From a virus (taxonomy: Duplodnaviria; Caudoviricetes), in the IMG/VR virus record IMGVR_UViG_3300033148_005414, positions 1 through 62,310 of that record: a stretch of DNA of 62,310 bases. One strand, given 5' to 3'. Positions 1 through 62,310 of this stretch are shown here, piece by piece (the stretch's first letter is position 1; every line of letters begins with the position of its first letter). Under the pieces are notes generated by a model. It saw nothing but the letters and a program-made list of their open reading frames with translations, ran no database searches and was not told the DNA's origin. A program made the position numbers and the translations under genes.

Positions 1-104
1 GTGCCATCACGAGATAGCCATTTTAGCCGCTCAGTGAACACATTAATTGTATTTGCGCCACGATCCCATTGGGCGTAGTAATCTTCATTTGCTGCGTTAT
101 TATC
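1..104. repeat. Terminal overlap, left copy (identical to 62207-62310)
   Basis: Exact 104-nt match to the window end; lies inside a CDS, so it marks circular closure. Confidence 0.97.
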
Positions 105-1031
105 AACATCAATCTGTGTAAAACCTACATTTAAGTCATAAACTGTTTCAGCGCCCGCCGTGGCCACAACTAAATTCCGATTTAATGTAAGCGCATTAGT
201 TGCAATGGACAATATCTGATATTCAGACGGATCAGAAGCAACGCCAGTCATAATGAAATCACCAGCAGTAAACTGTGTTCCATCAGCAACATTTAATATG
301 GCTTGTCCCGTGCTATTAACGCCATTGACGGTTGTTGATGAGGCTGTCCGATCAATGTAAATGTCAGTTAATGCGGCGATTGTGCCGATTGCGGTTGTAT
401 TATTACCATCAAGACCTTCAACTAAAGCAAGTACATTATTGCCTCGCGCTGTGCCATTGATTTTAAATTCAGCAAAGGTATACAAATATTTCCGAGTTGT
501 ACCAACTAACCTGCGGCCATCAATATCACCGCTGTTGGCAACATCATCAACAACTTTTATTAAAAACCGGTGTGAAATACCCTGTGCATTATCGCGGTTT
601 AGTCCAGCGCTCGCTTCGCCGTCTGGGGTGCTATTCCAGTAATCATCGCTGAGTACTCCGCCATCCTGCATTATTTGAATGTTCATGCCTTCCGTGCCGT
701 AGTTTACGATACCATCCCAGATTTTCTGATCTGTGGCCGCAATTCCTTGAATGATTGAGCCGTCATATAAATGTTCAATACCGGCATCGGTAATCGTATA
801 CCCACCAATTAGGGTTACTTGATTGCCAGCTGCTTGGCTTGATGGGAGAACATCGGTTTTATCAAGCTGATCGTCGCCACTCGATGTATTGTCGTCAGCC
901 AATCCTTGCAACCACCTGTGAAGCTCGATACAGGTTGCATAAGACGCAGCGGCAACACCGTGATCTGTCCCTATGTAATCAATTACCTTTGTTGAACGTG
1001 TGACCGTCCAATCTGCTGCTACAATAGCCAT
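1..1031 (-). CDS. N-terminal part of a ~736-aa putative virion structural protein spanning the contig junction (continues at 62206..61027)
   Basis: ATG at 1031 with AAGGAG RBS. Hand translation (MAIVAADWTVTRSTKVIDYIGTDHG...) is open to base 1 and in frame with ORF 61027..62247. Confidence 0.88.
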   Translation of the reverse strand, partial: MAIVAADWTVTRSTKVIDYIGTDHGVAAASYATCIELHRWLQGLADDNTSSGDDQLDKTDVLPSSQAAGNQVTLIGGYTITDAGIEHLYDGSIIQGIAATDQKIWDGIVNYGTEGMNIQIMQDGGVLSDDYWNSTPDGEASAGLNRDNAQGISHRFLIKVVDDVANSGDIDGRRLVGTTRKYLYTFAEFKINGTARGNNVLALVEGLDGNNTTAIGTIAALTDIYIDRTASSTTVNGVNSTGQAILNVADGTQFTAGDFIMTGVASDPSEYQILSIATNALTLNRNLVVATAGAETVYDLNVGFTQIDVDNNAANEDYYAQWDRGANTINVFTERLKWLSRDG

Positions 1032-1041
1032 TATTTACTCC

Positions 1042-1332
1042 TTATCCTAAACCAAGATATGCGTTCACATTTGGGGTTGTTGAGCCAGCTATCGATGCCC
1101 TAGCCCATTTTGCGCCCGGTAAGCCAGCAAACACATAACCGCCATCCACTGTTAAATCAGACTGAGGTAGTAAAAATGGATCCGATTTATCGGCATTCAT
1201 AGAGACCTCAAGCGTTAATGTGCCAGTGCCGAAAGTTCCTGCACCGGCAAACATTTTTCCAGTACGCAAATCTTCGTTGCTAATATCAACCCATGCCGTT
1301 TGGCCATCAGCCGTTAAATTTCCTAATAACAT
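1042..1332 (-). CDS. Small Gly/Thr-rich putative virion protein
   Basis: Directly downstream of portal, same strand; GTFGTGTLTLEVS beta-rich sequence. Confidence 0.7.
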   Translation of the reverse strand: MLLGNLTADGQTAWVDISNEDLRTGKMFAGAGTFGTGTLTLEVSMNADKSDPFLLPQSDLTVDGGYVFAGLPGAKWARASIAGSTTPNVNAYLGLG

Positions 1333-1335
1333 AAT

Positions 1336-3744
1336 TTATTCCTCTTTTTCAGTTATCACAGCGCCATCAAGAAGTTTGTCTTGGCCGCGTTTAAAATCGA
1401 TTGTTTTCACTACACTTCCTGATTTATTATCAATATTTACATTAATAATTGGGGCTGGAGCTTCGAGCCGTTTAGGCCCATCTTTATTAGTTTCAGCTTC
1501 TGTTTTAGCTTCCCGTTCCAGTTTTACTTCCTCTTTGATGCGTTCAATATCAGCGTCTTTTGCTGTTTCCTCTTTCTCACGCTCAAGCTCACGGTCTAAT
1601 TCTTTTTGGGCCGATTCTTCTTCCATTAATTTAATTTTTAAATCGAACTCCATATCGAGCTTACGCTGGAATTTATCCAGTTCAAGGTCCATTTTTTCAC
1701 GAGACATCTGGCCATCAGCTTCAAGCTTTTGCTTAAACTGGTCCATTTCCATGGCTTGTTTTTCTTTCTCTATAGCGCCTTTTTGTTGAATTTCAACAAT
1801 TTTAGGGTCTTGGGGTGGCTCTTTTTTAGCTTTCTCTTGCTGACGCACCATAAAGTCTTCTTTGGTTGGGATAACGCTTCCAGTTTCCAAATCAAGTAGA
1901 TCAGCTGCGGCTCGTAATACCTCTAAACGACCTTCGACGCCCATAATGCTCATATCAACATCATTATTAGTCATATTTAAGAACTCAGCACGACGCATCT
2001 GTGTTTGCTCTTTAGTGAGTAATGCTGTCGCACCACGAGCAATAATCTTGGCGTCACCTTTAATCGACATATCTTTGTCATAAAGCATATTGTAAGTAAA
2101 GGTTTGTTCGATAGTAGGTTTAACTACTCCCATGTCGATATTTGAAATAGACATTTTAATGCCTTTGGAGGCATTATTCATTAACATAGACAGCCCAGAT
2201 GCCGTAGAGCCTGCTCCACTGACTTTTTCATTGCCGTGAGCGTAACGTGGAATGCTGGTCGCATCGTCTGCACGCTTCTCAAATTCCTCATAAACACGTA
2301 ATAATTCTTGTGCATTAGAGCGTGGCTGATAAAAACGTATAGCCTCTCGGCCTCGACCGGTTTTATCGGCTTTTGTTTGGAAAATTTTCCATGGGTAGAT
2401 TTGCTCGACAGTTTCACCGTCAGCTAGGCGATCCACTTCGACTTCTACGATTGGACCCGAAGCAATACCTAAGTTATTTGCTAGTGCTCTGGCTGTGGCA
2501 TTACACATCCGTTGATGATCTCGCATCAATTTTGGTAGTGCGATACCCCAAAAGGCACCGGGGGTCATTTGAAATGAAGCTTTATGGTAAGGCCGGCGCT
2601 GTAATGGGTCTTTATTAATTACCGCTCGGATAATATGATTACCCACTTTAATAGCGTCAATTTCGTATTCAGCTAACGGATCGTCAATCTCATCTGGATT
2701 AATCCCCCACTCTAAAAGCCATAGTCCTTGAGCAGAGCCCCAGTATTGCAAGCCATCAATGGAGCGCTGATCTTGGCGCATCCAGAACTTATCCTTACCT
2801 TCGAGTGCTGCACGCTCATAATCACGCCACAACCAGTCGCGCAATCCCCCACGGCCATAATCAGTTAGGACAGCGCGTATCGCCTCACTGTTATATCCCG
2901 GTAGGCCGATCATATTATATAAGCCGCGACGAGAATAACGGATCCGCTCAATCAGGTCGCCATCATTAATATTTGATGAGTCTGGTGATGGGTAGATATC
3001 AAAAGGCGAGACCCGAGAATAATTTAACCCAATTTCATCGGCCACGATAGGTTGCCCTTGTGGGCCCCATTTTAAACTTTTCTTTTTTTGGATAATAGGA
3101 GCTTTCATTATCGCAGCGGGGAATGTACAAAAATCTTCAATAAATTCACCTAATGCTTCATCCCAACCACCTTCCGCTAGTTGATCAGCAATTTTTGTTT
3201 CCATTTTGTCTGCTGCTTCTTTTGCCATAACCCTAATCACATTCATAGCCTCATCACGCATTTTACCTGCGCGACCTTCAATGTAAGCCTCATACCCCAT
3301 ATCAGGAGGAAGCTGTGGCATTGTTTGTTGAATACGTTGTGCAATGGATTTCATTACAAAAGGGGGTAATTCTGGCACTGGAGTAGGGGATAACCCCCAT
3401 GGGCGGTCGCCTGCAGGCATTAAGATATCTCTTATCCATGAAACAGCGGCACGAATTTTCGTCGCACTCAACATCATATATATCTCAGAGCCGCCTTGAT
3501 CCCGGATCTGCCTTAATGTTCGCGGATCATACTCACCATTGCGTTGACGCAAGCAAGCAAGGAGCTCATCCTCATGATCTTCTTTGGCCCAGCGATTCAT
3601 TTCCCATGCTTTTTGAATATGCTGAGAAAGCTGCGACTCATACAAAGTGGGGGTATGATCAACTGCTTCTGCTGCCTTTTTTTCTTTTTCAATCTCGTCG
3701 TTATTCTTAACAACGATTAAGCCGTAACCACCCATAAATATCAC
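1336..3744 (-). CDS. Portal protein with long charged coiled-coil C-terminus
   Basis: ~800 aa downstream of TerL; podovirus portal-like motifs (RVSPFDIYP, GAFWGIALP, TASGLSMLM); probable start ATG ~3732. Confidence 0.85.
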   Translation of the reverse strand: MIFMGGYGLIVVKNNDEIEKEKKAAEAVDHTPTLYESQLSQHIQKAWEMNRWAKEDHEDELLACLRQRNGEYDPRTLRQIRDQGGSEIYMMLSATKIRAAVSWIRDILMPAGDRPWGLSPTPVPELPPFVMKSIAQRIQQTMPQLPPDMGYEAYIEGRAGKMRDEAMNVIRVMAKEAADKMETKIADQLAEGGWDEALGEFIEDFCTFPAAIMKAPIIQKKKSLKWGPQGQPIVADEIGLNYSRVSPFDIYPSPDSSNINDGDLIERIRYSRRGLYNMIGLPGYNSEAIRAVLTDYGRGGLRDWLWRDYERAALEGKDKFWMRQDQRSIDGLQYWGSAQGLWLLEWGINPDEIDDPLAEYEIDAIKVGNHIIRAVINKDPLQRRPYHKASFQMTPGAFWGIALPKLMRDHQRMCNATARALANNLGIASGPIVEVEVDRLADGETVEQIYPWKIFQTKADKTGRGREAIRFYQPRSNAQELLRVYEEFEKRADDATSIPRYAHGNEKVSGAGSTASGLSMLMNNASKGIKMSISNIDMGVVKPTIEQTFTYNMLYDKDMSIKGDAKIIARGATALLTKEQTQMRRAEFLNMTNNDVDMSIMGVEGRLEVLRAAADLLDLETGSVIPTKEDFMVRQQEKAKKEPPQDPKIVEIQQKGAIEKEKQAMEMDQFKQKLEADGQMSREKMDLELDKFQRKLDMEFDLKIKLMEEESAQKELDRELEREKEETAKDADIERIKEEVKLEREAKTEAETNKDGPKRLEAPAPIINVNIDNKSGSVVKTIDFKRGQDKLLDGAVITEKEE

Positions 3745-4025
3745 CCAGAGTTATTGTCAACCACCTTTAAATCAGGCTTTTTCTTAAAATCATCAGAATC
3801 AATTATAGTTTCTTGGATATGATCTGCTAAAGCATGTAGGCCGAGAATAAAGTCTTCTGGCGGCATGCCATTCATAAATCCCATGTGAATAACTTTTGAT
3901 TTGCCGATATGCTTTCCTTCGCCGTCAACAAAAGGGGTTCCGAAAACGAAATCCATCATATAAGCGTCATCACCAGCCATATCTTGGCCGCGATTCAATT
4001 TAGCATGAACCAATTCAATACCCAT
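3741..4025 (-). CDS. Hypothetical protein
   Basis: 94-aa ORF, purine-rich RBS, coupled to portal. Confidence 0.7.
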   Translation of the reverse strand: MGIELVHAKLNRGQDMAGDDAYMMDFVFGTPFVDGEGKHIGKSKVIHMGFMNGMPPEDFILGLHALADHIQETIIDSDDFKKKPDLKVVDNNSG

Positions 4026-4041
4026 TTCTCTCTCCTCTTAA

Positions 4042-4341
4042 TTAACCGCCTTTTTGTTGTTGCTTATAAAGTCGGTCAAGCTCTCGATTAATCCTATCTT
4101 TTTCTGCTTTATCGCCAGTCCAAGACTTTCCTGCGGCATCACGCATGTTAATTTGATTTAATTGCTCGCGTAAATTCTGAATACGATAATCAATCATTTG
4201 CTGAAAACTCATTGCTATCCGAGTATCAACATAATCTTCTGTTGCGAAATAATTCATTGCCCCAGCCGTTGCGCCAGATATTGTGATAATCAAGCCAACC
4301 GCTGTTGCTAATACTTTAACTTCCATTCCGTATTTTCTCAT
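4042..4341 (-). CDS. Hypothetical protein, N-terminal TM plus coiled coil
   Basis: Hydrophobic VLATAVGLIITISG segment; operon context. Confidence 0.65.
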   Translation of the reverse strand: MRKYGMEVKVLATAVGLIITISGATAGAMNYFATEDYVDTRIAMSFQQMIDYRIQNLREQLNQINMRDAAGKSWTGDKAEKDRINRELDRLYKQQQKGG

Positions 4342-4385
4342 TAATTGATTCTATGATGATATCACTAATTTGTATAGTAGCAGGT

Positions 4386-5867
4386 TTACGCTGCCCAGCC
4401 ACCAGATTTCCGACGTTTTACTGGTCTGGCTGATACTTTTACAATTTTCATACCTTCGCGGATCATTAATACGCCATACTGAAGCGCTTCATGAACATGA
4501 GAGAAGATATTCTTTTTAGGTTGATCCTTATAGCGTTCTTCGCCAACAACCTGCACTCGCTCGTACATAAAGGCACCATTAAAGCCTTTTCGTAGATATT
4601 TGCATTTTGGGGAAATAATAAATCCGGGCTCGCCATCAATATCATTTTTTAATAAAACCTCTGCTACAGCTTCGCGTCTTGCAATTGGGTTCTGAGTTGA
4701 TGCGGGTTCTGTTGGAAACCCCTCTTCTTCAAGAATATCCATGCACGTGCTTTCATCTGTTTGTACGCCATAACCACCGGATGGATCACCCCATATCCGT
4801 ATTGTCATACCGCCATATTCATTATTGATTTTTGGCCGTAGCGCCTCACGAACAAAGCGACGTACACCCATATCTTCAGAGACTATTTCATCAAGCACTC
4901 GAACCTGCCCTGTTGGAGATAATTGGAATAAAGCAGCAGCTGGGGTGCGGCCAAAATCAAGACCGATATACAGGGTGAGCCCTCGCATAACTTCAAGCTC
5001 TTCTTCAGCACAATGAATTGAGTCAACATATTCATTGTATATTGGCTTACCATCATAAACTGTTGCGTAATCACCAAGAACATAAGACTTAATCCATTCT
5101 TGTGATTTGCCATGGACCATTTGAGTCCAGTATTTAAAGCCAAGTGGTTGATTTTCAACATTTTCAGCGTCTGGATTTGGGAGGTACATAACCTGCCCTT
5201 TTTCATCCACTGCTTTAATGAGCGCCCCGGGTTGACGAAAGAATTTGTAACCTTCAGGTTTTTCTATTTCTGCTATAGAGTACCACCAGTGATCATCATC
5301 CGGCGGGTTAGTATCAAGGATAACCCCGGTAAAGGTTAATTCGCCTTGACGTTTTGCTGGGTAACGGCCTACGCGCATAGTTACACCATCAAGAATGATT
5401 CGCGGAAGCTCCCGGGCTTCGTTGATCCACGCCATCGTTAATTCCATAGAAAGTAATTTCTTAACATCTTTTGGCCGATCTAGAGCAAGAAACCATATCT
5501 CAAATTCAAGTATCGTTCCTTCTGGGAATTTTTCTGTAGGAGGAGCAGCGCAGCGAATCGTGCCTGTTATTGGTGAACCCCAGTTCATATGACATATCGA
5601 TGCCGGGAACCAGTCTTGCCATGTTTTAATTGTTGTTGTTTTTAGTTCTGGGTAGGAGTTACGAATGGCTGCTGCACGGAAACGACGAACACCATCAAAC
5701 CCGGGGGCTTGCTGCATTGCCCTCCATACGAGCTCAAGGCAGCAAGCCACAGATTTCCCAGACCCAACAGGCCCCATAATGCCACGAACAAATTTATCAG
5801 ATCCATGGAATTTAGCTGGGGTTTTTTCAGCCTTATAGTTTATATCGAGTGCTTTTTCTTCACTCAC
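4386..5867 (-). CDS. terL: Terminase large subunit
   Basis: Walker A GPVGSGKS, Walker B-like WINEARE, nuclease motifs LDFGRTPAA and HVHEALQY. Confidence 0.95.
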   Translation of the reverse strand: MSEEKALDINYKAEKTPAKFHGSDKFVRGIMGPVGSGKSVACCLELVWRAMQQAPGFDGVRRFRAAAIRNSYPELKTTTIKTWQDWFPASICHMNWGSPITGTIRCAAPPTEKFPEGTILEFEIWFLALDRPKDVKKLLSMELTMAWINEARELPRIILDGVTMRVGRYPAKRQGELTFTGVILDTNPPDDDHWWYSIAEIEKPEGYKFFRQPGALIKAVDEKGQVMYLPNPDAENVENQPLGFKYWTQMVHGKSQEWIKSYVLGDYATVYDGKPIYNEYVDSIHCAEEELEVMRGLTLYIGLDFGRTPAAALFQLSPTGQVRVLDEIVSEDMGVRRFVREALRPKINNEYGGMTIRIWGDPSGGYGVQTDESTCMDILEEEGFPTEPASTQNPIARREAVAEVLLKNDIDGEPGFIISPKCKYLRKGFNGAFMYERVQVVGEERYKDQPKKNIFSHVHEALQYGVLMIREGMKIVKVSARPVKRRKSGGWAA

Positions 5868-6151
5868 AATAAGCCAGCCTTCAATAATGAAGACGGAGTG
5901 GCTGTGACCGTTGGGTTTGCTGTTTTCTCACAAATCACGATAGGTAATCCGTTAATGCTGTCTGTGTCGCTATTATGACAGACTTCCTCATCACCTATGG
6001 CGTTTTTTAAAACATCATAGTGACTGGCTGTCATTAAAACAAAACCGGGCTCAATATCATGATCTTGAAAACGAGTCATTTGAGCGCGTACCGCAAATAG
6101 GATTGCGCGTGCTTCGACAGGAAAATCGTAGGCTACGGCCTCCATAATCAT
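5864..6151 (-). CDS. Hypothetical protein
   Basis: GAGGAG RBS; 4-nt overlap with terL. Confidence 0.7.
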   Translation of the reverse strand: MIMEAVAYDFPVEARAILFAVRAQMTRFQDHDIEPGFVLMTASHYDVLKNAIGDEEVCHNSDTDSINGLPIVICEKTANPTVTATPSSLLKAGLL

Positions 6152-6204
6152 ATACTCCTCAATTTGTGTATATATGAGTAGTATAGAATCTGCTTATCCA
6201 CTTA

Positions 6205-6501
6205 TCAACTAATTTTATCCGCAATTTGTAAAACAACATAATATAAGGCTACAGCGATACCTGTTGTGGAAAAAGCAAAAATTAAAGGGTGGTCGTTTGT
6301 TTTGAGGTTGTCGAGGTCTTGTTTAGCTTCTTTACAGTGATCTTTATCTATTAACAATACTTCTAAAAGTTTACATCCCCAGTAAGCCCACGGATCTTTA
6401 TGGATATTCCGGGCCATACGAGAGCTAATAGTTTCTCGTCGATCCCCACCTAAAATCCAATTGGCTATTCGATCTAGCTCTAATAAAAGCTCTATTAACA
6501 T
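6205..6501 (-). CDS. Hypothetical phage protein (ETISSR / DHC motif), C-terminal TM
   Basis: ATG 6501 after GGAG; D-x4-N-x3-GG...ETISSR...DHC pattern common in phage late genes. Confidence 0.7.
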   Translation of the reverse strand: MLIELLLELDRIANWILGGDRRETISSRMARNIHKDPWAYWGCKLLEVLLIDKDHCKEAKQDLDNLKTNDHPLIFAFSTTGIAVALYYVVLQIADKIS

Positions 6502-6515
6502 ATGTTTCTCCAGTT

Positions 6516-6540
6516 TAAAATAAAGGGGCCGAAGCCCCAT
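6516..6540 (-). terminator. Intrinsic terminator
   Basis: GGGGC-TTCG-GCCCC followed by TTTATTTT on the minus strand, right after the stop at 6544. Confidence 0.75.
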
Positions 6541-6543
6541 TAT

Positions 6544-6969
6544 TTATGCTGCGAAGGTAATTGCATCCGAAATTGCAAGGCCACCCGTAGGTAGACGTAC
6601 AACAAGGTAAAAGGTTGGAGCTGTTGTTGCATTAGTAATATCGATATCGATATCACCATCTGCCTCCGAAACCAGAGTACCCGAGAGATCCGCAACTGAC
6701 TCTATTAACGCGCCATCAGTACCGATAGCGATACCTCCAGCTGGGGCAGCTGTGCTTGGGGTTAAACCCAAAGCATCGTCTGCTAAATAGAAATCAAGTG
6801 CTGCAACCTCACTCAGAGCTTTACCATTTTGGTCGTTTAGTTGTATGGCGACATTAATGACATCCGCAGCTTCTGCGCCTACAGTGAATACTACACCATA
6901 GCCTTTAACTGGGATTTCATTATCACCTAACAACAATTGACCAATACTTAGACGTTCACGCCATGACAT
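6544..6969 (-). CDS. Putative virion (decoration-like) protein
   Basis: ATG 6969 after AGGAG; acidic, Ala/Gly/Thr-rich. Confidence 0.7.
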   Translation of the reverse strand: MSWRERLSIGQLLLGDNEIPVKGYGVVFTVGAEAADVINVAIQLNDQNGKALSEVAALDFYLADDALGLTPSTAAPAGGIAIGTDGALIESVADLSGTLVSEADGDIDIDITNATTAPTFYLVVRLPTGGLAISDAITFAA

Positions 6970-7029
6970 AGCGATTCTCCTATAGTTTTGCTCACCAGCT
7001 GTCCATAGCCATATTGATAAGATTAAACA

Positions 7030-7052
7030 CAAAAGCAGGACTCAGCCTGCTT
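7030..7052 (-). terminator. Probable intrinsic terminator
   Basis: AGCAGG-CTGAGT-CCTGCT followed by TTTG after the stop at 7057. Confidence 0.55.
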
Positions 7053-7056
7053 CACT

Positions 7057-7254
7057 TTATGCTTCAGCAGCTGTGGTTGTGCCGTCTGCAACTTGCACCC
7101 AGTTGGTGCCGTTGGAAACGATTAAACCTGCAGCCCCAGCGATACCAGTAGGACACCAAACTACAACGCCAATGTTACCTGTAGCTGCAGCTGTTAGGTC
7201 AGCAAAAGCAACAATTGGATGCTCTGCGCCTAACGGTTGGTCAAATTTTCCCAT
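7057..7254 (-). CDS. Small putative virion protein
   Basis: ATG 7254 after GGAGG; SNGTNW motif typical of phage fibre/decoration domains. Confidence 0.7.
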   Translation of the reverse strand: MGKFDQPLGAEHPIVAFADLTAAATGNIGVVVWCPTGIAGAAGLIVSNGTNWVQVADGTTTAAEA

Positions 7255-7373
7255 GAGAAAATCCTCCATTACAATTAAAAAACCCTTTCGGGACCGTTAT
7301 CTCTCTACTGTAGGGTGGCCCCATCAAAAAACCCAAGAGAGAGAAGACAGGGAAATCATCAGGGGCCATAAGC

Positions 7374-7640
7374 TTACTTTATAGACTCATTGTATTTATC
7401 TATAACCTGTTCATATGTTTTAACACGTTCACGGCACATTGTCTTGCCAGTATTTAATTTTTTATATGTTTCATCAGAAAGGCAGGCAAGTTCTTGTTGC
7501 CAGACTTTAGGGTAAACTGGCTCAGCAGGACGATTGATTTTTTCCGCCTTCCCTTGGATTGGACAGGAATTGCAGCTACTCAAAACCATCGCGGTTAGAA
7601 TTGCTAGGATTACTAGCTTTATTGATTTCAGTTTGTTCAC
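7374..7640 (-). CDS. O-spanin-like lipoprotein (Rz1-like)
   Basis: Signal peptide with lipobox VLSSC, Pro-rich; overlaps the upstream TM gene in the lysis cassette. Confidence 0.7.
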   Translation of the reverse strand: MNKLKSIKLVILAILTAMVLSSCNSCPIQGKAEKINRPAEPVYPKVWQQELACLSDETYKKLNTGKTMCRERVKTYEQVIDKYNESIK

Positions 7641-7827
7641 GATTCATGCCCTCCACTACTGCTTTATTTGCGGCTTTGCCTGTTTTCCGGGCTTGGATTT
7701 CACCCTTCAACTTATCTTTTGTCCTACCAAGCTTCTCTGACTGTAAAAGAAAAGCAGTAATAGCTAAAGCTAGGGCAAGCGCCCCCATTCCCCATGTTTT
7801 TAATGTACCTAACCCCGGAATGCTCAT
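7576..7827 (-). CDS. I-spanin-like protein (Rz-like)
   Basis: N-terminal TM then charged helical region; lies between holin and lipoprotein. Confidence 0.65.
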   Translation of the reverse strand: MSIPGLGTLKTWGMGALALALAITAFLLQSEKLGRTKDKLKGEIQARKTGKAANKAVVEGMNREQTEINKASNPSNSNRDGFE

Positions 7828-8021
7828 TTCGCACCCAATGGCTTAGTTGTCACTTGACGTAAAATATAAAAGCCAACAGCAAGGATAATGTAACTTAACC
7901 CATACCATTCGCCTAAAATTCCTTTAAGCATACTAAAATTTGTCTCGAGCACGCCTAATGCGCCAACAATTACTGTCGCATCGACTGTCTTTGACCCCTG
8001 AATTATCCCGTTATATTTCAT
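7824..8021 (-). CDS. Holin
   Basis: 65 aa, two hydrophobic segments, C-terminal LRQVTTKPL typical of phage holins; near endolysin. Confidence 0.7.
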   Translation of the reverse strand: MKYNGIIQGSKTVDATVIVGALGVLETNFSMLKGILGEWYGLSYIILAVGFYILRQVTTKPLGAK

Positions 8022-8307
8022 GAATTTCTCCGTTATCTGTTATAACACCACATTCACAACACTGGATTTGACCTTTTAGAATAAAGAATAGCCTATTTCC
8101 ACAGTGACATGCCCATAATTTATTTGTAATTGGAGCAAGGTGGTGTTTGTATAACCCTTTCATGGTTTTGCAGTTGGGGCACTCCAGCTCTTTGATTCCA
8201 ACTGGCGCTACTGCTTCCCATTCCTTGTCGCATGCAGAACAAATAGCAGTTCCACTTAAATGCTGTGCTCCTGCTTCCGTATTATTTATATATATCACGC
8301 TTCCCAT
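8011..8307 (-). CDS. Cys-rich zinc-ribbon protein
   Basis: CSAC, CPNC, CHC, CCEC motifs. Confidence 0.7.
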   Translation of the reverse strand: MGSVIYINNTEAGAQHLSGTAICSACDKEWEAVAPVGIKELECPNCKTMKGLYKHHLAPITNKLWACHCGNRLFFILKGQIQCCECGVITDNGEIHEI

Positions 8308-8807
8308 GCGGCTGCACCATGATTTTTATGAAATCCATACAATACACTAGCTAACTCTCTTCGTTTTATCGCGGCTTCTTTTGTCGAAAAAGACCCTAGA
8401 TGTAGTGGCTTCCCGTTTACTTTGATGCTTGCACACCAAGCTTTTCCGTCTGTTCGCGGGAATACGCCTAATGATCCGCTAGTATTATTAGTCTGTAGAG
8501 AAGTGTTTTTGCCGTTTTCTTGGTGAGTAGCTTCTTGGATTTCGCTCCAACGATTATCATCGCGAATGTGTTTTTTGTGGTCTATTTGGTGTGATGGAAA
8601 TTCTCCAGTCATATATAACCATGCGAGCCTGTGAGCTAAATACCGTTGACCATTAACCCCAATGCGAATATATCCGTCTTTTTTGCAAGTATATCCGACT
8701 TTAGAGCCAACCATCTGGTTTCCAGCCCTAGCTATCCGAATAAAAATACCAGTCTCGGGATTATAGTGTAGCCTTTCCTTTAAAGCTTTTTGAGTTAATT
8801 CACCCAT
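8295..8807 (-). CDS. HNH endonuclease with C-terminal AP2-like domain
   Basis: YLAHRLAWLY, IDHKKHIRDDNRWSEI, NNTSG..GV, HLGSF motifs; ATG 8807 overlaps the endolysin stop. Confidence 0.88.
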   Translation of the reverse strand: MGELTQKALKERLHYNPETGIFIRIARAGNQMVGSKVGYTCKKDGYIRIGVNGQRYLAHRLAWLYMTGEFPSHQIDHKKHIRDDNRWSEIQEATHQENGKNTSLQTNNTSGSLGVFPRTDGKAWCASIKVNGKPLHLGSFSTKEAAIKRRELASVLYGFHKNHGAAAWEA

Positions 8808-9214
8808 CACCCTAATTCCACATGCGCCATATCCCACCCATAAGGGATACCGTTTATTGTTTTATTTGATGACCACAATCCACCCCATTCCAACTTATGC
8901 CCTAATATTGAAGCAGCCTGTAAGAATGCTGCAGCTACCATTGCTAAATGATCATGCTGCCAACTCGCTCCACCAACATAAGCGTAAAAATCTAACGCGT
9001 CACCTGATTGATGGTTGGATAAATGATTAACTCCATCAGCTTTAGATTTTCCGTCAGCGTATAATTTGGCTTGGTCTTCTACTGTGCGTACTCCACCGTA
9101 TTCAGGAATACCGAAGTCAACCTTTGAAATCTTAATAGCTAGATTAGCAATCTGGATTAAACAAGGATTTACGCCTATCATTCTGCTTCTTGATGTTGCG
9201 CTTAATTTAAACAT
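8807..9214 (-). CDS. Endolysin, M15 peptidase family (L-Ala-D-Glu peptidase type)
   Basis: GVRTVEDQAKLY, SNHQSGDALD, LEWGGLW, WDMAHVEL motifs. Confidence 0.92.
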   Translation of the reverse strand: MFKLSATSRSRMIGVNPCLIQIANLAIKISKVDFGIPEYGGVRTVEDQAKLYADGKSKADGVNHLSNHQSGDALDFYAYVGGASWQHDHLAMVAAAFLQAASILGHKLEWGGLWSSNKTINGIPYGWDMAHVELG

Positions 9215-9413
9215 GCTTTTCTTTTACTCCTGCCCAAAACCATCTTCCATGTTCAGAATGTAAAGGTTCTGGGTCTGTAATTAATATCGGTTTTTCACCA
9301 GTGCAGCCCGTTAGTATTTCACTTATATTATCAGGAATGTAAGTATCCCCTTTCTCTTTATTATGTAGCGCGGCACATAATATAGCCCCGTTCTTTCTAA
9401 CTCTTAACGCCAT
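9207..9413 (-). CDS. Hypothetical protein
   Basis: 68-aa ORF overlapping the endolysin start. Confidence 0.65.
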   Translation of the reverse strand: MALRVRKNGAILCAALHNKEKGDTYIPDNISEILTGCTGEKPILITDPEPLHSEHGRWFWAGVKEKHV

Positions 9414-9501
9414 TATTTTCTCACTTTATAATTTGGTGGGTTCACACGCTTACCGGGCTTGACGAACAGCTCCTCCTCATAAGCATGGATCCCATTGATA
9501 G

Positions 9502-9741
9502 TTAATCTTCCTGATCTGTGATAATTCCTGCCATTTTGGCTTGAATTAGCCTTTGTTTCTCAAACTCAAGCATCCAAAGCGCATCCTTATAAACCATATT
9601 CCCAGCTTGAGAATATTGGTTGCCATCGAGATCCCTGTAAATAATAAAGACCTCGCTAATATCATCGACATCTTCTAATAAATTAGCTAACGCTGCAGCT
9701 GGCGACCAACCTGTATTTGGTAAAGACTCAATCTTTGCCAT
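9502..9741 (-). CDS. Hypothetical protein
   Basis: 79-aa ORF in operon. Confidence 0.65.
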   Translation of the reverse strand: MAKIESLPNTGWSPAAALANLLEDVDDISEVFIIYRDLDGNQYSQAGNMVYKDALWMLEFEKQRLIQAKMAGIITDQED

Positions 9742-9899
9742 TATTTTTTATTCTGCTTTAATGGACCTTTGAGGGTTTTATCGTTAATCATACAGATCCG
9801 GCGATAATGTCCTTCTGGCACCTCAAAATGTTTATTTTTGCCTGTTATTGTACGAACTTCCCCGCCACGACGGACGCATTTTAAAAAAGATTTACTCAT
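9741..9899 (-). CDS. Small basic hypothetical protein (52 aa, below ORF-track cutoff)
   Basis: MSKSFLKCVRRGGEVRTITG...; fills the gap exactly, with ATGA and TAATG coupling on either side. Confidence 0.6.
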   Translation of the reverse strand: MSKSFLKCVRRGGEVRTITGKNKHFEVPEGHYRRICMINDKTLKGPLKQNKK

Positions 9900-10336
9900 T
9901 TGAAATTTTCCATAGCATATAAGTCGCTCATTTTAGCATGTAAACCTAGATGGTATCCTGTTTTACAAATAAGTAGATTTTGATTTCGATTGTCCAAAGG
10001 GTTGCAATTAATGTGATGGACACATTCGCCCTTCTTTAGTTTTCGGCCTAAAACCTTTTCCGCTTTTATTACATGCTCGGCGCGTAGGACCCCATCGTCA
10101 TCCCTAACATAATTATGTGAATAGCGAGAGCCATCATATTTAACTCGCTTATAAGTATGGATAAAAGAATAATCTTCTGGTTTATTGTTTCTTCTTGGTT
10201 TATTTTTATATGCTTGAGCCATGCAATCTTTGCTGCAGTATTTATCTCTTCCATCCTTTTCTCTCGAAGGAACAACATAAATTTCTTTTTCGCAGGCTCC
10301 GCAAGGAATCATTCTTCCAATCTTTTTCCTTCCCAT
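9896..10336 (-). CDS. HNH endonuclease with N-terminal Cys cluster
   Basis: CGAC...YCSKDC; EHVIKAEKVLGR; VHHINCNPLDNRNQNL. Confidence 0.85.
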   Translation of the reverse strand: MGRKKIGRMIPCGACEKEIYVVPSREKDGRDKYCSKDCMAQAYKNKPRRNNKPEDYSFIHTYKRVKYDGSRYSHNYVRDDDGVLRAEHVIKAEKVLGRKLKKGECVHHINCNPLDNRNQNLLICKTGYHLGLHAKMSDLYAMENFK

Positions 10337-10337
10337 T

Positions 10338-10673
10338 TTATTTTCCTATTCCGGGCCAATGCCCTGTTGTTATTAATGTCCAGACTGCAGCAACCACTAA
10401 ACCAAAAGCTATTATCCATTTTGCCGCGACCCCTATCCACCCGAGTACGCGAAAAAATCCTTTAGCGGAGCGAAATATAGCCAGCATTTCGGTGAAATCA
10501 ATAATAAACTGATCCCAGTCGCTTTTCATCTCAGCCACAACCCCCTGATGATCACCAAGCTCTCCTCGGAGTGCTTCTATCTGCATTCCCACTTCAGTTT
10601 CACATTTTTGCAGTTTCTTCATAACGCTCTCCGGAGTATGCTTCCTGCGCTCAGGCTCTTGGCCGCTAGTCAT
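10338..10673 (-). CDS. Coiled-coil protein with C-terminal TM
   Basis: Hydrophobic C-terminus WIGVAAKWIIAFGLVVAAVW. Confidence 0.65.
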   Translation of the reverse strand: MTSGQEPERRKHTPESVMKKLQKCETEVGMQIEALRGELGDHQGVVAEMKSDWDQFIIDFTEMLAIFRSAKGFFRVLGWIGVAAKWIIAFGLVVAAVWTLITTGHWPGIGK

Positions 10674-11262
10674 GATTTAATTCCTTTGGTGGGTTAATGA
10701 CTTTTTCAGGAGGGGTGCTTGGCCCACCCATATCAAAGTTAAAATTAACAACCTGTATATCTATTTCTTTTTTCTCAACCCACATTCCAAGCTCATGGAA
10801 TTTACCAAGCTGAGTCAAAGCTTGGTTCGCCGCCTTTAAATCGGTGCTTTTGCCTTTATGTTTAATAACAGTGCCTTCGTGAAGACCAACAACCATTTCT
10901 TGTTCGACACGACCTAGCCCCATCTCTTTTACTTCAATTAAGTCAAGGAGGATGCTTTCTTGGGTAAGTTTAACAACTTTTTCTAATGCGCGGGTACGGA
11001 AATATAGATAGCGACGGACCTTAGCTCGCTTAAAAAAGCGAGTGGTCCCAGTCGCTTTTGAGGAAACTGTTCTTGGTTTGTAGATTTTAGCGAAGGCAGA
11101 GGTTTGATCCATAAAGCACTCACCAAGGTATTCATCGCAGACTTGCTTTTCTTTTGGTTTAAGCCACCAAGAGGAGTCCATTGGCTCAATAAACTCAGGA
11201 AAAGGGTGCTCCTGAACCATAAGCTCGGTATCGCCAAAAACTGGGACTACTAAATCAACCAT
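10666..11262 (-). CDS. terS: Terminase small subunit (probable)
   Basis: LKPKEKQVCDEYL HTH-like start and DLKAANQALTQLGK..GMWVEKKEI pattern of TerS families. Confidence 0.7.
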   Translation of the reverse strand: MVDLVVPVFGDTELMVQEHPFPEFIEPMDSSWWLKPKEKQVCDEYLGECFMDQTSAFAKIYKPRTVSSKATGTTRFFKRAKVRRYLYFRTRALEKVVKLTQESILLDLIEVKEMGLGRVEQEMVVGLHEGTVIKHKGKSTDLKAANQALTQLGKFHELGMWVEKKEIDIQVVNFNFDMGGPSTPPEKVINPPKELNHD

Positions 11263-11297
11263 GTTAATCGTGCTCTAAAATTAGTTATTAATTATGC

Positions 11298-11567
11298 TTA
11301 TTGCATCATTGATGGCTGCTTATGCTCAACTAGAAAATCAACCTCAATAAAACCTTCCGTTGTCTCTTTGCTTATAGGTTGAATAGCGCCTTGAATTATT
11401 TTCACCATATCAAGTGGTGGTTGTTTGTCAATAAATAAAATAGGAGGAGCTTGCATTAATGACATAAAATGAAGGGCAAGTTTAATCAGTGCATGATCCA
11501 TATTGTCAGCTTCAAACGCTACTTCGCTATCAAGAGTAAACTTCATACAAACTCCATTAATGACCAC
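11298..11567 (-). CDS. Hypothetical protein
   Basis: ORF in operon; probable start MKFTLD at ~11546. Confidence 0.6.
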   Translation of the reverse strand: MVINGVCMKFTLDSEVAFEADNMDHALIKLALHFMSLMQAPPILFIDKQPPLDMVKIIQGAIQPISKETTEGFIEVDFLVEHKQPSMMQ

Positions 11568-11806
11568 TCATTTATGTCTAATGGTAGCCTAGTTGCTCCT
11601 GCTTTGCGAAATTCTATTTGCATCTGCCGCCAGTTTCCAATTTCTTTATTGTATGGCATTGTTACTACAATATAATTATACCCACGCAAACCTTCTAATT
11701 TTTTTGGATCGGTTGCATGAATAAAGCGATCTGGCAATATACCTTTATCTTTGCAGTAATTAATTAAATGCTGATATTCAGCTGCGATAGCTATGATTTT
11801 TTGCAT
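11543..11806 (-). CDS. Hypothetical protein
   Basis: 87-aa ORF, coupled to neighbours. Confidence 0.65.
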   Translation of the reverse strand: MQKIIAIAAEYQHLINYCKDKGILPDRFIHATDPKKLEGLRGYNYIVVTMPYNKEIGNWRQMQIEFRKAGATRLPLDINEWSLMEFV

Positions 11807-11997
11807 TGGTTTTCCAGCCCTCTTAATTCCATCATGCGATCAGTAGCCAGTTCATCAAGAAAACCAATAAAAGCGATTAGTTCTTTTTTATTCATTTCGC
11901 TGACTGGCATACCATGAAGCTTGCACTTTAACCCCATATTATAAAGCTTAGTTAGTTCGGCTTCTGCAGTGGATTCTTTAGTCCTCGCCATAATCAC
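11791..11997 (-). CDS. Hypothetical protein
   Basis: 68-aa ORF, coupled. Confidence 0.6.
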   Translation of the reverse strand: MIMARTKESTAEAELTKLYNMGLKCKLHGMPVSEMNKKELIAFIGFLDELATDRMMELRGLENQCKKS

Positions 11998-12184
11998 CCT
12001 GCTTTTTGATTTTCTTATATAGCCCTTTTCTGGAGTTTGGGTCGTGGCGAACAGTCATATGAGTGACATGCTGGCCAGAATTACCAACTTCCTTAATAGT
12101 CTGTTTTCCTTGCATTAAAACGTCACTTTGCGTGTTTTGACGCAATGAACGTCTTAAAGCCTTCAATTTTTGTGCTTTACCCAT
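11978..12184 (-). CDS. Small basic hypothetical protein
   Basis: 68-aa Lys/Arg-rich ORF, coupled. Confidence 0.6.
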   Translation of the reverse strand: MGKAQKLKALRRSLRQNTQSDVLMQGKQTIKEVGNSGQHVTHMTVRHDPNSRKGLYKKIKKQGDYGED

Positions 12185-12632
12185 TATTCCCCATATTGAC
12201 TCTTATGATTTTAGCCCACTTTATCGCATCTTTGGTATTAATTATAAGAGTGCACTTGTCCGGCTTTTCAAAAATTCGATCAGTATCTAAATACTTTGAG
12301 CTATTTTCAGTATTCATCCATATAGTTAAAAAATCATCCCATTGTCTTTTTGCTCCACGCTGAAACGCAGATCGAGTATTATTAGTGGGGCAAATAAAAT
12401 CAACAACAACATTATTAAGCCTCACCATCCTATTGGCTAACATCCCCATTCGGTATGCTTGCTCTACTCTGGATCCCCTACTAAAATCTAGATCGGTATT
12501 TACATATTCTCGAACCTTGTCAGCGTTTAAGTGTGTTGCGTTAATCTGTTTTGCCAACTCTAATGCCAATGAGGTTTTCCCTGAGCCGGATAACCCGAAA
12601 ATAAGAATTATCTTATTCATATGTATATTCAA
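12177..12632 (-). CDS. cysC: Adenylyl-sulfate (APS) kinase-like P-loop kinase
   Basis: GLSGSGKT P-loop, LNADKVR, DLDFSRGSRVEQ, VVVDFICP, FEKP: CysC signature pattern. Confidence 0.8.
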   Translation of the reverse strand: MNIHMNKIILIFGLSGSGKTSLALELAKQINATHLNADKVREYVNTDLDFSRGSRVEQAYRMGMLANRMVRLNNVVVDFICPTNNTRSAFQRGAKRQWDDFLTIWMNTENSSKYLDTDRIFEKPDKCTLIINTKDAIKWAKIIRVNMGNNG

Positions 12633-13344
12633 AATGCTCGATGAGGCTTTTGTCTTTTTCTGCCACTAAATTGATTAACTCGTCATCATAGTAGTCCCTG
12701 TAATCACCCCTGTCTGATGTGTTTTCTTTTGGCATAGTTAGTAATTTATTTATCTGTGAGTCATCCAAAGTCACGTATTTAGACAATATTCTTACCAAGT
12801 CACTATTAAGATTTTCTGCCCTGCCCCACGTTATTTCTTCTTTATATGGCGCTATAGTATTAACCCGCTTAGAGTAAAAACCATCCTTATTGTTAATTAC
12901 AGCATCAATATCCCCCACACGATGACCTCTCCGCGTGTTCATATATATATCTTTAAGAAATAATTGTTTTATTTCTTCCCCCATTTTCACATCTATATCG
13001 AGTAAATTGATAATAGTTTCCTTGAAGCCCAGCGTATTGTGGTTCGACACTATATCGTAAAAGGAAAATATCTTTGGATCACCCTGATGTTGTGCATCAA
13101 TATAGCTGCGCTTTTGAAAGTGATACCATGAGACATACCAGTCCCAAGGATTTCTAATAAAGGCGAATTTAGGGGTATTTTTAAATTTAAGACCAATTTC
13201 CTTTAAAGGTTTATGGTGAATAGTATTATGTTCGGGTATTTTTAATAGATTTGTCTCACCTAATATGCGTTGAAGCGCATGAACTATACATCTGCCACCA
13301 GTTTTAGGTACGTGCAAAAAGACAAAAGAATCAGTCACAAACAT
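12613..13344 (-). CDS. Sulfotransferase family protein
   Basis: 5'-PSB loop FLHVPKTGG, 3'-PB motif FIRNPWDWYVSWY, C-terminal YRDYYDDE...D...F.Y. Confidence 0.88.
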   Translation of the reverse strand: MFVTDSFVFLHVPKTGGRCIVHALQRILGETNLLKIPEHNTIHHKPLKEIGLKFKNTPKFAFIRNPWDWYVSWYHFQKRSYIDAQHQGDPKIFSFYDIVSNHNTLGFKETIINLLDIDVKMGEEIKQLFLKDIYMNTRRGHRVGDIDAVINNKDGFYSKRVNTIAPYKEEITWGRAENLNSDLVRILSKYVTLDDSQINKLLTMPKENTSDRGDYRDYYDDELINLVAEKDKSLIEHFEYTYE

Positions 13345-13353
13345 TATTTGGCC

Positions 13354-13569
13354 CTAACCAAGTAAAAAGCCCCATTCAAACACTCGCCAGATGGTTGTGC
13401 CGAAGACAGTTAATAAAACGATAACGAAACAAAAGGCTTTTACTTTCTCTCCGTCGGTTTCAACATAATGCCAAGTAAAATAATCATCCATCATTACGAG
13501 AAAGATTAAAATTACTGAAACTATTGAGATTAAGGTCGCAACCCATTGAACAAAAATACCATCAACCAT
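13354..13569 (-). CDS. Small two-TM membrane protein
   Basis: Two hydrophobic helices. Confidence 0.65.
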   Translation of the reverse strand: MVDGIFVQWVATLISIVSVILIFLVMMDDYFTWHYVETDGEKVKAFCFVIVLLTVFGTTIWRVFEWGFLLG

Positions 13570-13904
13570 TATTGGCTCTCCTTTTTAATTTTTTCTTTAA
13601 ATACGAGTGCTCTCATATCTTTAAGGTGGTTTTGCAGTGCGGCAAAAGCGCCTGCACTGCCTGTTCCTTCTGTCGGACGTAGGCCACACCGCCATAATTC
13701 ATCCATTAGATTTTGGGCTTCTTGTATGGAGATCCGTATTATCGGTTCAGTGATAACCGTTCCCGGCTCATAAGCTTTAAATGTTAGTGGTTGAGCAATC
13801 GAGGACCCAACTCCGGTGATGACCTGCCTGCAATACAGTGAGATTCCTTCGGCCCAGTCCTCACGCCTAGCCATAAATTCAAATGGCCTTATGTCCCCAT
13901 CCAT
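13569..13904 (-). CDS. Conserved phage hypothetical protein
   Basis: AQNLMDELWRCGLRP and HLKDMR motifs; coupled. Confidence 0.75.
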   Translation of the reverse strand: MDGDIRPFEFMARREDWAEGISLYCRQVITGVGSSIAQPLTFKAYEPGTVITEPIIRISIQEAQNLMDELWRCGLRPTEGTGSAGAFAALQNHLKDMRALVFKEKIKKESQ

Positions 13905-14200
13905 TAGGTTTCACTTCCTTCATTTTCAGTTAAAAGAACATAACCTTCGTCAAAAGGTCTGGCTGGGGAGTAAGACATGTATCCGTCGTCATACAGCACC
14001 AGAAAACCACCTTTATCGGGCATATGTTGGCGATTCCAATCAGCCGACATACGAGTTTTGTACTTTTCACCGTTAGGTCCCACCATTTCAAGGTCTAAAA
14101 CCCCGTCAACATGGGTTAATAATGTGGTGATTTTTGCTGCAGAAACACATTTAATGCAGCGATAACGCGGCATTTTGTGTTTTAACTCTTTAATTTCCAT
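13904..14200 (-). CDS. Conserved phage hypothetical protein (YxDGYxSxSP motif)
   Basis: ATG 14200 after GAGGAG; GGFLVLYDDGYMSYSPARPFDEGY. Confidence 0.75.
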   Translation of the reverse strand: MEIKELKHKMPRYRCIKCVSAAKITTLLTHVDGVLDLEMVGPNGEKYKTRMSADWNRQHMPDKGGFLVLYDDGYMSYSPARPFDEGYVLLTENEGSET

Positions 14201-14225
14201 AACTCTCCTCTCTCTAAAGAATTTT

Positions 14226-14537
14226 TTAAATTGATGTGGATAAGCGAATGTACGGCTTATTATTGTCTTGAAGCCACTTTTCACGCTGCCATTCCGCAAC
14301 AGCTCGGCCAACCATGCCGTGTTTATTCACGACACCGTGGTTTCCACGCTCAATAGCACGACGAATTTTTGAACCGGAGGGGTTTTGCCTTTGAGCGCGA
14401 CCATAATAGCTGCGAAAATGCTTAGATTGGTTGTGTTGTTTTACTTGTTTGTGGCCAGATGGGCCGAAAACTGCATTTATTGCAGTTGCAATGCTGGCCA
14501 TAAAAGATGATTTAATGCCTTTACTTGTTTTGAACAT
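14226..14537 (-). CDS. Basic hypothetical protein
   Basis: ATG 14537 after GAGGAGAGAGGA. Confidence 0.65.
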   Translation of the reverse strand: MFKTSKGIKSSFMASIATAINAVFGPSGHKQVKQHNQSKHFRSYYGRAQRQNPSGSKIRRAIERGNHGVVNKHGMVGRAVAEWQREKWLQDNNKPYIRLSTSI

Positions 14538-14673
14538 TCCTCTCTCCTCGTTAAAAAGGACCGGCCAGACTACTCTGCAATGAGTATCACTGGCAGTAGT
14601 ATTCAACTAGCGGCCAACACCTAACTACTCTTTTAAAAATTTTATTTTATACCTTACTCGTTAAATTGTAAAG

Positions 14674-14946
14674 CTAACGAGAGGACTTTAATGTATCCTG
14701 ACTCCCTTCAAGATCAAGCGTTTCGTGGGAGCTTTGCCCTGTCTGGGGAGGATTCCCGCCACGAGTCGTATTTAGGCCACCATCACTTATAACTCGCTCA
14801 AGAGCTGACCGTTTATGACGACGTTCTTTTTTTAATTTACCAGACACACTGCCTTCCCCGGCCAGCTCATCTGCTTTACGGGCAATGCTGCGACGTTGTT
14901 TGGATTGCTCGGATTCTTCACCATAAATATTTCTTGCGCCAGCCAT
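14674..14946 (-). CDS. Hypothetical protein
   Basis: AAGGAG RBS; 90 aa, hydrophilic. Confidence 0.7.
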   Translation of the reverse strand: MAGARNIYGEESEQSKQRRSIARKADELAGEGSVSGKLKKERRHKRSALERVISDGGLNTTRGGNPPQTGQSSHETLDLEGSQDTLKSSR

Positions 14947-14966
14947 GTTATTTCTCCTTTTCTGCT

Positions 14967-15374
14967 TTATTTGTACAAAAAAAACGGATGAACGTAAAAA
15001 TAACCCGGCATCCCGATTTTCAGTTTCTTCTCATTCAATAACTCAATAAATCTTGTTTGCTGTTCTTCTGAAAAATGTTGGAAGTAAAATTTATCCATTG
15101 AGGTTTCTTTTGTAACCCAATGGGTGCAATCCTCTGGCCCGGTACAAGAAGAATCGGGTGGGCAAGCACGGTAAGACTGTTTAAATTCTTCGCCACCATT
15201 ATTCCGTAGATAAATTTTATACGATTTATCAGTTGGTCCAACTTCAACTGTCCCCGCTTCAAGACGCTCCATCAGGGTGTCTGGATTAAAACTACCACAT
15301 TTACCGCAGATGGCAGCGTCACCAAAAATAGTGAATTTATAGTTTGGGTGTCCACACTTGTCACAAATCTTCAT
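14967..15374 (-). CDS. Zinc-ribbon hypothetical protein; first gene of the leftward block
   Basis: CDKC...CGKC; KFYFQHFSEEQQTRFIELLN motif. Confidence 0.7.
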   Translation of the reverse strand: MKICDKCGHPNYKFTIFGDAAICGKCGSFNPDTLMERLEAGTVEVGPTDKSYKIYLRNNGGEEFKQSYRACPPDSSCTGPEDCTHWVTKETSMDKFYFQHFSEEQQTRFIELLNEKKLKIGMPGYFYVHPFFLYK

Positions 15375-15446
15375 ACATATTAAATATAGCAAAAAAAGTC
15401 ACTATAGCGAAATATAAAATATTTTTTGGGAAGACCTTAATGCGAC

Positions 15447-15486
15447 TGAGAATGATTCTTATTCATTAATGGGAATGATTCTTATT
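15447..15486. promoter_or_regulatory. Tandem Fur-box-like sites
   Basis: TGAGAATGATTCTTA (15447-15461) and TGGGAATGATTCTTA (15470-15484) resemble the 7-1-7 Fur consensus TGATAATnATTATCA; 14-nt direct repeat at 23-nt spacing. Confidence 0.6.
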
Positions 15487-15845
15487 TAAAAATATATATT
15501 GAAAGGGGTAAGACGGGAGTGTGAGGTGCCTATTGGGGATGCCCAAGTGACATGCGGCCATGTTCTTGCCCCCACCCCCACTCTTTTTTACTGTGAGATT
15601 TTGGGACTCCTATCACTTTTCTTTATCTCCTCATAAATTCCACTGATGCTGGCCATCAAGCCGGTATACCTTTGGTATACCTCACGTCTTCTCATGCCTT
15701 TGTTATAACCCGTATATTCCGGCACTTTTGAGCCGCAGTGTGCTGTAAGTCTGTGTTTCGTGTCCCTTCCGTCTACTTATGGGAGCAAATCCAGCCTGAT
15801 TTGATGATGTATCAATAAAACTAATGAGCTCATAAACACAAACGA

Positions 15846-15875
15846 TTGGCACTTTGAGGAGTTCTCCCCTATTGT
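15846..15875 (+). promoter_or_regulatory. Candidate sigma70 early promoter
   Basis: TTGGCA-N18-TATTGT upstream of the plus-strand early operon. Confidence 0.45.
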
Positions 15876-16119
15876 CTAATCATACCGACGCGCATTCTGG
15901 TGTTGGTTACTGGAACGGCTCAGTATAATCAGTCGGGATGTGGAGAAGTCCAGCATAGCACTGGAATGAAAGCATCGATAAACCAGAGCGCTTTCACCTG
16001 AGAACGCTCTGCTTTATTAACTGGAGTAAACATCATGCTTAATACTAAGAATCTGGGCTATCTGGCGCAGTTAAAGCGCTTGGCAGCTATGTCTAACCCT
16101 AAACGTGAGGTAAACCATC

Positions 16120-16359
16120 ATGAAACTAAGAAAACTAGCAAACAACGTGACAGTGATAGAAACGGACGCTAAAAGCATCTTGATAAGCTATGAAACGCCA
16201 GTAGCAGTGCTTTATCACGGCAATGGCAAGTATGTGAAGACTGAGAAAAAATGGTCTGCCACTACCAGTAAGCACATAAATGCGTGGTTAGGCGGCGCTG
16301 AGGCTAAATTAGAGCCACAATCGTACTTTGATGATATTTTAAATACTGCAAATCTTTAA
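16120..16359 (+). CDS. Conserved phage early protein (SYxTxVA / S-x-TT-x-KH motif)
   Basis: GAGG RBS; ISYETPVA...WSATTSKHINAWL. Confidence 0.8.
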   Translation: MKLRKLANNVTVIETDAKSILISYETPVAVLYHGNGKYVKTEKKWSATTSKHINAWLGGAEAKLEPQSYFDDILNTANL

Positions 16360-16437
16360 TATCCCACGCGCACGAGGAATTTTCCGTGAAAGGCGGGCTT
16401 TCCCCCAAATAAATCGTTATTCCTAAACGATAATCTA

Positions 16438-16456
16438 AATGATAATGATTCTCATT
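16438..16456. promoter_or_regulatory. Fur box
   Basis: AATGATAATGATTCTCATT has one mismatch to AATGATAATnATTATCATT; an extra GATAAT hexamer lies upstream; intergenic, ~30 nt before ATG 16487. Confidence 0.7.
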
Positions 16457-16486
16457 CTTTACACTATTTTATAAGTGAGGTGCAAC

Positions 16487-16888
16487 ATGAATACAGATAG
16501 AGCTCTAATCAGTGCACTACGGGAACGTATAGACATGAAGCAAGCCGTTAGATTCATACGGATACAAGACGATAAGACTAATGATAAAGACGTTATACCT
16601 CTTATACTTCGTTATGAGGCTGTTCATGATACAAAAGGCGTTTTATCAATTAATACAATGGTTGATATCCTGAACAATGACCTATTCGAGATATATACCT
16701 GTAATGATAAGCCAGTTACCTATTGCGATAAATTGCAACCAGCTGGTGCTGTTACAGGCTGGGATATCAAGTGGGTATTAGCTCCTAACCGTGAAGCTAT
16801 TAAACAATATCCATTCTTTGACTGCATTATAACCAAGAATGATAACTCAACCGGTCGAGCGACTGATGCTGAGCTATTCATTCCCTAA
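16487..16888 (+). CDS. Hypothetical early protein
   Basis: ATG 16487 after GAGGTG. Confidence 0.75.
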   Translation: MNTDRALISALRERIDMKQAVRFIRIQDDKTNDKDVIPLILRYEAVHDTKGVLSINTMVDILNNDLFEIYTCNDKPVTYCDKLQPAGAVTGWDIKWVLAPNREAIKQYPFFDCIITKNDNSTGRATDAELFIP

Positions 16889-16889
16889 T

Positions 16890-16952
16890 GTCGAAACTGG
16901 TCTGGAGGCCAGTCTACCAACTTGAGTATGTTGGTACTGATGAGACTACTCA
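16890..16952 (+). ncRNA. Hammerhead ribozyme, type II (HH1), with loop-I pseudoknot
   Basis: gtc-GAAA-ctggtc(tgga)ggccag-TC^-taccaac(ttgagtat)gttggta-CTGATGA-gac. All core nucleotides and stems I-III present; cleavage after C16914; loop TGAGTA pairs with 3' TACTCA. Confidence 0.93.
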
Positions 16953-16970
16953 CTAACTGGAGGTCATCCC

Positions 16971-17399
16971 ATGTCAAAACGATACGCTAAAATAAAGCGG
17001 TCAAGACTTGCAAAAAATGACAATAATAATTGTTCTGTTATTGCTACGTCTATCGCTTGCCGTGTTTCATACTTTAAAGCCCATGCTGCATGCGCTAGCT
17101 CAGGCCGTAAAGATGGCCATGGCTTGAGCAATGAAGGCGTTCTTTTAGCCGCTGAGCGGTTAGGTTGTGAGCTTGCCCCTGTAACTAATAGAAACGGTAA
17201 ACCATTACTTCAAAAGAACGGTTCAAAGTTCACACCCAAAACAATCAGCAAAAGATTGAAGTCTGGGTATTTTCTTTGCTTCGTTCATAGTCATGTTTTC
17301 TCAGTGGTTAATGGTCAAGTCGAAGACTGGACTAATAACAGAGCTCACCACATTTATGAAGTGTGGCGTGTCTCAGTACCAAAGGGATCACGCTCTTAA
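16971..17399 (+). CDS. Early protein with possible papain/C39-like Cys-His-Asp triad
   Basis: GGAGG RBS; NNNCSVIATSIAC...HSHVFSVVNGQVEDW. Confidence 0.7.
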   Translation: MSKRYAKIKRSRLAKNDNNNCSVIATSIACRVSYFKAHAACASSGRKDGHGLSNEGVLLAAERLGCELAPVTNRNGKPLLQKNGSKFTPKTISKRLKSGYFLCFVHSHVFSVVNGQVEDWTNNRAHHIYEVWRVSVPKGSRS

Positions 17400-17498
17400 T
17401 ACCCCTATAAATAAATTCAATTATCAATCTGTGAACTACTGGCCTATTGTTGGTTAGTAGTTCAATAACCACTTAGTCAACTAAGTAAGGAGCACATC

Positions 17499-17768
17499 AT
17501 GCCTACTCAATTCACTGCAATATATAAACCTAAGCCAATTAAGTCTAGCCCGCTTAGGGATGAAGTTTGTCAAACTAGGCCAATTGTAGTTGGCCGTGAC
17601 CGGTCTCAGGCTCGCATCTCAATAGTTGAAGCTAAAGAACTACAATCCCAGCTGTCAATTGCTATCCGTCAAGCCGAACACAATCTAATCGTTACCAAAA
17701 AGGGTGCTGTATTAGAAGAGCACTACATTCATGGCTTCAAATACTTCACTTGCCCTAACCAACATTAA
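17499..17768 (+). CDS. Hypothetical early protein
   Basis: TAAGGAG RBS. Confidence 0.75.
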   Translation: MPTQFTAIYKPKPIKSSPLRDEVCQTRPIVVGRDRSQARISIVEAKELQSQLSIAIRQAEHNLIVTKKGAVLEEHYIHGFKYFTCPNQH

Positions 17769-17771
17769 ACC

Positions 17772-17836
17772 TATCGAAACACGGTTCGAGGCCGTGTCTG
17801 TGTAAGTTGAGAACTTGCATACTGATGAGATAACTC
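17772..17836 (+). ncRNA. Hammerhead ribozyme, type II (HH2)
   Basis: tatc-GAAA-cacggt(tcgag)gccgtg-TC^-tgtgtaagt(tgaga)acttgcata-CTGATGA-gata; cleavage after C17798; loop GAG can pair with 3' CTC. Confidence 0.92.
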
Positions 17837-17869
17837 TTTGAATTATAGAACAAAACAGGAGAAATAACC

Positions 17870-18106
17870 ATGCCAAACTTTGATAGAATTAAGAAATATG
17901 AGCAGGATTTTAATGAAGGTAAAGCCATTGCTATTATCTGGTGTACTGATGATGTTAAACACCGTGCACTTGAATCTAAAATTAAACTTACTGAACAGGA
18001 GTGCATTGATGTTCTCTCAGTGATAAAAAATAACCATGATTGCAATTATGGCCTTACATGGGAGACCATCGATACAGTGGTGGACGATATCGTCAAGGAG
18101 CGGTGA
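17870..18106 (+). CDS. Conserved phage early protein
   Basis: AGGAG RBS; IAIIWCTDDV...HDCNYGLTWETI. Confidence 0.8.
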   Translation: MPNFDRIKKYEQDFNEGKAIAIIWCTDDVKHRALESKIKLTEQECIDVLSVIKNNHDCNYGLTWETIDTVVDDIVKER

Positions 18107-18171
18107 AACAATTTATACCTATGCTTTTAATGATGGGTATATGTGGTTTTACTAAAAGAGAGGTGAATATC

Positions 18172-18591
18172 ATGAGCAGATCAGTATCAACACCAAACGG
18201 AGCGGTAGCTATTGCATACCGTGACGTTACATATATGACTGATGAAGATTCTCAATGGGAATGGGATATGTTCCAAGAGGATATTATTCAGCAACTACAA
18301 AATGCTTTCCCATCACTTGATGAGGCTGATAGTTGGATCGGACGTGAGGATCATGTAGTCCTCGAAAACAGTCATTGTCAGGTAACTATCTCAGAATATT
18401 GCGGCTTAGCTGCAATTTCATTAGTGCCTATTGAGCGAGACTGTTTCTACGCCGAGGATTTTGGCTCACAAAACTTATCCTATCATTGGTGCCAGCAAAT
18501 TGCTAAGAAATTCAACGAGTTACTGGGTGAACTACGGCATGTGGCCACCTTTAGTAATGGCGAGGCAGTATTTGAGCGTATAGCGCAATAG
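18172..18591 (+). CDS. Acidic hypothetical early protein
   Basis: ATG 18172 after GAGGTG; C-terminal TFSNGEAVFER. Confidence 0.8.
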   Translation: MSRSVSTPNGAVAIAYRDVTYMTDEDSQWEWDMFQEDIIQQLQNAFPSLDEADSWIGREDHVVLENSHCQVTISEYCGLAAISLVPIERDCFYAEDFGSQNLSYHWCQQIAKKFNELLGELRHVATFSNGEAVFERIAQ

Positions 18592-18643
18592 TCGAAACAC
18601 GCTGGGAGGCGTGTCTGCGGGATATACCCGTACTGATGAGACT
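18590..18643 (+). ncRNA. Hammerhead ribozyme, type II (HH3)
   Basis: agtc-GAAA-cacgct(ggga)ggcgtg-TC^-tgcggg(atata)cccgta-CTGATGA-gact; cleavage after C18615; overlaps the upstream TAG stop. Confidence 0.93.
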
Positions 18644-18654
18644 TGGAGAAAATT

Positions 18655-18855
18655 ATGGTATTCCATAAGCTATTTGTTACACACACCACGGGCGCAATTC
18701 GCAAGATTAGACTTAAGTTTGACACTAAACGCAGTATTGAGTCCTTGCGTTTGAGCGTCCTGTTTCCTATCGACTGGAAAATTACCTCAGTCGCATACTT
18801 AAACGCACCACGGAGGCGTAATGTCCCATATAACAATTACCATTCACACAAATAA
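18655..18855 (+). CDS. Basic hypothetical early protein
   Basis: ATG 18655 after GGAG, immediately 3' of HH3. Confidence 0.6.
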   Translation: MVFHKLFVTHTTGAIRKIRLKFDTKRSIESLRLSVLFPIDWKITSVAYLNAPRRRNVPYNNYHSHK

Positions 18856-19009
18856 TGCCGCGTTCGATGGTGATAATCATGATCATGAAGTGGCGCGTAT
18901 TTTGGCTGGACTGTCAACCGGCTGGGAACTTAAAAACGCATCGATTGCCCTTAGAGATATCAATGGCAATCGTGTTGGTGAATTTAACAGCTATATCGAT
19001 GAGGATTAA
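18821..19009 (+). CDS. Conserved small phage protein
   Basis: GGAGG RBS; NAAF...EVARIL...LRDINGNRVG motif. Confidence 0.8.
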   Translation: MSHITITIHTNNAAFDGDNHDHEVARILAGLSTGWELKNASIALRDINGNRVGEFNSYIDED

Positions 19010-19012
19010 GTT

Positions 19013-19219
19013 ATGGCAAATCAAGTGATCTTTAAACGTGCGGCATGGAAAAGAAATAAATCTTGGCCTGATGGCTGGGAGCCCTATGTTGGCCGTAAAG
19101 CTTACGTCACAACCGTTGACTCTATTGAAAAGGCTCAGCGGATCTGTAAACAACACAATGATGCACGTAAAAATCGCGGGGAAACATTCTGCGAGTTTAC
19201 CGCTGAATCAAATTATTAA
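19013..19219 (+). CDS. Hypothetical early protein
   Basis: GAGGA RBS; 68 aa. Confidence 0.7.
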   Translation: MANQVIFKRAAWKRNKSWPDGWEPYVGRKAYVTTVDSIEKAQRICKQHNDARKNRGETFCEFTAESNY

Positions 19220-19224
19220 GGAGA

Positions 19225-19407
19225 ATGTCGATGCAAATAACTAACCCAGACCGTGACATTATTATCGACTACCAGAACAACGGCGATAATATTAGGCGAG
19301 TAGCCACGTATCCCGATGGTCACTTAAAAATGACCCTTCTCGATAAAGACAAGGCTGATGAGGACGCAATCGACCTTGTAGATAATTACGACTACACATT
19401 TATTTAG
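19225..19407 (+). CDS. Acidic hypothetical early protein
   Basis: TAAGGAG RBS. Confidence 0.7.
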   Translation: MSMQITNPDRDIIIDYQNNGDNIRRVATYPDGHLKMTLLDKDKADEDAIDLVDNYDYTFI

Positions 19408-19471
19408 TTATTCAGTTAATAGGCGTCAGTAATGGCGTCTATTGTCGGACTAACTGAGAAAGGAGAATCCG

Positions 19472-19693
19472 ATGAGCGTTTTAGTAGTTACTACTATTGA
19501 GTACAGGTACTTAGAATCTCGCCAGCTTCGTATTACTTTAAATACTGGCTCCGAGATCACAGCTGAAGCTTGCCATGAAAGCTGGGAGCAGTGGGGAGGC
19601 ATACATGAAGAACTATGTTTCACTCAGTCAATTGTTGAGACCCATAACGACTGGCTTCATGGTGGCGAATTACCATTTTCTGGAGGTGAGTAA
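19472..19693 (+). CDS. Hypothetical early protein
   Basis: AAGGAG RBS. Confidence 0.7.
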   Translation: MSVLVVTTIEYRYLESRQLRITLNTGSEITAEACHESWEQWGGIHEELCFTQSIVETHNDWLHGGELPFSGGE

Positions 19694-19953
19694 TGTACGA
19701 TTATGAAGTTGAAAAAGCAGAACTGTTCACCGAGGCTGGTCAAGTAATGTTTCTAGCTATCCGTGACAAAGTACATAAGCTTTTAAAAACAGCTGGTGCA
19801 TTTAGATTGCAAGAAGCTATTGCTAATCAGAGCGGCAGTGGCTGGCAAATGTTAGCTTGTATTGACCGGCTAATTGAGTTGGGTGAGATAACAGAAATCA
19901 CCCCATCAAGCACAGCTGGCCAGTATCAAGTTTACATTGCTAGGCATAAATAA
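19693..19953 (+). CDS. Hypothetical early protein
   Basis: GGAGG RBS, TAATG coupling. Confidence 0.75.
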   Translation: MYDYEVEKAELFTEAGQVMFLAIRDKVHKLLKTAGAFRLQEAIANQSGSGWQMLACIDRLIELGEITEITPSSTAGQYQVYIARHK

Positions 19954-20039
19954 AATTATACCCCTATTAAAAATACTCATTATCAAATTGAGTATTATAA
20001 GGCCATAATTACCTTTTAGGCATTTATTAGGAGAAATAT

Positions 20040-20279
20040 ATGGCAGAACAATGCCGAGGTGAGGTTCATTTTTACGGGGATAAACAGGAGAAACTTGTCG
20101 AATTTGTTGACAGTTTTGACTTTCCACGGCGTCGGCCTGATGAGCCATTGATTGTTTTTAAAGAGCGCATCACTGAGTTGGTTGTGAGTTTAAGTCGCAC
20201 CACTGCTGGCCGTGAAATTATTGAAGTTAAGTGGATCGGGCCATTAGGCTATCACTATGGTTATGTCGATCCACGGTAA
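20040..20279 (+). CDS. Hypothetical early protein
   Basis: AGGAG RBS. Confidence 0.7.
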   Translation: MAEQCRGEVHFYGDKQEKLVEFVDSFDFPRRRPDEPLIVFKERITELVVSLSRTTAGREIIEVKWIGPLGYHYGYVDPR

Positions 20280-20335
20280 TTTAAACTAATACCGACGCTA
20301 ATTCTGGCGTCGGACACTTAAAGAGAGGTATTACT

Positions 20336-21103
20336 ATGTCTAATGTAAATTTATTACTTCACGCTGGCGGGTTTGCTGTTGATCGTGAGCAGCTAGAAAG
20401 AACTCAAACACCAGCACCCACTCAATCATGGACGCCAATTCCCCATGGCACCTTAGTTGATGAGGTTGAACGCTCATTATCGTCTGCTGGCTATCAAATT
20501 GTTGGTCAACAACATGCCTTGGCTCGCAATGATAATCGTTATTTTGGCTTATTTGAAATAACCAACGGCCATAATCACGACGATTACCATACTATCGTGG
20601 GCTTGCGTAACTCGCATGACAAATCATTCCCCGCTGGCCTTGTGGTTGGATCGGGTGTTTTCGTTTGTGACAACCTATGCTTTTCTGGTGAAATAAAGGT
20701 TGGCCGTCGGCATACCACTAATATCAACCGTGATTTAACTGGGTTAATCGACGCCGCTGTTGGCAAGGTTAATGGCTTGCGTGTTTCTCAAGACCAACGT
20801 ATTGAAAAATACAAGGCTACTGAATTAGATCAGCAATTGTCAGATCACTTGTTGATTGAATTATTACGTGCTCGTGTGGTTACTGCCACTAAGATCCCTA
20901 AGATCATTAAGTCGTTTGAGCACCCTGAGCACCCTGAGTTCAAGGCCGAAGGCTTCACTGCATGGCGTCTGTTTAATGCTGTCACTGAGAACTTGAAAGG
21001 CGGCTTAGCTGACCTACCACGTGTTGGTAACGCTTTACACGGTATCGTTGATGGCGTGTGTGGCGTAACAATTGATGCTGATTCTGGTTTAATTGTTCAC
21101 TAA
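20336..21103 (+). CDS. DUF932-family protein
   Basis: PIPHGTLV, GLRNSHDKS, VFVCDNLCF, RRHT, TAWRLFNAVTE motifs. Confidence 0.85.
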   Translation: MSNVNLLLHAGGFAVDREQLERTQTPAPTQSWTPIPHGTLVDEVERSLSSAGYQIVGQQHALARNDNRYFGLFEITNGHNHDDYHTIVGLRNSHDKSFPAGLVVGSGVFVCDNLCFSGEIKVGRRHTTNINRDLTGLIDAAVGKVNGLRVSQDQRIEKYKATELDQQLSDHLLIELLRARVVTATKIPKIIKSFEHPEHPEFKAEGFTAWRLFNAVTENLKGGLADLPRVGNALHGIVDGVCGVTIDADSGLIVH

Positions 21104-21107
21104 TTAT

Positions 21108-21132
21108 TGGGGCTTTCGGGCCCCCTTCTATT
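21108..21132 (+). terminator. GC hairpin, weak terminator candidate
   Basis: GGGGCT-TTCG-GGCCCC right after the stop; short U tract. Confidence 0.5.
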
Positions 21133-21149
21133 AAAAGAGGAGAAATATT

Positions 21150-21464
21150 GTGCGTAAGATTACATTAAAACTTAAACATGTTGGCGGGGTATACCAGCGC
21201 AATGGTGATTGTTTATTGTGCCATGATGCGTTAGGTGAATTATTTACCTTGCCAAAAGTACGCAGCACCCCAATCACTTTTATTATTAGCGACAAGGAAA
21301 CTAAAAACTCCTATAAAGTTCGGTTTGGCAAACCCAATGATTGTGATGTTTTTTATGAGGGGGAATGGCATTACAAGTGTCTTTTTGGTGATGCAGATAT
21401 TTTTATTAGCCGTCACGCCCTTAATGGTGCTACCTGCTGGGTTAACTTGTACTGGGAAGAATAA
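21150..21464 (+). CDS. Hypothetical protein (paralog of 22107..22435)
   Basis: GAGGAG RBS; shares LGELFTLPK, NSYKVRF and DCDVFY with the downstream copy. Confidence 0.75.
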   Translation: MRKITLKLKHVGGVYQRNGDCLLCHDALGELFTLPKVRSTPITFIISDKETKNSYKVRFGKPNDCDVFYEGEWHYKCLFGDADIFISRHALNGATCWVNLYWEE

Positions 21465-21470
21465 ATTAAT

Positions 21471-21489
21471 GGGCCTTCGGGCCCTTTTT
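21471..21489 (+). terminator. Intrinsic terminator
   Basis: GGGCC-TTCG-GGCCC-TTTTT. Confidence 0.75.
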
Positions 21490-21500
21490 CGGAGAAAATC

Positions 21501-22076
21501 ATGAAAGTGACAATTGATACAAATTACATGAGGGCCCTTTTTGAAGTGGTTCCTACCGAGGAGATTCGCACTTACTTAAAAGGTGTGCATTTACCTCCTG
21601 ACAGCGAACAACTAATGGCTTCCGATGGTTATAGGTTGCTTATTGTTCCGGTAAAATTAGAAGATCCGTTATTTAATGGATTAAACCATTTCTGCGAGGG
21701 CATCACTTTTAAATTGCCTGCAAGAAAACCTTTAAAGTCTGATAAGTATATAACTATCGAAACTGGACGCAATCCTGAGCGTTATGAAGAAATGACGTGG
21801 ACTTATTACGGTAAAAACAGCATGGTGCGCGAACAATGTATTTGCCATATTCAGGTTGGTAAGTTTCCTGATACTGATTTTATTGTTAATGGATATAGCA
21901 ACGCCAAACTGCCATCTATAGGCTTCAACCCAGCTTACTTGTTAGATGTTTATGCCGCCCTTGGTTATTTTGGGGGAGTCAGACTGCTAATGGGCTGTGA
22001 TAAACATTCTGCAATTAAAGTGGATTTTGGCAAGCAAACTAAAGCCAAATACTACTTAATGCCGATGCACTTATAA
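21501..22076 (+). CDS. Beta-clamp (DnaN)-domain-like phage protein
   Basis: RTYLKGVHL, LMASDGYRLL, GKFPD, IGFNPAYL and terminal LMPMHL mirror the DnaN central/C-terminal motifs. Confidence 0.7.
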   Translation: MKVTIDTNYMRALFEVVPTEEIRTYLKGVHLPPDSEQLMASDGYRLLIVPVKLEDPLFNGLNHFCEGITFKLPARKPLKSDKYITIETGRNPERYEEMTWTYYGKNSMVREQCICHIQVGKFPDTDFIVNGYSNAKLPSIGFNPAYLLDVYAALGYFGGVRLLMGCDKHSAIKVDFGKQTKAKYYLMPMHL

Positions 22077-22106
22077 TTTTTTAACTAAAAGAGAAGGAGA
22101 AGTAAA

Positions 22107-22435
22107 ATGAGTAAAATTGAAATAAAACTAAAGCACCGCCGCACCGCATTTGGTGAGGATTATTTCACGCCATTTGGTAATAAAGTGGCGTTAATATGCC
22201 GTGAAATTTTAGGTGAACTGTTCACTTTACCTAAAAAACAAAGTCGATTACCCTTGTTGTGAGCTCAGAAGAAACGCCTAATTCATATAAGGTTCGCTTT
22301 GAAAACACTGATTGCGACGTTTTCTATGGAAATAAATGGCAGCGTGAATGCCTAACGGATCACGCTTACCAAGAAATTTGTAAACGTGGCTTGGAAGGTA
22401 AAACTGTCTGGGTATCTTTTTACTGGTACGAATAA
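22107..22435 (+). pseudogene. Frameshifted paralog of 21150..21464
   Basis: ATG 22107 after AAGGAG. Homology continues in the -1 frame after the A6 run at 22233-22238; one extra A restores a 109-aa ORF. Confidence 0.8.
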
Positions 22436-22475
22436 CTTAACCTGCGCCAAGGATGGTGCTAATTAGGAGAATACT

Positions 22476-22793
22476 ATGGAGCCTGAAAAGTTAAAAATTA
22501 TAGCAGAAGGGATGGGGAAAGATGTAAGAATATGCGACTACCCACCGGCATTTAAAGGTAAGGTATTACTATGGGAAAACCACAAAGAATTTGTTTATAC
22601 CCCCCTCACAAACAACGACCAGATGGTTGAGATAATGGAGAAGTTGAAAACTAATTTAATAAATTATAGCTCTGATGGATGGGAGTGTTATACCAACCCA
22701 ATAGACCCCGCTACTCGGTTTAAAGGCAAGTCAGTCAACGAAGCCGTATGCAATGCTGCTTATGAATATTTCAAAAAAGGAGAAGGGGAGTGA
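22476..22793 (+). CDS. Hypothetical protein
   Basis: AGGAG RBS; 105 aa. Confidence 0.7.
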   Translation: MEPEKLKIIAEGMGKDVRICDYPPAFKGKVLLWENHKEFVYTPLTNNDQMVEIMEKLKTNLINYSSDGWECYTNPIDPATRFKGKSVNEAVCNAAYEYFKKGEGE

Positions 22794-22854
22794 AAATATC
22801 TTATATTATTTTAATGGTATTATTTGTTGTTGGCGCGTCCGAGTGGGTTCCGTT

Positions 22855-23760
22855 TTAAAATTCCCACCCTTTTAAAATACCGCTCATGTTTTTCTTGATT
22901 TCATTATATTTTTTGGAATCGATAACGACCAACTTAACGTCTGGATAATATTTCGCCATACGCTTAAGTTTGGTTTTACTTTTATCATCCATCCACCCTT
23001 TCACTTCATGGTAAATGATCCCAGATTTACCGTGTATCTTAAAGTCTGGCAAATATGACCGGACGCCACGCTTGATTTGCTCAAACCAGAATGTATCAGG
23101 CTCAAATTCCCAATCAATTATAAATTCTTTTTCTTTTAGGAAATCAAGATACAATGCGTAGTTAAATTCCCAACGACTACGAAAATAGTATCGCTTACCT
23201 TTTATCTCCCTCCAGCCTGACTTCCATGTTGTTTTACGCCTGTTTTTTGGGTGAAGCGTGCCATTTTTCAACCTTGTCTTACATCTAGTTAAGATTGCAG
23301 TATTTTTTTCTTCCTCTGACAAATCATCCCAATATTTTTTTGATTTTACGCCTAGTTTTTTTCGGGTTTCAGGTGAATGTTTTTTACCTTTATAACCTTT
23401 CGGGTGCTCGTTTAACTCCCATTTTTTCTTTGGATCTTTCTTTAATCCAAGATTTGAGCGCCACTGCTCAACACTACCAACAGATATATTAAACATAAAA
23501 GCTAAATCTTTGTCTGGGAGTTGGTCATGTAGTTTAATGAATTCGTCTTTACTCTTCTGAAAATTTGGAGATCCGTTAAATACTCTGACTTTTGTTAAAC
23601 CAAGTTTTTTACTCCATCTGCTAACGGAGATTGTAGCCACCCCAAAGTGTTCAGCTAAATCATCGTCGGTCATAGTATTATATAGGTTGATGAATTCGTC
23701 TTTTATGCCATCAAGCATCGATGTAGTTCTTGGCTTACCTTTCTTCCATGATCCTGACAT
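22855..23760 (-). CDS. PD-(D/E)XK endonuclease with N-terminal HTH repeats and NUMOD3-like motif
   Basis: FRSRWE, WEFEP, YLPDF, EVKGW catalytic pattern; KGKKHSPETRKKL. Confidence 0.8.
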   Translation of the reverse strand: MSGSWKKGKPRTTSMLDGIKDEFINLYNTMTDDDLAEHFGVATISVSRWSKKLGLTKVRVFNGSPNFQKSKDEFIKLHDQLPDKDLAFMFNISVGSVEQWRSNLGLKKDPKKKWELNEHPKGYKGKKHSPETRKKLGVKSKKYWDDLSEEEKNTAILTRCKTRLKNGTLHPKNRRKTTWKSGWREIKGKRYYFRSRWEFNYALYLDFLKEKEFIIDWEFEPDTFWFEQIKRGVRSYLPDFKIHGKSGIIYHEVKGWMDDKSKTKLKRMAKYYPDVKLVVIDSKKYNEIKKNMSGILKGWEF

Positions 23761-23783
23761 AGCTCTTTACTCGGTAGATAATG

Positions 23784-23981
23784 TTATCTTAGTGTATCAA
23801 TGTTTTTAGTCGGTGTCTCAATATAATCGAGGGTTCCACATAGATGTAAAACCCAACTGCTCAACACTAGAATTACAAAAATTAAAATCCTATCCCAGCT
23901 TGGGGATAAGAACATTATATCTGATGCTGGTAACGCACATAAGAATGCAAATGTGGATACTGCGTTACAGATTGGCTTCAT
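23784..23981 (-). CDS. Small membrane protein
   Basis: Hydrophobic 65 aa, coupled to the thyA stop. Confidence 0.5.
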
Positions 23982-24829
23982 ACACTAAATGGGTACTTAA
24001 TTGCTGGGTGGTGCTCGTACCCAATCAATTCAAAATCATCCAGAGTTACCCAAGTCAGCAGGTCATCCAAGGTTTGGATGTCTGGATTAATCTCTAAAGT
24101 TGGTAAAGGGAATGGTTTTCGCATAAGCTGCGTTCCCATCATTAAACCTAACTGATCCTCATAAATATGAGCATTAACAATCTTGTGGAATGCTTTACCT
24201 GCCTTTAAACCGGTGATCTGCGCCATAATCATGAGCAGCCACGCAACCTGTATCTGATTAAATCCATGGCCGAGTGGTAAATCATCGCTGCGCTGGTAGC
24301 TTGTGAGGTATAACACCCCCTCAAGAACACTAAATGTGTGAGTGTGCATACATGAGGCTAAACATGCCCGACTTATCTCAGCTGGATTCCAAAACGTAAG
24401 GATTTCCCTGCGATCATCGTTACCTGACTTTAAGCTGTTGTAAACCTTAACTAGCTGGTCAAATGGTTGTCCGTCACGATCCATAAACCTGCGACCCTGA
24501 GCACCATAACATTCACCCATATCATCCTCACCTTTACGGTAAGGGTTATTCAGCCATGCTTCATTTTCATTGGCGTTAGCATCCCAAGTCTTACATCCAA
24601 GCTCCCTAAACTGAGCTGCGCTGGTGTAGCCACGTAAATACCCCAGCATTTCGGCAATTGCCTGCTTCCAGTATGCTTTTTTTGTAGTCAGTATTGGCAA
24701 AAGCCCTTCACTGACATCATAAGTAAGATCGGCATTAATTACAGTTAAGCACTTTTTACCGGTGCGTTTATTAGTGACCCAAACACCTTCTTTTATTACT
24801 CGAGTGCATAAAGCTAAATATTCTTTCAT
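23978..24829 (-). CDS. thyA: Thymidylate synthase (283 aa)
   Basis: [20 protein letters not shown] catalytic Cys, [26 protein letters not shown]. Confidence 0.96.
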
Positions 24830-25023
24830 TAATACTTCTCCCAAAGACTACTTAAAAACTTATACTGGCCATCTGACATAAATTTATTCTCAACAATATA
24901 GTGCTGTTTCATATTGGCAATAAATTTATTTTCATAATCATTCAGATTGCGAGTCTGGCCAGAGAGATTGTTAATAACGTAAGTAACGCTCTCTCTGGTT
25001 AGCTCAAATGAATAATTTGCCAC
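24829..25023 (-). CDS. Hypothetical protein
   Basis: TAATG-coupled to thyA. Confidence 0.65.
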
Positions 25024-25025
25024 TG

Positions 25026-25448
25026 TTATTCCTGCATTTTACCAACAAGGTTAAGTAAGCCAGCTTTTACTGGATCGTAAACTATATCTAAAACTAGATT
25101 AGTCAACGCTTTGTTTTCAGACACCGCTTTCATTGCGTTCAATGGATTAGGCGTAAAACCGGCTTTCCCCACAGTATTTGTGCCACGGATATGAACATCA
25201 TAACCTTCCCCAGTATCTTCAACTTTGTAAGCTAGCGCAGCAAACATCGGGATATTTTTCGCTTTACATGCTTCAAACAGCTGTTTAAGTATGACGTTTA
25301 TTTCGCCGCCATCTTCCAGTATTGACGCCGTTTCATCGAAGAACGGGATTTCACACTTAGTTTTTTCTGTTGCGGTAACGTCTTCAGCCGCTTTTTGGCC
25401 TTCGGGATTATTATTTTCCGCTTCTGGTGTTTCATTTGCTTCTGGCAT
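25026..25448 (-). CDS. Hypothetical protein
   Basis: GAGG RBS; 140 aa. Confidence 0.75.
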   Translation of the reverse strand: MPEANETPEAENNNPEGQKAAEDVTATEKTKCEIPFFDETASILEDGGEINVILKQLFEACKAKNIPMFAALAYKVEDTGEGYDVHIRGTNTVGKAGFTPNPLNAMKAVSENKALTNLVLDIVYDPVKAGLLNLVGKMQE

Positions 25449-25491
25449 TGGTATTTCCTCTCTTTAATTAACTGATTCCGTCAGTCACGGT

Positions 25492-25743
25492 TTATTCTTT
25501 CTCCAAAAAACTTTCACCGAGGGCTGTTAATATTTTAGGATCTCCAGACTTAGCATCAATTAAAAATCCACCTCTAACTACAATATGGTATGCGGTATGA
25601 CCAGACCAATAGCCATCAACTTGATTTTTGAGGGTTTTAGCGATTAGCTCACGTTTTTTTGTTACGCTTTTATTAGTGGACTCTCCAAAATTTGTGCCTT
25701 CAAAAAGCTTGTTAATATATTCATCAGTAATGTCAATATTCAC
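25492..25743 (-). CDS. Hypothetical protein
   Basis: FEGTNFG motif; coupled to the methyltransferase. Confidence 0.7.
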   Translation of the reverse strand: MNIDITDEYINKLFEGTNFGESTNKSVTKKRELIAKTLKNQVDGYWSGHTAYHIVVRGGFLIDAKSGDPKILTALGESFLEKE

Positions 25744-26297
25744 AACTCGGCCTTCATTGTCATTAACTCAGGAACACCATCATTACCTTCTGGCGTCCAG
25801 ACAGCAACGATAGTGTCAAAATCAGGGGAGCCGGTTGTCTTCCCTTCGTACATATAACTAACCCTGCCTTCGACGATTATTAAGTACGTGGCTCGCATCA
25901 CATAGTCGTGAAACCATTTTGTTCCTGTTGAGGCGGGGACTATTCCAACTACGGTTGCCCCTTTTAGAGACTCAACCCATGCTTTTTGAACCCAGTCCTC
26001 AGTGCCTGCAATATCTTTATCGATATGGTGGCCCCGTTCCTCACAGCGCTTTTTCTTACAGCTTTTCTTACACGCTTTTTCATGGCGGCCAAAGGGTGGA
26101 TTCATGAAGACATAATTCCGGCCCCAATTAAGGGCTAACCCATCATCCTCTTCTGTAAAGAATAATTTACACTTAGCTGTTGATGGCTCAGCACACGGAT
26201 CTAATGTAAATGGTCCAAATGTCGCATTTAGCCGGTCAAAAAATGGCTGTGGTGTGCCATATTTACGTTTATCGATGCTGACTGTTCTTTCTCTCAC
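25740..26297 (-). CDS. dam: Phage DNA N-6-adenine methyltransferase
   Basis: TPQPFF, FTLDPCA, DGLALNW, catalytic NPPF, PASTGTKWFHDYV, GRV. Confidence 0.88.
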   Translation of the reverse strand: MRERTVSIDKRKYGTPQPFFDRLNATFGPFTLDPCAEPSTAKCKLFFTEEDDGLALNWGRNYVFMNPPFGRHEKACKKSCKKKRCEERGHHIDKDIAGTEDWVQKAWVESLKGATVVGIVPASTGTKWFHDYVMRATYLIIVEGRVSYMYEGKTTGSPDFDTIVAVWTPEGNDGVPELMTMKAEL

Positions 26298-26620
26298 TTG
26301 CTTTCTCCTAACTCCATTAAGGCTTCCAATAAAGCTACGGTGGCGGGATGGCGATTTACAAGATTCCCAACCTCTTTATCATGTATGTATTCATGTAAAT
26401 CGAAATTAATATGAGCTTTAGCCGCCTCAGTAACCTTCTCAAGTTTAGCGGTATACTCAAGCGCTTTTTCAGCTATATCTGTGATGTTTACAGAAAAGAA
26501 TCCTTCGTTCCCATTCTCATCCTCGCCCATAATTTCAATTTCATTTGACTCAATATCATCACCATCTTGGCAAGATAATTCTGTCAAATACCATTTAATT
26601 ATTTCGCTGTTTTCGCTCAT
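26294..26620 (-). CDS. Acidic hypothetical protein
   Basis: GGAG RBS; coupled. Confidence 0.7.
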   Translation of the reverse strand: MSENSEIIKWYLTELSCQDGDDIESNEIEIMGEDENGNEGFFSVNITDIAEKALEYTAKLEKVTEAAKAHINFDLHEYIHDKEVGNLVNRHPATVALLEALMELGESK

Positions 26621-26891
26621 GCTTCACTGCTCTCCTGACATCTGATCTAAAATTTAATAACGCTTTTCTTTTATCTGACGGGGTAATGCACGTTACGAAC
26701 ATTCTTTTTCCCCCCAATGGTAATACTGAGTATATTTTTAAGTGTCTTTTCGACTGTTTAATCTCATTAATAATACAGTCTTCATCATAAAACACCCGTT
26801 TAAGACTTTTTTTCCACTTATTCAGCGACACTGGGGGCCGCCTTAATAAGCAACTTGAACATCTCTTTTGGGATATAAACATCATCCTCAA
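26595..26891 (-). CDS. HicA-like small basic protein; start ambiguous, possible frameshift
   Basis: HLKI...TPSDKRKALLNFRSDVRR resembles phage HicA-like proteins; the GTG at 26817 is out of frame by one A. Confidence 0.55.
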   Translation of the reverse strand: MRMMFISQKRCSSCLLRRPPVSLNKWKKSLKRVFYDEDCIINEIKQSKRHLKIYSVLPLGGKRMFVTCITPSDKRKALLNFRSDVRRAVKHERKQRNN

Positions 26892-27222
26892 AAGTGAGCT
26901 TTCCTAATCTCTTACCGAGAAAATCTCTCAGTCGCATATATACATCCATTACCCTTACCCAGCTTTGCCTGTCGTTATAATTGGCGGCGATTATGCAAGG
27001 AACATCAAATAAATCCTCCATTTTAAGGATGGTTCTCATTATTTTTTGAGGGATAACTATATCGCAATGCTTACTCCAATCTTCATCAACATCGAAGTTT
27101 ATTACAATCATCTTCGGCCCTTCATTTAGGTATAGGTAAACTTCTACGCCATCAATAAAATTGATACCCATATAGATTCCATCCCACATTGAGACCATGT
27201 TATCGATAGCTTTATTTTTCAT
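26818..27222 (-). CDS. Hypothetical protein, divergent paralog of 30202..30651
   Basis: Aligned pattern PCIIAANYNDRQSWV...VYIPKEMFKLL. Confidence 0.65.
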   Translation of the reverse strand: MKNKAIDNMVSMWDGIYMGINFIDGVEVYLYLNEGPKMIVINFDVDEDWSKHCDIVIPQKIMRTILKMEDLFDVPCIIAANYNDRQSWVRVMDVYMRLRDFLGKRLGKLTFEDDVYIPKEMFKLLIKAAPSVAE

Positions 27223-27455
27223 ATTAGCATCTCGAAAAAATCTGGCGCATCATCTGGAAGATCATTGTTGTCCTCTATAACTAATGGCGCATCATGGTAT
27301 TTATCATATTCTGGCTCCCGCCTAGTGTTTATTTCCCAATATTCCCAGTCAAATAAAGACCCAGTAGCTAAATATTTAGCTTTATTTCTTGTTTCTGCAT
27401 AAACAAGCAAGCATCCATCCGAGGGGTATCCTGAAAAAACCATGTATGCCTTCAT
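27219..27455 (-). CDS. Hypothetical protein
   Basis: LVYAETRNKAK...RREPEYD; coupled. Confidence 0.7.
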   Translation of the reverse strand: MKAYMVFSGYPSDGCLLVYAETRNKAKYLATGSLFDWEYWEINTRREPEYDKYHDAPLVIEDNNDLPDDAPDFFEMLI

Positions 27456-28984
27456 GCTTGCTTGCTCTGATATCTGGCTTTAATATTCAAATATGTGATG
27501 TACCTACTAAATTCCTCAGTGGGTTTTTCAAGTCCCCGGTGGAAGCTGTTGGGTGGCACCTGTTTAAATTTATCCTTGTATTTATAGTGAGCCCAACCGG
27601 GCTGATACCCCTTTTCTGCTGCATGCAGTAAGAACATCGAATACCATTTTTGCCGCTCTTCTAACGACGCCTCTTTTTTCCTAGGTTTTTTAACTTTAGG
27701 TAAGCCAACGAGCTTTCCCCGTGCAACCTCAACGTCCTCCGCATGATGGGCAAGCGGCGTCCCGCATTTCGGGCAGATATCTTGTTTCCTGAAGAGGAAG
27801 CCGCAGTTTCCACAGATAAAATCTTTCGGTTCGTCTTTAACCCCATCATCGTCTTTCTTTTTGGCGTCACGTTCAGATACATTCTCATTCTCATTTAAGT
27901 CCCACTCATGCTCTTCGTCAACGGGGCCATGGCGCAATACATTACCAGCATGGTCCATTATTAAACAATCACCACCATCAGATTTTGGCCGTAAACCACG
28001 CCCCGCCATCTGGAGGTACATTCTTAGTGATTTTGTTGGTCTGGCTAGGATAACGCCATCAACATCAGGCATATCAACGCCTTCGGTAAACACCTCACAA
28101 TTTGAGAGTATTTTGTACTTACCGGCTCCAAAATCAGCAACGATTTGGTCTCTTTCTTCAAGATGGGTTTTCCCATCCACGTGTGCAGCCGCTATTCCAG
28201 CTGCATTAAACATATTAACAATAGCTCTTGAGTGAGCAACATTAACCGAGAATGCAATCATTTTTCTATTTAAAGCATATTCTTGGTAATGGTGTACCAA
28301 GTTACCGACAAGCGTAGCATCATTCATAACTTCGCCAAGCTCCTCTTCAACCCAGTCCCCACCTCGAGATCGAATACCTTCTAAGTTCGGTATAGCTGGA
28401 ACCATATAAGAAGCTTCAGCTAAAAACCCAGCATCCATTAACTGTCTTACGCTGGCCCCGTGGTCTCTGGCTAAAATCATGCAATCAAAATAATTACCTA
28501 ACCCTTTACCATTTTTGCGTGTTGGAGTGGCTGTTACGCCAATTAAAAATGAATCTTCATAAAACTCAAGCAAGTGGTCATAGGTTTTGCTGCCGACATG
28601 GTGCGCTTCGTCAACTACTAGTAAATCAGAGCGAGGAAGGTTGATCCTAGCTTTTTTTACAGCTCTAGCCCATAGCGTTTGAATGCTGGCCATTTGAGTA
28701 TGATGAGCGAGATTAGGGACCTCGCCAGCCATGATGATTCCGTGCTCAACAGACTCATTTGTCATGTGCCGGGAGGCTTGTTTAACGAGTTCGCGCCGAT
28801 GAACGAGAAATAAGGTTTCGCTTTTTTTCTCGTCAGCAGCGCCAATTATTTTGGAAAAAAGAACAGATTTTCCGAAGCCAGTTGGGGCTTGAACCAATAT
28901 TTTTCTAAAGCCTTGGCGATACGCCTCACGGATCGCATCATATATGCTTTTTTGGTCTGTTCTTAATATTTTTTTATTAATCAT
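27452..28984 (-). CDS. Superfamily II DEAH-type helicase with C-terminal Zn finger
   Basis: APTGFGKS, DEAHH, TATP, TEGVDMP, QMAGRGLR, CGNC/CPKC, GWAHYKYKDKF. Confidence 0.93.
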   Translation of the reverse strand: MINKKILRTDQKSIYDAIREAYRQGFRKILVQAPTGFGKSVLFSKIIGAADEKKSETLFLVHRRELVKQASRHMTNESVEHGIIMAGEVPNLAHHTQMASIQTLWARAVKKARINLPRSDLLVVDEAHHVGSKTYDHLLEFYEDSFLIGVTATPTRKNGKGLGNYFDCMILARDHGASVRQLMDAGFLAEASYMVPAIPNLEGIRSRGGDWVEEELGEVMNDATLVGNLVHHYQEYALNRKMIAFSVNVAHSRAIVNMFNAAGIAAAHVDGKTHLEERDQIVADFGAGKYKILSNCEVFTEGVDMPDVDGVILARPTKSLRMYLQMAGRGLRPKSDGGDCLIMDHAGNVLRHGPVDEEHEWDLNENENVSERDAKKKDDDGVKDEPKDFICGNCGFLFRKQDICPKCGTPLAHHAEDVEVARGKLVGLPKVKKPRKKEASLEERQKWYSMFLLHAAEKGYQPGWAHYKYKDKFKQVPPNSFHRGLEKPTEEFSRYITYLNIKARYQSKQA

Positions 28985-29046
28985 AATTGAATCGTACCTG
29001 TCAACTTTGCATAATGGTAATTAAAAGATTTTATGTGGGCATAAAA

Positions 29047-29988
29047 TTACTGATAACATTTTGGCAGGTTGTTTATTATATTCTTTGTAGCAGCCCAACT
29101 AAGTAGATAATGAGGCTCAATCTTAGTAAGAGAATCAACTTTGGATTGACCGAATGTTTCTATCCACTCATTTAACTTAATTAATAGCCTTTCATGGGCC
29201 CACTTCTCCACATTTTCTAATGCTTTTTTCTCGAACCACTCTCTGGCGTTTGTTTCCGTGACGACTCCACCAGAATCGATGCCTCGTCGAACCAAATATT
29301 TGTCATATGCGGCCGTTTCGCCTCCATTATGTTGAAGTCGATGTATTTCGCTGACAAGAGGAACTCCACTAAATTCTGGCTTGTACGCCGTTCCTGAATC
29401 ACCAGCTCGTCGTACATGGGCAAACTCAGTTCGCTCCACACCTTTTTCGCCATCCCAGTCGAAACCACCAGTAACAATGCAGCGTCGCTTCCGAGTAAAC
29501 TCCTGATACTGTTGATCGGTGCCAATGATTTTCCAGAGCTTTGGGTTCTTGAAAAATCCAGATTGATGTAGGTCCCTGACTTCGTGTCCCCACTCACCTT
29601 TTTCTTTTTTAGCTTTATTTTTGGCTTTGACAATTTTTTCCACCTTTTCACTTAAAATGAATTTCCAATAGAAATATTCATCCTTGTTGCCACGGAAAAA
29701 TGTTAGATCCTCGGGCTCGACACGGAACTTAACCCAACCACCTTTTGTATCTGTTTCGCCAAAACCAAGTTGCTGGCCATCGTTGCGCCAGACAAAATCT
29801 TTATTTAACTCATATTTACCGTTGGCCTCCACTACTACGCATGCCGTCATGACGTATGTGGAGCCTTTTAAGCCCCTCCATCTTGGCATGTCCCGTATTG
29901 GCATAAGGAGCTTAATCCACGGACCAGAGCCAGAGGATTCACCGTAGTCAGCTAAAATCGCTACATCTTCCCAATGAGCGTCACTCAT
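29047..29988 (-). CDS. Hypothetical protein with C-terminal HNH-like (DUF968-type) domain
   Basis: CIVTG...FAHVR...GTAYKP...VPL...HRLQH. Confidence 0.65.
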   Translation of the reverse strand: MSDAHWEDVAILADYGESSGSGPWIKLLMPIRDMPRWRGLKGSTYVMTACVVVEANGKYELNKDFVWRNDGQQLGFGETDTKGGWVKFRVEPEDLTFFRGNKDEYFYWKFILSEKVEKIVKAKNKAKKEKGEWGHEVRDLHQSGFFKNPKLWKIIGTDQQYQEFTRKRRCIVTGGFDWDGEKGVERTEFAHVRRAGDSGTAYKPEFSGVPLVSEIHRLQHNGGETAAYDKYLVRRGIDSGGVVTETNAREWFEKKALENVEKWAHERLLIKLNEWIETFGQSKVDSLTKIEPHYLLSWAATKNIINNLPKCYQ

Positions 29989-30212
29989 TACTCGTCTACC
30001 CCATAAACGTAATCCATACTCCACTTACCATCACGAAAATCACCCCTTGGATCTGTTTGCCCCTCAGTCCCAAAACCATCTTGATTATGTATATCGCTCA
30101 ACATTGACTCTAAATCTGCAGCCAAAAACCCAGTAAAATCTGCATCTTCAACTACCAACGCGGATAATCTTGTCAATACTGTATTAATTCGTATTTGTGT
30201 TTTAGTCATCAT
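29988..30212 (-). CDS. Hypothetical protein
   Basis: DGFGTEGQTDPRGD motif; coupled. Confidence 0.7.
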   Translation of the reverse strand: MMTKTQIRINTVLTRLSALVVEDADFTGFLAADLESMLSDIHNQDGFGTEGQTDPRGDFRDGKWSMDYVYGVDE

Positions 30213-30651
30213 ACTTCACCAGTGTTTCAAATAAGTAAATCGGAATATGGACAACAGGCTCGATATCTTGAGCATCACTTCGATCCGTGCGACCACCCAT
30301 GTTGACGGTTATTACTTTGATGGCTTCCTTGCATTTAAGGTATCCAATCTCATCATCCCAATTAACCACCAGAATAAAGGGTAAATTCGTATACGCTTCC
30401 AAATTCAACCCGGCAACCCATTTATCAAGACTAATCATATATGTTGGATATTTATGACGTTTACACGCCCTGTTTTTTAACTCAACAAAAGCTCTGGGCA
30501 AGCCATTTTTCTTATTTTTCATTAAGCAGTCGATTTTGTTTTTCATCGGCAGCTTAATCATTTCCGAACCCCAAGCTTTTTCGACCTCAAACATAGTCTT
30601 TTCTTCTGACTTTAAGCTGGCTTCGTTCTCGTATATTGGTCGGTCAGTCAT
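30202..30651 (-). CDS. PD-(D/E)XK-like nuclease
   Basis: IDCL...FVELKNR catalytic pattern; GRTDRSD..DIEPVVHIP. Confidence 0.7.
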   Translation of the reverse strand: MTDRPIYENEASLKSEEKTMFEVEKAWGSEMIKLPMKNKIDCLMKNKKNGLPRAFVELKNRACKRHKYPTYMISLDKWVAGLNLEAYTNLPFILVVNWDDEIGYLKCKEAIKVITVNMGGRTDRSDAQDIEPVVHIPIYLFETLVKYDD

Positions 30652-30905
30652 TGTTCTTTCCAAACAGAAAAAATCACCATAGTAAGCGAAGCTATGCCAG
30701 AAACCGAAAATAATACCACCCCAGCTTCTTTAGCTGCTGGAATAATAACTGCAAATGGAACCATTACTACGCCAAGCATAGCAAGCACAAATAAGGTTAA
30801 AATTATTTTTTCTCTCACGGCCCTCTCCTCGTTATAAACCATGCGACTGTGTATCCAATAAATGGTGAAGCTAACACAAGCCCAAACGGACCCATGTTCT
30901 CCCAC
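30648..30905 (-). CDS. Small membrane protein (probable start GTG 30818)
   Basis: Two hydrophobic helices; GAGGAG before the GTG. Confidence 0.55.
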   Translation of the reverse strand: MGEHGSVWACVSFTIYWIHSRMVYNEERAVREKIILTLFVLAMLGVVMVPFAVIIPAAKEAGVVLFSVSGIASLTMVIFSVWKEQ

Positions 30906-30930
30906 ATCTCGTAGGTCATATAAGTTAAAA

Positions 30931-31374
30931 TTATGACCCAGATGTACATTGTGCGTTTAAACCCTCACCGTTTTCTTCGTGCCATTTTTCATGACATTTA
31001 CTACATAACCACCTAACTTCAAGTGGTTTATCATAATCATCGTGGTGTGCATGAACTATTGGCTCTTCACAACACTCGCATGGCGCTTTAACTAACAAAC
31101 CATCCCGAATCGCGTTTCCCGTTGTTACGTGGATAGACCGCTTAAACGAATTTTTATCCCGCCATTTACGTTTTGCCCTGTTACCAGCAACAATTCCAGC
31201 TTCTGTCTTAGAATAATCCTTTTTCTTCTGAATACGAGCTGGATCTTGATCCCGTTTTTTATCAGAAATCTTTAAGCAAGCCTTACATGCTGCCATCAAA
31301 AAATCATGAGAGGCCATACGGCTACCAAACTCAGTTTCTTCTTTTTTAAACCCGCACCTAGAACATTTTTTCAT
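30931..31374 (-). CDS. HNH-like endonuclease with Zn-binding Cys pairs
   Basis: CSRC, CKAC, CECC, HAHHDDYDKPLEVRWLCSKCH. Confidence 0.85.
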   Translation of the reverse strand: MKKCSRCGFKKEETEFGSRMASHDFLMAACKACLKISDKKRDQDPARIQKKKDYSKTEAGIVAGNRAKRKWRDKNSFKRSIHVTTGNAIRDGLLVKAPCECCEEPIVHAHHDDYDKPLEVRWLCSKCHEKWHEENGEGLNAQCTSGS

Positions 31375-31431
31375 TTTAATTCACCTCTGAGTCTAAATTA
31401 GCACTCAGATAAGCGAATGTCAATGGGATGT

Positions 31432-31884
31432 CTAAAAGGGTATATCATCATCAAAGTCATTATTAGCTGCTGGTGCTGCCTGACTCGGAGCCGAATTATC
31501 CTGCCCACTTGCTGCTGAACTTGCATTGTTTTCATTGTACTCACCGCCACGGGAATCAAGCATTTGCATTTCGTTAGCAATGATTTCAGTAGTCCAATGA
31601 TCTTTGCCGTCTTTATCCTGCCATTTCCGGGTCTGCAGTTTGCCTTCAATGTAGACTTTGGAGCCTTTTTTAAGGTATTCACCAACAATCTCGGCCAGCC
31701 TGCGGAAAAACACAATACGATGCCATTCAGTTTTATCAACCTGCTCACCGGTATTTTTATCCTTCCAGCTTTCGCTTGTGGCGATTGTCACGTTAGCCAC
31801 AGCATTGCCATTAGGCATGTACTTAACTTCAGGATCTTGCCCAAGATTACCTATTAGAATTACCTTATTTACTCCGCGTGCCAT
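31432..31884 (-). CDS. ssb: Single-stranded DNA-binding protein
   Basis: [20 protein letters not shown]..., [10 protein letters not shown]-terminal DFDDDIPF. Confidence 0.98.
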
Positions 31885-31924
31885 TATTAATTTTCCTTGT
31901 GTTGTTATAGAATTTACTTATCTC

Positions 31925-32320
31925 TCACTCTTTAAAAAAGTATTCATCGAGATTTATTGCTTTCAAAACACTGCCGGTTTTTAGTGTCTCAGGTAGTGAT
32001 GATGCGCAACCTTGATGAAATTTCCTGCCGCAATATTCATGTATCCTGCCTACAATAATTTCTTTTGTTGGGTTATATACGCCAATTAATTGAGCTTTTA
32101 CATAAATTACCGCCGCATGAGTCCTGTTATGCACATTTAATTTACCCAGAACGCTTTTAACGTGAAGCTTTACAACTCCAACACTAATCCCCAATTCATG
32201 AGCAATTAATTTATTACATAGCCCTTCTGCAACCAGCTTAAGCACGTCTGTTTCCCTTTTCGTTATCGAGCCTAGCAATTCATTTGGATCAGATTCGCTC
32301 TTGTCTATTGCTGGCTTCAT
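31925..32320 (-). CDS. LuxR/NarL-type HTH regulator without receiver domain
   Basis: ITKRETDVLKLVAEGLCNKLIAHELGISVGVVKLHVKSVLGKLNVHNRTHA. Confidence 0.88.
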   Translation of the reverse strand: MKPAIDKSESDPNELLGSITKRETDVLKLVAEGLCNKLIAHELGISVGVVKLHVKSVLGKLNVHNRTHAAVIYVKAQLIGVYNPTKEIIVGRIHEYCGRKFHQGCASSLPETLKTGSVLKAINLDEYFFKE

Positions 32321-32353
32321 AATTTCTCTTTATCTGGTTATAAATAAAATTAA

Positions 32354-32481
32354 TGGTGTTGGGGGGAGGATTTGAACCTCCGACATCTTCGTTTAAACTT
32401 TGATTCACGATTTAGGGTAATGTGCTCAGCGTCAAATCGCGTTCCCAGTCACCCCTGCCTTCTCCACTTTGGCCTCCCAAC
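32354..32481 (-). ncRNA. tRNA-like RNA (128 nt) with expanded, non-canonical anticodon domain
   Basis: Acceptor GTTGGGA/CCCCAAC-A-CCA, D-arm GCC..GTGG..GGC, perfect T-arm GGAGG-TTCAAAT-CCTCC; ~75 nt between D and T arms. Confidence 0.7.
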
Positions 32482-32488
32482 AAAACTT

Positions 32489-33184
32489 TTACCTCACAGC
32501 AGCAGAAATTTTCTTGTACAGCTTGATGCCGAAGTTGGTTTTTTCAACTTTACGGCTAACAGCCAGCGCATTCAATTTAGCCTGTTTAATTTCAATGAAA
32601 TCAGGCGGGATATTGCCGTCGATTATCGCCTGTAGGAACTCATTAAGATTAACTACTTCACCTAACCAGTTTGTCTTGGCTGATGTTGACGCACCTAGAT
32701 CACCACGAGCAATTGGAGCTTTAGCCACGGTGTCTGGCAAATCAGCTGCAGCTTCAACAATAGCTTCTGCTGTATCGGTGTCACCGTCTTTTTCGGCCTG
32801 CTCAGCACGCTCTAAAGCTTCTTTTTCGGCCAATTTACGGGCTTCTTCTGCCGCTGCTTCCTGACGTATCGCCCGGGCAGAAACATATTCATCCATTTTA
32901 ACTTTCAGATCGGCCTTAGCTGTGTTTAATGGACCAACAGTTTCTTTGAATTGAGTGTTAATCCATTTCACATGATCGTTAAGCGGCTTAACCAGAGCGG
33001 TACGAGCCTCATCAGATTTTTTTATCTGGGTATTAATAACTTTTGCTAAGTCACCGGCTGTGGCTAAAACGTCATCATCGATGATAACGACCCGGCCAAC
33101 CTGCTCGAGTAAATTTGCACCCTTTGACACGATAGGGCCTGTTGCTTTGCCCAGCGACTCTGGACTCATAATTTGTGCTGACAT
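32489..33184 (-). CDS. Coiled-coil protein of the recombination module
   Basis: RTALVKPLND...INTQFK; Ala/Glu-rich helix; GGAG RBS. Confidence 0.75.
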   Translation of the reverse strand: MSAQIMSPESLGKATGPIVSKGANLLEQVGRVVIIDDDVLATAGDLAKVINTQIKKSDEARTALVKPLNDHVKWINTQFKETVGPLNTAKADLKVKMDEYVSARAIRQEAAAEEARKLAEKEALERAEQAEKDGDTDTAEAIVEAAADLPDTVAKAPIARGDLGASTSAKTNWLGEVVNLNEFLQAIIDGNIPPDFIEIKQAKLNALAVSRKVEKTNFGIKLYKKISAAVR

Positions 33185-33193
33185 TTCTCTCTC

Positions 33194-33619
33194 CTACAGT
33201 TTAGATAGTAAAAATTGATTATTCAGTAGGCGCTTATATACTGTTTCGCCATTCTCTGTTTGCATGTATGGTAAAAAAACTTCAACCATATCAACCATGT
33301 CTGTTTCGATGAAAGCAAGCTGAGCCTTAATCCAGTCTTTTATTATTCGCCACGCTGTTCTGGCGGCTTGCTCCCTCGTTTTATATTTTCGCCCAATATC
33401 AGCGTTCTGTAATACGACATAAAGCTTGTCTATATTTGCTGGCAAAGTGAAGTACATAGCTCCATTCGACGTATTTAACTGAAAGGTGATCCCAGTCATA
33501 ACTCCATCATCATCAAACTGGGTCATAAACCCTTTAACTCCAGCCTTCACAAGAAGCATCTGTATTTCTATTGCGGTTTTCTCAGTAGCAACCTGTGTTG
33601 TGTAATTTAGTATCGCCAT
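33194..33619 (-). CDS. Conserved phage hypothetical protein
   Basis: QAARTAWRIIKDWIKAQL...EVFLPY. Confidence 0.8.
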   Translation of the reverse strand: MAILNYTTQVATEKTAIEIQMLLVKAGVKGFMTQFDDDGVMTGITFQLNTSNGAMYFTLPANIDKLYVVLQNADIGRKYKTREQAARTAWRIIKDWIKAQLAFIETDMVDMVEVFLPYMQTENGETVYKRLLNNQFLLSKL

Positions 33620-34242
33620 TAAAATAAATCCGGTATTTCTGTTGTAAAACCGACCTCCAAACGAGTGTCAGCTATTAAATGTTCATAAAACTCAGCGCAC
33701 TTCTCCTCCATGCGCTCTAGATAACTATTATCACGTTCAATTTCGAGAACGATTAACTGCTTCTCTGGATCTTTGTACCGTGGATCAAAGCTGATAAAGT
33801 GGCACACTTCCTTCTCGGTACACCAGATTTCAGATTGAATTTGAGGTTTATATGTATCAGCCCCAACCCCGTGAACCACAGTCATCGCGTGAATCTCTTC
33901 ATTAAATGGGCACTTTACTTCCTGAACGGCATCATCAGTAAGTCCGTCAGGTAATACCGCCACATATTCAATTCTCGGGTGAACGATTGATACCTTTGGC
34001 ACCAATACATCCACTCCATTCTCAATTTCATAATTCGCAATGGCCATAGGTTCATAGCGATTCCCCCAGTCAAGTGATGGCGCATACACCTCTTCGCCTA
34101 TACAGATATCGGGCTGCTCTATTTCAAGCTTCTTCTGATCAAGTAAGGTGTTCCATGCTTTAGGGCCACCATCCATAATAGTGCTCATTATGGAGCCGGT
34201 GATTTTCCCTAGCCGCTTACTTTTCTGTTCCGCTGTCAGCAC
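33619..34242 (-). CDS. YqaJ/lambda-exonuclease family recombination nuclease
   Basis: RLGKITGS, WGNRYEP, PDGL, EVKCP, QIQ, FISFDPR. Confidence 0.9.
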   Translation of the reverse strand: MLTAEQKSKRLGKITGSIMSTIMDGGPKAWNTLLDQKKLEIEQPDICIGEEVYAPSLDWGNRYEPMAIANYEIENGVDVLVPKVSIVHPRIEYVAVLPDGLTDDAVQEVKCPFNEEIHAMTVVHGVGADTYKPQIQSEIWCTEKEVCHFISFDPRYKDPEKQLIVLEIERDNSYLERMEEKCAEFYEHLIADTRLEVGFTTEIPDLF

Positions 34243-35173
34243 TATCTTTACCTTTTTTTGGCTTGTTTTCTTTCACTTTTTTATTATGGGCATCTACTGC
34301 TTTTTTTAGGCGAGACTTGCATGCCGCAAACTTCTCAATAGGTAGTTGCTCAATGGATTCAATGCCAAAAGCAGTGTAAATTTTGGCGACATTTACTTTT
34401 GACTCAACTGCCAGCTTATTTAGCTCTTGAACCTGTTCATCGCTAATTACAACAACTGCTGACTCAATCGGTGAGTTATCGATGTTGGTCGATGTCAAGC
34501 CTTGATGTTCATTAATGAGGGCTTCTGCTTCCATGAACCGCTGCGTGATTGGCCATGATTTAGACCCGCGACGAAGTAAACTTTTCTTCATCATCTCTTC
34601 TGGCCATGTTTTCCATGGGCCATTCTGGGCTTTGGATGTTTTTTTGATGTCATCAAGCTCAGCAATTGACATCGCGTCCACCAGATAATCTCCATTGTGG
34701 AGCTTGGCTATTGAGTAGCCACCCACAATAGGCCCCCGATCCTCTGGCTTAGCGAAAGCGGAAAAGGTATGGATTGGTTTTGTATCCACACCAGTAAATT
34801 CAAAATTATCTTCATCATAAACAAGCATTGCTTTTGCCCAAATAATTGAGCCTGAGTCGGTGGCAATCTTAACGAGACCACGGTATGAGATATCCAGACA
34901 GGCTTTGCCATCCCGAGGTACGAGATAAGCTAATTTTTCTGCTGGGTTTAATGATAAGCCAATAGAGGCTATGTTAATAATTGCTTTTCGGAATGATTCT
35001 ATCGGGCAACCTTGCAGGTATTCGCTAGCTTCGATGGCCTGCATAGCAAACCCGCTTTCTTTAGCCCACACCATACCATTTTTTTCTGCTAGAGCGATTT
35101 GCTCAAAAAACTTCTTGCCAGTCCCTATTGACTGGCGAATGCTAACCATCTTTTTTTGCTTCTGGTTACTCAT
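34217..35173 (-). CDS. recT: RecT-family single-strand annealing protein
   Basis: GLSLNP..AYLVP, ISYRGL, PWKTWPEEMMKKSLLRR. Confidence 0.9.
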   Translation of the reverse strand: MSNQKQKKMVSIRQSIGTGKKFFEQIALAEKNGMVWAKESGFAMQAIEASEYLQGCPIESFRKAIINIASIGLSLNPAEKLAYLVPRDGKACLDISYRGLVKIATDSGSIIWAKAMLVYDEDNFEFTGVDTKPIHTFSAFAKPEDRGPIVGGYSIAKLHNGDYLVDAMSIAELDDIKKTSKAQNGPWKTWPEEMMKKSLLRRGSKSWPITQRFMEAEALINEHQGLTSTNIDNSPIESAVVVISDEQVQELNKLAVESKVNVAKIYTAFGIESIEQLPIEKFAACKSRLKKAVDAHNKKVKENKPKKGKDSADSGTEK

Positions 35174-35218
35174 TAGTCCCCCTCTCAGTACACGTTAAGT
35201 ATCTCTTGCGTGTAGTAA

Positions 35219-35247
35219 ATGTATATCATCAATTGAGGACTGTCTAA
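35219..35247 (-). promoter_or_regulatory. Candidate sigma70 promoter for the recT operon
   Basis: TAGACA-N17-TACATT on the minus strand. Confidence 0.5.
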
Positions 35248-35278
35248 TTTTTTATTTTTATGTGGGGATAAGTAAAAC

Positions 35279-35776
35279 TTATGAACGATGAATTTCTTTA
35301 TGGCAAGAGCGACAGACGTGTACGATATTTCTAAAAGAATTGGAACCGCCAAATTGGATTTGTAATACATGGTGACGATGATGTGGCTCACCCTCACAAA
35401 CAAAACAAACCTTGTTTTTCATGGAGAACATTTTAATAACACGTGGATCTGTTAATTTTTCTTGATTGTCTCGTCCATTATTAAATGCTTTTCGTTGTTT
35501 TTGTCTGGCCACGTAGTTAGGGCTTGATATGGATATTCCAGTCATCGCTTTTAATAAGTTCAACTTATATTCAGAGTCATACCCACATCCAGATTTTGTT
35601 TTTATAGCTGCGAACCGCTTAAAGTTCTTTTTATCGAACAGCGACCAGAACATACATAGTAACGGTTTGCAGTCTTTAAACTCTCCATCGCCACCCAGTA
35701 CGGAATATGCTTTGTTATATTGATTCTGTTTTCCCATATCCATATGGTCGCTCAGCAATTGATTATCTGTCAACAA
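35279..35776 (-). CDS. HNH endonuclease
   Basis: CFVC...HRHHVLQIQFGGSNSFRNIVHVCRSCH. Confidence 0.85.
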   Translation of the reverse strand: MLTDNQLLSDHMDMGKQNQYNKAYSVLGGDGEFKDCKPLLCMFWSLFDKKNFKRFAAIKTKSGCGYDSEYKLNLLKAMTGISISSPNYVARQKQRKAFNNGRDNQEKLTDPRVIKMFSMKNKVCFVCEGEPHHRHHVLQIQFGGSNSFRNIVHVCRSCHKEIHRS

Positions 35777-35787
35777 TAAACTATAAT
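35759..35787 (+). promoter_or_regulatory. Sigma70 promoter for the Cro-like gene
   Basis: TTGATT-N17-TATAAT. Confidence 0.65.
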
Positions 35788-35827
35788 CATTTTAACGATT
35801 ATATTTATTGATACATTAGGAAAATTT

Positions 35828-36103
35828 ATGACCCCACAAGAAACTACAAAAGCGAACCAAGACGCAGCATCTGCAGTGGTTACGTTAATGGGTGGCCCAG
35901 CAGAGGTCGCTCGAAAATTAACAGCAAAGCTTCGAGAGAAAGACCCTGAAGCAAAACCTGTTCGTATTGGCTCTATATGGAGCTGGATGCACCGCGATAA
36001 AAGCGGCATTCCAATTTCATTTATTAAGATGTTTGAAGATTTATCATCAATCCCGAGAGAGGAAATCAGGCCCGATATTCCGTGGCGAGAACTCTGTCTG
36101 TAA
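35828..36103 (+). CDS. Cro/YdaS-like HTH regulator
   Basis: GGPAEVARKL...IWSW...GIP...IPREEIRPDI pattern; divergent from recombination genes. Confidence 0.8.
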   Translation: MTPQETTKANQDAASAVVTLMGGPAEVARKLTAKLREKDPEAKPVRIGSIWSWMHRDKSGIPISFIKMFEDLSSIPREEIRPDIPWRELCL

Positions 36104-36106
36104 TAG

Positions 36107-36131
36107 AAAGCCCCTTAATTGGGGTTTTTTA
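36107..36131 (+). terminator. Intrinsic terminator between convergent genes
   Basis: AAAGCCCC-TTAATT-GGGGTTTTTT. Confidence 0.75.
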
Positions 36132-36135
36132 TTGC

Positions 36136-36489
36136 TCAGATTGGTATTTTTTTATAAATTGATTTTATTTTTACCTTTATTGCTTGATTCCTTTTGACCG
36201 CCTTTTTCGCTCGATGCCTGATTTCATCAAACTCTTCGCCATCAAACTCCCCTTTTATTATGACAATTGGATGGAACCACTCCCCAGATATATTGTATTC
36301 CCTATACTTTCGTTGAAGCTCCCCCTCAATGTGGTATGCGTTCTTTGTGCTTTTACATTTTATTTTTCTTATTACAGTGAGCTTCTTGTGGTTTCCTGTT
36401 TGAAGTTGATTCACCCTATGTTCAACATTTTTAGCTGTCCCTATTTTAACGGCCTCATAATCACCAACAACAATAAAATAAACATACAT
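36136..36489 (-). CDS. GIY-YIG / T5orf172-type nuclease domain protein
   Basis: VYFI...VKIG...RVNQLQTGN...E..L...GEWF. Confidence 0.85.
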   Translation of the reverse strand: MYVYFIVVGDYEAVKIGTAKNVEHRVNQLQTGNHKKLTVIRKIKCKSTKNAYHIEGELQRKYREYNISGEWFHPIVIIKGEFDGEEFDEIRHRAKKAVKRNQAIKVKIKSIYKKIPI

Positions 36490-36739
36490 TTTTTAAGTCC
36501 TCTATTTTTTCGAGATACAACCCCACCCTTTTCCCCTAAGACACCAATTACATGCCTAACAACTGTTTCCAGTGGGTACTCTTGCTTCCCCTATTATCCA
36601 AGCCGAAACTTGTTCTTAGGTCCCTGTTGTCAGGGCGCGACAGTGCAGGTATTTTGTGTTTTTATGCTCTGCGTATACGAACCAGTTGCAAACCGTAACG
36701 GTCGAGTTTGATGTTTTGCCACTGAAACGTGACTAAAAG

Positions 36740-36845
36740 TAGACGTGAAGGGAATATTTGATATAATTATCCCGTCAGGCGTGCAAAACTCGACAACTGA
36801 TTAAACCTCATTGAATTTTAAAACTCAATGGGGTTTTTTCTTTTC
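36740..36845 (+). ncRNA. Candidate ~70-nt small RNA (promoter plus terminator, no ORF)
   Basis: TAGACG..TGaTATAAT (extended -10 at 36759-36767); terminator AAACCTCATTGA/TCAATGGGGTTT plus U tract at 36803-36845. Confidence 0.55.
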
Positions 36846-36921
36846 TAGGGATCTAAATTTCTGATGCCGCTATAAGAATATTTAATTGGTAATTTGAGCA
36901 GCTGTTCTTTACAGTTTAAAA

Positions 36922-37110
36922 ATGAGTAATAAAAAATATCCAATTATTGGAAGAGTTTTTAAGCATAAGAAAAATACTTGTGCAAAATGCAAATGTGGGA
37001 AAATAGGTCGGTATAAAGTCGATATTCAATGGAACTATATGCGTGGAGATGACGACACTGTTTGGGCTTGTGAAGAACATAAAAACGACATTAATTTTTT
37101 AATAAAATAA
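36922..37110 (+). CDS. Small Cys-rich hypothetical protein
   Basis: KCKCG...WACEEH. Confidence 0.6.
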   Translation: MSNKKYPIIGRVFKHKKNTCAKCKCGKIGRYKVDIQWNYMRGDDDTVWACEEHKNDINFLIK

Positions 37111-37124
37111 ATAAGGATAGCAGT

Positions 37125-37781
37125 ATGCTATTAACACAGCGATTTGAAATAAATAACGAAGGCAACGACTATGTTGTTGGTGATTTGCATGGTTGCTTCG
37201 ATAAATTAGAAGAAGCTCTATATGACATCGGTTTTGATAAAAATGTGGATCGACTGTTTTCTGTTGGGGATTTAGTAGATCGAGGGCCACAAAATCTTGA
37301 GTGTCTGCGTTTAATTGAAGCCGACTGGTTTTTCGCTGTGCAAGGGAACCATGAAGATATGATGTTAAAGGCAGTATTGGATCGAGTGGATTATCACCAC
37401 TGGCTATTGAATGGTGGTGATTGGTTTATGCGACTAACTCAACGGGATGCTGATGAAGTAAAAAGTTTCTGTTTATTTATCAGGGAAACAGTCCCATATT
37501 CAATAACAGTGGAAACCGATAAAGGCACTGTTGGTATTTGCCATGCACAACCTCCGAGTGAAGACTGGCACGATGCAACCGACCCAAGCAACCGTGATAT
37601 TCAGGTAATGTTATGGGCCCGTACTTGGATTGAGAGCGGTGATACTGACCCAGTTAAGGGTGTTAATTTAACCTTTCATGGCCATACGCCAAAAGAAGAG
37701 CCTTTAATTTTAGGTAACACGTCATTTATTGATACTGGCGCTGTTTTTGGTGGCAAACTAACGATTACGCAAATTAATTAA
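37125..37781 (+). CDS. Serine/threonine protein phosphatase (lambda NinI/PphA-like metallophosphoesterase)
   Basis: GDLHG, GDLVDRG, GNHE, CHA, HGHTP, IDTGAVF. Confidence 0.93.
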   Translation: MLLTQRFEINNEGNDYVVGDLHGCFDKLEEALYDIGFDKNVDRLFSVGDLVDRGPQNLECLRLIEADWFFAVQGNHEDMMLKAVLDRVDYHHWLLNGGDWFMRLTQRDADEVKSFCLFIRETVPYSITVETDKGTVGICHAQPPSEDWHDATDPSNRDIQVMLWARTWIESGDTDPVKGVNLTFHGHTPKEEPLILGNTSFIDTGAVFGGKLTITQIN

Positions 37782-37819
37782 GATATAAATAAAATTTATG
37801 GCCGTGCTATACTTAAAGC

Positions 37820-38017
37820 ATGGAGATTATTGCGATATTATTCATGCCGATATTGATTATCGTAGGAGGGCTAGCTATAGGTTTTGCCCCAATCGTGGCT
37901 GGCGCAATAACACATCAATTCACAGAAGATAAACTACCAAAAAGCGGCTGCTGGATTTTAACCATAGCCGCTTTTTTTATGTCGGTTTATTTAATCGACC
38001 TTTTGTTCGTTCATTAA
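37820..38017 (+). CDS. Small two-TM membrane protein, likely leaderless
   Basis: Two hydrophobic helices; TGcTATACT extended -10 ends 7 nt before the ATG. Confidence 0.55.
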   Translation: MEIIAILFMPILIIVGGLAIGFAPIVAGAITHQFTEDKLPKSGCWILTIAAFFMSVYLIDLLFVH

Positions 38018-41000
38018 CTCATAAACATATTTTTTCCGCTTGTAAAAATCCTTACGAATCTTAGGGCGACCCTCTTTATTAGCGGTTGCTAATGCTCGAG
38101 TTTGCGCTGCATCCATAAATTGAGATGTCATACGCCAGCGGGGGATACGGCCATTCATAATATAACGAATATCAGATTTATTAACTTTAGCAGCCTTTAA
38201 TACACGGCTAATCACAGACTTTTTAACACCTAATTTTTCCGCAGCATTCACCATTTTAATCATTTCCGTGAAGCCCTTTTTACGGGCGCGGATCATCCCG
38301 GAAAAACCACGTTTAATGTCTTTTTCTGTAACTGTTGATCCACTACCAACAACCTTATTAAGTTGTTGAGTAGCTAATGATTTTACATCCTTAAACTCTA
38401 AAGTTTTATAGTAAATTGATTGCGGCACGTTAAGCGTCCCCATACGGAAGCCAACCAAAGCAACCGCTTCATCCTCAATCTTGTATTCTTTTCCGCTAGG
38501 TGATGTTTCGCCACGAATGGCTTTTGTCATGCGCTCAGCATTAGAAACAACGCCGGGTTGAGCGGCTTTACGGAAATGATTAATCATATCCAACGCAATT
38601 TCATCTGTTGGTGCTTCAGGATTATAAATTTTTGTCCCGGTGCCTGCACGCTTATTGGAATAGATTTCCATTAAAGCTCCTGCTGCAATATCGACGCCAA
38701 TAAAGGGCTCAAGAAACTCAACCAGAGCATCTAATACCTTTTTATCAATACCTTCGTTATTTTTATTTAAGATGGCAGTAATTGGTTTTTTCAGGTATGT
38801 GTACGGATCAAAATATGAAAAATCGATATATTTAGGATACCCGCTCTCGTCATAACCTAAATAAATTAATTGTGAATTGCGTACCCATGGGGCAGCTAAA
38901 GACCGCACTGCCTCATCATCATCAGATTCGAGGCCCATCATCACCATAGACATATATGACAAAGTGGCTGAAATTGAAGTGGCCATTGCCATTCCTAAAG
39001 TGCGTTGAGCCACCATTTTTGTATTACCAGCAGCCACGTCTTCTTTCAAAAACTTCATTTGATTTGCTGTAGTACGAACAATTTCATATGGGAATGAAAC
39101 AAAAGTACCAATCAGCGGCCAGCGACGCACCATTTTCACAGCACGAGGGACCATTGAATAAGTTGGATACCCATTACGAATACGATAAGCGGCTTTAATT
39201 TCAGCGTCTTTACGAGACTTACCGGTTTCCATTTGTAGTTTGATTTCATTTTCAAAGCCAATAATTTTCCAAAAATCATCACCAACTTGATATAGCCGCT
39301 GCATGAAATTCAAGAAACGGCGTAGTGACTTGGTTGGGCCCTTAGAATAAATATCGATATTCATAAAGTCTTCCAAAGCATGCCGTAATTCTTCTGCCCG
39401 AGGGTTATCATGTAGAACACCCAATGAAATCAAATTATTAAGGTATTTACGCCATTTTGTATCTTTAGTAAATAAATCTGACTGGGCTGCGCGAAACGCT
39501 TTTTGCCCATGACTCCAATCAAAATGACCATTCATTACTGAGAACATTGCTGCAGACATGAAGTTACGGGCCTGAGTGGTTGGAGCAAGAATTGTTTTGC
39601 CGTACTTAACAGCTGAGTTAAGGCGAATAAAGCTACGCATAACAGCCCCACCCTCGATAGCATCACGCATATCTTCCAGCCCCTGAATAAAGTCCTCTGT
39701 TGTGTACAGGCCGTCAATTGGGTTCATTGTTTCCGCGCCTTTGGCTGCAATACGCTTGTCGAATTTCCCTATAGGGCGTTCAAACATAAAAATCCCAAGG
39801 CCACGGCTACGCAGCTGCATTAGAAATTCATGATTTGCTAAATAATTGTACATTTTGGTGGCTGAACGAACAAAATTAATACGTGGGTCAAGATATTCAC
39901 CCAATAATTCACGGATCACATCAGGGACATCCTTGCGATTAGTTAGCATGGATACATCTTTTGTTCCGTATTTGGTGCCACCAGAAATGAATGAGAAAAA
40001 ATTCCCTTTATCTTTTGCGGCCTGAAGAATTGCACGTACTGCACCATGAACCTCTTCTGGAATAAGGTCAGGGTTGCGCTCGGCAATATAGGCTTCTGCA
40101 CGCTTAATTAAGTCTTTATTCTTGAGAGCTTTGTTTTTCCATTTTGCATTATCAAACGCCTCATATGAGCGATTCATATAAGTACCCATATTTTTACTGA
40201 TAGTTTGGTGCATTTCAAAGTGGCTGCGAATTGACGCAGGAACATAGCCATCAGGTTCACCCTTTAAAAAGGATTCAAACGCCTCATTATCTGCTTGACT
40301 TAATTTTGCACGCTGAATTACCATCATATCGACCATGGCTTTCTGCATACCGCCGGATAACCGGTCAAGATAAGCACGCATACCATCCAATGTTTCTTTC
40401 ATCTCGGTGGATAGCCCAGCAACCTTTTCACCATGCAGGTAATTATTTACTTTTAACAACTGCTCCTCTGAGATAGACACATAATTCTTAGTGCCAAATT
40501 CTTTATTCATCGCCTCTTCAAACTTGTGGATAACAAATGAAACGTCTTCTTCTCCAGCTTTTTTCAGTGAATCACTTTTGATTTTTGCCTCAAAACCTTC
40601 GTCGTTTAAAAGCCCTTCTTTAGTAAAGTGACGCCTTACAAACTTGGCCACGGAGCGCATTGCTGAAGGATCAGATTCATTAGTTGTTTTAAGATCATTT
40701 TGGATCTGCTGGACTGTATCGGCGGCAATTTGTGGCACTTCACCAGTTTGAACAGCTTGACGCATTCCAACGATAACTTCGACAAGCTCAGAGTTAGTTA
40801 AGCGAACAGATGGCATAATATTTCGCAGCCATTGTGCGATTTTAGCAAGCGTCCGGGTAACGATGGTGGATTTAGGGTTGGTCTCAGCCGTAACAGCAAT
40901 AAGTTCCTCTGTTAATTCAAGGCGGTTTTTAGGTGTGATCTGAACACCCCAAGTTTTGGCTAAATCACGAATTTTTTCTTTGTTGTCACGATAGACTTCC

Positions 41001-44000
41001 TCAAGGAATGGATTAATTTCATCGCCAAATAAGCCACGTAAACCATGGTGGCCCATAACTTCGTGCATTATTACTTTAAATAATTCTGCCTTAGAGTTAA
41101 TTTTATCAGCAACCAAATAAACCCTTCCTTCAGATGGGACGTACATACCAATAACTTGTTCATAAGAGTCAGTGGTGATTAATGACTCACGAATATGTGC
41201 TGGCAGCTCTTCTTTAACTGCAACAACCTCCATTTCTGGCGCATTCTTCCAGTTTTTTTGGACCACTACTGCTGTTTTTTCAATATACGCAACGCTGAGC
41301 CCTTTTCCACCTTTTGCAGCCCCGCGACTTGCTAAAACCGTCAACGGATCTTTCCCAACCTTAATAGCGGCTCGTAATTCACTTTCATGGATACGCTTAT
41401 ATGTATCTAAATTAATGCCTTTGGTTGGTTTACGGCCCTGTTCTCTTGCTATGGCGTTTTCAGTATTTTCAAACATTTTTAATACTGATTTTACACTAGG
41501 CAATGTTCCACGTGGAACAAAGCCATATTCACCGAGATCACCAAAATCCCCGGTTAGCACGCGGTATGAAGCATCAGCCACATTAGTATTATATTCATGA
41601 GCAAATCCAGCAGGGTCAACAGTGATGCCCATTTCTGCAAAAAGCATGCGCTGCACACGGAAAGCAACATCCTCCCATTCAACAGCACGCTGGGCTTCTT
41701 TAAGAGTTAATGGCTCCAACTCCACTTGCGCTTGTTTTTTGTCTGGGTGCCCACGGGTAGCCATCCAAGATTGACCCAAGCGACCTTCACGGCGGCTGTC
41801 CCCATAGCGTTTTTGCATGAAGTCCTCAGTGATGGCATGACCAAGTTCATGTACGATACGCCATTGTCGGGTGTATTCGGCGTCCTTGAACGAGCCGTGT
41901 GCCACACGCGGGTCATAGATCCATAAATACCCATCTTTATATCCTTGTTTTTTAAGTTTAGGGATGACAAATTCAACGCCAGCCTCTTTATCTACATGGA
42001 ATGAGAAATATTTTACCTCAAAACCAAAGCGCTTAACTAAATCCCTAACTAACTTCGGGTTAGTAACGAGTTTATCGAGATTATAAAATTTAAGGTTTTT
42101 GGTGGTGTCTTTTTTAGCGTCAAGCACGCCAAATTTCCCGTAAACATCGGGGATTGGTTTTGCGTTTAGTCGAGATAAGGGTATTGGTGAGGTAAGCGTC
42201 CGACCCGGGGCTTTTTGTCCTGTTTCTTGCTCTTGATATCCGGTGCCCCAGAAATCACGAAGCCCTTTCCGTGTGGGGCTGTAACGTAATTTATTTTTCC
42301 GCTCCCAGACGCCGATTTCTCGGTTGTAAGCTGAGATACCTTCTTGTCTTGAGTCCCAACTTCCGATGAGCTCGCCTTGGCCTTTGTATGCTTCGATGTC
42401 TTGTTCATATTTCTTACCTAATTTAGAGACACTCTTGCTAAGAGTAGTGCCTTCATCATAAATTACAACTGTAGTGCCGGTTGGACCGGGAATTAATGTA
42501 CGAAAGTCTAATTTTAACTCATCAAGTGTTGAGCGTACAGCTTCAATGTTACCCTTTTCTAATGGGATTTTGATTTTATAGAAGGAATCAACCCCATTTT
42601 CATCAGCAATAAACGATAAAGCTCCTTTTTGATTAAAAAACTTACCTGTCAATGAAGCGGCGTATTTTAGCTGATCCATTGATTTTGGAGATTCAACCTC
42701 AATTAATAAGCTGTCCTCGGCACCATCAATCCAGTCACCAAGAGCATCACTTGTGGTGTGCTCAAGTCCCATTTCATCAAAAATATCATCAGTAATAGCG
42801 TGTGAGGTTTGATGCTTTTCAGAGCGAATTGAAGTAGCAGCCTCATCAAATGACATTTGAGCATCCCAGTCGTTCGGGGAAACAGCCACAAAACCTTTCT
42901 TTTTGGTTGGAGGTTTCTGTTGTCGAGACAACAGAATCGCCGCCGAATCCGGTAATGCTTTTTTAGCTTTTGGGCTATGAACAAAGCGCTTAAATTGCTC
43001 GGTACTTAATGGCACTATTGAATCAAAACCAGCCCACTTTTTATCGTAGTTAGCCATGTATGCAGCTTTAGCGGCTTTCTCGTCTGGGTAGCCAATCATT
43101 ACCTTGTGTTCATCGAACTTGCCAGTAGTAGGATTATTTTGATTAACAACGTAAAAAGTATCAGCAGTTTCAGCATCAGGACCCAGAAACACGTCCACAT
43201 GATCGCCATCGGCACCTTGAGTCCGTTTAATATATCCATAATGAGCCCCCATTTTTTGGGACCACTTCTGGCCACCTTCATCGACGCCAGAGCGTATTGA
43301 TCCTTTGGGGTTTTCAATAGCTACGTCCATTCCCTGAACTTGCGTATGCCCTTTCTTGTAGTTACCTGCCTCTTTTTGGGCCTCGGTAGGTGCGGTGTCC
43401 ACTTGGGTCGCCGCCTCCTCAATGGGTAATCCGTATTTTTTCTCTGGCTTAGCTGCTTCAAACGCGGCTTCCATGACTGATTTAGGCTTAGCGGAAATAG
43501 CTCGCTCTGCTTTTTCAGCCTCAAGACTTTGCTTAATTTGCCCTGCAGTGGTTGGAGCAGCAGGCTCAAGATCAGCAGGAACAACAGTTGTTTTTTGGAT
43601 TTCCGCAAAAGCTTTTTCTTCATCAGCCTTTTTTTGATTGGTTTGATCTGCTTCATATTCATCGAAAGCAACAACTGCCTCACTAAAAATCTTTTTATCT
43701 CTTAGGATGTCTTTTAGATCGCTCACCGACTGTTTTGTGTCGATTTCATTTTCAATATCAGATTGAAGGGTTTCAAAAGCCTTTTTAAGAGCATCAATCT
43801 TCCCTTTATTTTCTGCTTTTGCACTATAATTATGAAGAGCAGTTGCAGCTTGATACGCCGAAGAGGCAGACGCACCTGTGCCTGCACCACCCATAATAGA
43901 TGGTAAAATACCTTCCGTTAAATCTTGTTTTGGACGCCACGCTAATTTTTTAGCGATATTCTGGACTAATTCTTGTAATCCCTCAGTTGTTCCTTCTGTA

Positions 44001-44956
44001 AGCGCTGACCCAACAATACCTAATAACCCTTTTGCATTAGTAATCTTGTCAACACCCAGCTTTTCTAGCCAAGTATTAATTCCCGCAACCATCAATTGGG
44101 TTCGAGCAAACTCACGATCATCAATTTTCTTGCCGGTTTTAGCTTCAAAGTCAGCAGCATCACTTGCTGTGTCCATTGCCTCCATCCAAGCAATAAATAA
44201 TGGAGAGCCCCCTGATTTTAACGATGCGTAAAGGGTAGGGGCGGCATTCCCAATAAAGCCAGCCCATGCTTCTACATCGGTCAACACGTCTGTTAGGTGG
44301 CTCGTGTCTCCACCGATAGCGGCTTTAAAGGCTTCGTCTGCTTTTTTACCTTTATCAGCCAACATTTTAAAGGTATCGAAATTTTCGACCATTAATTGTT
44401 GTGATTTAGAAATTTCACCCGCTACGATATTAGCGTGTTTGCGTAAATTAATTGCGTCAGGGACGTATAATTCTTCTGTTTTTGGAAGGGCCCATTCAGG
44501 TAGCCCTAAATCACGGCCAGACTGAACTAAGGCGTCATAATGACGCGCAATAGCGTCTGGAGTCCGAAAAATTGACTCAGAAATCCCTAATGTTGCTTTT
44601 GCCGCAGCTGCACCAAAAGCTTTTGGGGTGGCGATTGTTTTATCAAGCATTTCGCCTGTTGTTCTTGGCTCTTCGTTAATATCTGCTCCACCAAGAGCAA
44701 GTGAGGTTTTTTGTGGGTCGCTTTCTGCTTTTTCTTGCAGGGGAGCTCCACCTAAAGCCATAGAGGTATATTGCGACTCTGGGGCACTGGGCTTAGTTTC
44801 CTTGTCAAATTGAAGACGTACAGCTTCAACCTGATCTTCAGGAACTTTAGGCTGAACAACTTCATTGAAATATTGCTGACGAGCATTTTCTTTTTGAGCG
44901 TCGTCTAAAGCTTGAAACCGCGTATCAGCAACAACATCCTGCCATGGCTTAGCCAT
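37991..44956 (-). CDS. Giant internal virion / ejection protein of the large polyvalent protein type (2321 aa)
   Basis: P22-like DNA-transfer N-terminus (MAKPWQDVV...QYFNEVV); inorganic-pyrophosphatase-like domain (PTEAQKEAGNYKKGH, ENPKGS, GADGDHVDVF, FDEHKVMIG); zincin-like HELGH and HEVMGH. Confidence 0.8.
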   Translation of the reverse strand: MAKPWQDVVADTRFQALDDAQKENARQQYFNEVVQPKVPEDQVEAVRLQFDKETKPSAPESQYTSMALGGAPLQEKAESDPQKTSLALGGADINEEPRTTGEMLDKTIATPKAFGAAAAKATLGISESIFRTPDAIARHYDALVQSGRDLGLPEWALPKTEELYVPDAINLRKHANIVAGEISKSQQLMVENFDTFKMLADKGKKADEAFKAAIGGDTSHLTDVLTDVEAWAGFIGNAAPTLYASLKSGGSPLFIAWMEAMDTASDAADFEAKTGKKIDDREFARTQLMVAGINTWLEKLGVDKITNAKGLLGIVGSALTEGTTEGLQELVQNIAKKLAWRPKQDLTEGILPSIMGGAGTGASASSAYQAATALHNYSAKAENKGKIDALKKAFETLQSDIENEIDTKQSVSDLKDILRDKKIFSEAVVAFDEYEADQTNQKKADEEKAFAEIQKTTVVPADLEPAAPTTAGQIKQSLEAEKAERAISAKPKSVMEAAFEAAKPEKKYGLPIEEAATQVDTAPTEAQKEAGNYKKGHTQVQGMDVAIENPKGSIRSGVDEGGQKWSQKMGAHYGYIKRTQGADGDHVDVFLGPDAETADTFYVVNQNNPTTGKFDEHKVMIGYPDEKAAKAAYMANYDKKWAGFDSIVPLSTEQFKRFVHSPKAKKALPDSAAILLSRQQKPPTKKKGFVAVSPNDWDAQMSFDEAATSIRSEKHQTSHAITDDIFDEMGLEHTTSDALGDWIDGAEDSLLIEVESPKSMDQLKYAASLTGKFFNQKGALSFIADENGVDSFYKIKIPLEKGNIEAVRSTLDELKLDFRTLIPGPTGTTVVIYDEGTTLSKSVSKLGKKYEQDIEAYKGQGELIGSWDSRQEGISAYNREIGVWERKNKLRYSPTRKGLRDFWGTGYQEQETGQKAPGRTLTSPIPLSRLNAKPIPDVYGKFGVLDAKKDTTKNLKFYNLDKLVTNPKLVRDLVKRFGFEVKYFSFHVDKEAGVEFVIPKLKKQGYKDGYLWIYDPRVAHGSFKDAEYTRQWRIVHELGHAITEDFMQKRYGDSRREGRLGQSWMATRGHPDKKQAQVELEPLTLKEAQRAVEWEDVAFRVQRMLFAEMGITVDPAGFAHEYNTNVADASYRVLTGDFGDLGEYGFVPRGTLPSVKSVLKMFENTENAIAREQGRKPTKGINLDTYKRIHESELRAAIKVGKDPLTVLASRGAAKGGKGLSVAYIEKTAVVVQKNWKNAPEMEVVAVKEELPAHIRESLITTDSYEQVIGMYVPSEGRVYLVADKINSKAELFKVIMHEVMGHHGLRGLFGDEINPFLEEVYRDNKEKIRDLAKTWGVQITPKNRLELTEELIAVTAETNPKSTIVTRTLAKIAQWLRNIMPSVRLTNSELVEVIVGMRQAVQTGEVPQIAADTVQQIQNDLKTTNESDPSAMRSVAKFVRRHFTKEGLLNDEGFEAKIKSDSLKKAGEEDVSFVIHKFEEAMNKEFGTKNYVSISEEQLLKVNNYLHGEKVAGLSTEMKETLDGMRAYLDRLSGGMQKAMVDMMVIQRAKLSQADNEAFESFLKGEPDGYVPASIRSHFEMHQTISKNMGTYMNRSYEAFDNAKWKNKALKNKDLIKRAEAYIAERNPDLIPEEVHGAVRAILQAAKDKGNFFSFISGGTKYGTKDVSMLTNRKDVPDVIRELLGEYLDPRINFVRSATKMYNYLANHEFLMQLRSRGLGIFMFERPIGKFDKRIAAKGAETMNPIDGLYTTEDFIQGLEDMRDAIEGGAVMRSFIRLNSAVKYGKTILAPTTQARNFMSAAMFSVMNGHFDWSHGQKAFRAAQSDLFTKDTKWRKYLNNLISLGVLHDNPRAEELRHALEDFMNIDIYSKGPTKSLRRFLNFMQRLYQVGDDFWKIIGFENEIKLQMETGKSRKDAEIKAAYRIRNGYPTYSMVPRAVKMVRRWPLIGTFVSFPYEIVRTTANQMKFLKEDVAAGNTKMVAQRTLGMAMATSISATLSYMSMVMMGLESDDDEAVRSLAAPWVRNSQLIYLGYDESGYPKYIDFSYFDPYTYLKKPITAILNKNNEGIDKKVLDALVEFLEPFIGVDIAAGALMEIYSNKRAGTGTKIYNPEAPTDEIALDMINHFRKAAQPGVVSNAERMTKAIRGETSPSGKEYKIEDEAVALVGFRMGTLNVPQSIYYKTLEFKDVKSLATQQLNKVVGSGSTVTEKDIKRGFSGMIRARKKGFTEMIKMVNAAEKLGVKKSVISRVLKAAKVNKSDIRYIMNGRIPRWRMTSQFMDAAQTRALATANKEGRPKIRKDFYKRKKYVYELMNEQKVD

Positions 44957-44959
44957 TGA

Positions 44960-45766
44960 CTACCTCCAAAGGGCGCTAGGATTATTTGGGTCAAAGCCTG
45001 CTTCCGCTTCTCCTTCAACTGGAGCTGGCTGGCTGGGCGATGTTGGTTTTTGTTTACTAAATAAATCATTAAACATGCCTTCGCGGAAATTAACCACGCT
45101 ATCTTTAGCTGCTTTACGCAACTGAACTTCGGTCATTTTATCTTTACCAAATGCCTCTTGGTTTTGTTTTTGTAACCCGAGTAAGATGCGTGCGTAAGCC
45201 GCCTGCGGATCAGACTTAGATAGCTGCATAAGTTTAAATGCTTTTTGTGGGTCGCCACCAGTTAGTGTTTTCATCCAGTATTTATGGCGCTGAATATCAG
45301 CAGGAACTTTGCTCGCACCAGCACCAATGCCGTATTTTTTAGCTGTTTTAGCTTTGTGTTCAATCAGCTCTTTCTCACGGCCCATTTCAGCTTCTGGGGT
45401 ATCCAGTTTTTTTGGGTCCATGCCAGCAGAAACCATAAGGTGGCTAATGGTTGCTTGCTGTTGATTGCCTTCCGCGTCATCCCAAAAAGCAACGCCAGAC
45501 TCGGGATCAAACTCAAGATTACTCATCCGATCCTCACCGGTTTCATTGTATTTAGCCATCGCCCCTTCTGTATCACCAGAAAGCATCATACGAATAGCAT
45601 CAGCGGTGCCTTCACGCTTCATTATCCCACGCATTTCTTCTAACTTTAAATCACCCAGCTCTGACTCTTTAGCTGCCTGATCTGAAGCTGCAATGCGGGA
45701 CTCTTCTTTCTCATAACCGCTAACAACATCCTGCATTGCGCTAGCAATTCCATATTGACTACCCAT
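44960..45766 (-). CDS. Putative internal virion (ejection) protein
   Basis: Helical, charged; immediately upstream of the giant protein. Confidence 0.65.
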   Translation of the reverse strand: MGSQYGIASAMQDVVSGYEKEESRIAASDQAAKESELGDLKLEEMRGIMKREGTADAIRMMLSGDTEGAMAKYNETGEDRMSNLEFDPESGVAFWDDAEGNQQQATISHLMVSAGMDPKKLDTPEAEMGREKELIEHKAKTAKKYGIGAGASKVPADIQRHKYWMKTLTGGDPQKAFKLMQLSKSDPQAAYARILLGLQKQNQEAFGKDKMTEVQLRKAAKDSVVNFREGMFNDLFSKQKPTSPSQPAPVEGEAEAGFDPNNPSALWR

Positions 45767-45769
45767 AAT

Positions 45770-46576
45770 TTACCACCCTAATTCGCCAGCATCGGCGTCA
45801 GAAACAGAATTACTGCCTTCCCATACAGGTTCACCAAGCTCGCTGCCTGTTGCCCCCGGGAAAAGATCGTACCCACCGGGATCTTGATCTTGGTCTGCAG
45901 CCGTAGATCCGTAATCATTAATAGCGCTGCCTATAAACTTACCGGCAAGCCCGTATCCTGCGCCAGCCTGTTTTGCATATCCAGCTTCTTCACCAAGAAA
46001 CCCCCTTTCAGTGGACGCATGTGCGGCAGTTAATGCCGCTGTTCCGGGCTGTTTTGTACGCCCAAATTCGCCAGTAGCTAACCGGCGAGAGAATAATTTA
46101 TCTTCATCTTGAATCTTTTCTTCTTCAGCTAGAGTTCTTGCTTCTACCCTTGCCCCAACCTCTGCTTTTGCACGATCTAACCCACGATCACCCATTTCTG
46201 CTTGATAGCGAGTAGAAGCTGGATTTATCCCATAGCGGCCCATTTCACGGCGCTGCATGTCTTTTGATTTGTCAAAAGCTTTTTCAACGCTAACGGTCCC
46301 TTCTGCTAGGTATTTTTGTAAATTATCTCGTGTAGTAAACTCGTCAACTGAAGAGGCTAAAGCTTGTTCATTTGGGCCAAATGTTGTCCGGTATTCATCG
46401 TATGTTTTTTGAGCTAAAGCCATTCGCTCTTCTCTTGATTGGGTTGCGCCTGCCCCAGCAGCAGCAGCCTTCTTTTTTGCCTCCGCGCCTTGATATAGGC
46501 TGATGGCGGCACCAATGGCAGCTGTCCAAAAGTGTTTTTTACTTTCGTGTTCCCAATCTGGATTTAAAAATTTCAT
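45770..46576 (-). CDS. Putative internal virion (pilot) protein
   Basis: Ala/Gly-rich N-terminus (AAIGAAISLY); RYGINPAS motif. Confidence 0.7.
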   Translation of the reverse strand: MKFLNPDWEHESKKHFWTAAIGAAISLYQGAEAKKKAAAAGAGATQSREERMALAQKTYDEYRTTFGPNEQALASSVDEFTTRDNLQKYLAEGTVSVEKAFDKSKDMQRREMGRYGINPASTRYQAEMGDRGLDRAKAEVGARVEARTLAEEEKIQDEDKLFSRRLATGEFGRTKQPGTAALTAAHASTERGFLGEEAGYAKQAGAGYGLAGKFIGSAINDYGSTAADQDQDPGGYDLFPGATGSELGEPVWEGSNSVSDADAGELGW

Positions 46577-46578
46577 AA

Positions 46579-46782
46579 TTACCTCGGTATCTGGCTCTCT
46601 GTTATCAACCCTAGATCGACTAAATCTTGATATGTAACAGCCATATCTTTCTTTGACCCAAGCCTACCCTCCCTCACTTCTATAATCTCTTTAATAGGCT
46701 TTAATATTAATTTTAATTGTATATCACTAAGCTTGTCTATGCTCGGGATACTCGGAGTTTTTCTTTTTTCAGCCACGAACAA
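46579..46782 (-). CDS. Small virion-associated protein
   Basis: IKEIIEVREGRLG...VTYQDLVDLGL. Confidence 0.65.
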   Translation of the reverse strand: MFVAEKRKTPSIPSIDKLSDIQLKLILKPIKEIIEVREGRLGSKKDMAVTYQDLVDLGLITESQIPR

Positions 46783-48562
46783 GATCCCCTATTGAACTTC
46801 CTAATAAAACCCTTTGTATGGGAAATTGTCCAAAAATAACAATTTCATAGTCAATATACCTTTTATTTGCAGGCAACCTAAAAGGTTTATCATTAGCCAC
46901 TGTGTCTTCGTATATTAACGCACCATCACCATAAACCTGAAAAATAAAATCAGCTACAACAGGGACTTGTGGTACATGGGTTAATTTGTCTCCATTGACA
47001 TCAATCTCATTTAAAAAAGAAAAATTTAAAGCGCCATAAGTTAATCCTGCTGCAATTTTAGTGGTGTTTTCTGCTATTGCCGCTTCTTGCTCAAGCAATA
47101 ACTCTGCCAGCTCCTCATCTGTCAATTGAGCGCTAAAATCTGCAATGACTTTTGCAGCAGATAGCAAAGTGCGATTTTTTAGTGAGAATTTCTTTGAGCG
47201 TGACTCAAATATATATTTCCCACCGCCAGCATTAAACTCATAAACATTATTATCGTCGGTATCAACAAAATATAACTTATCTTCTAATGGATCAGACCAT
47301 AACGAGCTCATTTTTTGAGTGAACGTCGTCAACTCTTTCGTTGTGATATCAAAACATATAGCCTTACTAACCGAAGGCATATAGCCAATATACTTATTAT
47401 CGTAGAATGAAGCGAAAGAAGCGTTTGGAATTAACAGGCTCCACTCTTTTCTGGTGTAATGATCAGCTGTTAATTCAATAAAGCCGTTATCCCCAATATA
47501 AAAAAGCCCTGTTGGAGTAGGATAAATAACCCCGCCAGCAACAGAAACAATACCCCGCTTGGATACCCCGGGCTGTTTATATGCCAGCCGGTCCATAGAC
47601 ATGGATTCTGGCGTTGTTCCTGTGATGATATAAGGGAAATATTTAGTTACTACAACCAATGAGTTACCATACGATCCTAATCCAACTACTTCATAATCAG
47701 AGATAAGGGAGTATTTTGCTGGCCAAGCATAAGGGACGAACGGCTCAGAAAAATAAATATCATTTCCATCAAAGCCAGCCATAATGCCGTTACCCATCAT
47801 TACCAATCCCTTAAGGCTGGCTGGGGGTAAAATCCACCCTTCTGTTGGGAGGATCTCACCAAGATCAGCATTTAAAATCGCATCGTTATATTGTGGAGAG
47901 GAGGCATTTGGGGTGATTTCTGTAACAAAAAGGTATTCTGCTCCCGTTGCACCAACAGCAATACGATATATGCGCCATTTATCAACAGGGACGTAATCTC
48001 CCCCGGCAAAATCTTGGGATAAGTTGGTTAAATCAACAGATCCTGTTGAAAAATCAGCTGCAACAATGTTTGAGACTGGGCTCGGAGCGCTTTCTTCCCC
48101 CCAAATATTAACAAACGTATAAACATAAGCTGTATCAGCGGGAGATGAGTGCGAACCAGATAAAGCGGCTGTAATTGGGTTGACTGGTGCCGGAACTCCT
48201 ACAATATAGGAGTCTTCCGGGTATTCTTCATTGCTTCCGGCGTCAGCTAGCGTTGAATTTGTAACCCGAGGGGCATCAGTCCCAGTGAAATAAGTGCGCT
48301 CAGTTGTGTCTCCAGAGATTGGGCCACGAACAACATCAACATCTTCCGTCCAGTGAAGCCAAAGGGATTCATCAAAATAATAAATGCTTTTGATGTCGCC
48401 AGTTTTTGCGAGGGCTTTAGTTTTTTTGGGAGAGCGCCACGGAGCCATAGCCCCGGAAGCTAAATTACAATTATCCGCTGTCTGGCCTTGATTGCTGGCA
48501 AGAAACTTAGGATCAAGTTTTGGTTTGATTCCACGGAACCCTTTTATGTCTATTACAGCCAC
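46769..48562 (-). CDS. Tail tubular/nozzle protein
   Basis: FRGIKP start, YVYTFVN.WGEESAPSP, FSEPFVPYAWP beta-propeller-like repeats; position before ejection genes. Confidence 0.75.
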   Translation of the reverse strand: MAVIDIKGFRGIKPKLDPKFLASNQGQTADNCNLASGAMAPWRSPKKTKALAKTGDIKSIYYFDESLWLHWTEDVDVVRGPISGDTTERTYFTGTDAPRVTNSTLADAGSNEEYPEDSYIVGVPAPVNPITAALSGSHSSPADTAYVYTFVNIWGEESAPSPVSNIVAADFSTGSVDLTNLSQDFAGGDYVPVDKWRIYRIAVGATGAEYLFVTEITPNASSPQYNDAILNADLGEILPTEGWILPPASLKGLVMMGNGIMAGFDGNDIYFSEPFVPYAWPAKYSLISDYEVVGLGSYGNSLVVVTKYFPYIITGTTPESMSMDRLAYKQPGVSKRGIVSVAGGVIYPTPTGLFYIGDNGFIELTADHYTRKEWSLLIPNASFASFYDNKYIGYMPSVSKAICFDITTKELTTFTQKMSSLWSDPLEDKLYFVDTDDNNVYEFNAGGGKYIFESRSKKFSLKNRTLLSAAKVIADFSAQLTDEELAELLLEQEAAIAENTTKIAAGLTYGALNFSFLNEIDVNGDKLTHVPQVPVVADFIFQVYGDGALIYEDTVANDKPFRLPANKRYIDYEIVIFGQFPIQRVLLGSSIGDLVRG

Positions 48563-49155
48563 TTTTTATCACCATCGTAAATATCAACAATAATATGAAC
48601 CCGATTATCTAAACCAAGATTTTCCGCTGCGTGAATTTTTGCATTATTTAACTCAAATACTTCCCCAGCTTCAAAATGCTGAGCGACCTCTTCAACAGCC
48701 ATTAGCGCCTTATCGTTTGTCACAATAGGGATATGGATACGCAGACATTGTAACAAAGACCCGCCCCCATCAAAATGAGGGGCAATTTTTTCTCCAGCAG
48801 GGAGGCTCGCTATGAGAATCCTTGCTGTTTTTGGATTTTTATATTCAGTATTTTCCAATACTACATTTATTAAAGGCTCGAAAATTTCTTTATGCTCATA
48901 CCAGAACTCAGAATATTCATTCAGATCATATGTATTCACAACCTTCCCAAAATAATCTTTGCCAGCCGCAACAGTCGTAAACTCAGGTTGAGTGCTATAT
49001 CCCCATTTAAGGGGAATGCAAGGGGCATCTTTATGATTAACATAACTAAGCTGACGAATTAACCCTAACTCCCACTCTTTTTGAGTGAGGCCATTAATTA
49101 ACTCGGCTGCTTTTGATACGTCAACAGTACAAATGCTTTTAAATGCCCCAATCAC
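48553..49155 (-). CDS. Aspartyl/asparaginyl beta-hydroxylase-like 2OG-Fe(II) oxygenase
   Basis: LPAGEKIAPHFD (HxD), RIHIPI, ELNNAKIHAAEN, RVHIIVD. Confidence 0.85.
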   Translation of the reverse strand: MIGAFKSICTVDVSKAAELINGLTQKEWELGLIRQLSYVNHKDAPCIPLKWGYSTQPEFTTVAAGKDYFGKVVNTYDLNEYSEFWYEHKEIFEPLINVVLENTEYKNPKTARILIASLPAGEKIAPHFDGGGSLLQCLRIHIPIVTNDKALMAVEEVAQHFEAGEVFELNNAKIHAAENLGLDNRVHIIVDIYDGDKKWL

Positions 49156-49157
49156 AA

Positions 49158-49514
49158 TTACACCTTCGTTGCAGTTGGAAGCAACTCATCAACCAAAGCT
49201 TCTCGGCCAATTAATACTAAGGCAGCATTTCTTGCGAAAATCCAACCCCAAATCAGCGTGTCTAGCTCATCGCTGAACGCTTTACCTTGAGTTACAGTGC
49301 TTGACATTGCCGTTAAATCGGAGCCATGAACTACTAAAGTGAGGCCGCTAATTTTGAGCGTTGATTTGTTAATTCTGGTTAATGTAATATGAATCTCCTG
49401 ACCATCCATTAAGGTGATCTGAGAGTCTTGTATCCGGTAATCCCCCGCCGCAAGTATTACTATTGAATTGATATCAACAATATCCGCAGGTACATTATAA
49501 TCATATGCTGCCAT
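49158..49514 (-). CDS. Hypothetical tail-region protein
   Basis: AGGAG RBS; follows the tail fibre. Confidence 0.65.
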   Translation of the reverse strand: MAAYDYNVPADIVDINSIVILAAGDYRIQDSQITLMDGQEIHITLTRINKSTLKISGLTLVVHGSDLTAMSSTVTQGKAFSDELDTLIWGWIFARNAALVLIGREALVDELLPTATKV

Positions 49515-49543
49515 TTTAATTCTCCTAGTTGTTTTTCAATATA

Positions 49544-50608
49544 CTATTCTTTCATTATAAAGGTTAAAGCATAATAAGGTGGGACATAAGCTTTAACATT
49601 CGACAAAGTGTGGTCTGAATGTCCCCCGATACTGTTAGTATGGTACGAATTATTGGTTGTTGAAGCGGTATCATTTATGGTTGATGTAAGCGGGTGTGAG
49701 TGTGCTCCAGCATTAGAAAGACTCCCCATTGTCCAAGTGGATGAATTGCTTCCTCCAAAATTGCCGTGTTGAACAGTGCTGCCGATCCGAATAAAATAAT
49801 TTCTTAAGTCTGGGGCACCGTTAGTACCATCGCACAACTTCCAGCCAGATGGGGCAGTAGCTCCCTCCCACATAGCGATCATATTTTTCTGATGTGGGCA
49901 CCCAGCTGTTGCATGGAACCACAAGGATAAATAAAAATATTTTGTGTCTAAGGTTGTAGTGAAGTTACCAGTATGTGTGTGACCGCCATCAGTCCCTAGC
50001 GTTTCTGTGACACCGCTATTATAGTCATCTCCATCCCTAAGATTGGACCCGTGAGTATGGGAGCCATTTGAGCTTGACGTAAAGCCGGATGATGTTGGCG
50101 TATTGTCTCCGGCCTCAGTCCCATCAACTGTCCCTGCCTTCATAAAGCGATTAACACTGCTATGCGTATTCACCAATGGTAGTTTCAGGCTTTGTGAGCC
50201 AAAAGCACCAATATTTGGAGGGAGGGCATCAACATCAACATCAGATTTTACTAAAACGTATGTCCGGCTTAAATCCTCAACTGTTGCTGAGTCAGAAACA
50301 GTATGATTATGGGCCCCGGCAGAACTATAGGTTTGCCAGCCAAAAGTTCCGGTATCCCCCGGCCGATATACTGAACCTGTGCCAGTATGAGCATTTGTTG
50401 TGGTAACTGTCCCGGATAACGAAATAGAGCCACTTCCACCTGTCGTTCCCACGCCATAACTATCGCCAGCTCCAGCAATAAATTTGCCATCTGCTGCGGT
50501 AAAAGAGCTCCACTTATCAGGGACGGCTCCGCTTAACATAGGCAAAATAATTCCTGCCGGAAACTTTGATTTCGCAAAAGAGGGGGGGACCCAATTAAAT
50601 AAAGGCAT
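49544..50608 (-). CDS. Tail fibre protein with collar-like domains and HxH motifs
   Basis: PSGWKLCDGTNGAPDLRNYF, PPYYALTFIMK; HNH/HTH/HTH/HSH tripeptides. Confidence 0.8.
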   Translation of the reverse strand: MPLFNWVPPSFAKSKFPAGIILPMLSGAVPDKWSSFTAADGKFIAGAGDSYGVGTTGGSGSISLSGTVTTTNAHTGTGSVYRPGDTGTFGWQTYSSAGAHNHTVSDSATVEDLSRTYVLVKSDVDVDALPPNIGAFGSQSLKLPLVNTHSSVNRFMKAGTVDGTEAGDNTPTSSGFTSSSNGSHTHGSNLRDGDDYNSGVTETLGTDGGHTHTGNFTTTLDTKYFYLSLWFHATAGCPHQKNMIAMWEGATAPSGWKLCDGTNGAPDLRNYFIRIGSTVQHGNFGGSNSSTWTMGSLSNAGAHSHPLTSTINDTASTTNNSYHTNSIGGHSDHTLSNVKAYVPPYYALTFIMKE

Positions 50609-50613
50609 TATTT

Positions 50614-51273
50614 TTATCCAAAGTTATTTTGAATAGAGCAGAACATGCTTGAGCCATCGCTAATACAAGACATAATATCGATGTCGTTTGCGCCGCTGCT
50701 GATTGGCGGGGTATACCCCTCTGGGAATTTATAAACTGAATCAAAAGTCACTCCCCAGCCACCAGTCCCATCCTGAATTATTCGCAGGATATAAGTGCCA
50801 CCATCCTTCATATTTGTTGGGGGCCCTAATGTCCGTGAAGCCGCAAGAGTGACTTTAGCAACTTGGTTTTCATTAAGATCCCAAGCAATTGTTGCTTGAT
50901 CTGTCAAAGCAGTAGCATTAAAATTATGAGCGTTTTCATACTCTTGAGGAGTATTTAGCTGAGAAAAATTCTCCATAGTCTCTTTAGTATTGCGAAGTTC
51001 AGCTGCGTCCCCGCCAGCGAAAGCAATCCCTGTTGTGCCTTCTTGGGCTCGCACGATAGTTAATGTGTCTGTTGCGCGATTTGTGCATTTACATATCTCA
51101 AGATTCCCAGATGCGTCAACAAATGTGATTAAGAAAAATTCATTTGTTCCGGGGGAGGGAAATAGAATGCCATCCCCTGAATTTAAAAAGGCTGTTGTTG
51201 CGACATTAGTGATCCCTGACGCCAGTGTTGTGGTTGCGTTATTTGTAAAAAGTCGCTTTTGTTGTACGGCCAT
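50614..51273 (-). CDS. Tail-associated structural protein
   Basis: FTNNATTTLASGI, LTIVRAQEGT, IIQDGTGG motifs. Confidence 0.75.
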   Translation of the reverse strand: MAVQQKRLFTNNATTTLASGITNVATTAFLNSGDGILFPSPGTNEFFLITFVDASGNLEICKCTNRATDTLTIVRAQEGTTGIAFAGGDAAELRNTKETMENFSQLNTPQEYENAHNFNATALTDQATIAWDLNENQVAKVTLAASRTLGPPTNMKDGGTYILRIIQDGTGGWGVTFDSVYKFPEGYTPPISSGANDIDIMSCISDGSSMFCSIQNNFG

Positions 51274-51280
51274 AAATCAC

Positions 51281-51730
51281 CTATATAATGTTGATTGTCC
51301 AACTAACTGTTAATGTGTCGCCAGCATCTTTGGTTTGGGCTCCAAAAGTTACTCGGGATAATAGGGTTCCAACCGAAGCTGCATTTAAAATACCTGCTTC
51401 ACGTAAAACGCCTGTTCCTGTTCCGGGACCGAATGTTGCTGTATATAAAACTGAAGCTGCAGCATTTACGGTATCAGACAATGCGACTCGAGCATTTTCT
51501 GTTTCGAGGGCCGTATTCCCAATTACTTCACCTGTTGATCCTGTTCCTATTGCCATATGAGACATTGCAGCTGGATCAACAGAATCATCCATTTTCCCGG
51601 CAATCCACTCTTTACCGGTTGTCACAACAATGTTTTTCTCAGCCCACTCGGCTTTAAATTTCATATTTTCATCGTAAAGACGGAAAACAGGAAAGCCTTT
51701 TGCTTTTACGTTATCTATAAAATTACTCAT
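51281..51730 (-). CDS. Virion structural protein
   Basis: NIVVTTG, SHMAIGTG, EAGILNA, K..GDTLTVSWTI. Confidence 0.75.
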   Translation of the reverse strand: MSNFIDNVKAKGFPVFRLYDENMKFKAEWAEKNIVVTTGKEWIAGKMDDSVDPAAMSHMAIGTGSTGEVIGNTALETENARVALSDTVNAAASVLYTATFGPGTGTGVLREAGILNAASVGTLLSRVTFGAQTKDAGDTLTVSWTINII

Positions 51731-52308
51731 GCTGAAAATACCCTTCCTTTATTTGCCGCTATAGGGGTCGTCGCTAAACCAGCCCCGTTTAAAGCACCGG
51801 TCCCCCCTTGATCCATAAAAAAGAGAACGCTGTCTGTTTGTTCTACATCATCTGAAACTGCTTTGTTCATGTTAAAAGTCGAGCTATCTGATTGCGTTAC
51901 ATTATCAGAGAACGGTTTTTCCATACTAAAAATAACGCTTTCATCAACTGGGGCGTTATCACTAAAGGGTTTTGACACCTCAAAAGCGATTGAATCAATA
52001 GCTGGGGCATCGTCAAACAACCCTTTATTCATCTGAAAAATTACTTGATCAGACAAGGCTACATCATCACTTAAGCTTATTCGGTCAACCACAAGTGAAT
52101 AAACGTCTGCTACTACAATCTCAACCTTATTAACCTCGGCCCGATATCTTGGTGTATCGCTAATCGATTTCCACCCTTGGGCGTCCTGAAGATCAATGAT
52201 TGCCGCTGCCTGCCTATAATTAGTTTCTGCGACCAAAACTCCTTGAGCATCATCAATAGGGTCAACAATCGCTTCAAGCCGGATATAGTTGACTGTCACT
52301 CCAATCAT
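51727..52308 (-). CDS. Virion protein with ~19-aa internal repeats
   Basis: Repeated F-x3-K-x2-SD units (FEVSKPFSD, FSMEKPFSD, FNMNKAVSD). Confidence 0.7.
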   Translation of the reverse strand: MIGVTVNYIRLEAIVDPIDDAQGVLVAETNYRQAAAIIDLQDAQGWKSISDTPRYRAEVNKVEIVVADVYSLVVDRISLSDDVALSDQVIFQMNKGLFDDAPAIDSIAFEVSKPFSDNAPVDESVIFSMEKPFSDNVTQSDSSTFNMNKAVSDDVEQTDSVLFFMDQGGTGALNGAGLATTPIAANKGRVFSA

Positions 52309-52664
52309 TAGAAGTCAGCCCGTACCTTTAGTTTTAATGTGTCATATACAGTTTGAATATCAGCATCAAAGGTTATTTCAATTTCACCTTCGTAACTGCC
52401 AGCGCCGTTATCCACTAAAAAAGTTCCGAAAGGCATTAATACTTTGCCGGTGCTACCGCCATCAACTTTCGTGCAGGCAATAGTCGCTAAAACAGTTGTT
52501 CCATTACGAGCGCGCCACTTAACATTTACCGACGTTGTTCCTGCAGATAAATCTATTGCATCCCAGCTATCTGGATCAGACAAATCCCCTGTTTTAGAGT
52601 CTTTTAACGTGATAGACAGATCGGGGAGGGTGTCATTTTCTACAACTTGAATTGTATCGCTCAT
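52308..52664 (-). CDS. BppU-like baseplate/tail adaptor domain protein
   Basis: NDTLP...AIDL...G.YEGEIEIT.....QT...L.VR.DF. Confidence 0.65.
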   Translation of the reverse strand: MSDTIQVVENDTLPDLSITLKDSKTGDLSDPDSWDAIDLSAGTTSVNVKWRARNGTTVLATIACTKVDGGSTGKVLMPFGTFLVDNGAGSYEGEIEITFDADIQTVYDTLKLKVRADF

Positions 52665-53317
52665 GCAAACGGCCTCATTTGTACTTTTGTATTTTGACGA
52701 GAATGACCTTTATTTGCCCGTATTGTCGCGTCCTTCACCCCGAGATCAAAATCTGCCTGCTCATCAGTAGCCTCCGATGGAGCGTACCAGTCACGGCCTT
52801 TCATCCCCATAAGGCGAGCTTTTGCACCATGAGCAATTGTTTCTGCCCACTGCTCGAAAATCCAATCAGGTACTCCGGCCGCGTCACGAGAGGGCTTCAT
52901 AATCAAACCAACTACCAGACTGTTTGTAATATCAACTTCTGGGATAGGGTATAGCCGACAATTTTCGGTATTCAACATCATAATCGATTCCGGCTTTGTC
53001 GCCGTTAAGGTGCGCCATACTTTTGTGCTAATTTTCATAGCATCTTCTGTTGTGACAGTGAGGTTGGTTTCCCCTGAATCTTCAGTAATGTACGCATAAT
53101 CAATAGACGAAATTGTTTCATCTGTATTGAGTTCCGTACAAAGTTCATATGTGTGGATATTTGCGGTGATATTAATGCGATCAAGCTCCTGACGCCAAAG
53201 TGTTGCACGCTGACAGAGCTCAATTGCTGCATTTTTAATGTAGTTTTTTGCTATAGGAATAGGGCAGTTTTCCACATAAGGTAATACTTCGCTTAAAAAA
53301 TCATCCCAATATTTCAT
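52661..53317 (-). CDS. Head-tail adaptor protein
   Basis: EVLPYVENCP...AAIELC; LYPIP; IAHGAKARL; position after capsid. Confidence 0.7.
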   Translation of the reverse strand: MKYWDDFLSEVLPYVENCPIPIAKNYIKNAAIELCQRATLWRQELDRINITANIHTYELCTELNTDETISSIDYAYITEDSGETNLTVTTEDAMKISTKVWRTLTATKPESIMMLNTENCRLYPIPEVDITNSLVVGLIMKPSRDAAGVPDWIFEQWAETIAHGAKARLMGMKGRDWYAPSEATDEQADFDLGVKDATIRANKGHSRQNTKVQMRPFA

Positions 53318-53985
53318 GGTTTATCTCCCTTGACTTCACGGCTTGGTGAATAGTTGACATCGACTTTAACTTTAATGCCAAGTAGGTCATGGAATGCTTG
53401 GAAATGGAATCTTGACTCTCTTACAGAGTGAGGGGAGTCTGTTTCTTTATCATAAGCCCTATGCAGCATCCAATGCCGAACCGCAGGCTCATAAACATCA
53501 TTAATAGGGAGGTTTTCAGTCTCAGCATCAGTAAGGACAGTGGGGTTTTGTGCCACTTTAATCTCTATGTGGACTTGAGTGGTTGCATGCACTGGTGGGG
53601 TAACAAAGAACGTGTCTGGCGTTTCCTCATCATACATAAAATGATCGATTGAGGTTTTTGCGGTATCTTTATGCCAGCTTGGGTTATAAAGATCCATTGA
53701 CCGCATATCAGTCGAAGTGATTGTTTTGCCGGGAGTAACGCCGTCATCCCCCATGTTGCGAACAACATTAAGGAGCCGACGATCACCTGTTACTAAAGCT
53801 TGCTTTGTCCCAGCGACTAACTGAACGGTTTTTACGACAGAACTGGCATCTGGACGAACCAGAGAAATCCTGCGAGTTGCAGAATTTAGATAACTTAATA
53901 ATTCAGGTACTGTCCAAGTGACAAATGTTTCATCACTTAATTCAGCAGCAATATCATTAATTAGATCCTGAGCCAGTATTGTCAT
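53314..53985 (-). CDS. Head-tail connector / tail tubular A-like protein
   Basis: WTVPELLSYLN...RPDA, LVAGTKQ, LHRAYDKE. Confidence 0.7.
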   Translation of the reverse strand: MTILAQDLINDIAAELSDETFVTWTVPELLSYLNSATRRISLVRPDASSVVKTVQLVAGTKQALVTGDRRLLNVVRNMGDDGVTPGKTITSTDMRSMDLYNPSWHKDTAKTSIDHFMYDEETPDTFFVTPPVHATTQVHIEIKVAQNPTVLTDAETENLPINDVYEPAVRHWMLHRAYDKETDSPHSVRESRFHFQAFHDLLGIKVKVDVNYSPSREVKGDKP

Positions 53986-54370
53986 TATCTTTACCGCTTG
54001 TTGCTAATAAAAATTCATACTCAACACGAAGGTCTTTGACATCTTTGGTATCGATATCCTGCAGCTCCACGTTGAAGTTTTCTTTCGCTTTTTTAGCGAT
54101 TTGCTTTTTTGTCGCCTTACTAAAATCAAAAACATTATCATTAGACGGAGTATCATTTTGATCAGCGGTTTTTTTAGGGCTTTTAATCGCTTCAGCAATC
54201 ATCGCATTTAACTGATCAACCGTTTCTGGTACTGGGTCTTCAAAGCCCTGAATATCAACTGCCGACATATCGGCAAGTTTGGCTAAATTTGGATTATTTA
54301 AAAAAATACGGCCATTTGGCGCTTTCACATACTTAGATTGAATACCTACATTTTTTTCACGTAATGACAT
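53957..54370 (-). CDS. Hypothetical virion-region protein
   Basis: GAGG RBS; directly after capsid. Confidence 0.7.
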   Translation of the reverse strand: MSLREKNVGIQSKYVKAPNGRIFLNNPNLAKLADMSAVDIQGFEDPVPETVDQLNAMIAEAIKSPKKTADQNDTPSNDNVFDFSKATKKQIAKKAKENFNVELQDIDTKDVKDLRVEYEFLLATSGKDNDNTGSGSN

Positions 54371-54388
54371 GATTTCTTCCTCTCTTAG

Positions 54389-54417
54389 TTAAAAAGAGCC
54401 CTCACAACAGGGCTCTT
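54389..54417 (-). terminator. Intrinsic terminator after the capsid gene
   Basis: AGAGCCCT-GTTGTG-AGGGCTCT followed by TTTT. Confidence 0.8.
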
Positions 54418-54434
54418 TATCTTGCTTTTAACTA

Positions 54435-55373
54435 CTACTTAGCAGCGTAAAGGTGCGTTAAGTATTTACCTTCTACAACCTTACGACCATAGATGTTTAA
54501 GCCGCGTACTAACTGGCCGAAGCTGTTAGGGTTTGGCAATGTTTCCATCTTAGTCATCTGAGCCGCGAAAGTTAAACCAACTTTGTGGCCAGCGATGATA
54601 TTAGTCACGTTGGTAGAACCATCGAGAGTAACATCAAGGTTGTTGCTCATGTAAATCATGAAGCGGTCAATTAAGCCCACCCGACCATTACGCATAATTG
54701 ACTGGCTATCACCAGCTAAAGAAGCGTCTTTAAGATCAGACTTCTTGATCATTCCACAAGCCCAAGCTGGCAATACAATCCAGCGACCAGTTTCTGGTAC
54801 ATTCTGCTCATCTAAAACAGAACCTAAATCCACCAAATAATCTAGGATATTAGCCTTGTTTAAAGTAACCCAAGAGCCAGTAGCACCTAAGTTGTATGAG
54901 CTAGATTTTACACCAGCAGTAGCGCCTGCATTATCTGCAGAAACACCGGTTGGGACATAAGCTAAGATTTCGGTATCAACCGCAATCTTCATTTGCTCGC
55001 CACCATCACCAGCCCAGTCGTCCATGATGTCGATATCGGCTTGGTACTCATCAACGTCGTCCACTTGGAACGCGAAGTATTTGCCTTTGTCAATCTGCAA
55101 TTCAACCGATGGGTTGGTTGGATTTTCGTAGTTCAATGAACCACCAATCTCATAATCACGGATTGTTAAGGTTGGCGTAGTACGAATTTGTACTGTGTCA
55201 CCTTGGTTTTTAATTTCGCCTTCATAATCGGTGTTAGCGATTTCGCCAAAGACGGTTGCGTCGTAGAATTTCTCTACTAATTTTCCAGACCAAATCTGGG
55301 GGATAAACTTACCGGAGCTTGTTGAGCTTAGGTCAGTATAACCTGATGCGCGAGTAGGACCATTCATTGTCAT
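54435..55373 (-). CDS. Major capsid protein
   Basis: FIPQIWSGKL, NTDYEGEIK.QGDTV.I, LDEQNVPETGRW, RGLNIYG; follows scaffold and is followed by a terminator. Confidence 0.9.
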   Translation of the reverse strand: MTMNGPTRASGYTDLSSTSSGKFIPQIWSGKLVEKFYDATVFGEIANTDYEGEIKNQGDTVQIRTTPTLTIRDYEIGGSLNYENPTNPSVELQIDKGKYFAFQVDDVDEYQADIDIMDDWAGDGGEQMKIAVDTEILAYVPTGVSADNAGATAGVKSSSYNLGATGSWVTLNKANILDYLVDLGSVLDEQNVPETGRWIVLPAWACGMIKKSDLKDASLAGDSQSIMRNGRVGLIDRFMIYMSNNLDVTLDGSTNVTNIIAGHKVGLTFAAQMTKMETLPNPNSFGQLVRGLNIYGRKVVEGKYLTHLYAAK

Positions 55374-55400
55374 ATTCCTTGTAGGCTATGACATCCCTTT

Positions 55401-56423
55401 TTATGCGTAGGCTGCTGCCCGGTGCTTAACTATGCGGCCTTCACGGCCTGCAGTGAGGATGTCTTGTTCAATTTTCCTCGCCTCATTTTTGTCCTTGTAC
55501 TTCCCTTTCCGCTTGTCAGCATAAAACTGATCTACTTCTGCGTGGGTGTACACTTTAGCTTCTTCGATTGGTGGGATTCCTCCACTAGAAGTTTCTGGTG
55601 TAATCAGCTCCTCGGGAACATTCGGCACAATAGATGGCGAAGGTTCTTTTTTAAGAGAAGATGGTCCTGCATAATCAATAAAGAATTTTGCAGCCGCGTC
55701 CACATCAAATTCACTGTGAGCCTTGGCAAGAAATTCTTGCTTCTCACGATCTGTGTAGGGCACGAGTTCTGCCAAGAAGTTGTGGAACCCGTCATCATCG
55801 TTGATCTCCAGCCAGTCACGGCCAGTTTCAGTCTTCACTTTAAGAGCTAAAGCTGAACGAAAATCACGTTCATGATTTACCACAACGGTCTCACGTACTT
55901 GTGTGACACCTTGTTTTACATTTGCAAGCTGTTGCTGTAGATCCACAATTTGCTTTGCCATTTCACCCGCTGATTGCTGGGCTACTTTCCGCATCATCCC
56001 AATATTGCCTTCGCCATATTGTTCAATTTCTTCATCAGAAAAAGTAACTTCATCTAATGCAGGCTGTAGTGTTTCTACATTCTGAATACTAACTTTCAAC
56101 TCATCGACATCTTTTTGTAAAAACTCGACTTTATCTTCAGCTGTACTCAATAGACCGCGTAACTCTGGAACTTCACGGTTATAGCGTTTTTGTAAACCCT
56201 TATACCGTTTTTCCCATTCAGTCTCGTCTACTTTAGGTTCCTCACCTACAGCGGGGATAACTGGCTGGTCTAAATTCTGGTCTTCTGCTGCTGCCGCAGC
56301 GGGTTGTTCCAGTTTGTCGGATGGCTTTTCAATAGGAGCAGCTTCTGCTGGGTCCGTATTTAATGCCTCTTGAAGCTTTTTAGCTTCGGTTGCTTGCTTT
56401 TTAACACTTCTTGGTACTGTCAT
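55401..56423 (-). CDS. Capsid scaffolding protein
   Basis: Acidic coiled coil, WEKRYKGLQ, C-terminal EGRI; immediately upstream of capsid. Confidence 0.75.
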   Translation of the reverse strand: MTVPRSVKKQATEAKKLQEALNTDPAEAAPIEKPSDKLEQPAAAAAEDQNLDQPVIPAVGEEPKVDETEWEKRYKGLQKRYNREVPELRGLLSTAEDKVEFLQKDVDELKVSIQNVETLQPALDEVTFSDEEIEQYGEGNIGMMRKVAQQSAGEMAKQIVDLQQQLANVKQGVTQVRETVVVNHERDFRSALALKVKTETGRDWLEINDDDGFHNFLAELVPYTDREKQEFLAKAHSEFDVDAAAKFFIDYAGPSSLKKEPSPSIVPNVPEELITPETSSGGIPPIEEAKVYTHAEVDQFYADKRKGKYKDKNEARKIEQDILTAGREGRIVKHRAAAYA

Positions 56424-56540
56424 CTTCTCTTCTCTCCTGCAAGTCGAGGGTATGATGTCCTATGGAGTCATACTTTTGATGTTGCTTATATACTAATAAA
56501 GGGATAAACCCCGTTTATCGACATATAAAAATATCTTATG

Positions 56541-56756
56541 TTATGAGTGTAGTATGTTTCTAGCGTTGTTGGCAAGTGTTGTTATTTCTTTTAATTCCTG
56601 CACCGCGCCTTGGGTCCGTAAAAAGTCCGATCCATCAGCGACAATTAGCTTTTCAAGAAGCCCTTCACCACAATCGTCCAAAAAGTTTTTAATTACCTGC
56701 CCTGCTGGAGTGATAAACGCTTCCATAACCTGCTTTTCATTTTTTGCTTTAATCAT
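56541..56756 (-). CDS. Small virion-assembly protein
   Basis: LRTQGAV motif typical of the gene preceding scaffold in podoviruses. Confidence 0.65.
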   Translation of the reverse strand: MIKAKNEKQVMEAFITPAGQVIKNFLDDCGEGLLEKLIVADGSDFLRTQGAVQELKEITTLANNARNILHS

Positions 56757-56757
56757 A

Positions 56758-57255
56758 TTACACCTCGCTCATTATGATGATTAGCGCAAGCTCCTCATCT
56801 TCTCTTACGAGCTCCATTTTTAACTGATCTGCAGCTCGCATCTCTTTTGCGGCACGAATTTTCAGCGCCTTTCTGGCTTTTTCTTTGGTAACACCTAATT
56901 CAAGCTGTACCGCCTCTATTTTTGCCGCCAATTCTGTGGGAGGCAGCATCTTTAATGCCGCAGCCGGAGTTGGCTCTGGACCGCCAGTTACGAAATATTT
57001 TTCACCTTCAATGGTGATTTCAGTGACTTTTTCCATCACCTCTCGAATTTTCTTAGGCTCAATATCTTTTAATCGTAATGAAGGCTCTCCTTGACTACGT
57101 TTAATAAATATCTTGCGGGGCATTACCTCGTATTTTTTGCGAATATAGCCACCAGCAGAATATTCCTCTTCTGGCACCAGATAGACGCCATATGGACCTA
57201 ATCCAAATGTACAAATATTATTTGATGCCCCGAGCCCTCGAGTTGCTAATGTCAC
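56758..57255 (-). CDS. Hypothetical protein
   Basis: Coupled ORF; C-terminal EDEELALII. Confidence 0.65.
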   Translation of the reverse strand: MTLATRGLGASNNICTFGLGPYGVYLVPEEEYSAGGYIRKKYEVMPRKIFIKRSQGEPSLRLKDIEPKKIREVMEKVTEITIEGEKYFVTGGPEPTPAAALKMLPPTELAAKIEAVQLELGVTKEKARKALKIRAAKEMRAADQLKMELVREDEELALIIIMSEV

Positions 57256-58568
57256 GCCAACTTATCCCGACGATTCACTGCGTTACCGCCATATGGAGTA
57301 GTAGCAGCCACGTTCTCCCAAATATTACATGTAAATAACGGGGTAACATCATCATCAGCGTATACAGTCATAATTCCAGTAACTGGGTCAGTTTCTGTTT
57401 TGTTCATGAGAACTTTATTTTGTACGGATAGTTTATTAATAACATCTATCCCCTCATCTGTATTCCATACTTCTTTTGAAGTTGTTTCATCAATAACTGT
57501 GCAGCCAGCTCCTGAGCTATCAGTAAAAACTGTAGACCCGCGAATAATTATGGTACCTACTGTATTGGTGGAATCGATAATAAGCTCGCCCCCCGTTGAG
57601 TCAAAGGAGAATATCATGGCAGAAGTAATGCCTTTCACCGTGATAGAACCTGAATATTGACGCATTGTAATATTACCAGTACTACCATTAACATCTAAAA
57701 TAGGCGGGGAGGATAAAGAGGCGTTTTCACAGCTTACAAAGTGAACTTCTTGACTGTTCGCAGAATCTATAGTTACCGAGCCACCTTCAAAGGCAGTATT
57801 CATAAAACGGCTAATGGCTGATGCCCCACCTATACCAGACAGTGATAATAAAGCACAATCTTTAACATATAGCGCACCGCCTAAATCGCCCGTTAAACAA
57901 GCATTAAGAAAGCTTGTTTCGCTGGTAAGTGCGCCAGCTGTAAAAGTAATAATAGTTTGAGATGAATTTATCCCTTCAAGCACATATCCACCTAAATCAT
58001 CAGAAGCCCCAACTGTCGCATCTACTACTACATAAATAGTTGAAAAACCCTTATTAATGGATTGAATTAAAACATCGGCTAGATTTTTTAGTGGGTTGGC
58101 TTCGTTTCCATCTGTGTCTGAATCGGTGATGCTTGTTTTACCGCTGACCGCATTCCAATAAATTCCACTATTAAACGTACCAAACACAAGAATAGATTGG
58201 TCAATAAAACCGGTTGTATTATTGGTATTTACTGAAACCTGATTTTTCACCTCACCATCACGGATATTAGTATTGCCATTGATGATGTTCACAGAATAAA
58301 GTCCATCCTCAAATTGGATGCGGTAAAAGTTCAAGTCTAAGTCGGTAATGGACGGGGTTGATGCGGTCGCGGCTATTCGTGTAAACAGGAATGGATAGGG
58401 AATGGCTTCGGCTGAATCAGCAAAGTCTCTTAATAACCCCCAATAATCGTCCACAGTTAAATTGTACTTAGTGCCAGAATCTAACGATAGGTCAGCTTTA
58501 GGCACAGTAATCACCCACGGGGAAACACTCCAATTTATGCTAATCGCCAACGGTACTTCCTCCATCAA
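57252..58568 (-). CDS. Putative virion structural protein
   Basis: Beta-rich Ser/Thr/Gly composition; TVYADDDVTPL near the C-terminus. Confidence 0.7.
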   Translation of the reverse strand: MMEEVPLAISINWSVSPWVITVPKADLSLDSGTKYNLTVDDYWGLLRDFADSAEAIPYPFLFTRIAATASTPSITDLDLNFYRIQFEDGLYSVNIINGNTNIRDGEVKNQVSVNTNNTTGFIDQSILVFGTFNSGIYWNAVSGKTSITDSDTDGNEANPLKNLADVLIQSINKGFSTIYVVVDATVGASDDLGGYVLEGINSSQTIITFTAGALTSETSFLNACLTGDLGGALYVKDCALLSLSGIGGASAISRFMNTAFEGGSVTIDSANSQEVHFVSCENASLSSPPILDVNGSTGNITMRQYSGSITVKGITSAMIFSFDSTGGELIIDSTNTVGTIIIRGSTVFTDSSGAGCTVIDETTSKEVWNTDEGIDVINKLSVQNKVLMNKTETDPVTGIMTVYADDDVTPLFTCNIWENVAATTPYGGNAVNRRDKLA

Positions 58569-58752
58569 AGTTTTTAATTAACATTGTTGTATATCTTTGC
58601 TCAAGCTGATTGAGTTTTACATTCATCGTATTTATTAATTTCTCTAAATCATCTATTTTTTTCGTAACCTCAATGCGCGTTGATTCTGCTTTATCAATCG
58701 CAGCGCGGGCATTTCTCGTGGCTATTTCAGACCATGCTTTTTCTTCACTCAT
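58540..58752 (-). CDS. Small coiled-coil protein
   Basis: Heptad pattern; coupled. Confidence 0.65.
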   Translation of the reverse strand: MSEEKAWSEIATRNARAAIDKAESTRIEVTKKIDDLEKLINTMNVKLNQLEQRYTTMLIKNFDGGSTVGD

Positions 58753-60626
58753 TAGTCGTCACTCGTCATAACAGAAACTGCATCAAAACCGGCTGATGTT
58801 GAGATTGTGCCATTTAATGAGCCTTGTTTAAAATAAGGGGCGGAAGTGCTTTTACGTGTATAGCCTGTTACGGGTTGCGCCGTACCATAAACTCTTGAAA
58901 CGCTTAATTCTCCATTAACGTCTGTTACTCCATCCAAAGCAACAAAAGTACAGGTAATTGTGCCTGTAGCTGGCGTCGTTGGTGAATTTGCCACCTCATA
59001 AGTGTATTCGTTTGCAGTCGTGACCGTAATGGACGCGATAATATTATAATCTTGCTGATCTGCATCACGGATTAAAATTTTATCACCTGTTGCCATTCCA
59101 TGAGCGGTATGAGCTACGGTTGCTGTAGTGGTTGCTCTTGTGATTGTAACCACATCCTCAAAAGGAAAATCTCCTGTCCCATCCGAAGCTTTTAATACCA
59201 CAATAGCGGATTGAATAGGTGTGCCATCTGCTTCTTTTGTTGTCACTTTAACTGATACAGATCCAGCTACAACCGTCATCGTGCCACTGTTAGTGTTGCT
59301 GTATTCTCCCGCAGCTGTATTCGTACCTTCTGTGGCATTAATAGTGACATCTGCATTTGTGCCTGAGTTAATACCATGCCAAATAGTGCCGCTTGAATAA
59401 TCACCGAAGAAGATAAAATCTTCCAAGGTTAAATCATAATCCCCCGTATAAGGGAAGTTCAGCATATATTGTGTAGTGGGGGTTCCTGACGTTATGAAAT
59501 TAATTTTTTTACCATTATGCGTTAATGTGCCGCCGGACGGCGTTTGCGGGAATTTATACCCGTAATTATTTGCATTCCCAGTGGGATCAATAATAAAGAT
59601 ATTAAGCATTTCAGCGCCGTTATTTGTTGCGCCACTATCAACTTCGTTACAATTAGTAAATGTTGCGGAGATAACCGACGTTTTTCCGTTATCGTCAAAT
59701 AAAACGCCTGCCTCAGCCCCTTTAAAAGAGGAACCGTAAAATTTTACGCTGTTGCTGGCATTGCCACCTAGATTGGTGGATAAATCTATATTGTATTTTT
59801 CGCCAAGCGCATCCATATTTAAGCCTGATACGCCTTGCCTTGCATCTCCCGTACCCACTACAGAGCCCAGAGTTATGTCGGTTATTCCTGTTGAGCTGCC
59901 TAACGATAAACCGTAAGCTGAGGTTGATACAGGTAAATCAGCCCATCTGAAAGTGGAACCTTCATCAGAGAACGTGCAGGCATCCGTGCCGTTATCATTA
60001 AATTGAAGCCTACCTTTACCGATAAAAACACCATTTTGCTTATCAATTAATCCAGAAGCGTCTGCATCAATTAAATCAAATACTTCCTGAAAGCCACTGC
60101 CTGCGGTTGTTGTTGTCCCTGTAATGGTAATCGTTGGATCGCCATAGTACATGGCATCAATATGCGCGTTATCATCTAAATTTTTTGCAAGCATTTTAAA
60201 GCCGACACCAAGGTCAACAATATCTGTCAGAGTCGCCGCTGTTCCATTATTTGCATCTGGCGTATTTCCACAGTAAGCAACGAAGAAAACCCAACCCCCA
60301 GCATAAGTATCTGAACCACCTACATACCAATAAGACTCATTGCCTGAACTATCCCTAACTGCAATTTGCATACCGCCCAATGCTTTAGTATCAACATCAC
60401 CCGCGTTAGAAATGCGAAGCCAAACACCTATATGCTTGGTGGACATATCCGCTGGCGGCGTATCAGTAATATTAAAATTATATAAAGTCTCTATATCAAC
60501 ATCATAGCCTACATAACCAGCGCCAGACCTTTGCCCCTCTGTGTAAGCTGTAGTTGTTGCTTCATCAAAAACATCAGTATCATGTTCCGATAAAAGCGTC
60601 ATACCATTTGTAACGGTTAATGCCAT
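58752..60626 (-). CDS. Putative virion structural / appendage protein (624 aa)
   Basis: Thr/Gly-rich beta sequence; TAHGMATGD..I motif. Confidence 0.7.
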   Translation of the reverse strand: MALTVTNGMTLLSEHDTDVFDEATTTAYTEGQRSGAGYVGYDVDIETLYNFNITDTPPADMSTKHIGVWLRISNAGDVDTKALGGMQIAVRDSSGNESYWYVGGSDTYAGGWVFFVAYCGNTPDANNGTAATLTDIVDLGVGFKMLAKNLDDNAHIDAMYYGDPTITITGTTTTAGSGFQEVFDLIDADASGLIDKQNGVFIGKGRLQFNDNGTDACTFSDEGSTFRWADLPVSTSAYGLSLGSSTGITDITLGSVVGTGDARQGVSGLNMDALGEKYNIDLSTNLGGNASNSVKFYGSSFKGAEAGVLFDDNGKTSVISATFTNCNEVDSGATNNGAEMLNIFIIDPTGNANNYGYKFPQTPSGGTLTHNGKKINFITSGTPTTQYMLNFPYTGDYDLTLEDFIFFGDYSSGTIWHGINSGTNADVTINATEGTNTAAGEYSNTNSGTMTVVAGSVSVKVTTKEADGTPIQSAIVVLKASDGTGDFPFEDVVTITRATTTATVAHTAHGMATGDKILIRDADQQDYNIIASITVTTANEYTYEVANSPTTPATGTITCTFVALDGVTDVNGELSVSRVYGTAQPVTGYTRKSTSAPYFKQGSLNGTISTSAGFDAVSVMTSDD

Positions 60627-61027
60627 TGCTTAAACCTATGTGCCAATACAATTCCTGCCGCTGTTTCAGCGTGTACAGGTAATCTTGAAGGGATACTAAT
60701 TTTGTTTGCAAAGTAATCTAAATTACTATAATCAGAACCGAAAATATAAGTGGCGTTCTCAGGATGTTTGAATTTATATAGCGATTCCCCGCCCTGCTCA
60801 ATCACTACAACGTGGCCACCGGCGAACTGAATTGCTCTATGAATATTATTAAACGCTTTAAACTCAACTTCGGCATCGTTTATTTGAATATCTTCACCTG
60901 TAACGCAATATAATTTATGTATTCCAAAAGCTTTGCATGTTAAACCCCATCGAGACAAAAGCTTTTTTTTGCCGTGCGGAGTATCAAGCCCCTTTGGCGT
61001 GTCCCAATGGAAAATAATTGCGCTCAT
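60617..61027 (-). CDS. Minimal SPOUT (TrmH/TrmL-like) methyltransferase-fold protein
   Basis: KAFGI, LYKFKHPENATYIFGSD, ISIP...AETAAGIVL pattern. Confidence 0.6.
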   Translation of the reverse strand: MSAIIFHWDTPKGLDTPHGKKKLLSRWGLTCKAFGIHKLYCVTGEDIQINDAEVEFKAFNNIHRAIQFAGGHVVVIEQGGESLYKFKHPENATYIFGSDYSNLDYFANKISIPSRLPVHAETAAGIVLAHRFKQWH

Positions 61028-62310
61028 TATGCGTCAGTCGTTCTTATGGATGTGTTATTGCCGCCATTACTACCCATTGTGCCTGTTGCAATATACTCTT
61101 TGGTCGGAGTACCGCCACCATCACGAACCTTGATAACGAAATTCCGGTCTGCCGCGCCGTAAACATAATTGAATGTTTCTGATGTGGCTCCAGCAACCTT
61201 ATCAATGTAGCCAATATAAACATAACTACCAACTGCTGCTTCATTTGCTAAGAAATCTTCTTGCCCGTCTGTGGAATCAATAGTAAATGTTGACCCGGTA
61301 AAGCTGGAATAACTTAGTCTTCGAGCAAAGCCTGCATCATCCACAACCCTAATATACCCCGAAGAAGGGGTGTCAGACGGAATCGCATTATCAATAACAA
61401 CCGCTGTAATATTATCAGCAGTTAATGCAGTATCAAGTTGTAGCTGGGAATAATGAACGTCTACGCCTGATGTAGCATTTACAGAAGCAAAATCTTCATC
61501 TCCTGTCGTAGTATCTATCGTAAATGTTGACCCGGTAAAGCTGGAATAATGTAATTTCCGCTGAACGCCGTTGTCATCTGTTACTTGAATCCAGCCGGTC
61601 GCGGTAAGCCATGAATCAATCGTTTCCGACACCACAACAGAGGTGATGTTATCAGCAGTTAATGAAGTTGCTAATGTGTATTTTGTTAGTCCTAATAATG
61701 GGTTAGAGCTTGCATCTAAACTAATACCATCATAATTACCAATTAAAATATTATCTTCACTAACAACTAACCCGCTTTGAGTAAAAGTCACGTTATTAGG
61801 CGGGTTAATGGTTGTGTCGGTTAAGTCATTTACTTTATCTGTATTAGATAAATCACCCGTTTGCAGCGTTAAACCGTAAGAACCAACGATTGACGAACCA
61901 GTTGAAGAGCCGAAAAATGGTGCTTTAATTAGAGGAACGCGATCAGTAATAGCAACATTCATTGTTACCGTAGCCCCTGAAATACCACCTGTGATCACCT
62001 CATTATTAACAGGAGCAACACCAGTTAATAACTGGATCCACATTTTTGTACCTGCGGTTGGTGAATCTATCGCAAACATCTGGCCTGTACCGGTAGCCCA
62101 TGAAACGTCTTCCACTGCTGCAAAAGTCCCCGTAGGAGTATCAACCACTATTTCATGTGTGATGCCTCGGAATAATTCGCCAGAGATACCGTAGATATAT
62201 TCAGCTGTGCCATCACGAGATAGCCATTTTAGCCGCTCAGTGAACACATTAATTGTATTTGCGCCACGATCCCATTGGGCGTAGTAATCTTCATTTGCTG
62301 CGTTATTATC
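61027..62310 (-). CDS. C-terminal part of the junction-spanning ~736-aa virion protein
   Basis: In frame with 1031..1 across the overlap; contains a tandem 79-aa repeat. Confidence 0.88.
   Translation of the reverse strand, partial: DNNAANEDYYAQWDRGANTINVFTERLKWLSRDGTAEYIYGISGELFRGITHEIVVDTPTGTFAAVEDVSWATGTGQMFAIDSPTAGTKMWIQLLTGVAPVNNEVITGGISGATVTMNVAITDRVPLIKAPFFGSSTGSSIVGSYGLTLQTGDLSNTDKVNDLTDTTINPPNNVTFTQSGLVVSEDNILIGNYDGISLDASSNPLLGLTKYTLATSLTADNITSVVVSETIDSWLTATGWIQVTDDNGVQRKLHYSSFTGSTFTIDTTTGDEDFASVNATSGVDVHYSQLQLDTALTADNITAVVIDNAIPSDTPSSGYIRVVDDAGFARRLSYSSFTGSTFTIDSTDGQEDFLANEAAVGSYVYIGYIDKVAGATSETFNYVYGAADRNFVIKVRDGGGTPTKEYIATGTMGSNGGNNTSIRTTDA
62207..62310. repeat. Terminal overlap, right copy (identical to 1-104)
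   Basis: Exact 104-nt match. Confidence 0.97.

Follow-up and report, generated by a model that had tools for sequence, protein, structure and literature searches.

Three serial type II hammerhead motifs in a metagenomic phage operon, best read as self-processing sites of a polycistronic mRNA

[quoted passage not shown] The prophage clusters named in that text are those of Agrobacterium tumefaciens (a triple cluster flanking ardA), Clostridium scindens and Azorhizobium caulinodans, and they are proposed to break up a long transcript into mRNAs of operon or gene length, with circular or spliced RNAs as the alternative (PMC3088659). In vitro, the expected cleavage was seen for three tandem arrangements, one of which also cleaved in E. 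coli, and 14 out of the 18 consensus hammerheads tested were active (PMC3088659). In Desulfovibrio vulgaris, three type II hammerheads near hypothetical or phage-like genes were found by cyPhyRNA-seq to cleave in vivo; these differ from the case reported here in that they occupy three separate genome locations and are not serial in one operon (PMC8782182). A 2019 review states that polycistronic processing by phage ribozymes "has been suggested" and that more work is needed (PMC6765202), and in the literature that we searched we found no later functional study on the purpose of phage hammerheads.

We analyzed a complete 62,310-base phage record (hereafter the window) and found in it exactly three complete type II hammerhead motifs, HH1, HH2 and HH3, all on the + strand (Table 1). 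They lie on the coding strand between stop codons and the next start codons at distances of 884 and 817 nt, and so form a cluster of the Perreault type. The likeness to the prophage clusters of PMC3088659 extends to the use of one strand, gene-length spacing, a phage setting and flanked genes whose functions are for the most part unknown. The window differs from them in being a complete free metagenomic phage and not a prophage, in its flanked genes, none of which is ardA, and in being known from its sequence alone. HH1-HH3 are a further example of an arrangement already described and not a new kind, because the clusters, their cleavage and the processing idea are all in Perreault et al. 2011. 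A first, sequence-only reading of this DNA had taken phage hammerheads as known and a function for such serial punctuation as not established; arrays and the idea of processing were published in 2011 (PMC3088659). Layout statistics or close relatives of these motifs may already be contained in Figures S1-S5 and Dataset S1 of that paper.

Table 1 Positions of the hammerhead motifs, their elements and the neighbouring features in the window.
Feature	Coordinates	Strand	Details	Basis
Cistron upstream of HH1	16487..16888	+	probable ATG 16487; longest ORF from GTG 16475	
Stop upstream of HH1	16886-88	+	TAA	
HH1	16889..16952	+	type II hammerhead	sequence, Rfam RF02276, model R1
HH1 stem II	16890-16892 / 16944-16946	+	3 bp	sequence
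HH1 GAAA	16893-16896	+		sequence
HH1 stem III	16896-16902 / 16907-16913	+	7 bp; stem-loop III 16896-16913	sequence
HH1 GUC	16912-16914	+	C17 cleavage site predicted after 16914	sequence
HH1 stem I	16915-16921 / 16930-16936	+	7 bp; stem-loop I 16915-16936	sequence
HH1 CUGAUGA	16937-16943	+		sequence
HH1 pseudoknot	16923-28 (loop I) / 16947-52 (3' tail)	+	6 bp	script pairing count
Ribosome-binding site / start after HH1	16959-63 / 16971	+		
HH1-HH2 segment, first cistron	16971..17399	+	142 aa; phrog_3754	
Two hairpins	17432-17464, 17471-17486	+	13 bp, 6 bp	fold
HH1-HH2 segment, second cistron	17499..17768	+	89 aa; no family (PHROGs, Pfam)	
Stop upstream of HH2	17766-68	+	TAA	
HH2	17772..17832	+	type II hammerhead	sequence, model R1
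HH2 stem II	17772-17775 / 17829-17832	+	4 bp	sequence
HH2 GAAA	17776-79	+		sequence
HH2 stem-loop III	17779-17797	+		sequence
HH2 GUC	17796-17798	+	predicted cut after 17798	sequence
HH2 stem-loop I	17799-17821	+	stem I <=10 bp	sequence
HH2 CUGAUGA	17822-17828	+		sequence
HH2 pseudoknot remnant	17809-11 / 17834-36	+	3 bp	family register, by eye
Ribosome-binding site / start after HH2	17857-61 / 17870	+		
HH2-HH3 segment, first cistron	17870-18106	+	78 aa; phrog_30886/10258	
HH2-HH3 segment, second cistron	18172-18591	+	139 aa; no family (PHROGs, Pfam)	
Stop upstream of HH3	18589-91	+	TAG	
HH3	18590..18643	+	type II hammerhead	sequence, Rfam, model R1, fold
HH3 stem II	18590-18593 / 18640-18643	+	4 bp; overlaps TAG stop	sequence
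HH3 GAAA	18594-97	+		sequence
HH3 stem-loop III	18597-18614	+		sequence
HH3 GUC	18613-18615	+	predicted cut after 18615	sequence
HH3 stem-loop I	18616-18632	+	stem I 6 bp	sequence
HH3 CUGAUGA	18633-18639	+		sequence
Ribosome-binding site / start after HH3	18645-48 / 18655	+		
First cistron past HH3	18655..18855	+	66 aa; no family	

All three motifs follow the same order of elements (5' strand of stem II, GAAA, hairpin III, GUC, hairpin I, CUGAUGA, 3' strand of stem II) and have type II topology, stems I and III being closed by loops and stem II being open to the flanking RNA. The core C3-U4-G5-A6-N7-G8-A9 is exact as CUGAUGA in each copy, and G12-A13-A14, the A15.1-U16.1 pair and C17 at the cleavage site (H17, not G) are present in three out of three. 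Standard pairs adjoin the core in all three helices of every copy (10.1-11.1, 1.1-2.1 and 15.1-16.1), with contiguous stems I/II/III of 7/3/7 bp in HH1, 10/4/8 bp in HH2 and 6/4/7 bp in HH3 by script count. Every position and feature that the sequence-only reading had assigned to the three hammerheads was reproduced, including GAAA, GUC, CUGAUGA and three pairing stems per copy. The motifs resemble the type II hammerheads of Rfam family RF02276 in their identical catalytic core and short open stem II and, for HH1, in a pseudoknot that joins loop I to the sequence just 3' of stem II; HH2 and HH3 differ from that family in having no recognisable pseudoknot.

To assess stem pairing we aligned the stems of the three copies to an outside model. 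In this alignment 44 out of 44 cells paired, and compensatory changes with both sides altered were found at 8 of the 15 pairs across HH1-HH3; in slid controls just 20-48% of the cells paired. The outside model, R1, is a covariance model for which 20 hammerheads were taken from other viral contigs and to which the window contributed none. R1 scored HH3 at 46.7 bits (E 1e-10), HH1 at 40.5 bits (E 7e-9) and HH2 at 31.7 bits (E 2e-6), and nothing else in the window exceeded the next-best match at 18 bits. That match (53065-53125, - strand) is intragenic; its stems I and II contain non-standard pairs and its stem III is very short, and it was set aside as noise. Stems I and III are present in both the minimum-energy and the centroid folds of the motifs, isolated or in a context of about 140 nt. 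Only for HH3 is the complete three-stem fold the minimum-energy structure; in HH1 and HH2 a small competing hairpin displaces stem II and uses part of the core.

In the Rfam search proposed by the sequence-only reading, HH1 (31.0 bits) and HH3 (26.8 bits) were matched by the type II hammerhead model below its gathering cut-off of 37 bits, which is a threshold set by curators and no property of the RNA itself, and HH2 was unlisted at E<=10. At the gathering score the whole window gave no Rfam match, and in E-value mode it gave no further ribozyme class, the sole extra match being S15-leader-like and below its own cut-off. HH1-HH3 score under the cut-off because they are more AT-rich than the RF02276 seed. 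As standard Rfam annotation misses them, AT-rich phage hammerheads are probably under-counted by it.

These low scores would fit motifs that are chance look-alikes without function, and the hammerhead core is short enough to arise by chance: the bare core pattern also matches at 10494 (+), with stems of 1/0/2 bp, a match rejected as noise because it has no stems. In all, however, the core pattern matched four times in the window against 0.33 expected, and none of 100 shuffles reached four. The one chance match is stemless, whereas HH1-HH3 share one strand, are all intercistronic and are all three-stemmed, with the complete pairing, the 8 compensatory pairs and the outside-model E-values of 1e-10 to 2e-6 given above. 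The chance reading is already refuted for practical purposes and we give it virtually no weight.

The position of each hammerhead on the coding strand, near an upstream stop (overlapping it in HH3) and shortly before the next ribosome-binding site, was confirmed, as were the segment lengths of 884 nt (16915-17798) and 817 nt (17799-18615). The cistron that ends before HH1 had no family match in PHROGs and Pfam, and searches of Pfam, NCBIfam and PDB sequences gave nothing usable on the functions of the flanked genes. The 142-aa protein has conserved Cys21/His108/Asp119, and its predicted fold weakly resembles C39-type papain-like peptidases. The two hairpins listed in Table 1 fall in the 99 nt that separate the two cistrons of the HH1-HH2 segment, the one junction of the unit without a ribozyme; the fold of this spacer (17432..17486) has z = -3.5, and 0 out of 200 shuffles were as stable. 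Past HH3, the start codon of the 66-aa cistron falls within a 6-bp hairpin (18653-18668). In a consensus scan, promoter-like sites numbered 18 where shuffles predict 23, and terminator-like sites numbered 9 where shuffles predict 7.7, so that the scan is uninformative on whether the genes share a single transcript. The label "early operon" was drawn from gene size and orientation, and the operon is putatively early on these grounds.

We then considered how this layout compares with hammerheads elsewhere. A core-pattern scan that did not require stems, and that fixed two bases on either side of stem II, covered at least 120 viral loci and gave at least 214 core matches. Among the matches listed, 144 out of 214 had all three stems, and stem II was 3 bp long in 83 and 4 bp long in 49 of these 144; the short stem II of HH1-HH3 is thus normal for the family. 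Among the same listed matches, an upstream ORF stopped within 40 nt in 129/144, the commonest placement of the stop being overlap with stem II (47/144), and a downstream start lay within 120 nt in 136/144, at 20-29 nt past the core in 78. The packing of stop, ribozyme and ribosome-binding site seen in HH1-HH3 is therefore the usual layout in the family. A GGAGG-like run, which occurs in stem-loop III of all three copies, is rare in the family (8/144 among the matches listed).

Viral contigs commonly carry arrays of 2-7 hammerheads: among the matches listed, same-strand arrays of two were found at 12 loci, of three at two, of four at two, of five at one and of seven at two. Examples from IMG/VR are L037/L155 with five hammerheads, L034 and L098 with seven, and L146 and L154 with four. 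They share with the window the order of stop, stem II, ribozyme, ribosome-binding site and start, with spacings of 250-1400 nt. They differ from it in mostly having 5-6-bp pseudoknots and GC-rich stems, and their ribozyme sequences cannot be aligned to those of the window outside the core.

The sequence-only reading had called for a survey of related phages for ribozymes at the same junctions, and conservation of the junctions proved uneven. Of 21 other viral loci with a homologue of the 142-aa gene, 4 (L146, L149, L154 and L155) have a hammerhead directly before it; these homologues are at 26-47% identity and lie in otherwise different contigs. In two of these loci a hammerhead also follows the gene, and one array with such a homologue has five hammerheads above the Rfam cut-off. 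No hammerhead was found in the remaining 17 of the 21 viral loci or in five metagenome loci, and two of the three closest homologues (47-49% identity) are among these; the five metagenome loci also had no other ribozyme class and just a tRNA. A single-sequence scan of viral contigs with the 142-aa gene gave no homologues. For the 139-aa gene upstream of HH3, hammerheads were found in 0 out of 13 loci, and two whole records also had none. We found no close relative of the phage that spans this part of the window, and DNA comparison of 16000-20000 with 50,697 phage records gave no match. The terminase-like protein of the phage is encoded at 4386-5867. A 624-aa protein (58752-60626) that had been considered as the terminase had no PHROG match, and relatives found through it were three fragments only, whose records have no hammerhead; this absence says little because the records are 5-35% complete.

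The recurrence of hammerheads directly before 142-aa homologues in different contigs raises another reading, in which the motifs delimit gene cassettes exchanged between phages and are carried along with the genes, their cleavage having little bearing on expression here. The patchy presence of hammerheads across homologues fits this, as does the variation of flanked genes between arrays (PMC3088659). However, we saw no repeats, integrase or reverse transcriptase beside the units, there is no known mechanism for DNA movement driven by hammerheads, and the 139-aa gene has no hammerhead association in the 13 loci examined. The tight packing between stop and ribosome-binding site points instead to a role in mRNA, and we consider the cassette explanation quite improbable.

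On the pairing data and this packing, HH1-HH3 are genuine type II hammerheads under selection, which probably divide the + strand operon transcript of small phage genes; they are best read as sites at which a polycistronic mRNA would process itself. Each motif would fold once RNA polymerase has cleared CUGAUGA and the 3' strand of stem II, and would cleave itself after C17, that is after 16914, 17798 and 18615. The transcript would yield an upstream piece whose 3' end lies past the 16487-16888 gene, the dicistronic pieces 16915-17798 and 17799-18615 and, downstream, a piece that begins at 18616. Upstream products would carry the stem III hairpin at their 3' end, followed by a single nucleotide bearing a 2',3'-cyclic phosphate, and would always retain the stop codon; downstream products would open straight into the stem I hairpin with a 5'-OH, with their own ribosome-binding site 12-40 nt further on. 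The short stem II (3-4 bp) would allow the products to separate. The likely outcome is that neighbouring cistrons would be uncoupled, each with a defined structured end, so that their stability and translation could then differ. We infer cleavage in vivo, and an effect on stability or translation, from the sequence. Stabilisation by 5'-OH and hairpin-capped ends and independence of RNase III, both put forward by the sequence-only reading, may likewise apply, but these proposals go further than the evidence; the one junction of the unit that has no ribozyme carries a strong 13-bp hairpin.

HH1-HH3 would also work like engineered ribozyme insulators such as RiboJ, a synthetic part derived from a satellite-RNA hammerhead whose effect on expression has been measured. 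As with RiboJ, a hammerhead upstream of a ribosome-binding site would strip the upstream RNA and leave a 5'-OH and a hairpin. RiboJ is no relative of the phage hammerheads.

How fast each copy would cleave may depend on the pseudoknot between loop I and the 3' tail. The longest contiguous pairing by script, with G-U allowed, is 6 bp in HH1, 4 bp in HH2 and 3 bp in HH3. When each of the 144 family tails was shuffled once as a control, mostly 3-4 bp were obtained, so that the HH2 and HH3 counts lie inside the shuffled range; the 4-bp script match of HH2 sits elsewhere in the tail than the remnant in Table 1. HH3 has no recognisable pseudoknot, and inspection by eye of the upstream flank and of sequence farther downstream of HH2 and HH3 gave just 3-4-bp AU-rich matches at chance level. 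In the family, pseudoknots of at least 5 bp were counted in 69/144 hammerheads against 13/144 after shuffling, among the matches listed; the pseudoknot in type II hammerheads is common and not obligatory. Fast cleavage usually requires it, and HH1 alone of the three has one. In a published mutational series, reducing the pseudoknot from 6 to 4 bp lowered the rate about 20-fold, and shortening it still further lowered the rate more than 100-fold at 0.5 mM Mg2+ (PMC3088659). Its 6-bp pseudoknot should make HH1 fast, and at the Mg2+ levels of the cell HH2 and HH3 may cleave slowly.

These differences suggest an alternative in which the motifs are real and only HH1 cleaves efficiently, HH2 and HH3 being slow, conditional or decaying copies; the operon would then be cut once, or according to the Mg2+ level or to ribosome traffic over the stop abutting stem II. 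In support of ribosome traffic, the distance between stop and stem II is 0-3 nt, and given the ribosome footprint a ribosome terminating there would unfold the 5' half of the ribozyme. The pairing counts and the published rate losses point the same way, as do the 4 out of 18 consensus hammerheads that were inactive in vitro (PMC3088659). On the other hand, HH2 and HH3 have perfect cores and stems that stay paired through compensatory changes, which argues for continuing selection, and HH3 has both the highest R1 score and the only complete minimum-energy fold. In addition, the tertiary contact is unrecognisable in many natural hammerheads that are active (PMC3088659). We regard efficient cleavage by HH1 alone as unlikely, though with an appreciable chance, and retain self-processing at all three sites as the best reading.

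The sequence-only reading had also raised circular mRNAs. The 884-nt and 817-nt segments would be joined into circles, or spliced together, either by the hammerhead reaction running in reverse or by an RtcB-type ligase of the host. The cut ends are chemically suitable and, because stems I and III of a type II hammerhead are self-contained hairpins, the 3' half of a ribozyme has to pair with the following 5' half through the short stem II alone. Among the matches listed from other viral arrays, 31 out of 38 consecutive pairs could form a mixed stem II no shorter than the lesser of the two cognate stems; this count is inflated, two of those base pairs having been fixed by the search pattern. In the window, however, the mixed stems reach 2 and 3 bp and are weaker than the cognate stems of 3-4 bp, and no RtcB was found in the phage. 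A unit between two hammerheads with ligatable cut ends resembles the circular RNAs of viroids and retrozymes. In those units, identical and mostly type III ribozymes stand at both ends and circles have been observed; the ribozymes here differ from each other, pair only weakly in a mixed stem II and bound units of protein-coding mRNA. In the text of Perreault et al., circular or spliced products are reported as sought from such arrays and undetected (data not shown; PMC3088659). Circular mRNAs are less favoured here than had been implied, and the probability we give to joined segments is very slim.

A broader version of this idea is that the excised segments would be circular, exonuclease-proof mRNAs or RNA-level recombinants, with cutting gated by ribosomes and with the dosage and lifetime of early proteins set by RNA topology. 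Because only a short, family-conserved stem II is needed, any 3' half may pair with the next 5' half, and as the stop abuts stem II, ribosome traffic could gate the timing of cutting. We consider this highly improbable; if it were true, the phage would control the dosage and lifetime of its early proteins through RNA topology.

The packing between stop and ribosome-binding site is family-wide and is a regularity that any functional model must explain. For the purpose of phage self-cleaving ribozymes this phage offers a compact natural test case: its three paralogous ribozymes occupy 1.8 kb, a strong pseudoknot is present in one of them and absent from the other two, and the HH1-HH2 segment has a ribozyme-free junction that carries a plain hairpin.

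In the + strand genes of this phage three complete type II hammerheads had been described from the sequence, HH1, HH2 and HH3, and every feature listed for them was confirmed on reading positions 16700-18800 (see table). Each copy runs from a short 5' half of stem II through GAAA to a stem III hairpin closed at the U of GUC; after the cleavage-site C come a stem I hairpin, CUGAUGA and the 3' half of stem II. This is the type II topology. Counted by script outward from the core, the contiguous stems I/II/III measure 7/3/7 bp in HH1, 10/4/8 bp in HH2 and 6/4/7 bp in HH3. The described packing, with an upstream stop codon within about 4 nt (overlapping in HH3) and the hammerhead ending just before the next ribosome-binding site, also held in all three copies. 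The bare core pattern matches the window four times against 0.33 expected, and four matches were reached in 0 of 100 shuffles; the fourth, at 10494, has stems of merely 1/0/2 bp and was discarded as noise.

Location of the hammerheads and associated features
Feature	Position	Strand	Remark
+ strand block	16035-22793	+	about 18 small ORFs; GC-skew switch at same place
HH1, HH2, HH3	16889-16952, 17772-17832, 18590-18643	+	type II hammerheads
Upstream ORF stops	16886-88, 17766-68, 18589-91	+	1, 3 and -2 nt from stem II
Next ribosome-binding sites		+	starting 12, 24 and 1 nt past stem II (HH1, HH2, HH3)
Next starts	16971, 17870, 18655	+	after HH1, HH2, HH3
142-aa protein, phrog_3754	16971-17399	+	directly after HH1
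Two hairpins, 13-bp and 6-bp	17432-17486	+	in 99-nt spacer (17400-17498) between HH1-HH2 cistrons
2,321-aa virion protein	37991-44956	-	PHROG matches

The recommended check was made with Rfam. At curated thresholds Rfam gave no match in the whole window; in E-value mode RF02276 (Hammerhead_II) matched HH1 (31.0 bits) and HH3 (26.8 bits), below the cut-off of 37, and HH2 was absent from its matches at E<=10. To obtain a model independent of the window, IMG/VR was scanned with a degenerate core pattern that left the stems free (at least 120 loci), and 20 distinct instances of the commonest geometry, aligned without gaps (alignment A2), gave the covariance model R1. Run on the whole window with filters off, R1 scored HH3 at 46.7 bits (E 1e-10), HH1 at 40.5 (E 7e-9) and HH2 at 31.7 (E 2e-6). 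The next-best match, 53065-53125 (-), at 18 bits (E 0.015), lies in a - strand gene and is probably due to chance; its core position 7 is altered, and each of its stems I-III is either interrupted or very short. In the alignment of HH1-HH3 to R1, 44 of 44 cells are paired and both sides have changed in 8 of 15 pairs, bearing out the claim that the stems differ in sequence yet pair, whereas sliding the partner by 1-3 columns left pairing at 20-48%. The observation of three hammerheads is thus correct and well above chance. On the R1 scores and the pairing relative to the slid controls the phage carries exactly three, and they are paralogues whose fold is maintained by selection. Stem-loop III of each copy also contains a GGAGG-like run resembling a Shine-Dalgarno sequence (16902-16908, 17787-17791 and 18604-18609, +), and a 7-nt word of the HH1 stem-loop III is found again at the real ribosome-binding site at 16957-16963. 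Among the matches listed, GAGG occurs in stem-loop III of 8 of 144 viral hammerheads; the shared run may reflect only the common descent of the three copies.

The IMG/VR scan gave 214 loose core matches in at least 120 viral loci, 144 of them with all three stems (I and III at least 4 bp, II at least 2 bp); the other 70 were left out of the counts, and the set is biased with respect to layout by a search pattern that fixed two bases each side of stem II. Among the matches listed, stem II is 3 bp long in 83 of 144 and has 4 bp in another 49; in 129 an upstream ORF of at least 50 codons stops within 40 nt of GAAA, and in 136 a start (ORF of at least 40 codons) follows within 120 nt past the core, at 20-29 nt in 78. 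Overlap of the stop with stem II, as in HH3, is the commonest position (47 of the 144 matches listed, L003-L122), and in 56 of the same matches the stop falls 1-3 nt before stem II. Same-strand arrays, with spacings of 250-1400 nt among the matches listed, contain two hammerheads at no fewer than 12 loci, three at >=2, four at >=2, five at >=1 and seven at >=2. Since stop/start packing is common among the viral matches listed, the 'punctuation' in the window is the standard layout for type II viral hammerheads. The stop/start regularity goes unmentioned in the main text of the original type II description (Perreault et al. 2011, PMC3088659), from which the phrase 'stop codon' is absent.

That report introduced the first natural type II hammerheads together with a pseudoknot between loop I and the 3' tail, and its account of activity makes this contact critical: cleavage slows about 20-fold when it is cut back from 6 to 4 bp and more than 100-fold at 0.5 mM Mg2+ when it is shorter still, and 14 of 18 consensus hammerheads assayed were active. 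Among the 144 viral hammerheads listed, 69 have a pseudoknot of at least 5 bp versus 13 with a shuffled tail, and in A2 this helix, which was not selected for, is 88% paired with 5 of 5 pairs covarying. In HH1 loop I (16923-28) pairs over 6 bp with the nucleotides that directly follow stem II (16947-52), HH2 has only 3 bp in the same register, and in HH3 no loop I/3'-tail pseudoknot above chance was found. Because of its 6-bp pseudoknot HH1 is predicted to be fast, as a canonical type II hammerhead; HH2 and HH3 fit the consensus but may cleave slowly in vivo. In all three copies minimum-energy and centroid folding both yield stems I and III, whether the motif is folded alone or in about 140 nt of context. 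The full three-way junction is the minimum-energy fold in HH3 only; in HH1 and HH2 stem II competes with a 3-4-bp hairpin that draws on part of the core. Minimum-energy and centroid folds alike enclose the start codon (18655) of the first ORF past HH3 in a 6-bp hairpin (18653-18668, +).

The record has direct terminal repeats and is rated 100% complete at 62,310 bases. PHROG matches (major head protein, head-tail adaptor, large terminase, internal virion proteins, DNA helicase) identify a tailed phage with the majority of its genes on the - strand. Over residues ~436-673 its 2,321-aa virion protein has PHROG matches under the annotations endolysin, minor head protein and DarB-like antirestriction protein, and over its last 800 aa it matches a virion structural protein. 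Family matches are few in the + strand block (phrog_5643, phrog_3754, phrog_30886, DUF932 and a RusA-like resolvase), and to call it 'early' is a reasonable guess. A 13-nt AT-rich motif is present at 15451-15463, 15474-15486 and 16444-16456 (+), two copies in the long non-coding region separating the divergent gene blocks and the third about 30 nt 5' of the first gene in the hammerhead-containing unit. With at most one mismatch it has 4 matches in the window against 0.48 expected; it looks like an operator and may resemble an iron-repressor (Fur) box.

In the suggested survey of relatives at the same junctions, we found no close relative of the phage covering the hammerhead region. The 139-aa gene directly before HH3 has homologues at 13 loci (31-52% identity), none (0/13) with a hammerhead within about 4 kb. 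For the 142-aa gene, a profile search gave homologues at 21 viral loci, on which R1 found 14 hammerheads, confined to 4 loci (L146, L154, L155 and L149). In these a hammerhead lies directly 5' of the homologue, with a ribosome-binding site and ATG coming next. Identity is 47% in L146, 33% in L154, 26% in L155 and 26% in L149, where the homologue with the hammerhead upstream is a second gene copy. L154 and L155 have a further hammerhead after the homologue, in arrays of 4-5, and L037, which shares a contig with L155, has five hammerheads above Rfam's cut-off. No hammerhead was found at the other 17 viral loci, which include two of the three closest (47-49%), or at 5 metagenome loci with 142-aa homologues. 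The association is recurrent but patchy, in agreement with the remark in PMC3088659 that the identities of flanked genes vary. In the 142-aa family Cys21, His108 and Asp119 are invariant (five homologues), and the predicted fold (pLDDT 79; TM 0.52-0.53 to the ComA peptidase domain, E about 0.05) weakly resembles C39-type papain-like peptidase domains. Another viral contig, L102, shares two small genes with the window operon (44% and 34% identity) and carries a Betaproteobacteria-1 RNA (11459-11578, -; 87 bits, above Rfam's cut-off), a possible clue to host range among related phages.

We consider it probable that each ribozyme cuts the operon mRNA between cistrons, co- or post-transcriptionally. 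The upstream product would keep the stop codon and carry at its 3' end the stem III hairpin followed by a single nucleotide; the downstream product would keep the ribosome-binding site and begin inside the stem I hairpin, without a single-stranded 5' nucleotide. These end structures would follow directly from the type II topology, readable in the sequence. Hairpin ends of this kind are expected to impede digestion by 3' exonucleases and 5'-end-dependent entry of RNase E, and we infer that slowed decay and differential expression could result from the cut ends. The added proposal that processing occurs without host RNase III is unsupported. The only ribozyme-free junction of the unit (17400-17498) contains the two hairpins, which fold far more stably than shuffled sequence (z -3.5; 0 of 200 shuffles as good). 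No U-tract follows these hairpins, which do not resemble a typical terminator, and the junction could serve for processing or stabilisation in the ordinary way.

It was further suggested that the hammerhead-bounded segments (884 and 817 nt, two cistrons each) could be closed into circular mRNAs, which we regard as very improbable. The cut ends are chemically suited to joining, as had been argued, and joining within a type II array requires neighbouring half-ribozymes to share stem II alone; in other arrays the mixed stem II is at least as long as the shorter cognate in 31 of 38 consecutive pairs among the matches listed, a count biased by the search pattern. However, the mixed stems II of the window reach only 2 and 3 bp versus 3-4 bp for the cognate ones, RtcB was not found in the phage, and the sole published search for circular or spliced products, which PMC3088659 presents as a proposed alternative, detected none by its authors' account.

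Cutting between cistrons, as proposed for HH1-HH3, is not a new idea: the serial-punctuation hypothesis is already published in PMC3088659, so that the earlier interpretation corresponds to the standard one, and its bolder parts go beyond this as hypothesis. According to the same report, three tandem arrangements cleaved in vitro and the A. tumefaciens triple also cleaved in E. coli; in D. vulgaris in vivo cleavage is described for three type II hammerheads at separate sites close to phage-like genes (PMC8782182). A 2019 review repeats the suggestion that polycistronic processing yields transcripts differing in stability or translation efficiency, and states that defining the purpose of such ribozymes needs more work (Weinberg, Weinberg and Hammann 2019, PMC6765202). 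Our literature search found no later functional studies of phage hammerheads. HH1-HH3 are a case of AT-rich phage hammerheads missed by the Rfam threshold, and this phage with its three copies offers a modestly useful test case.
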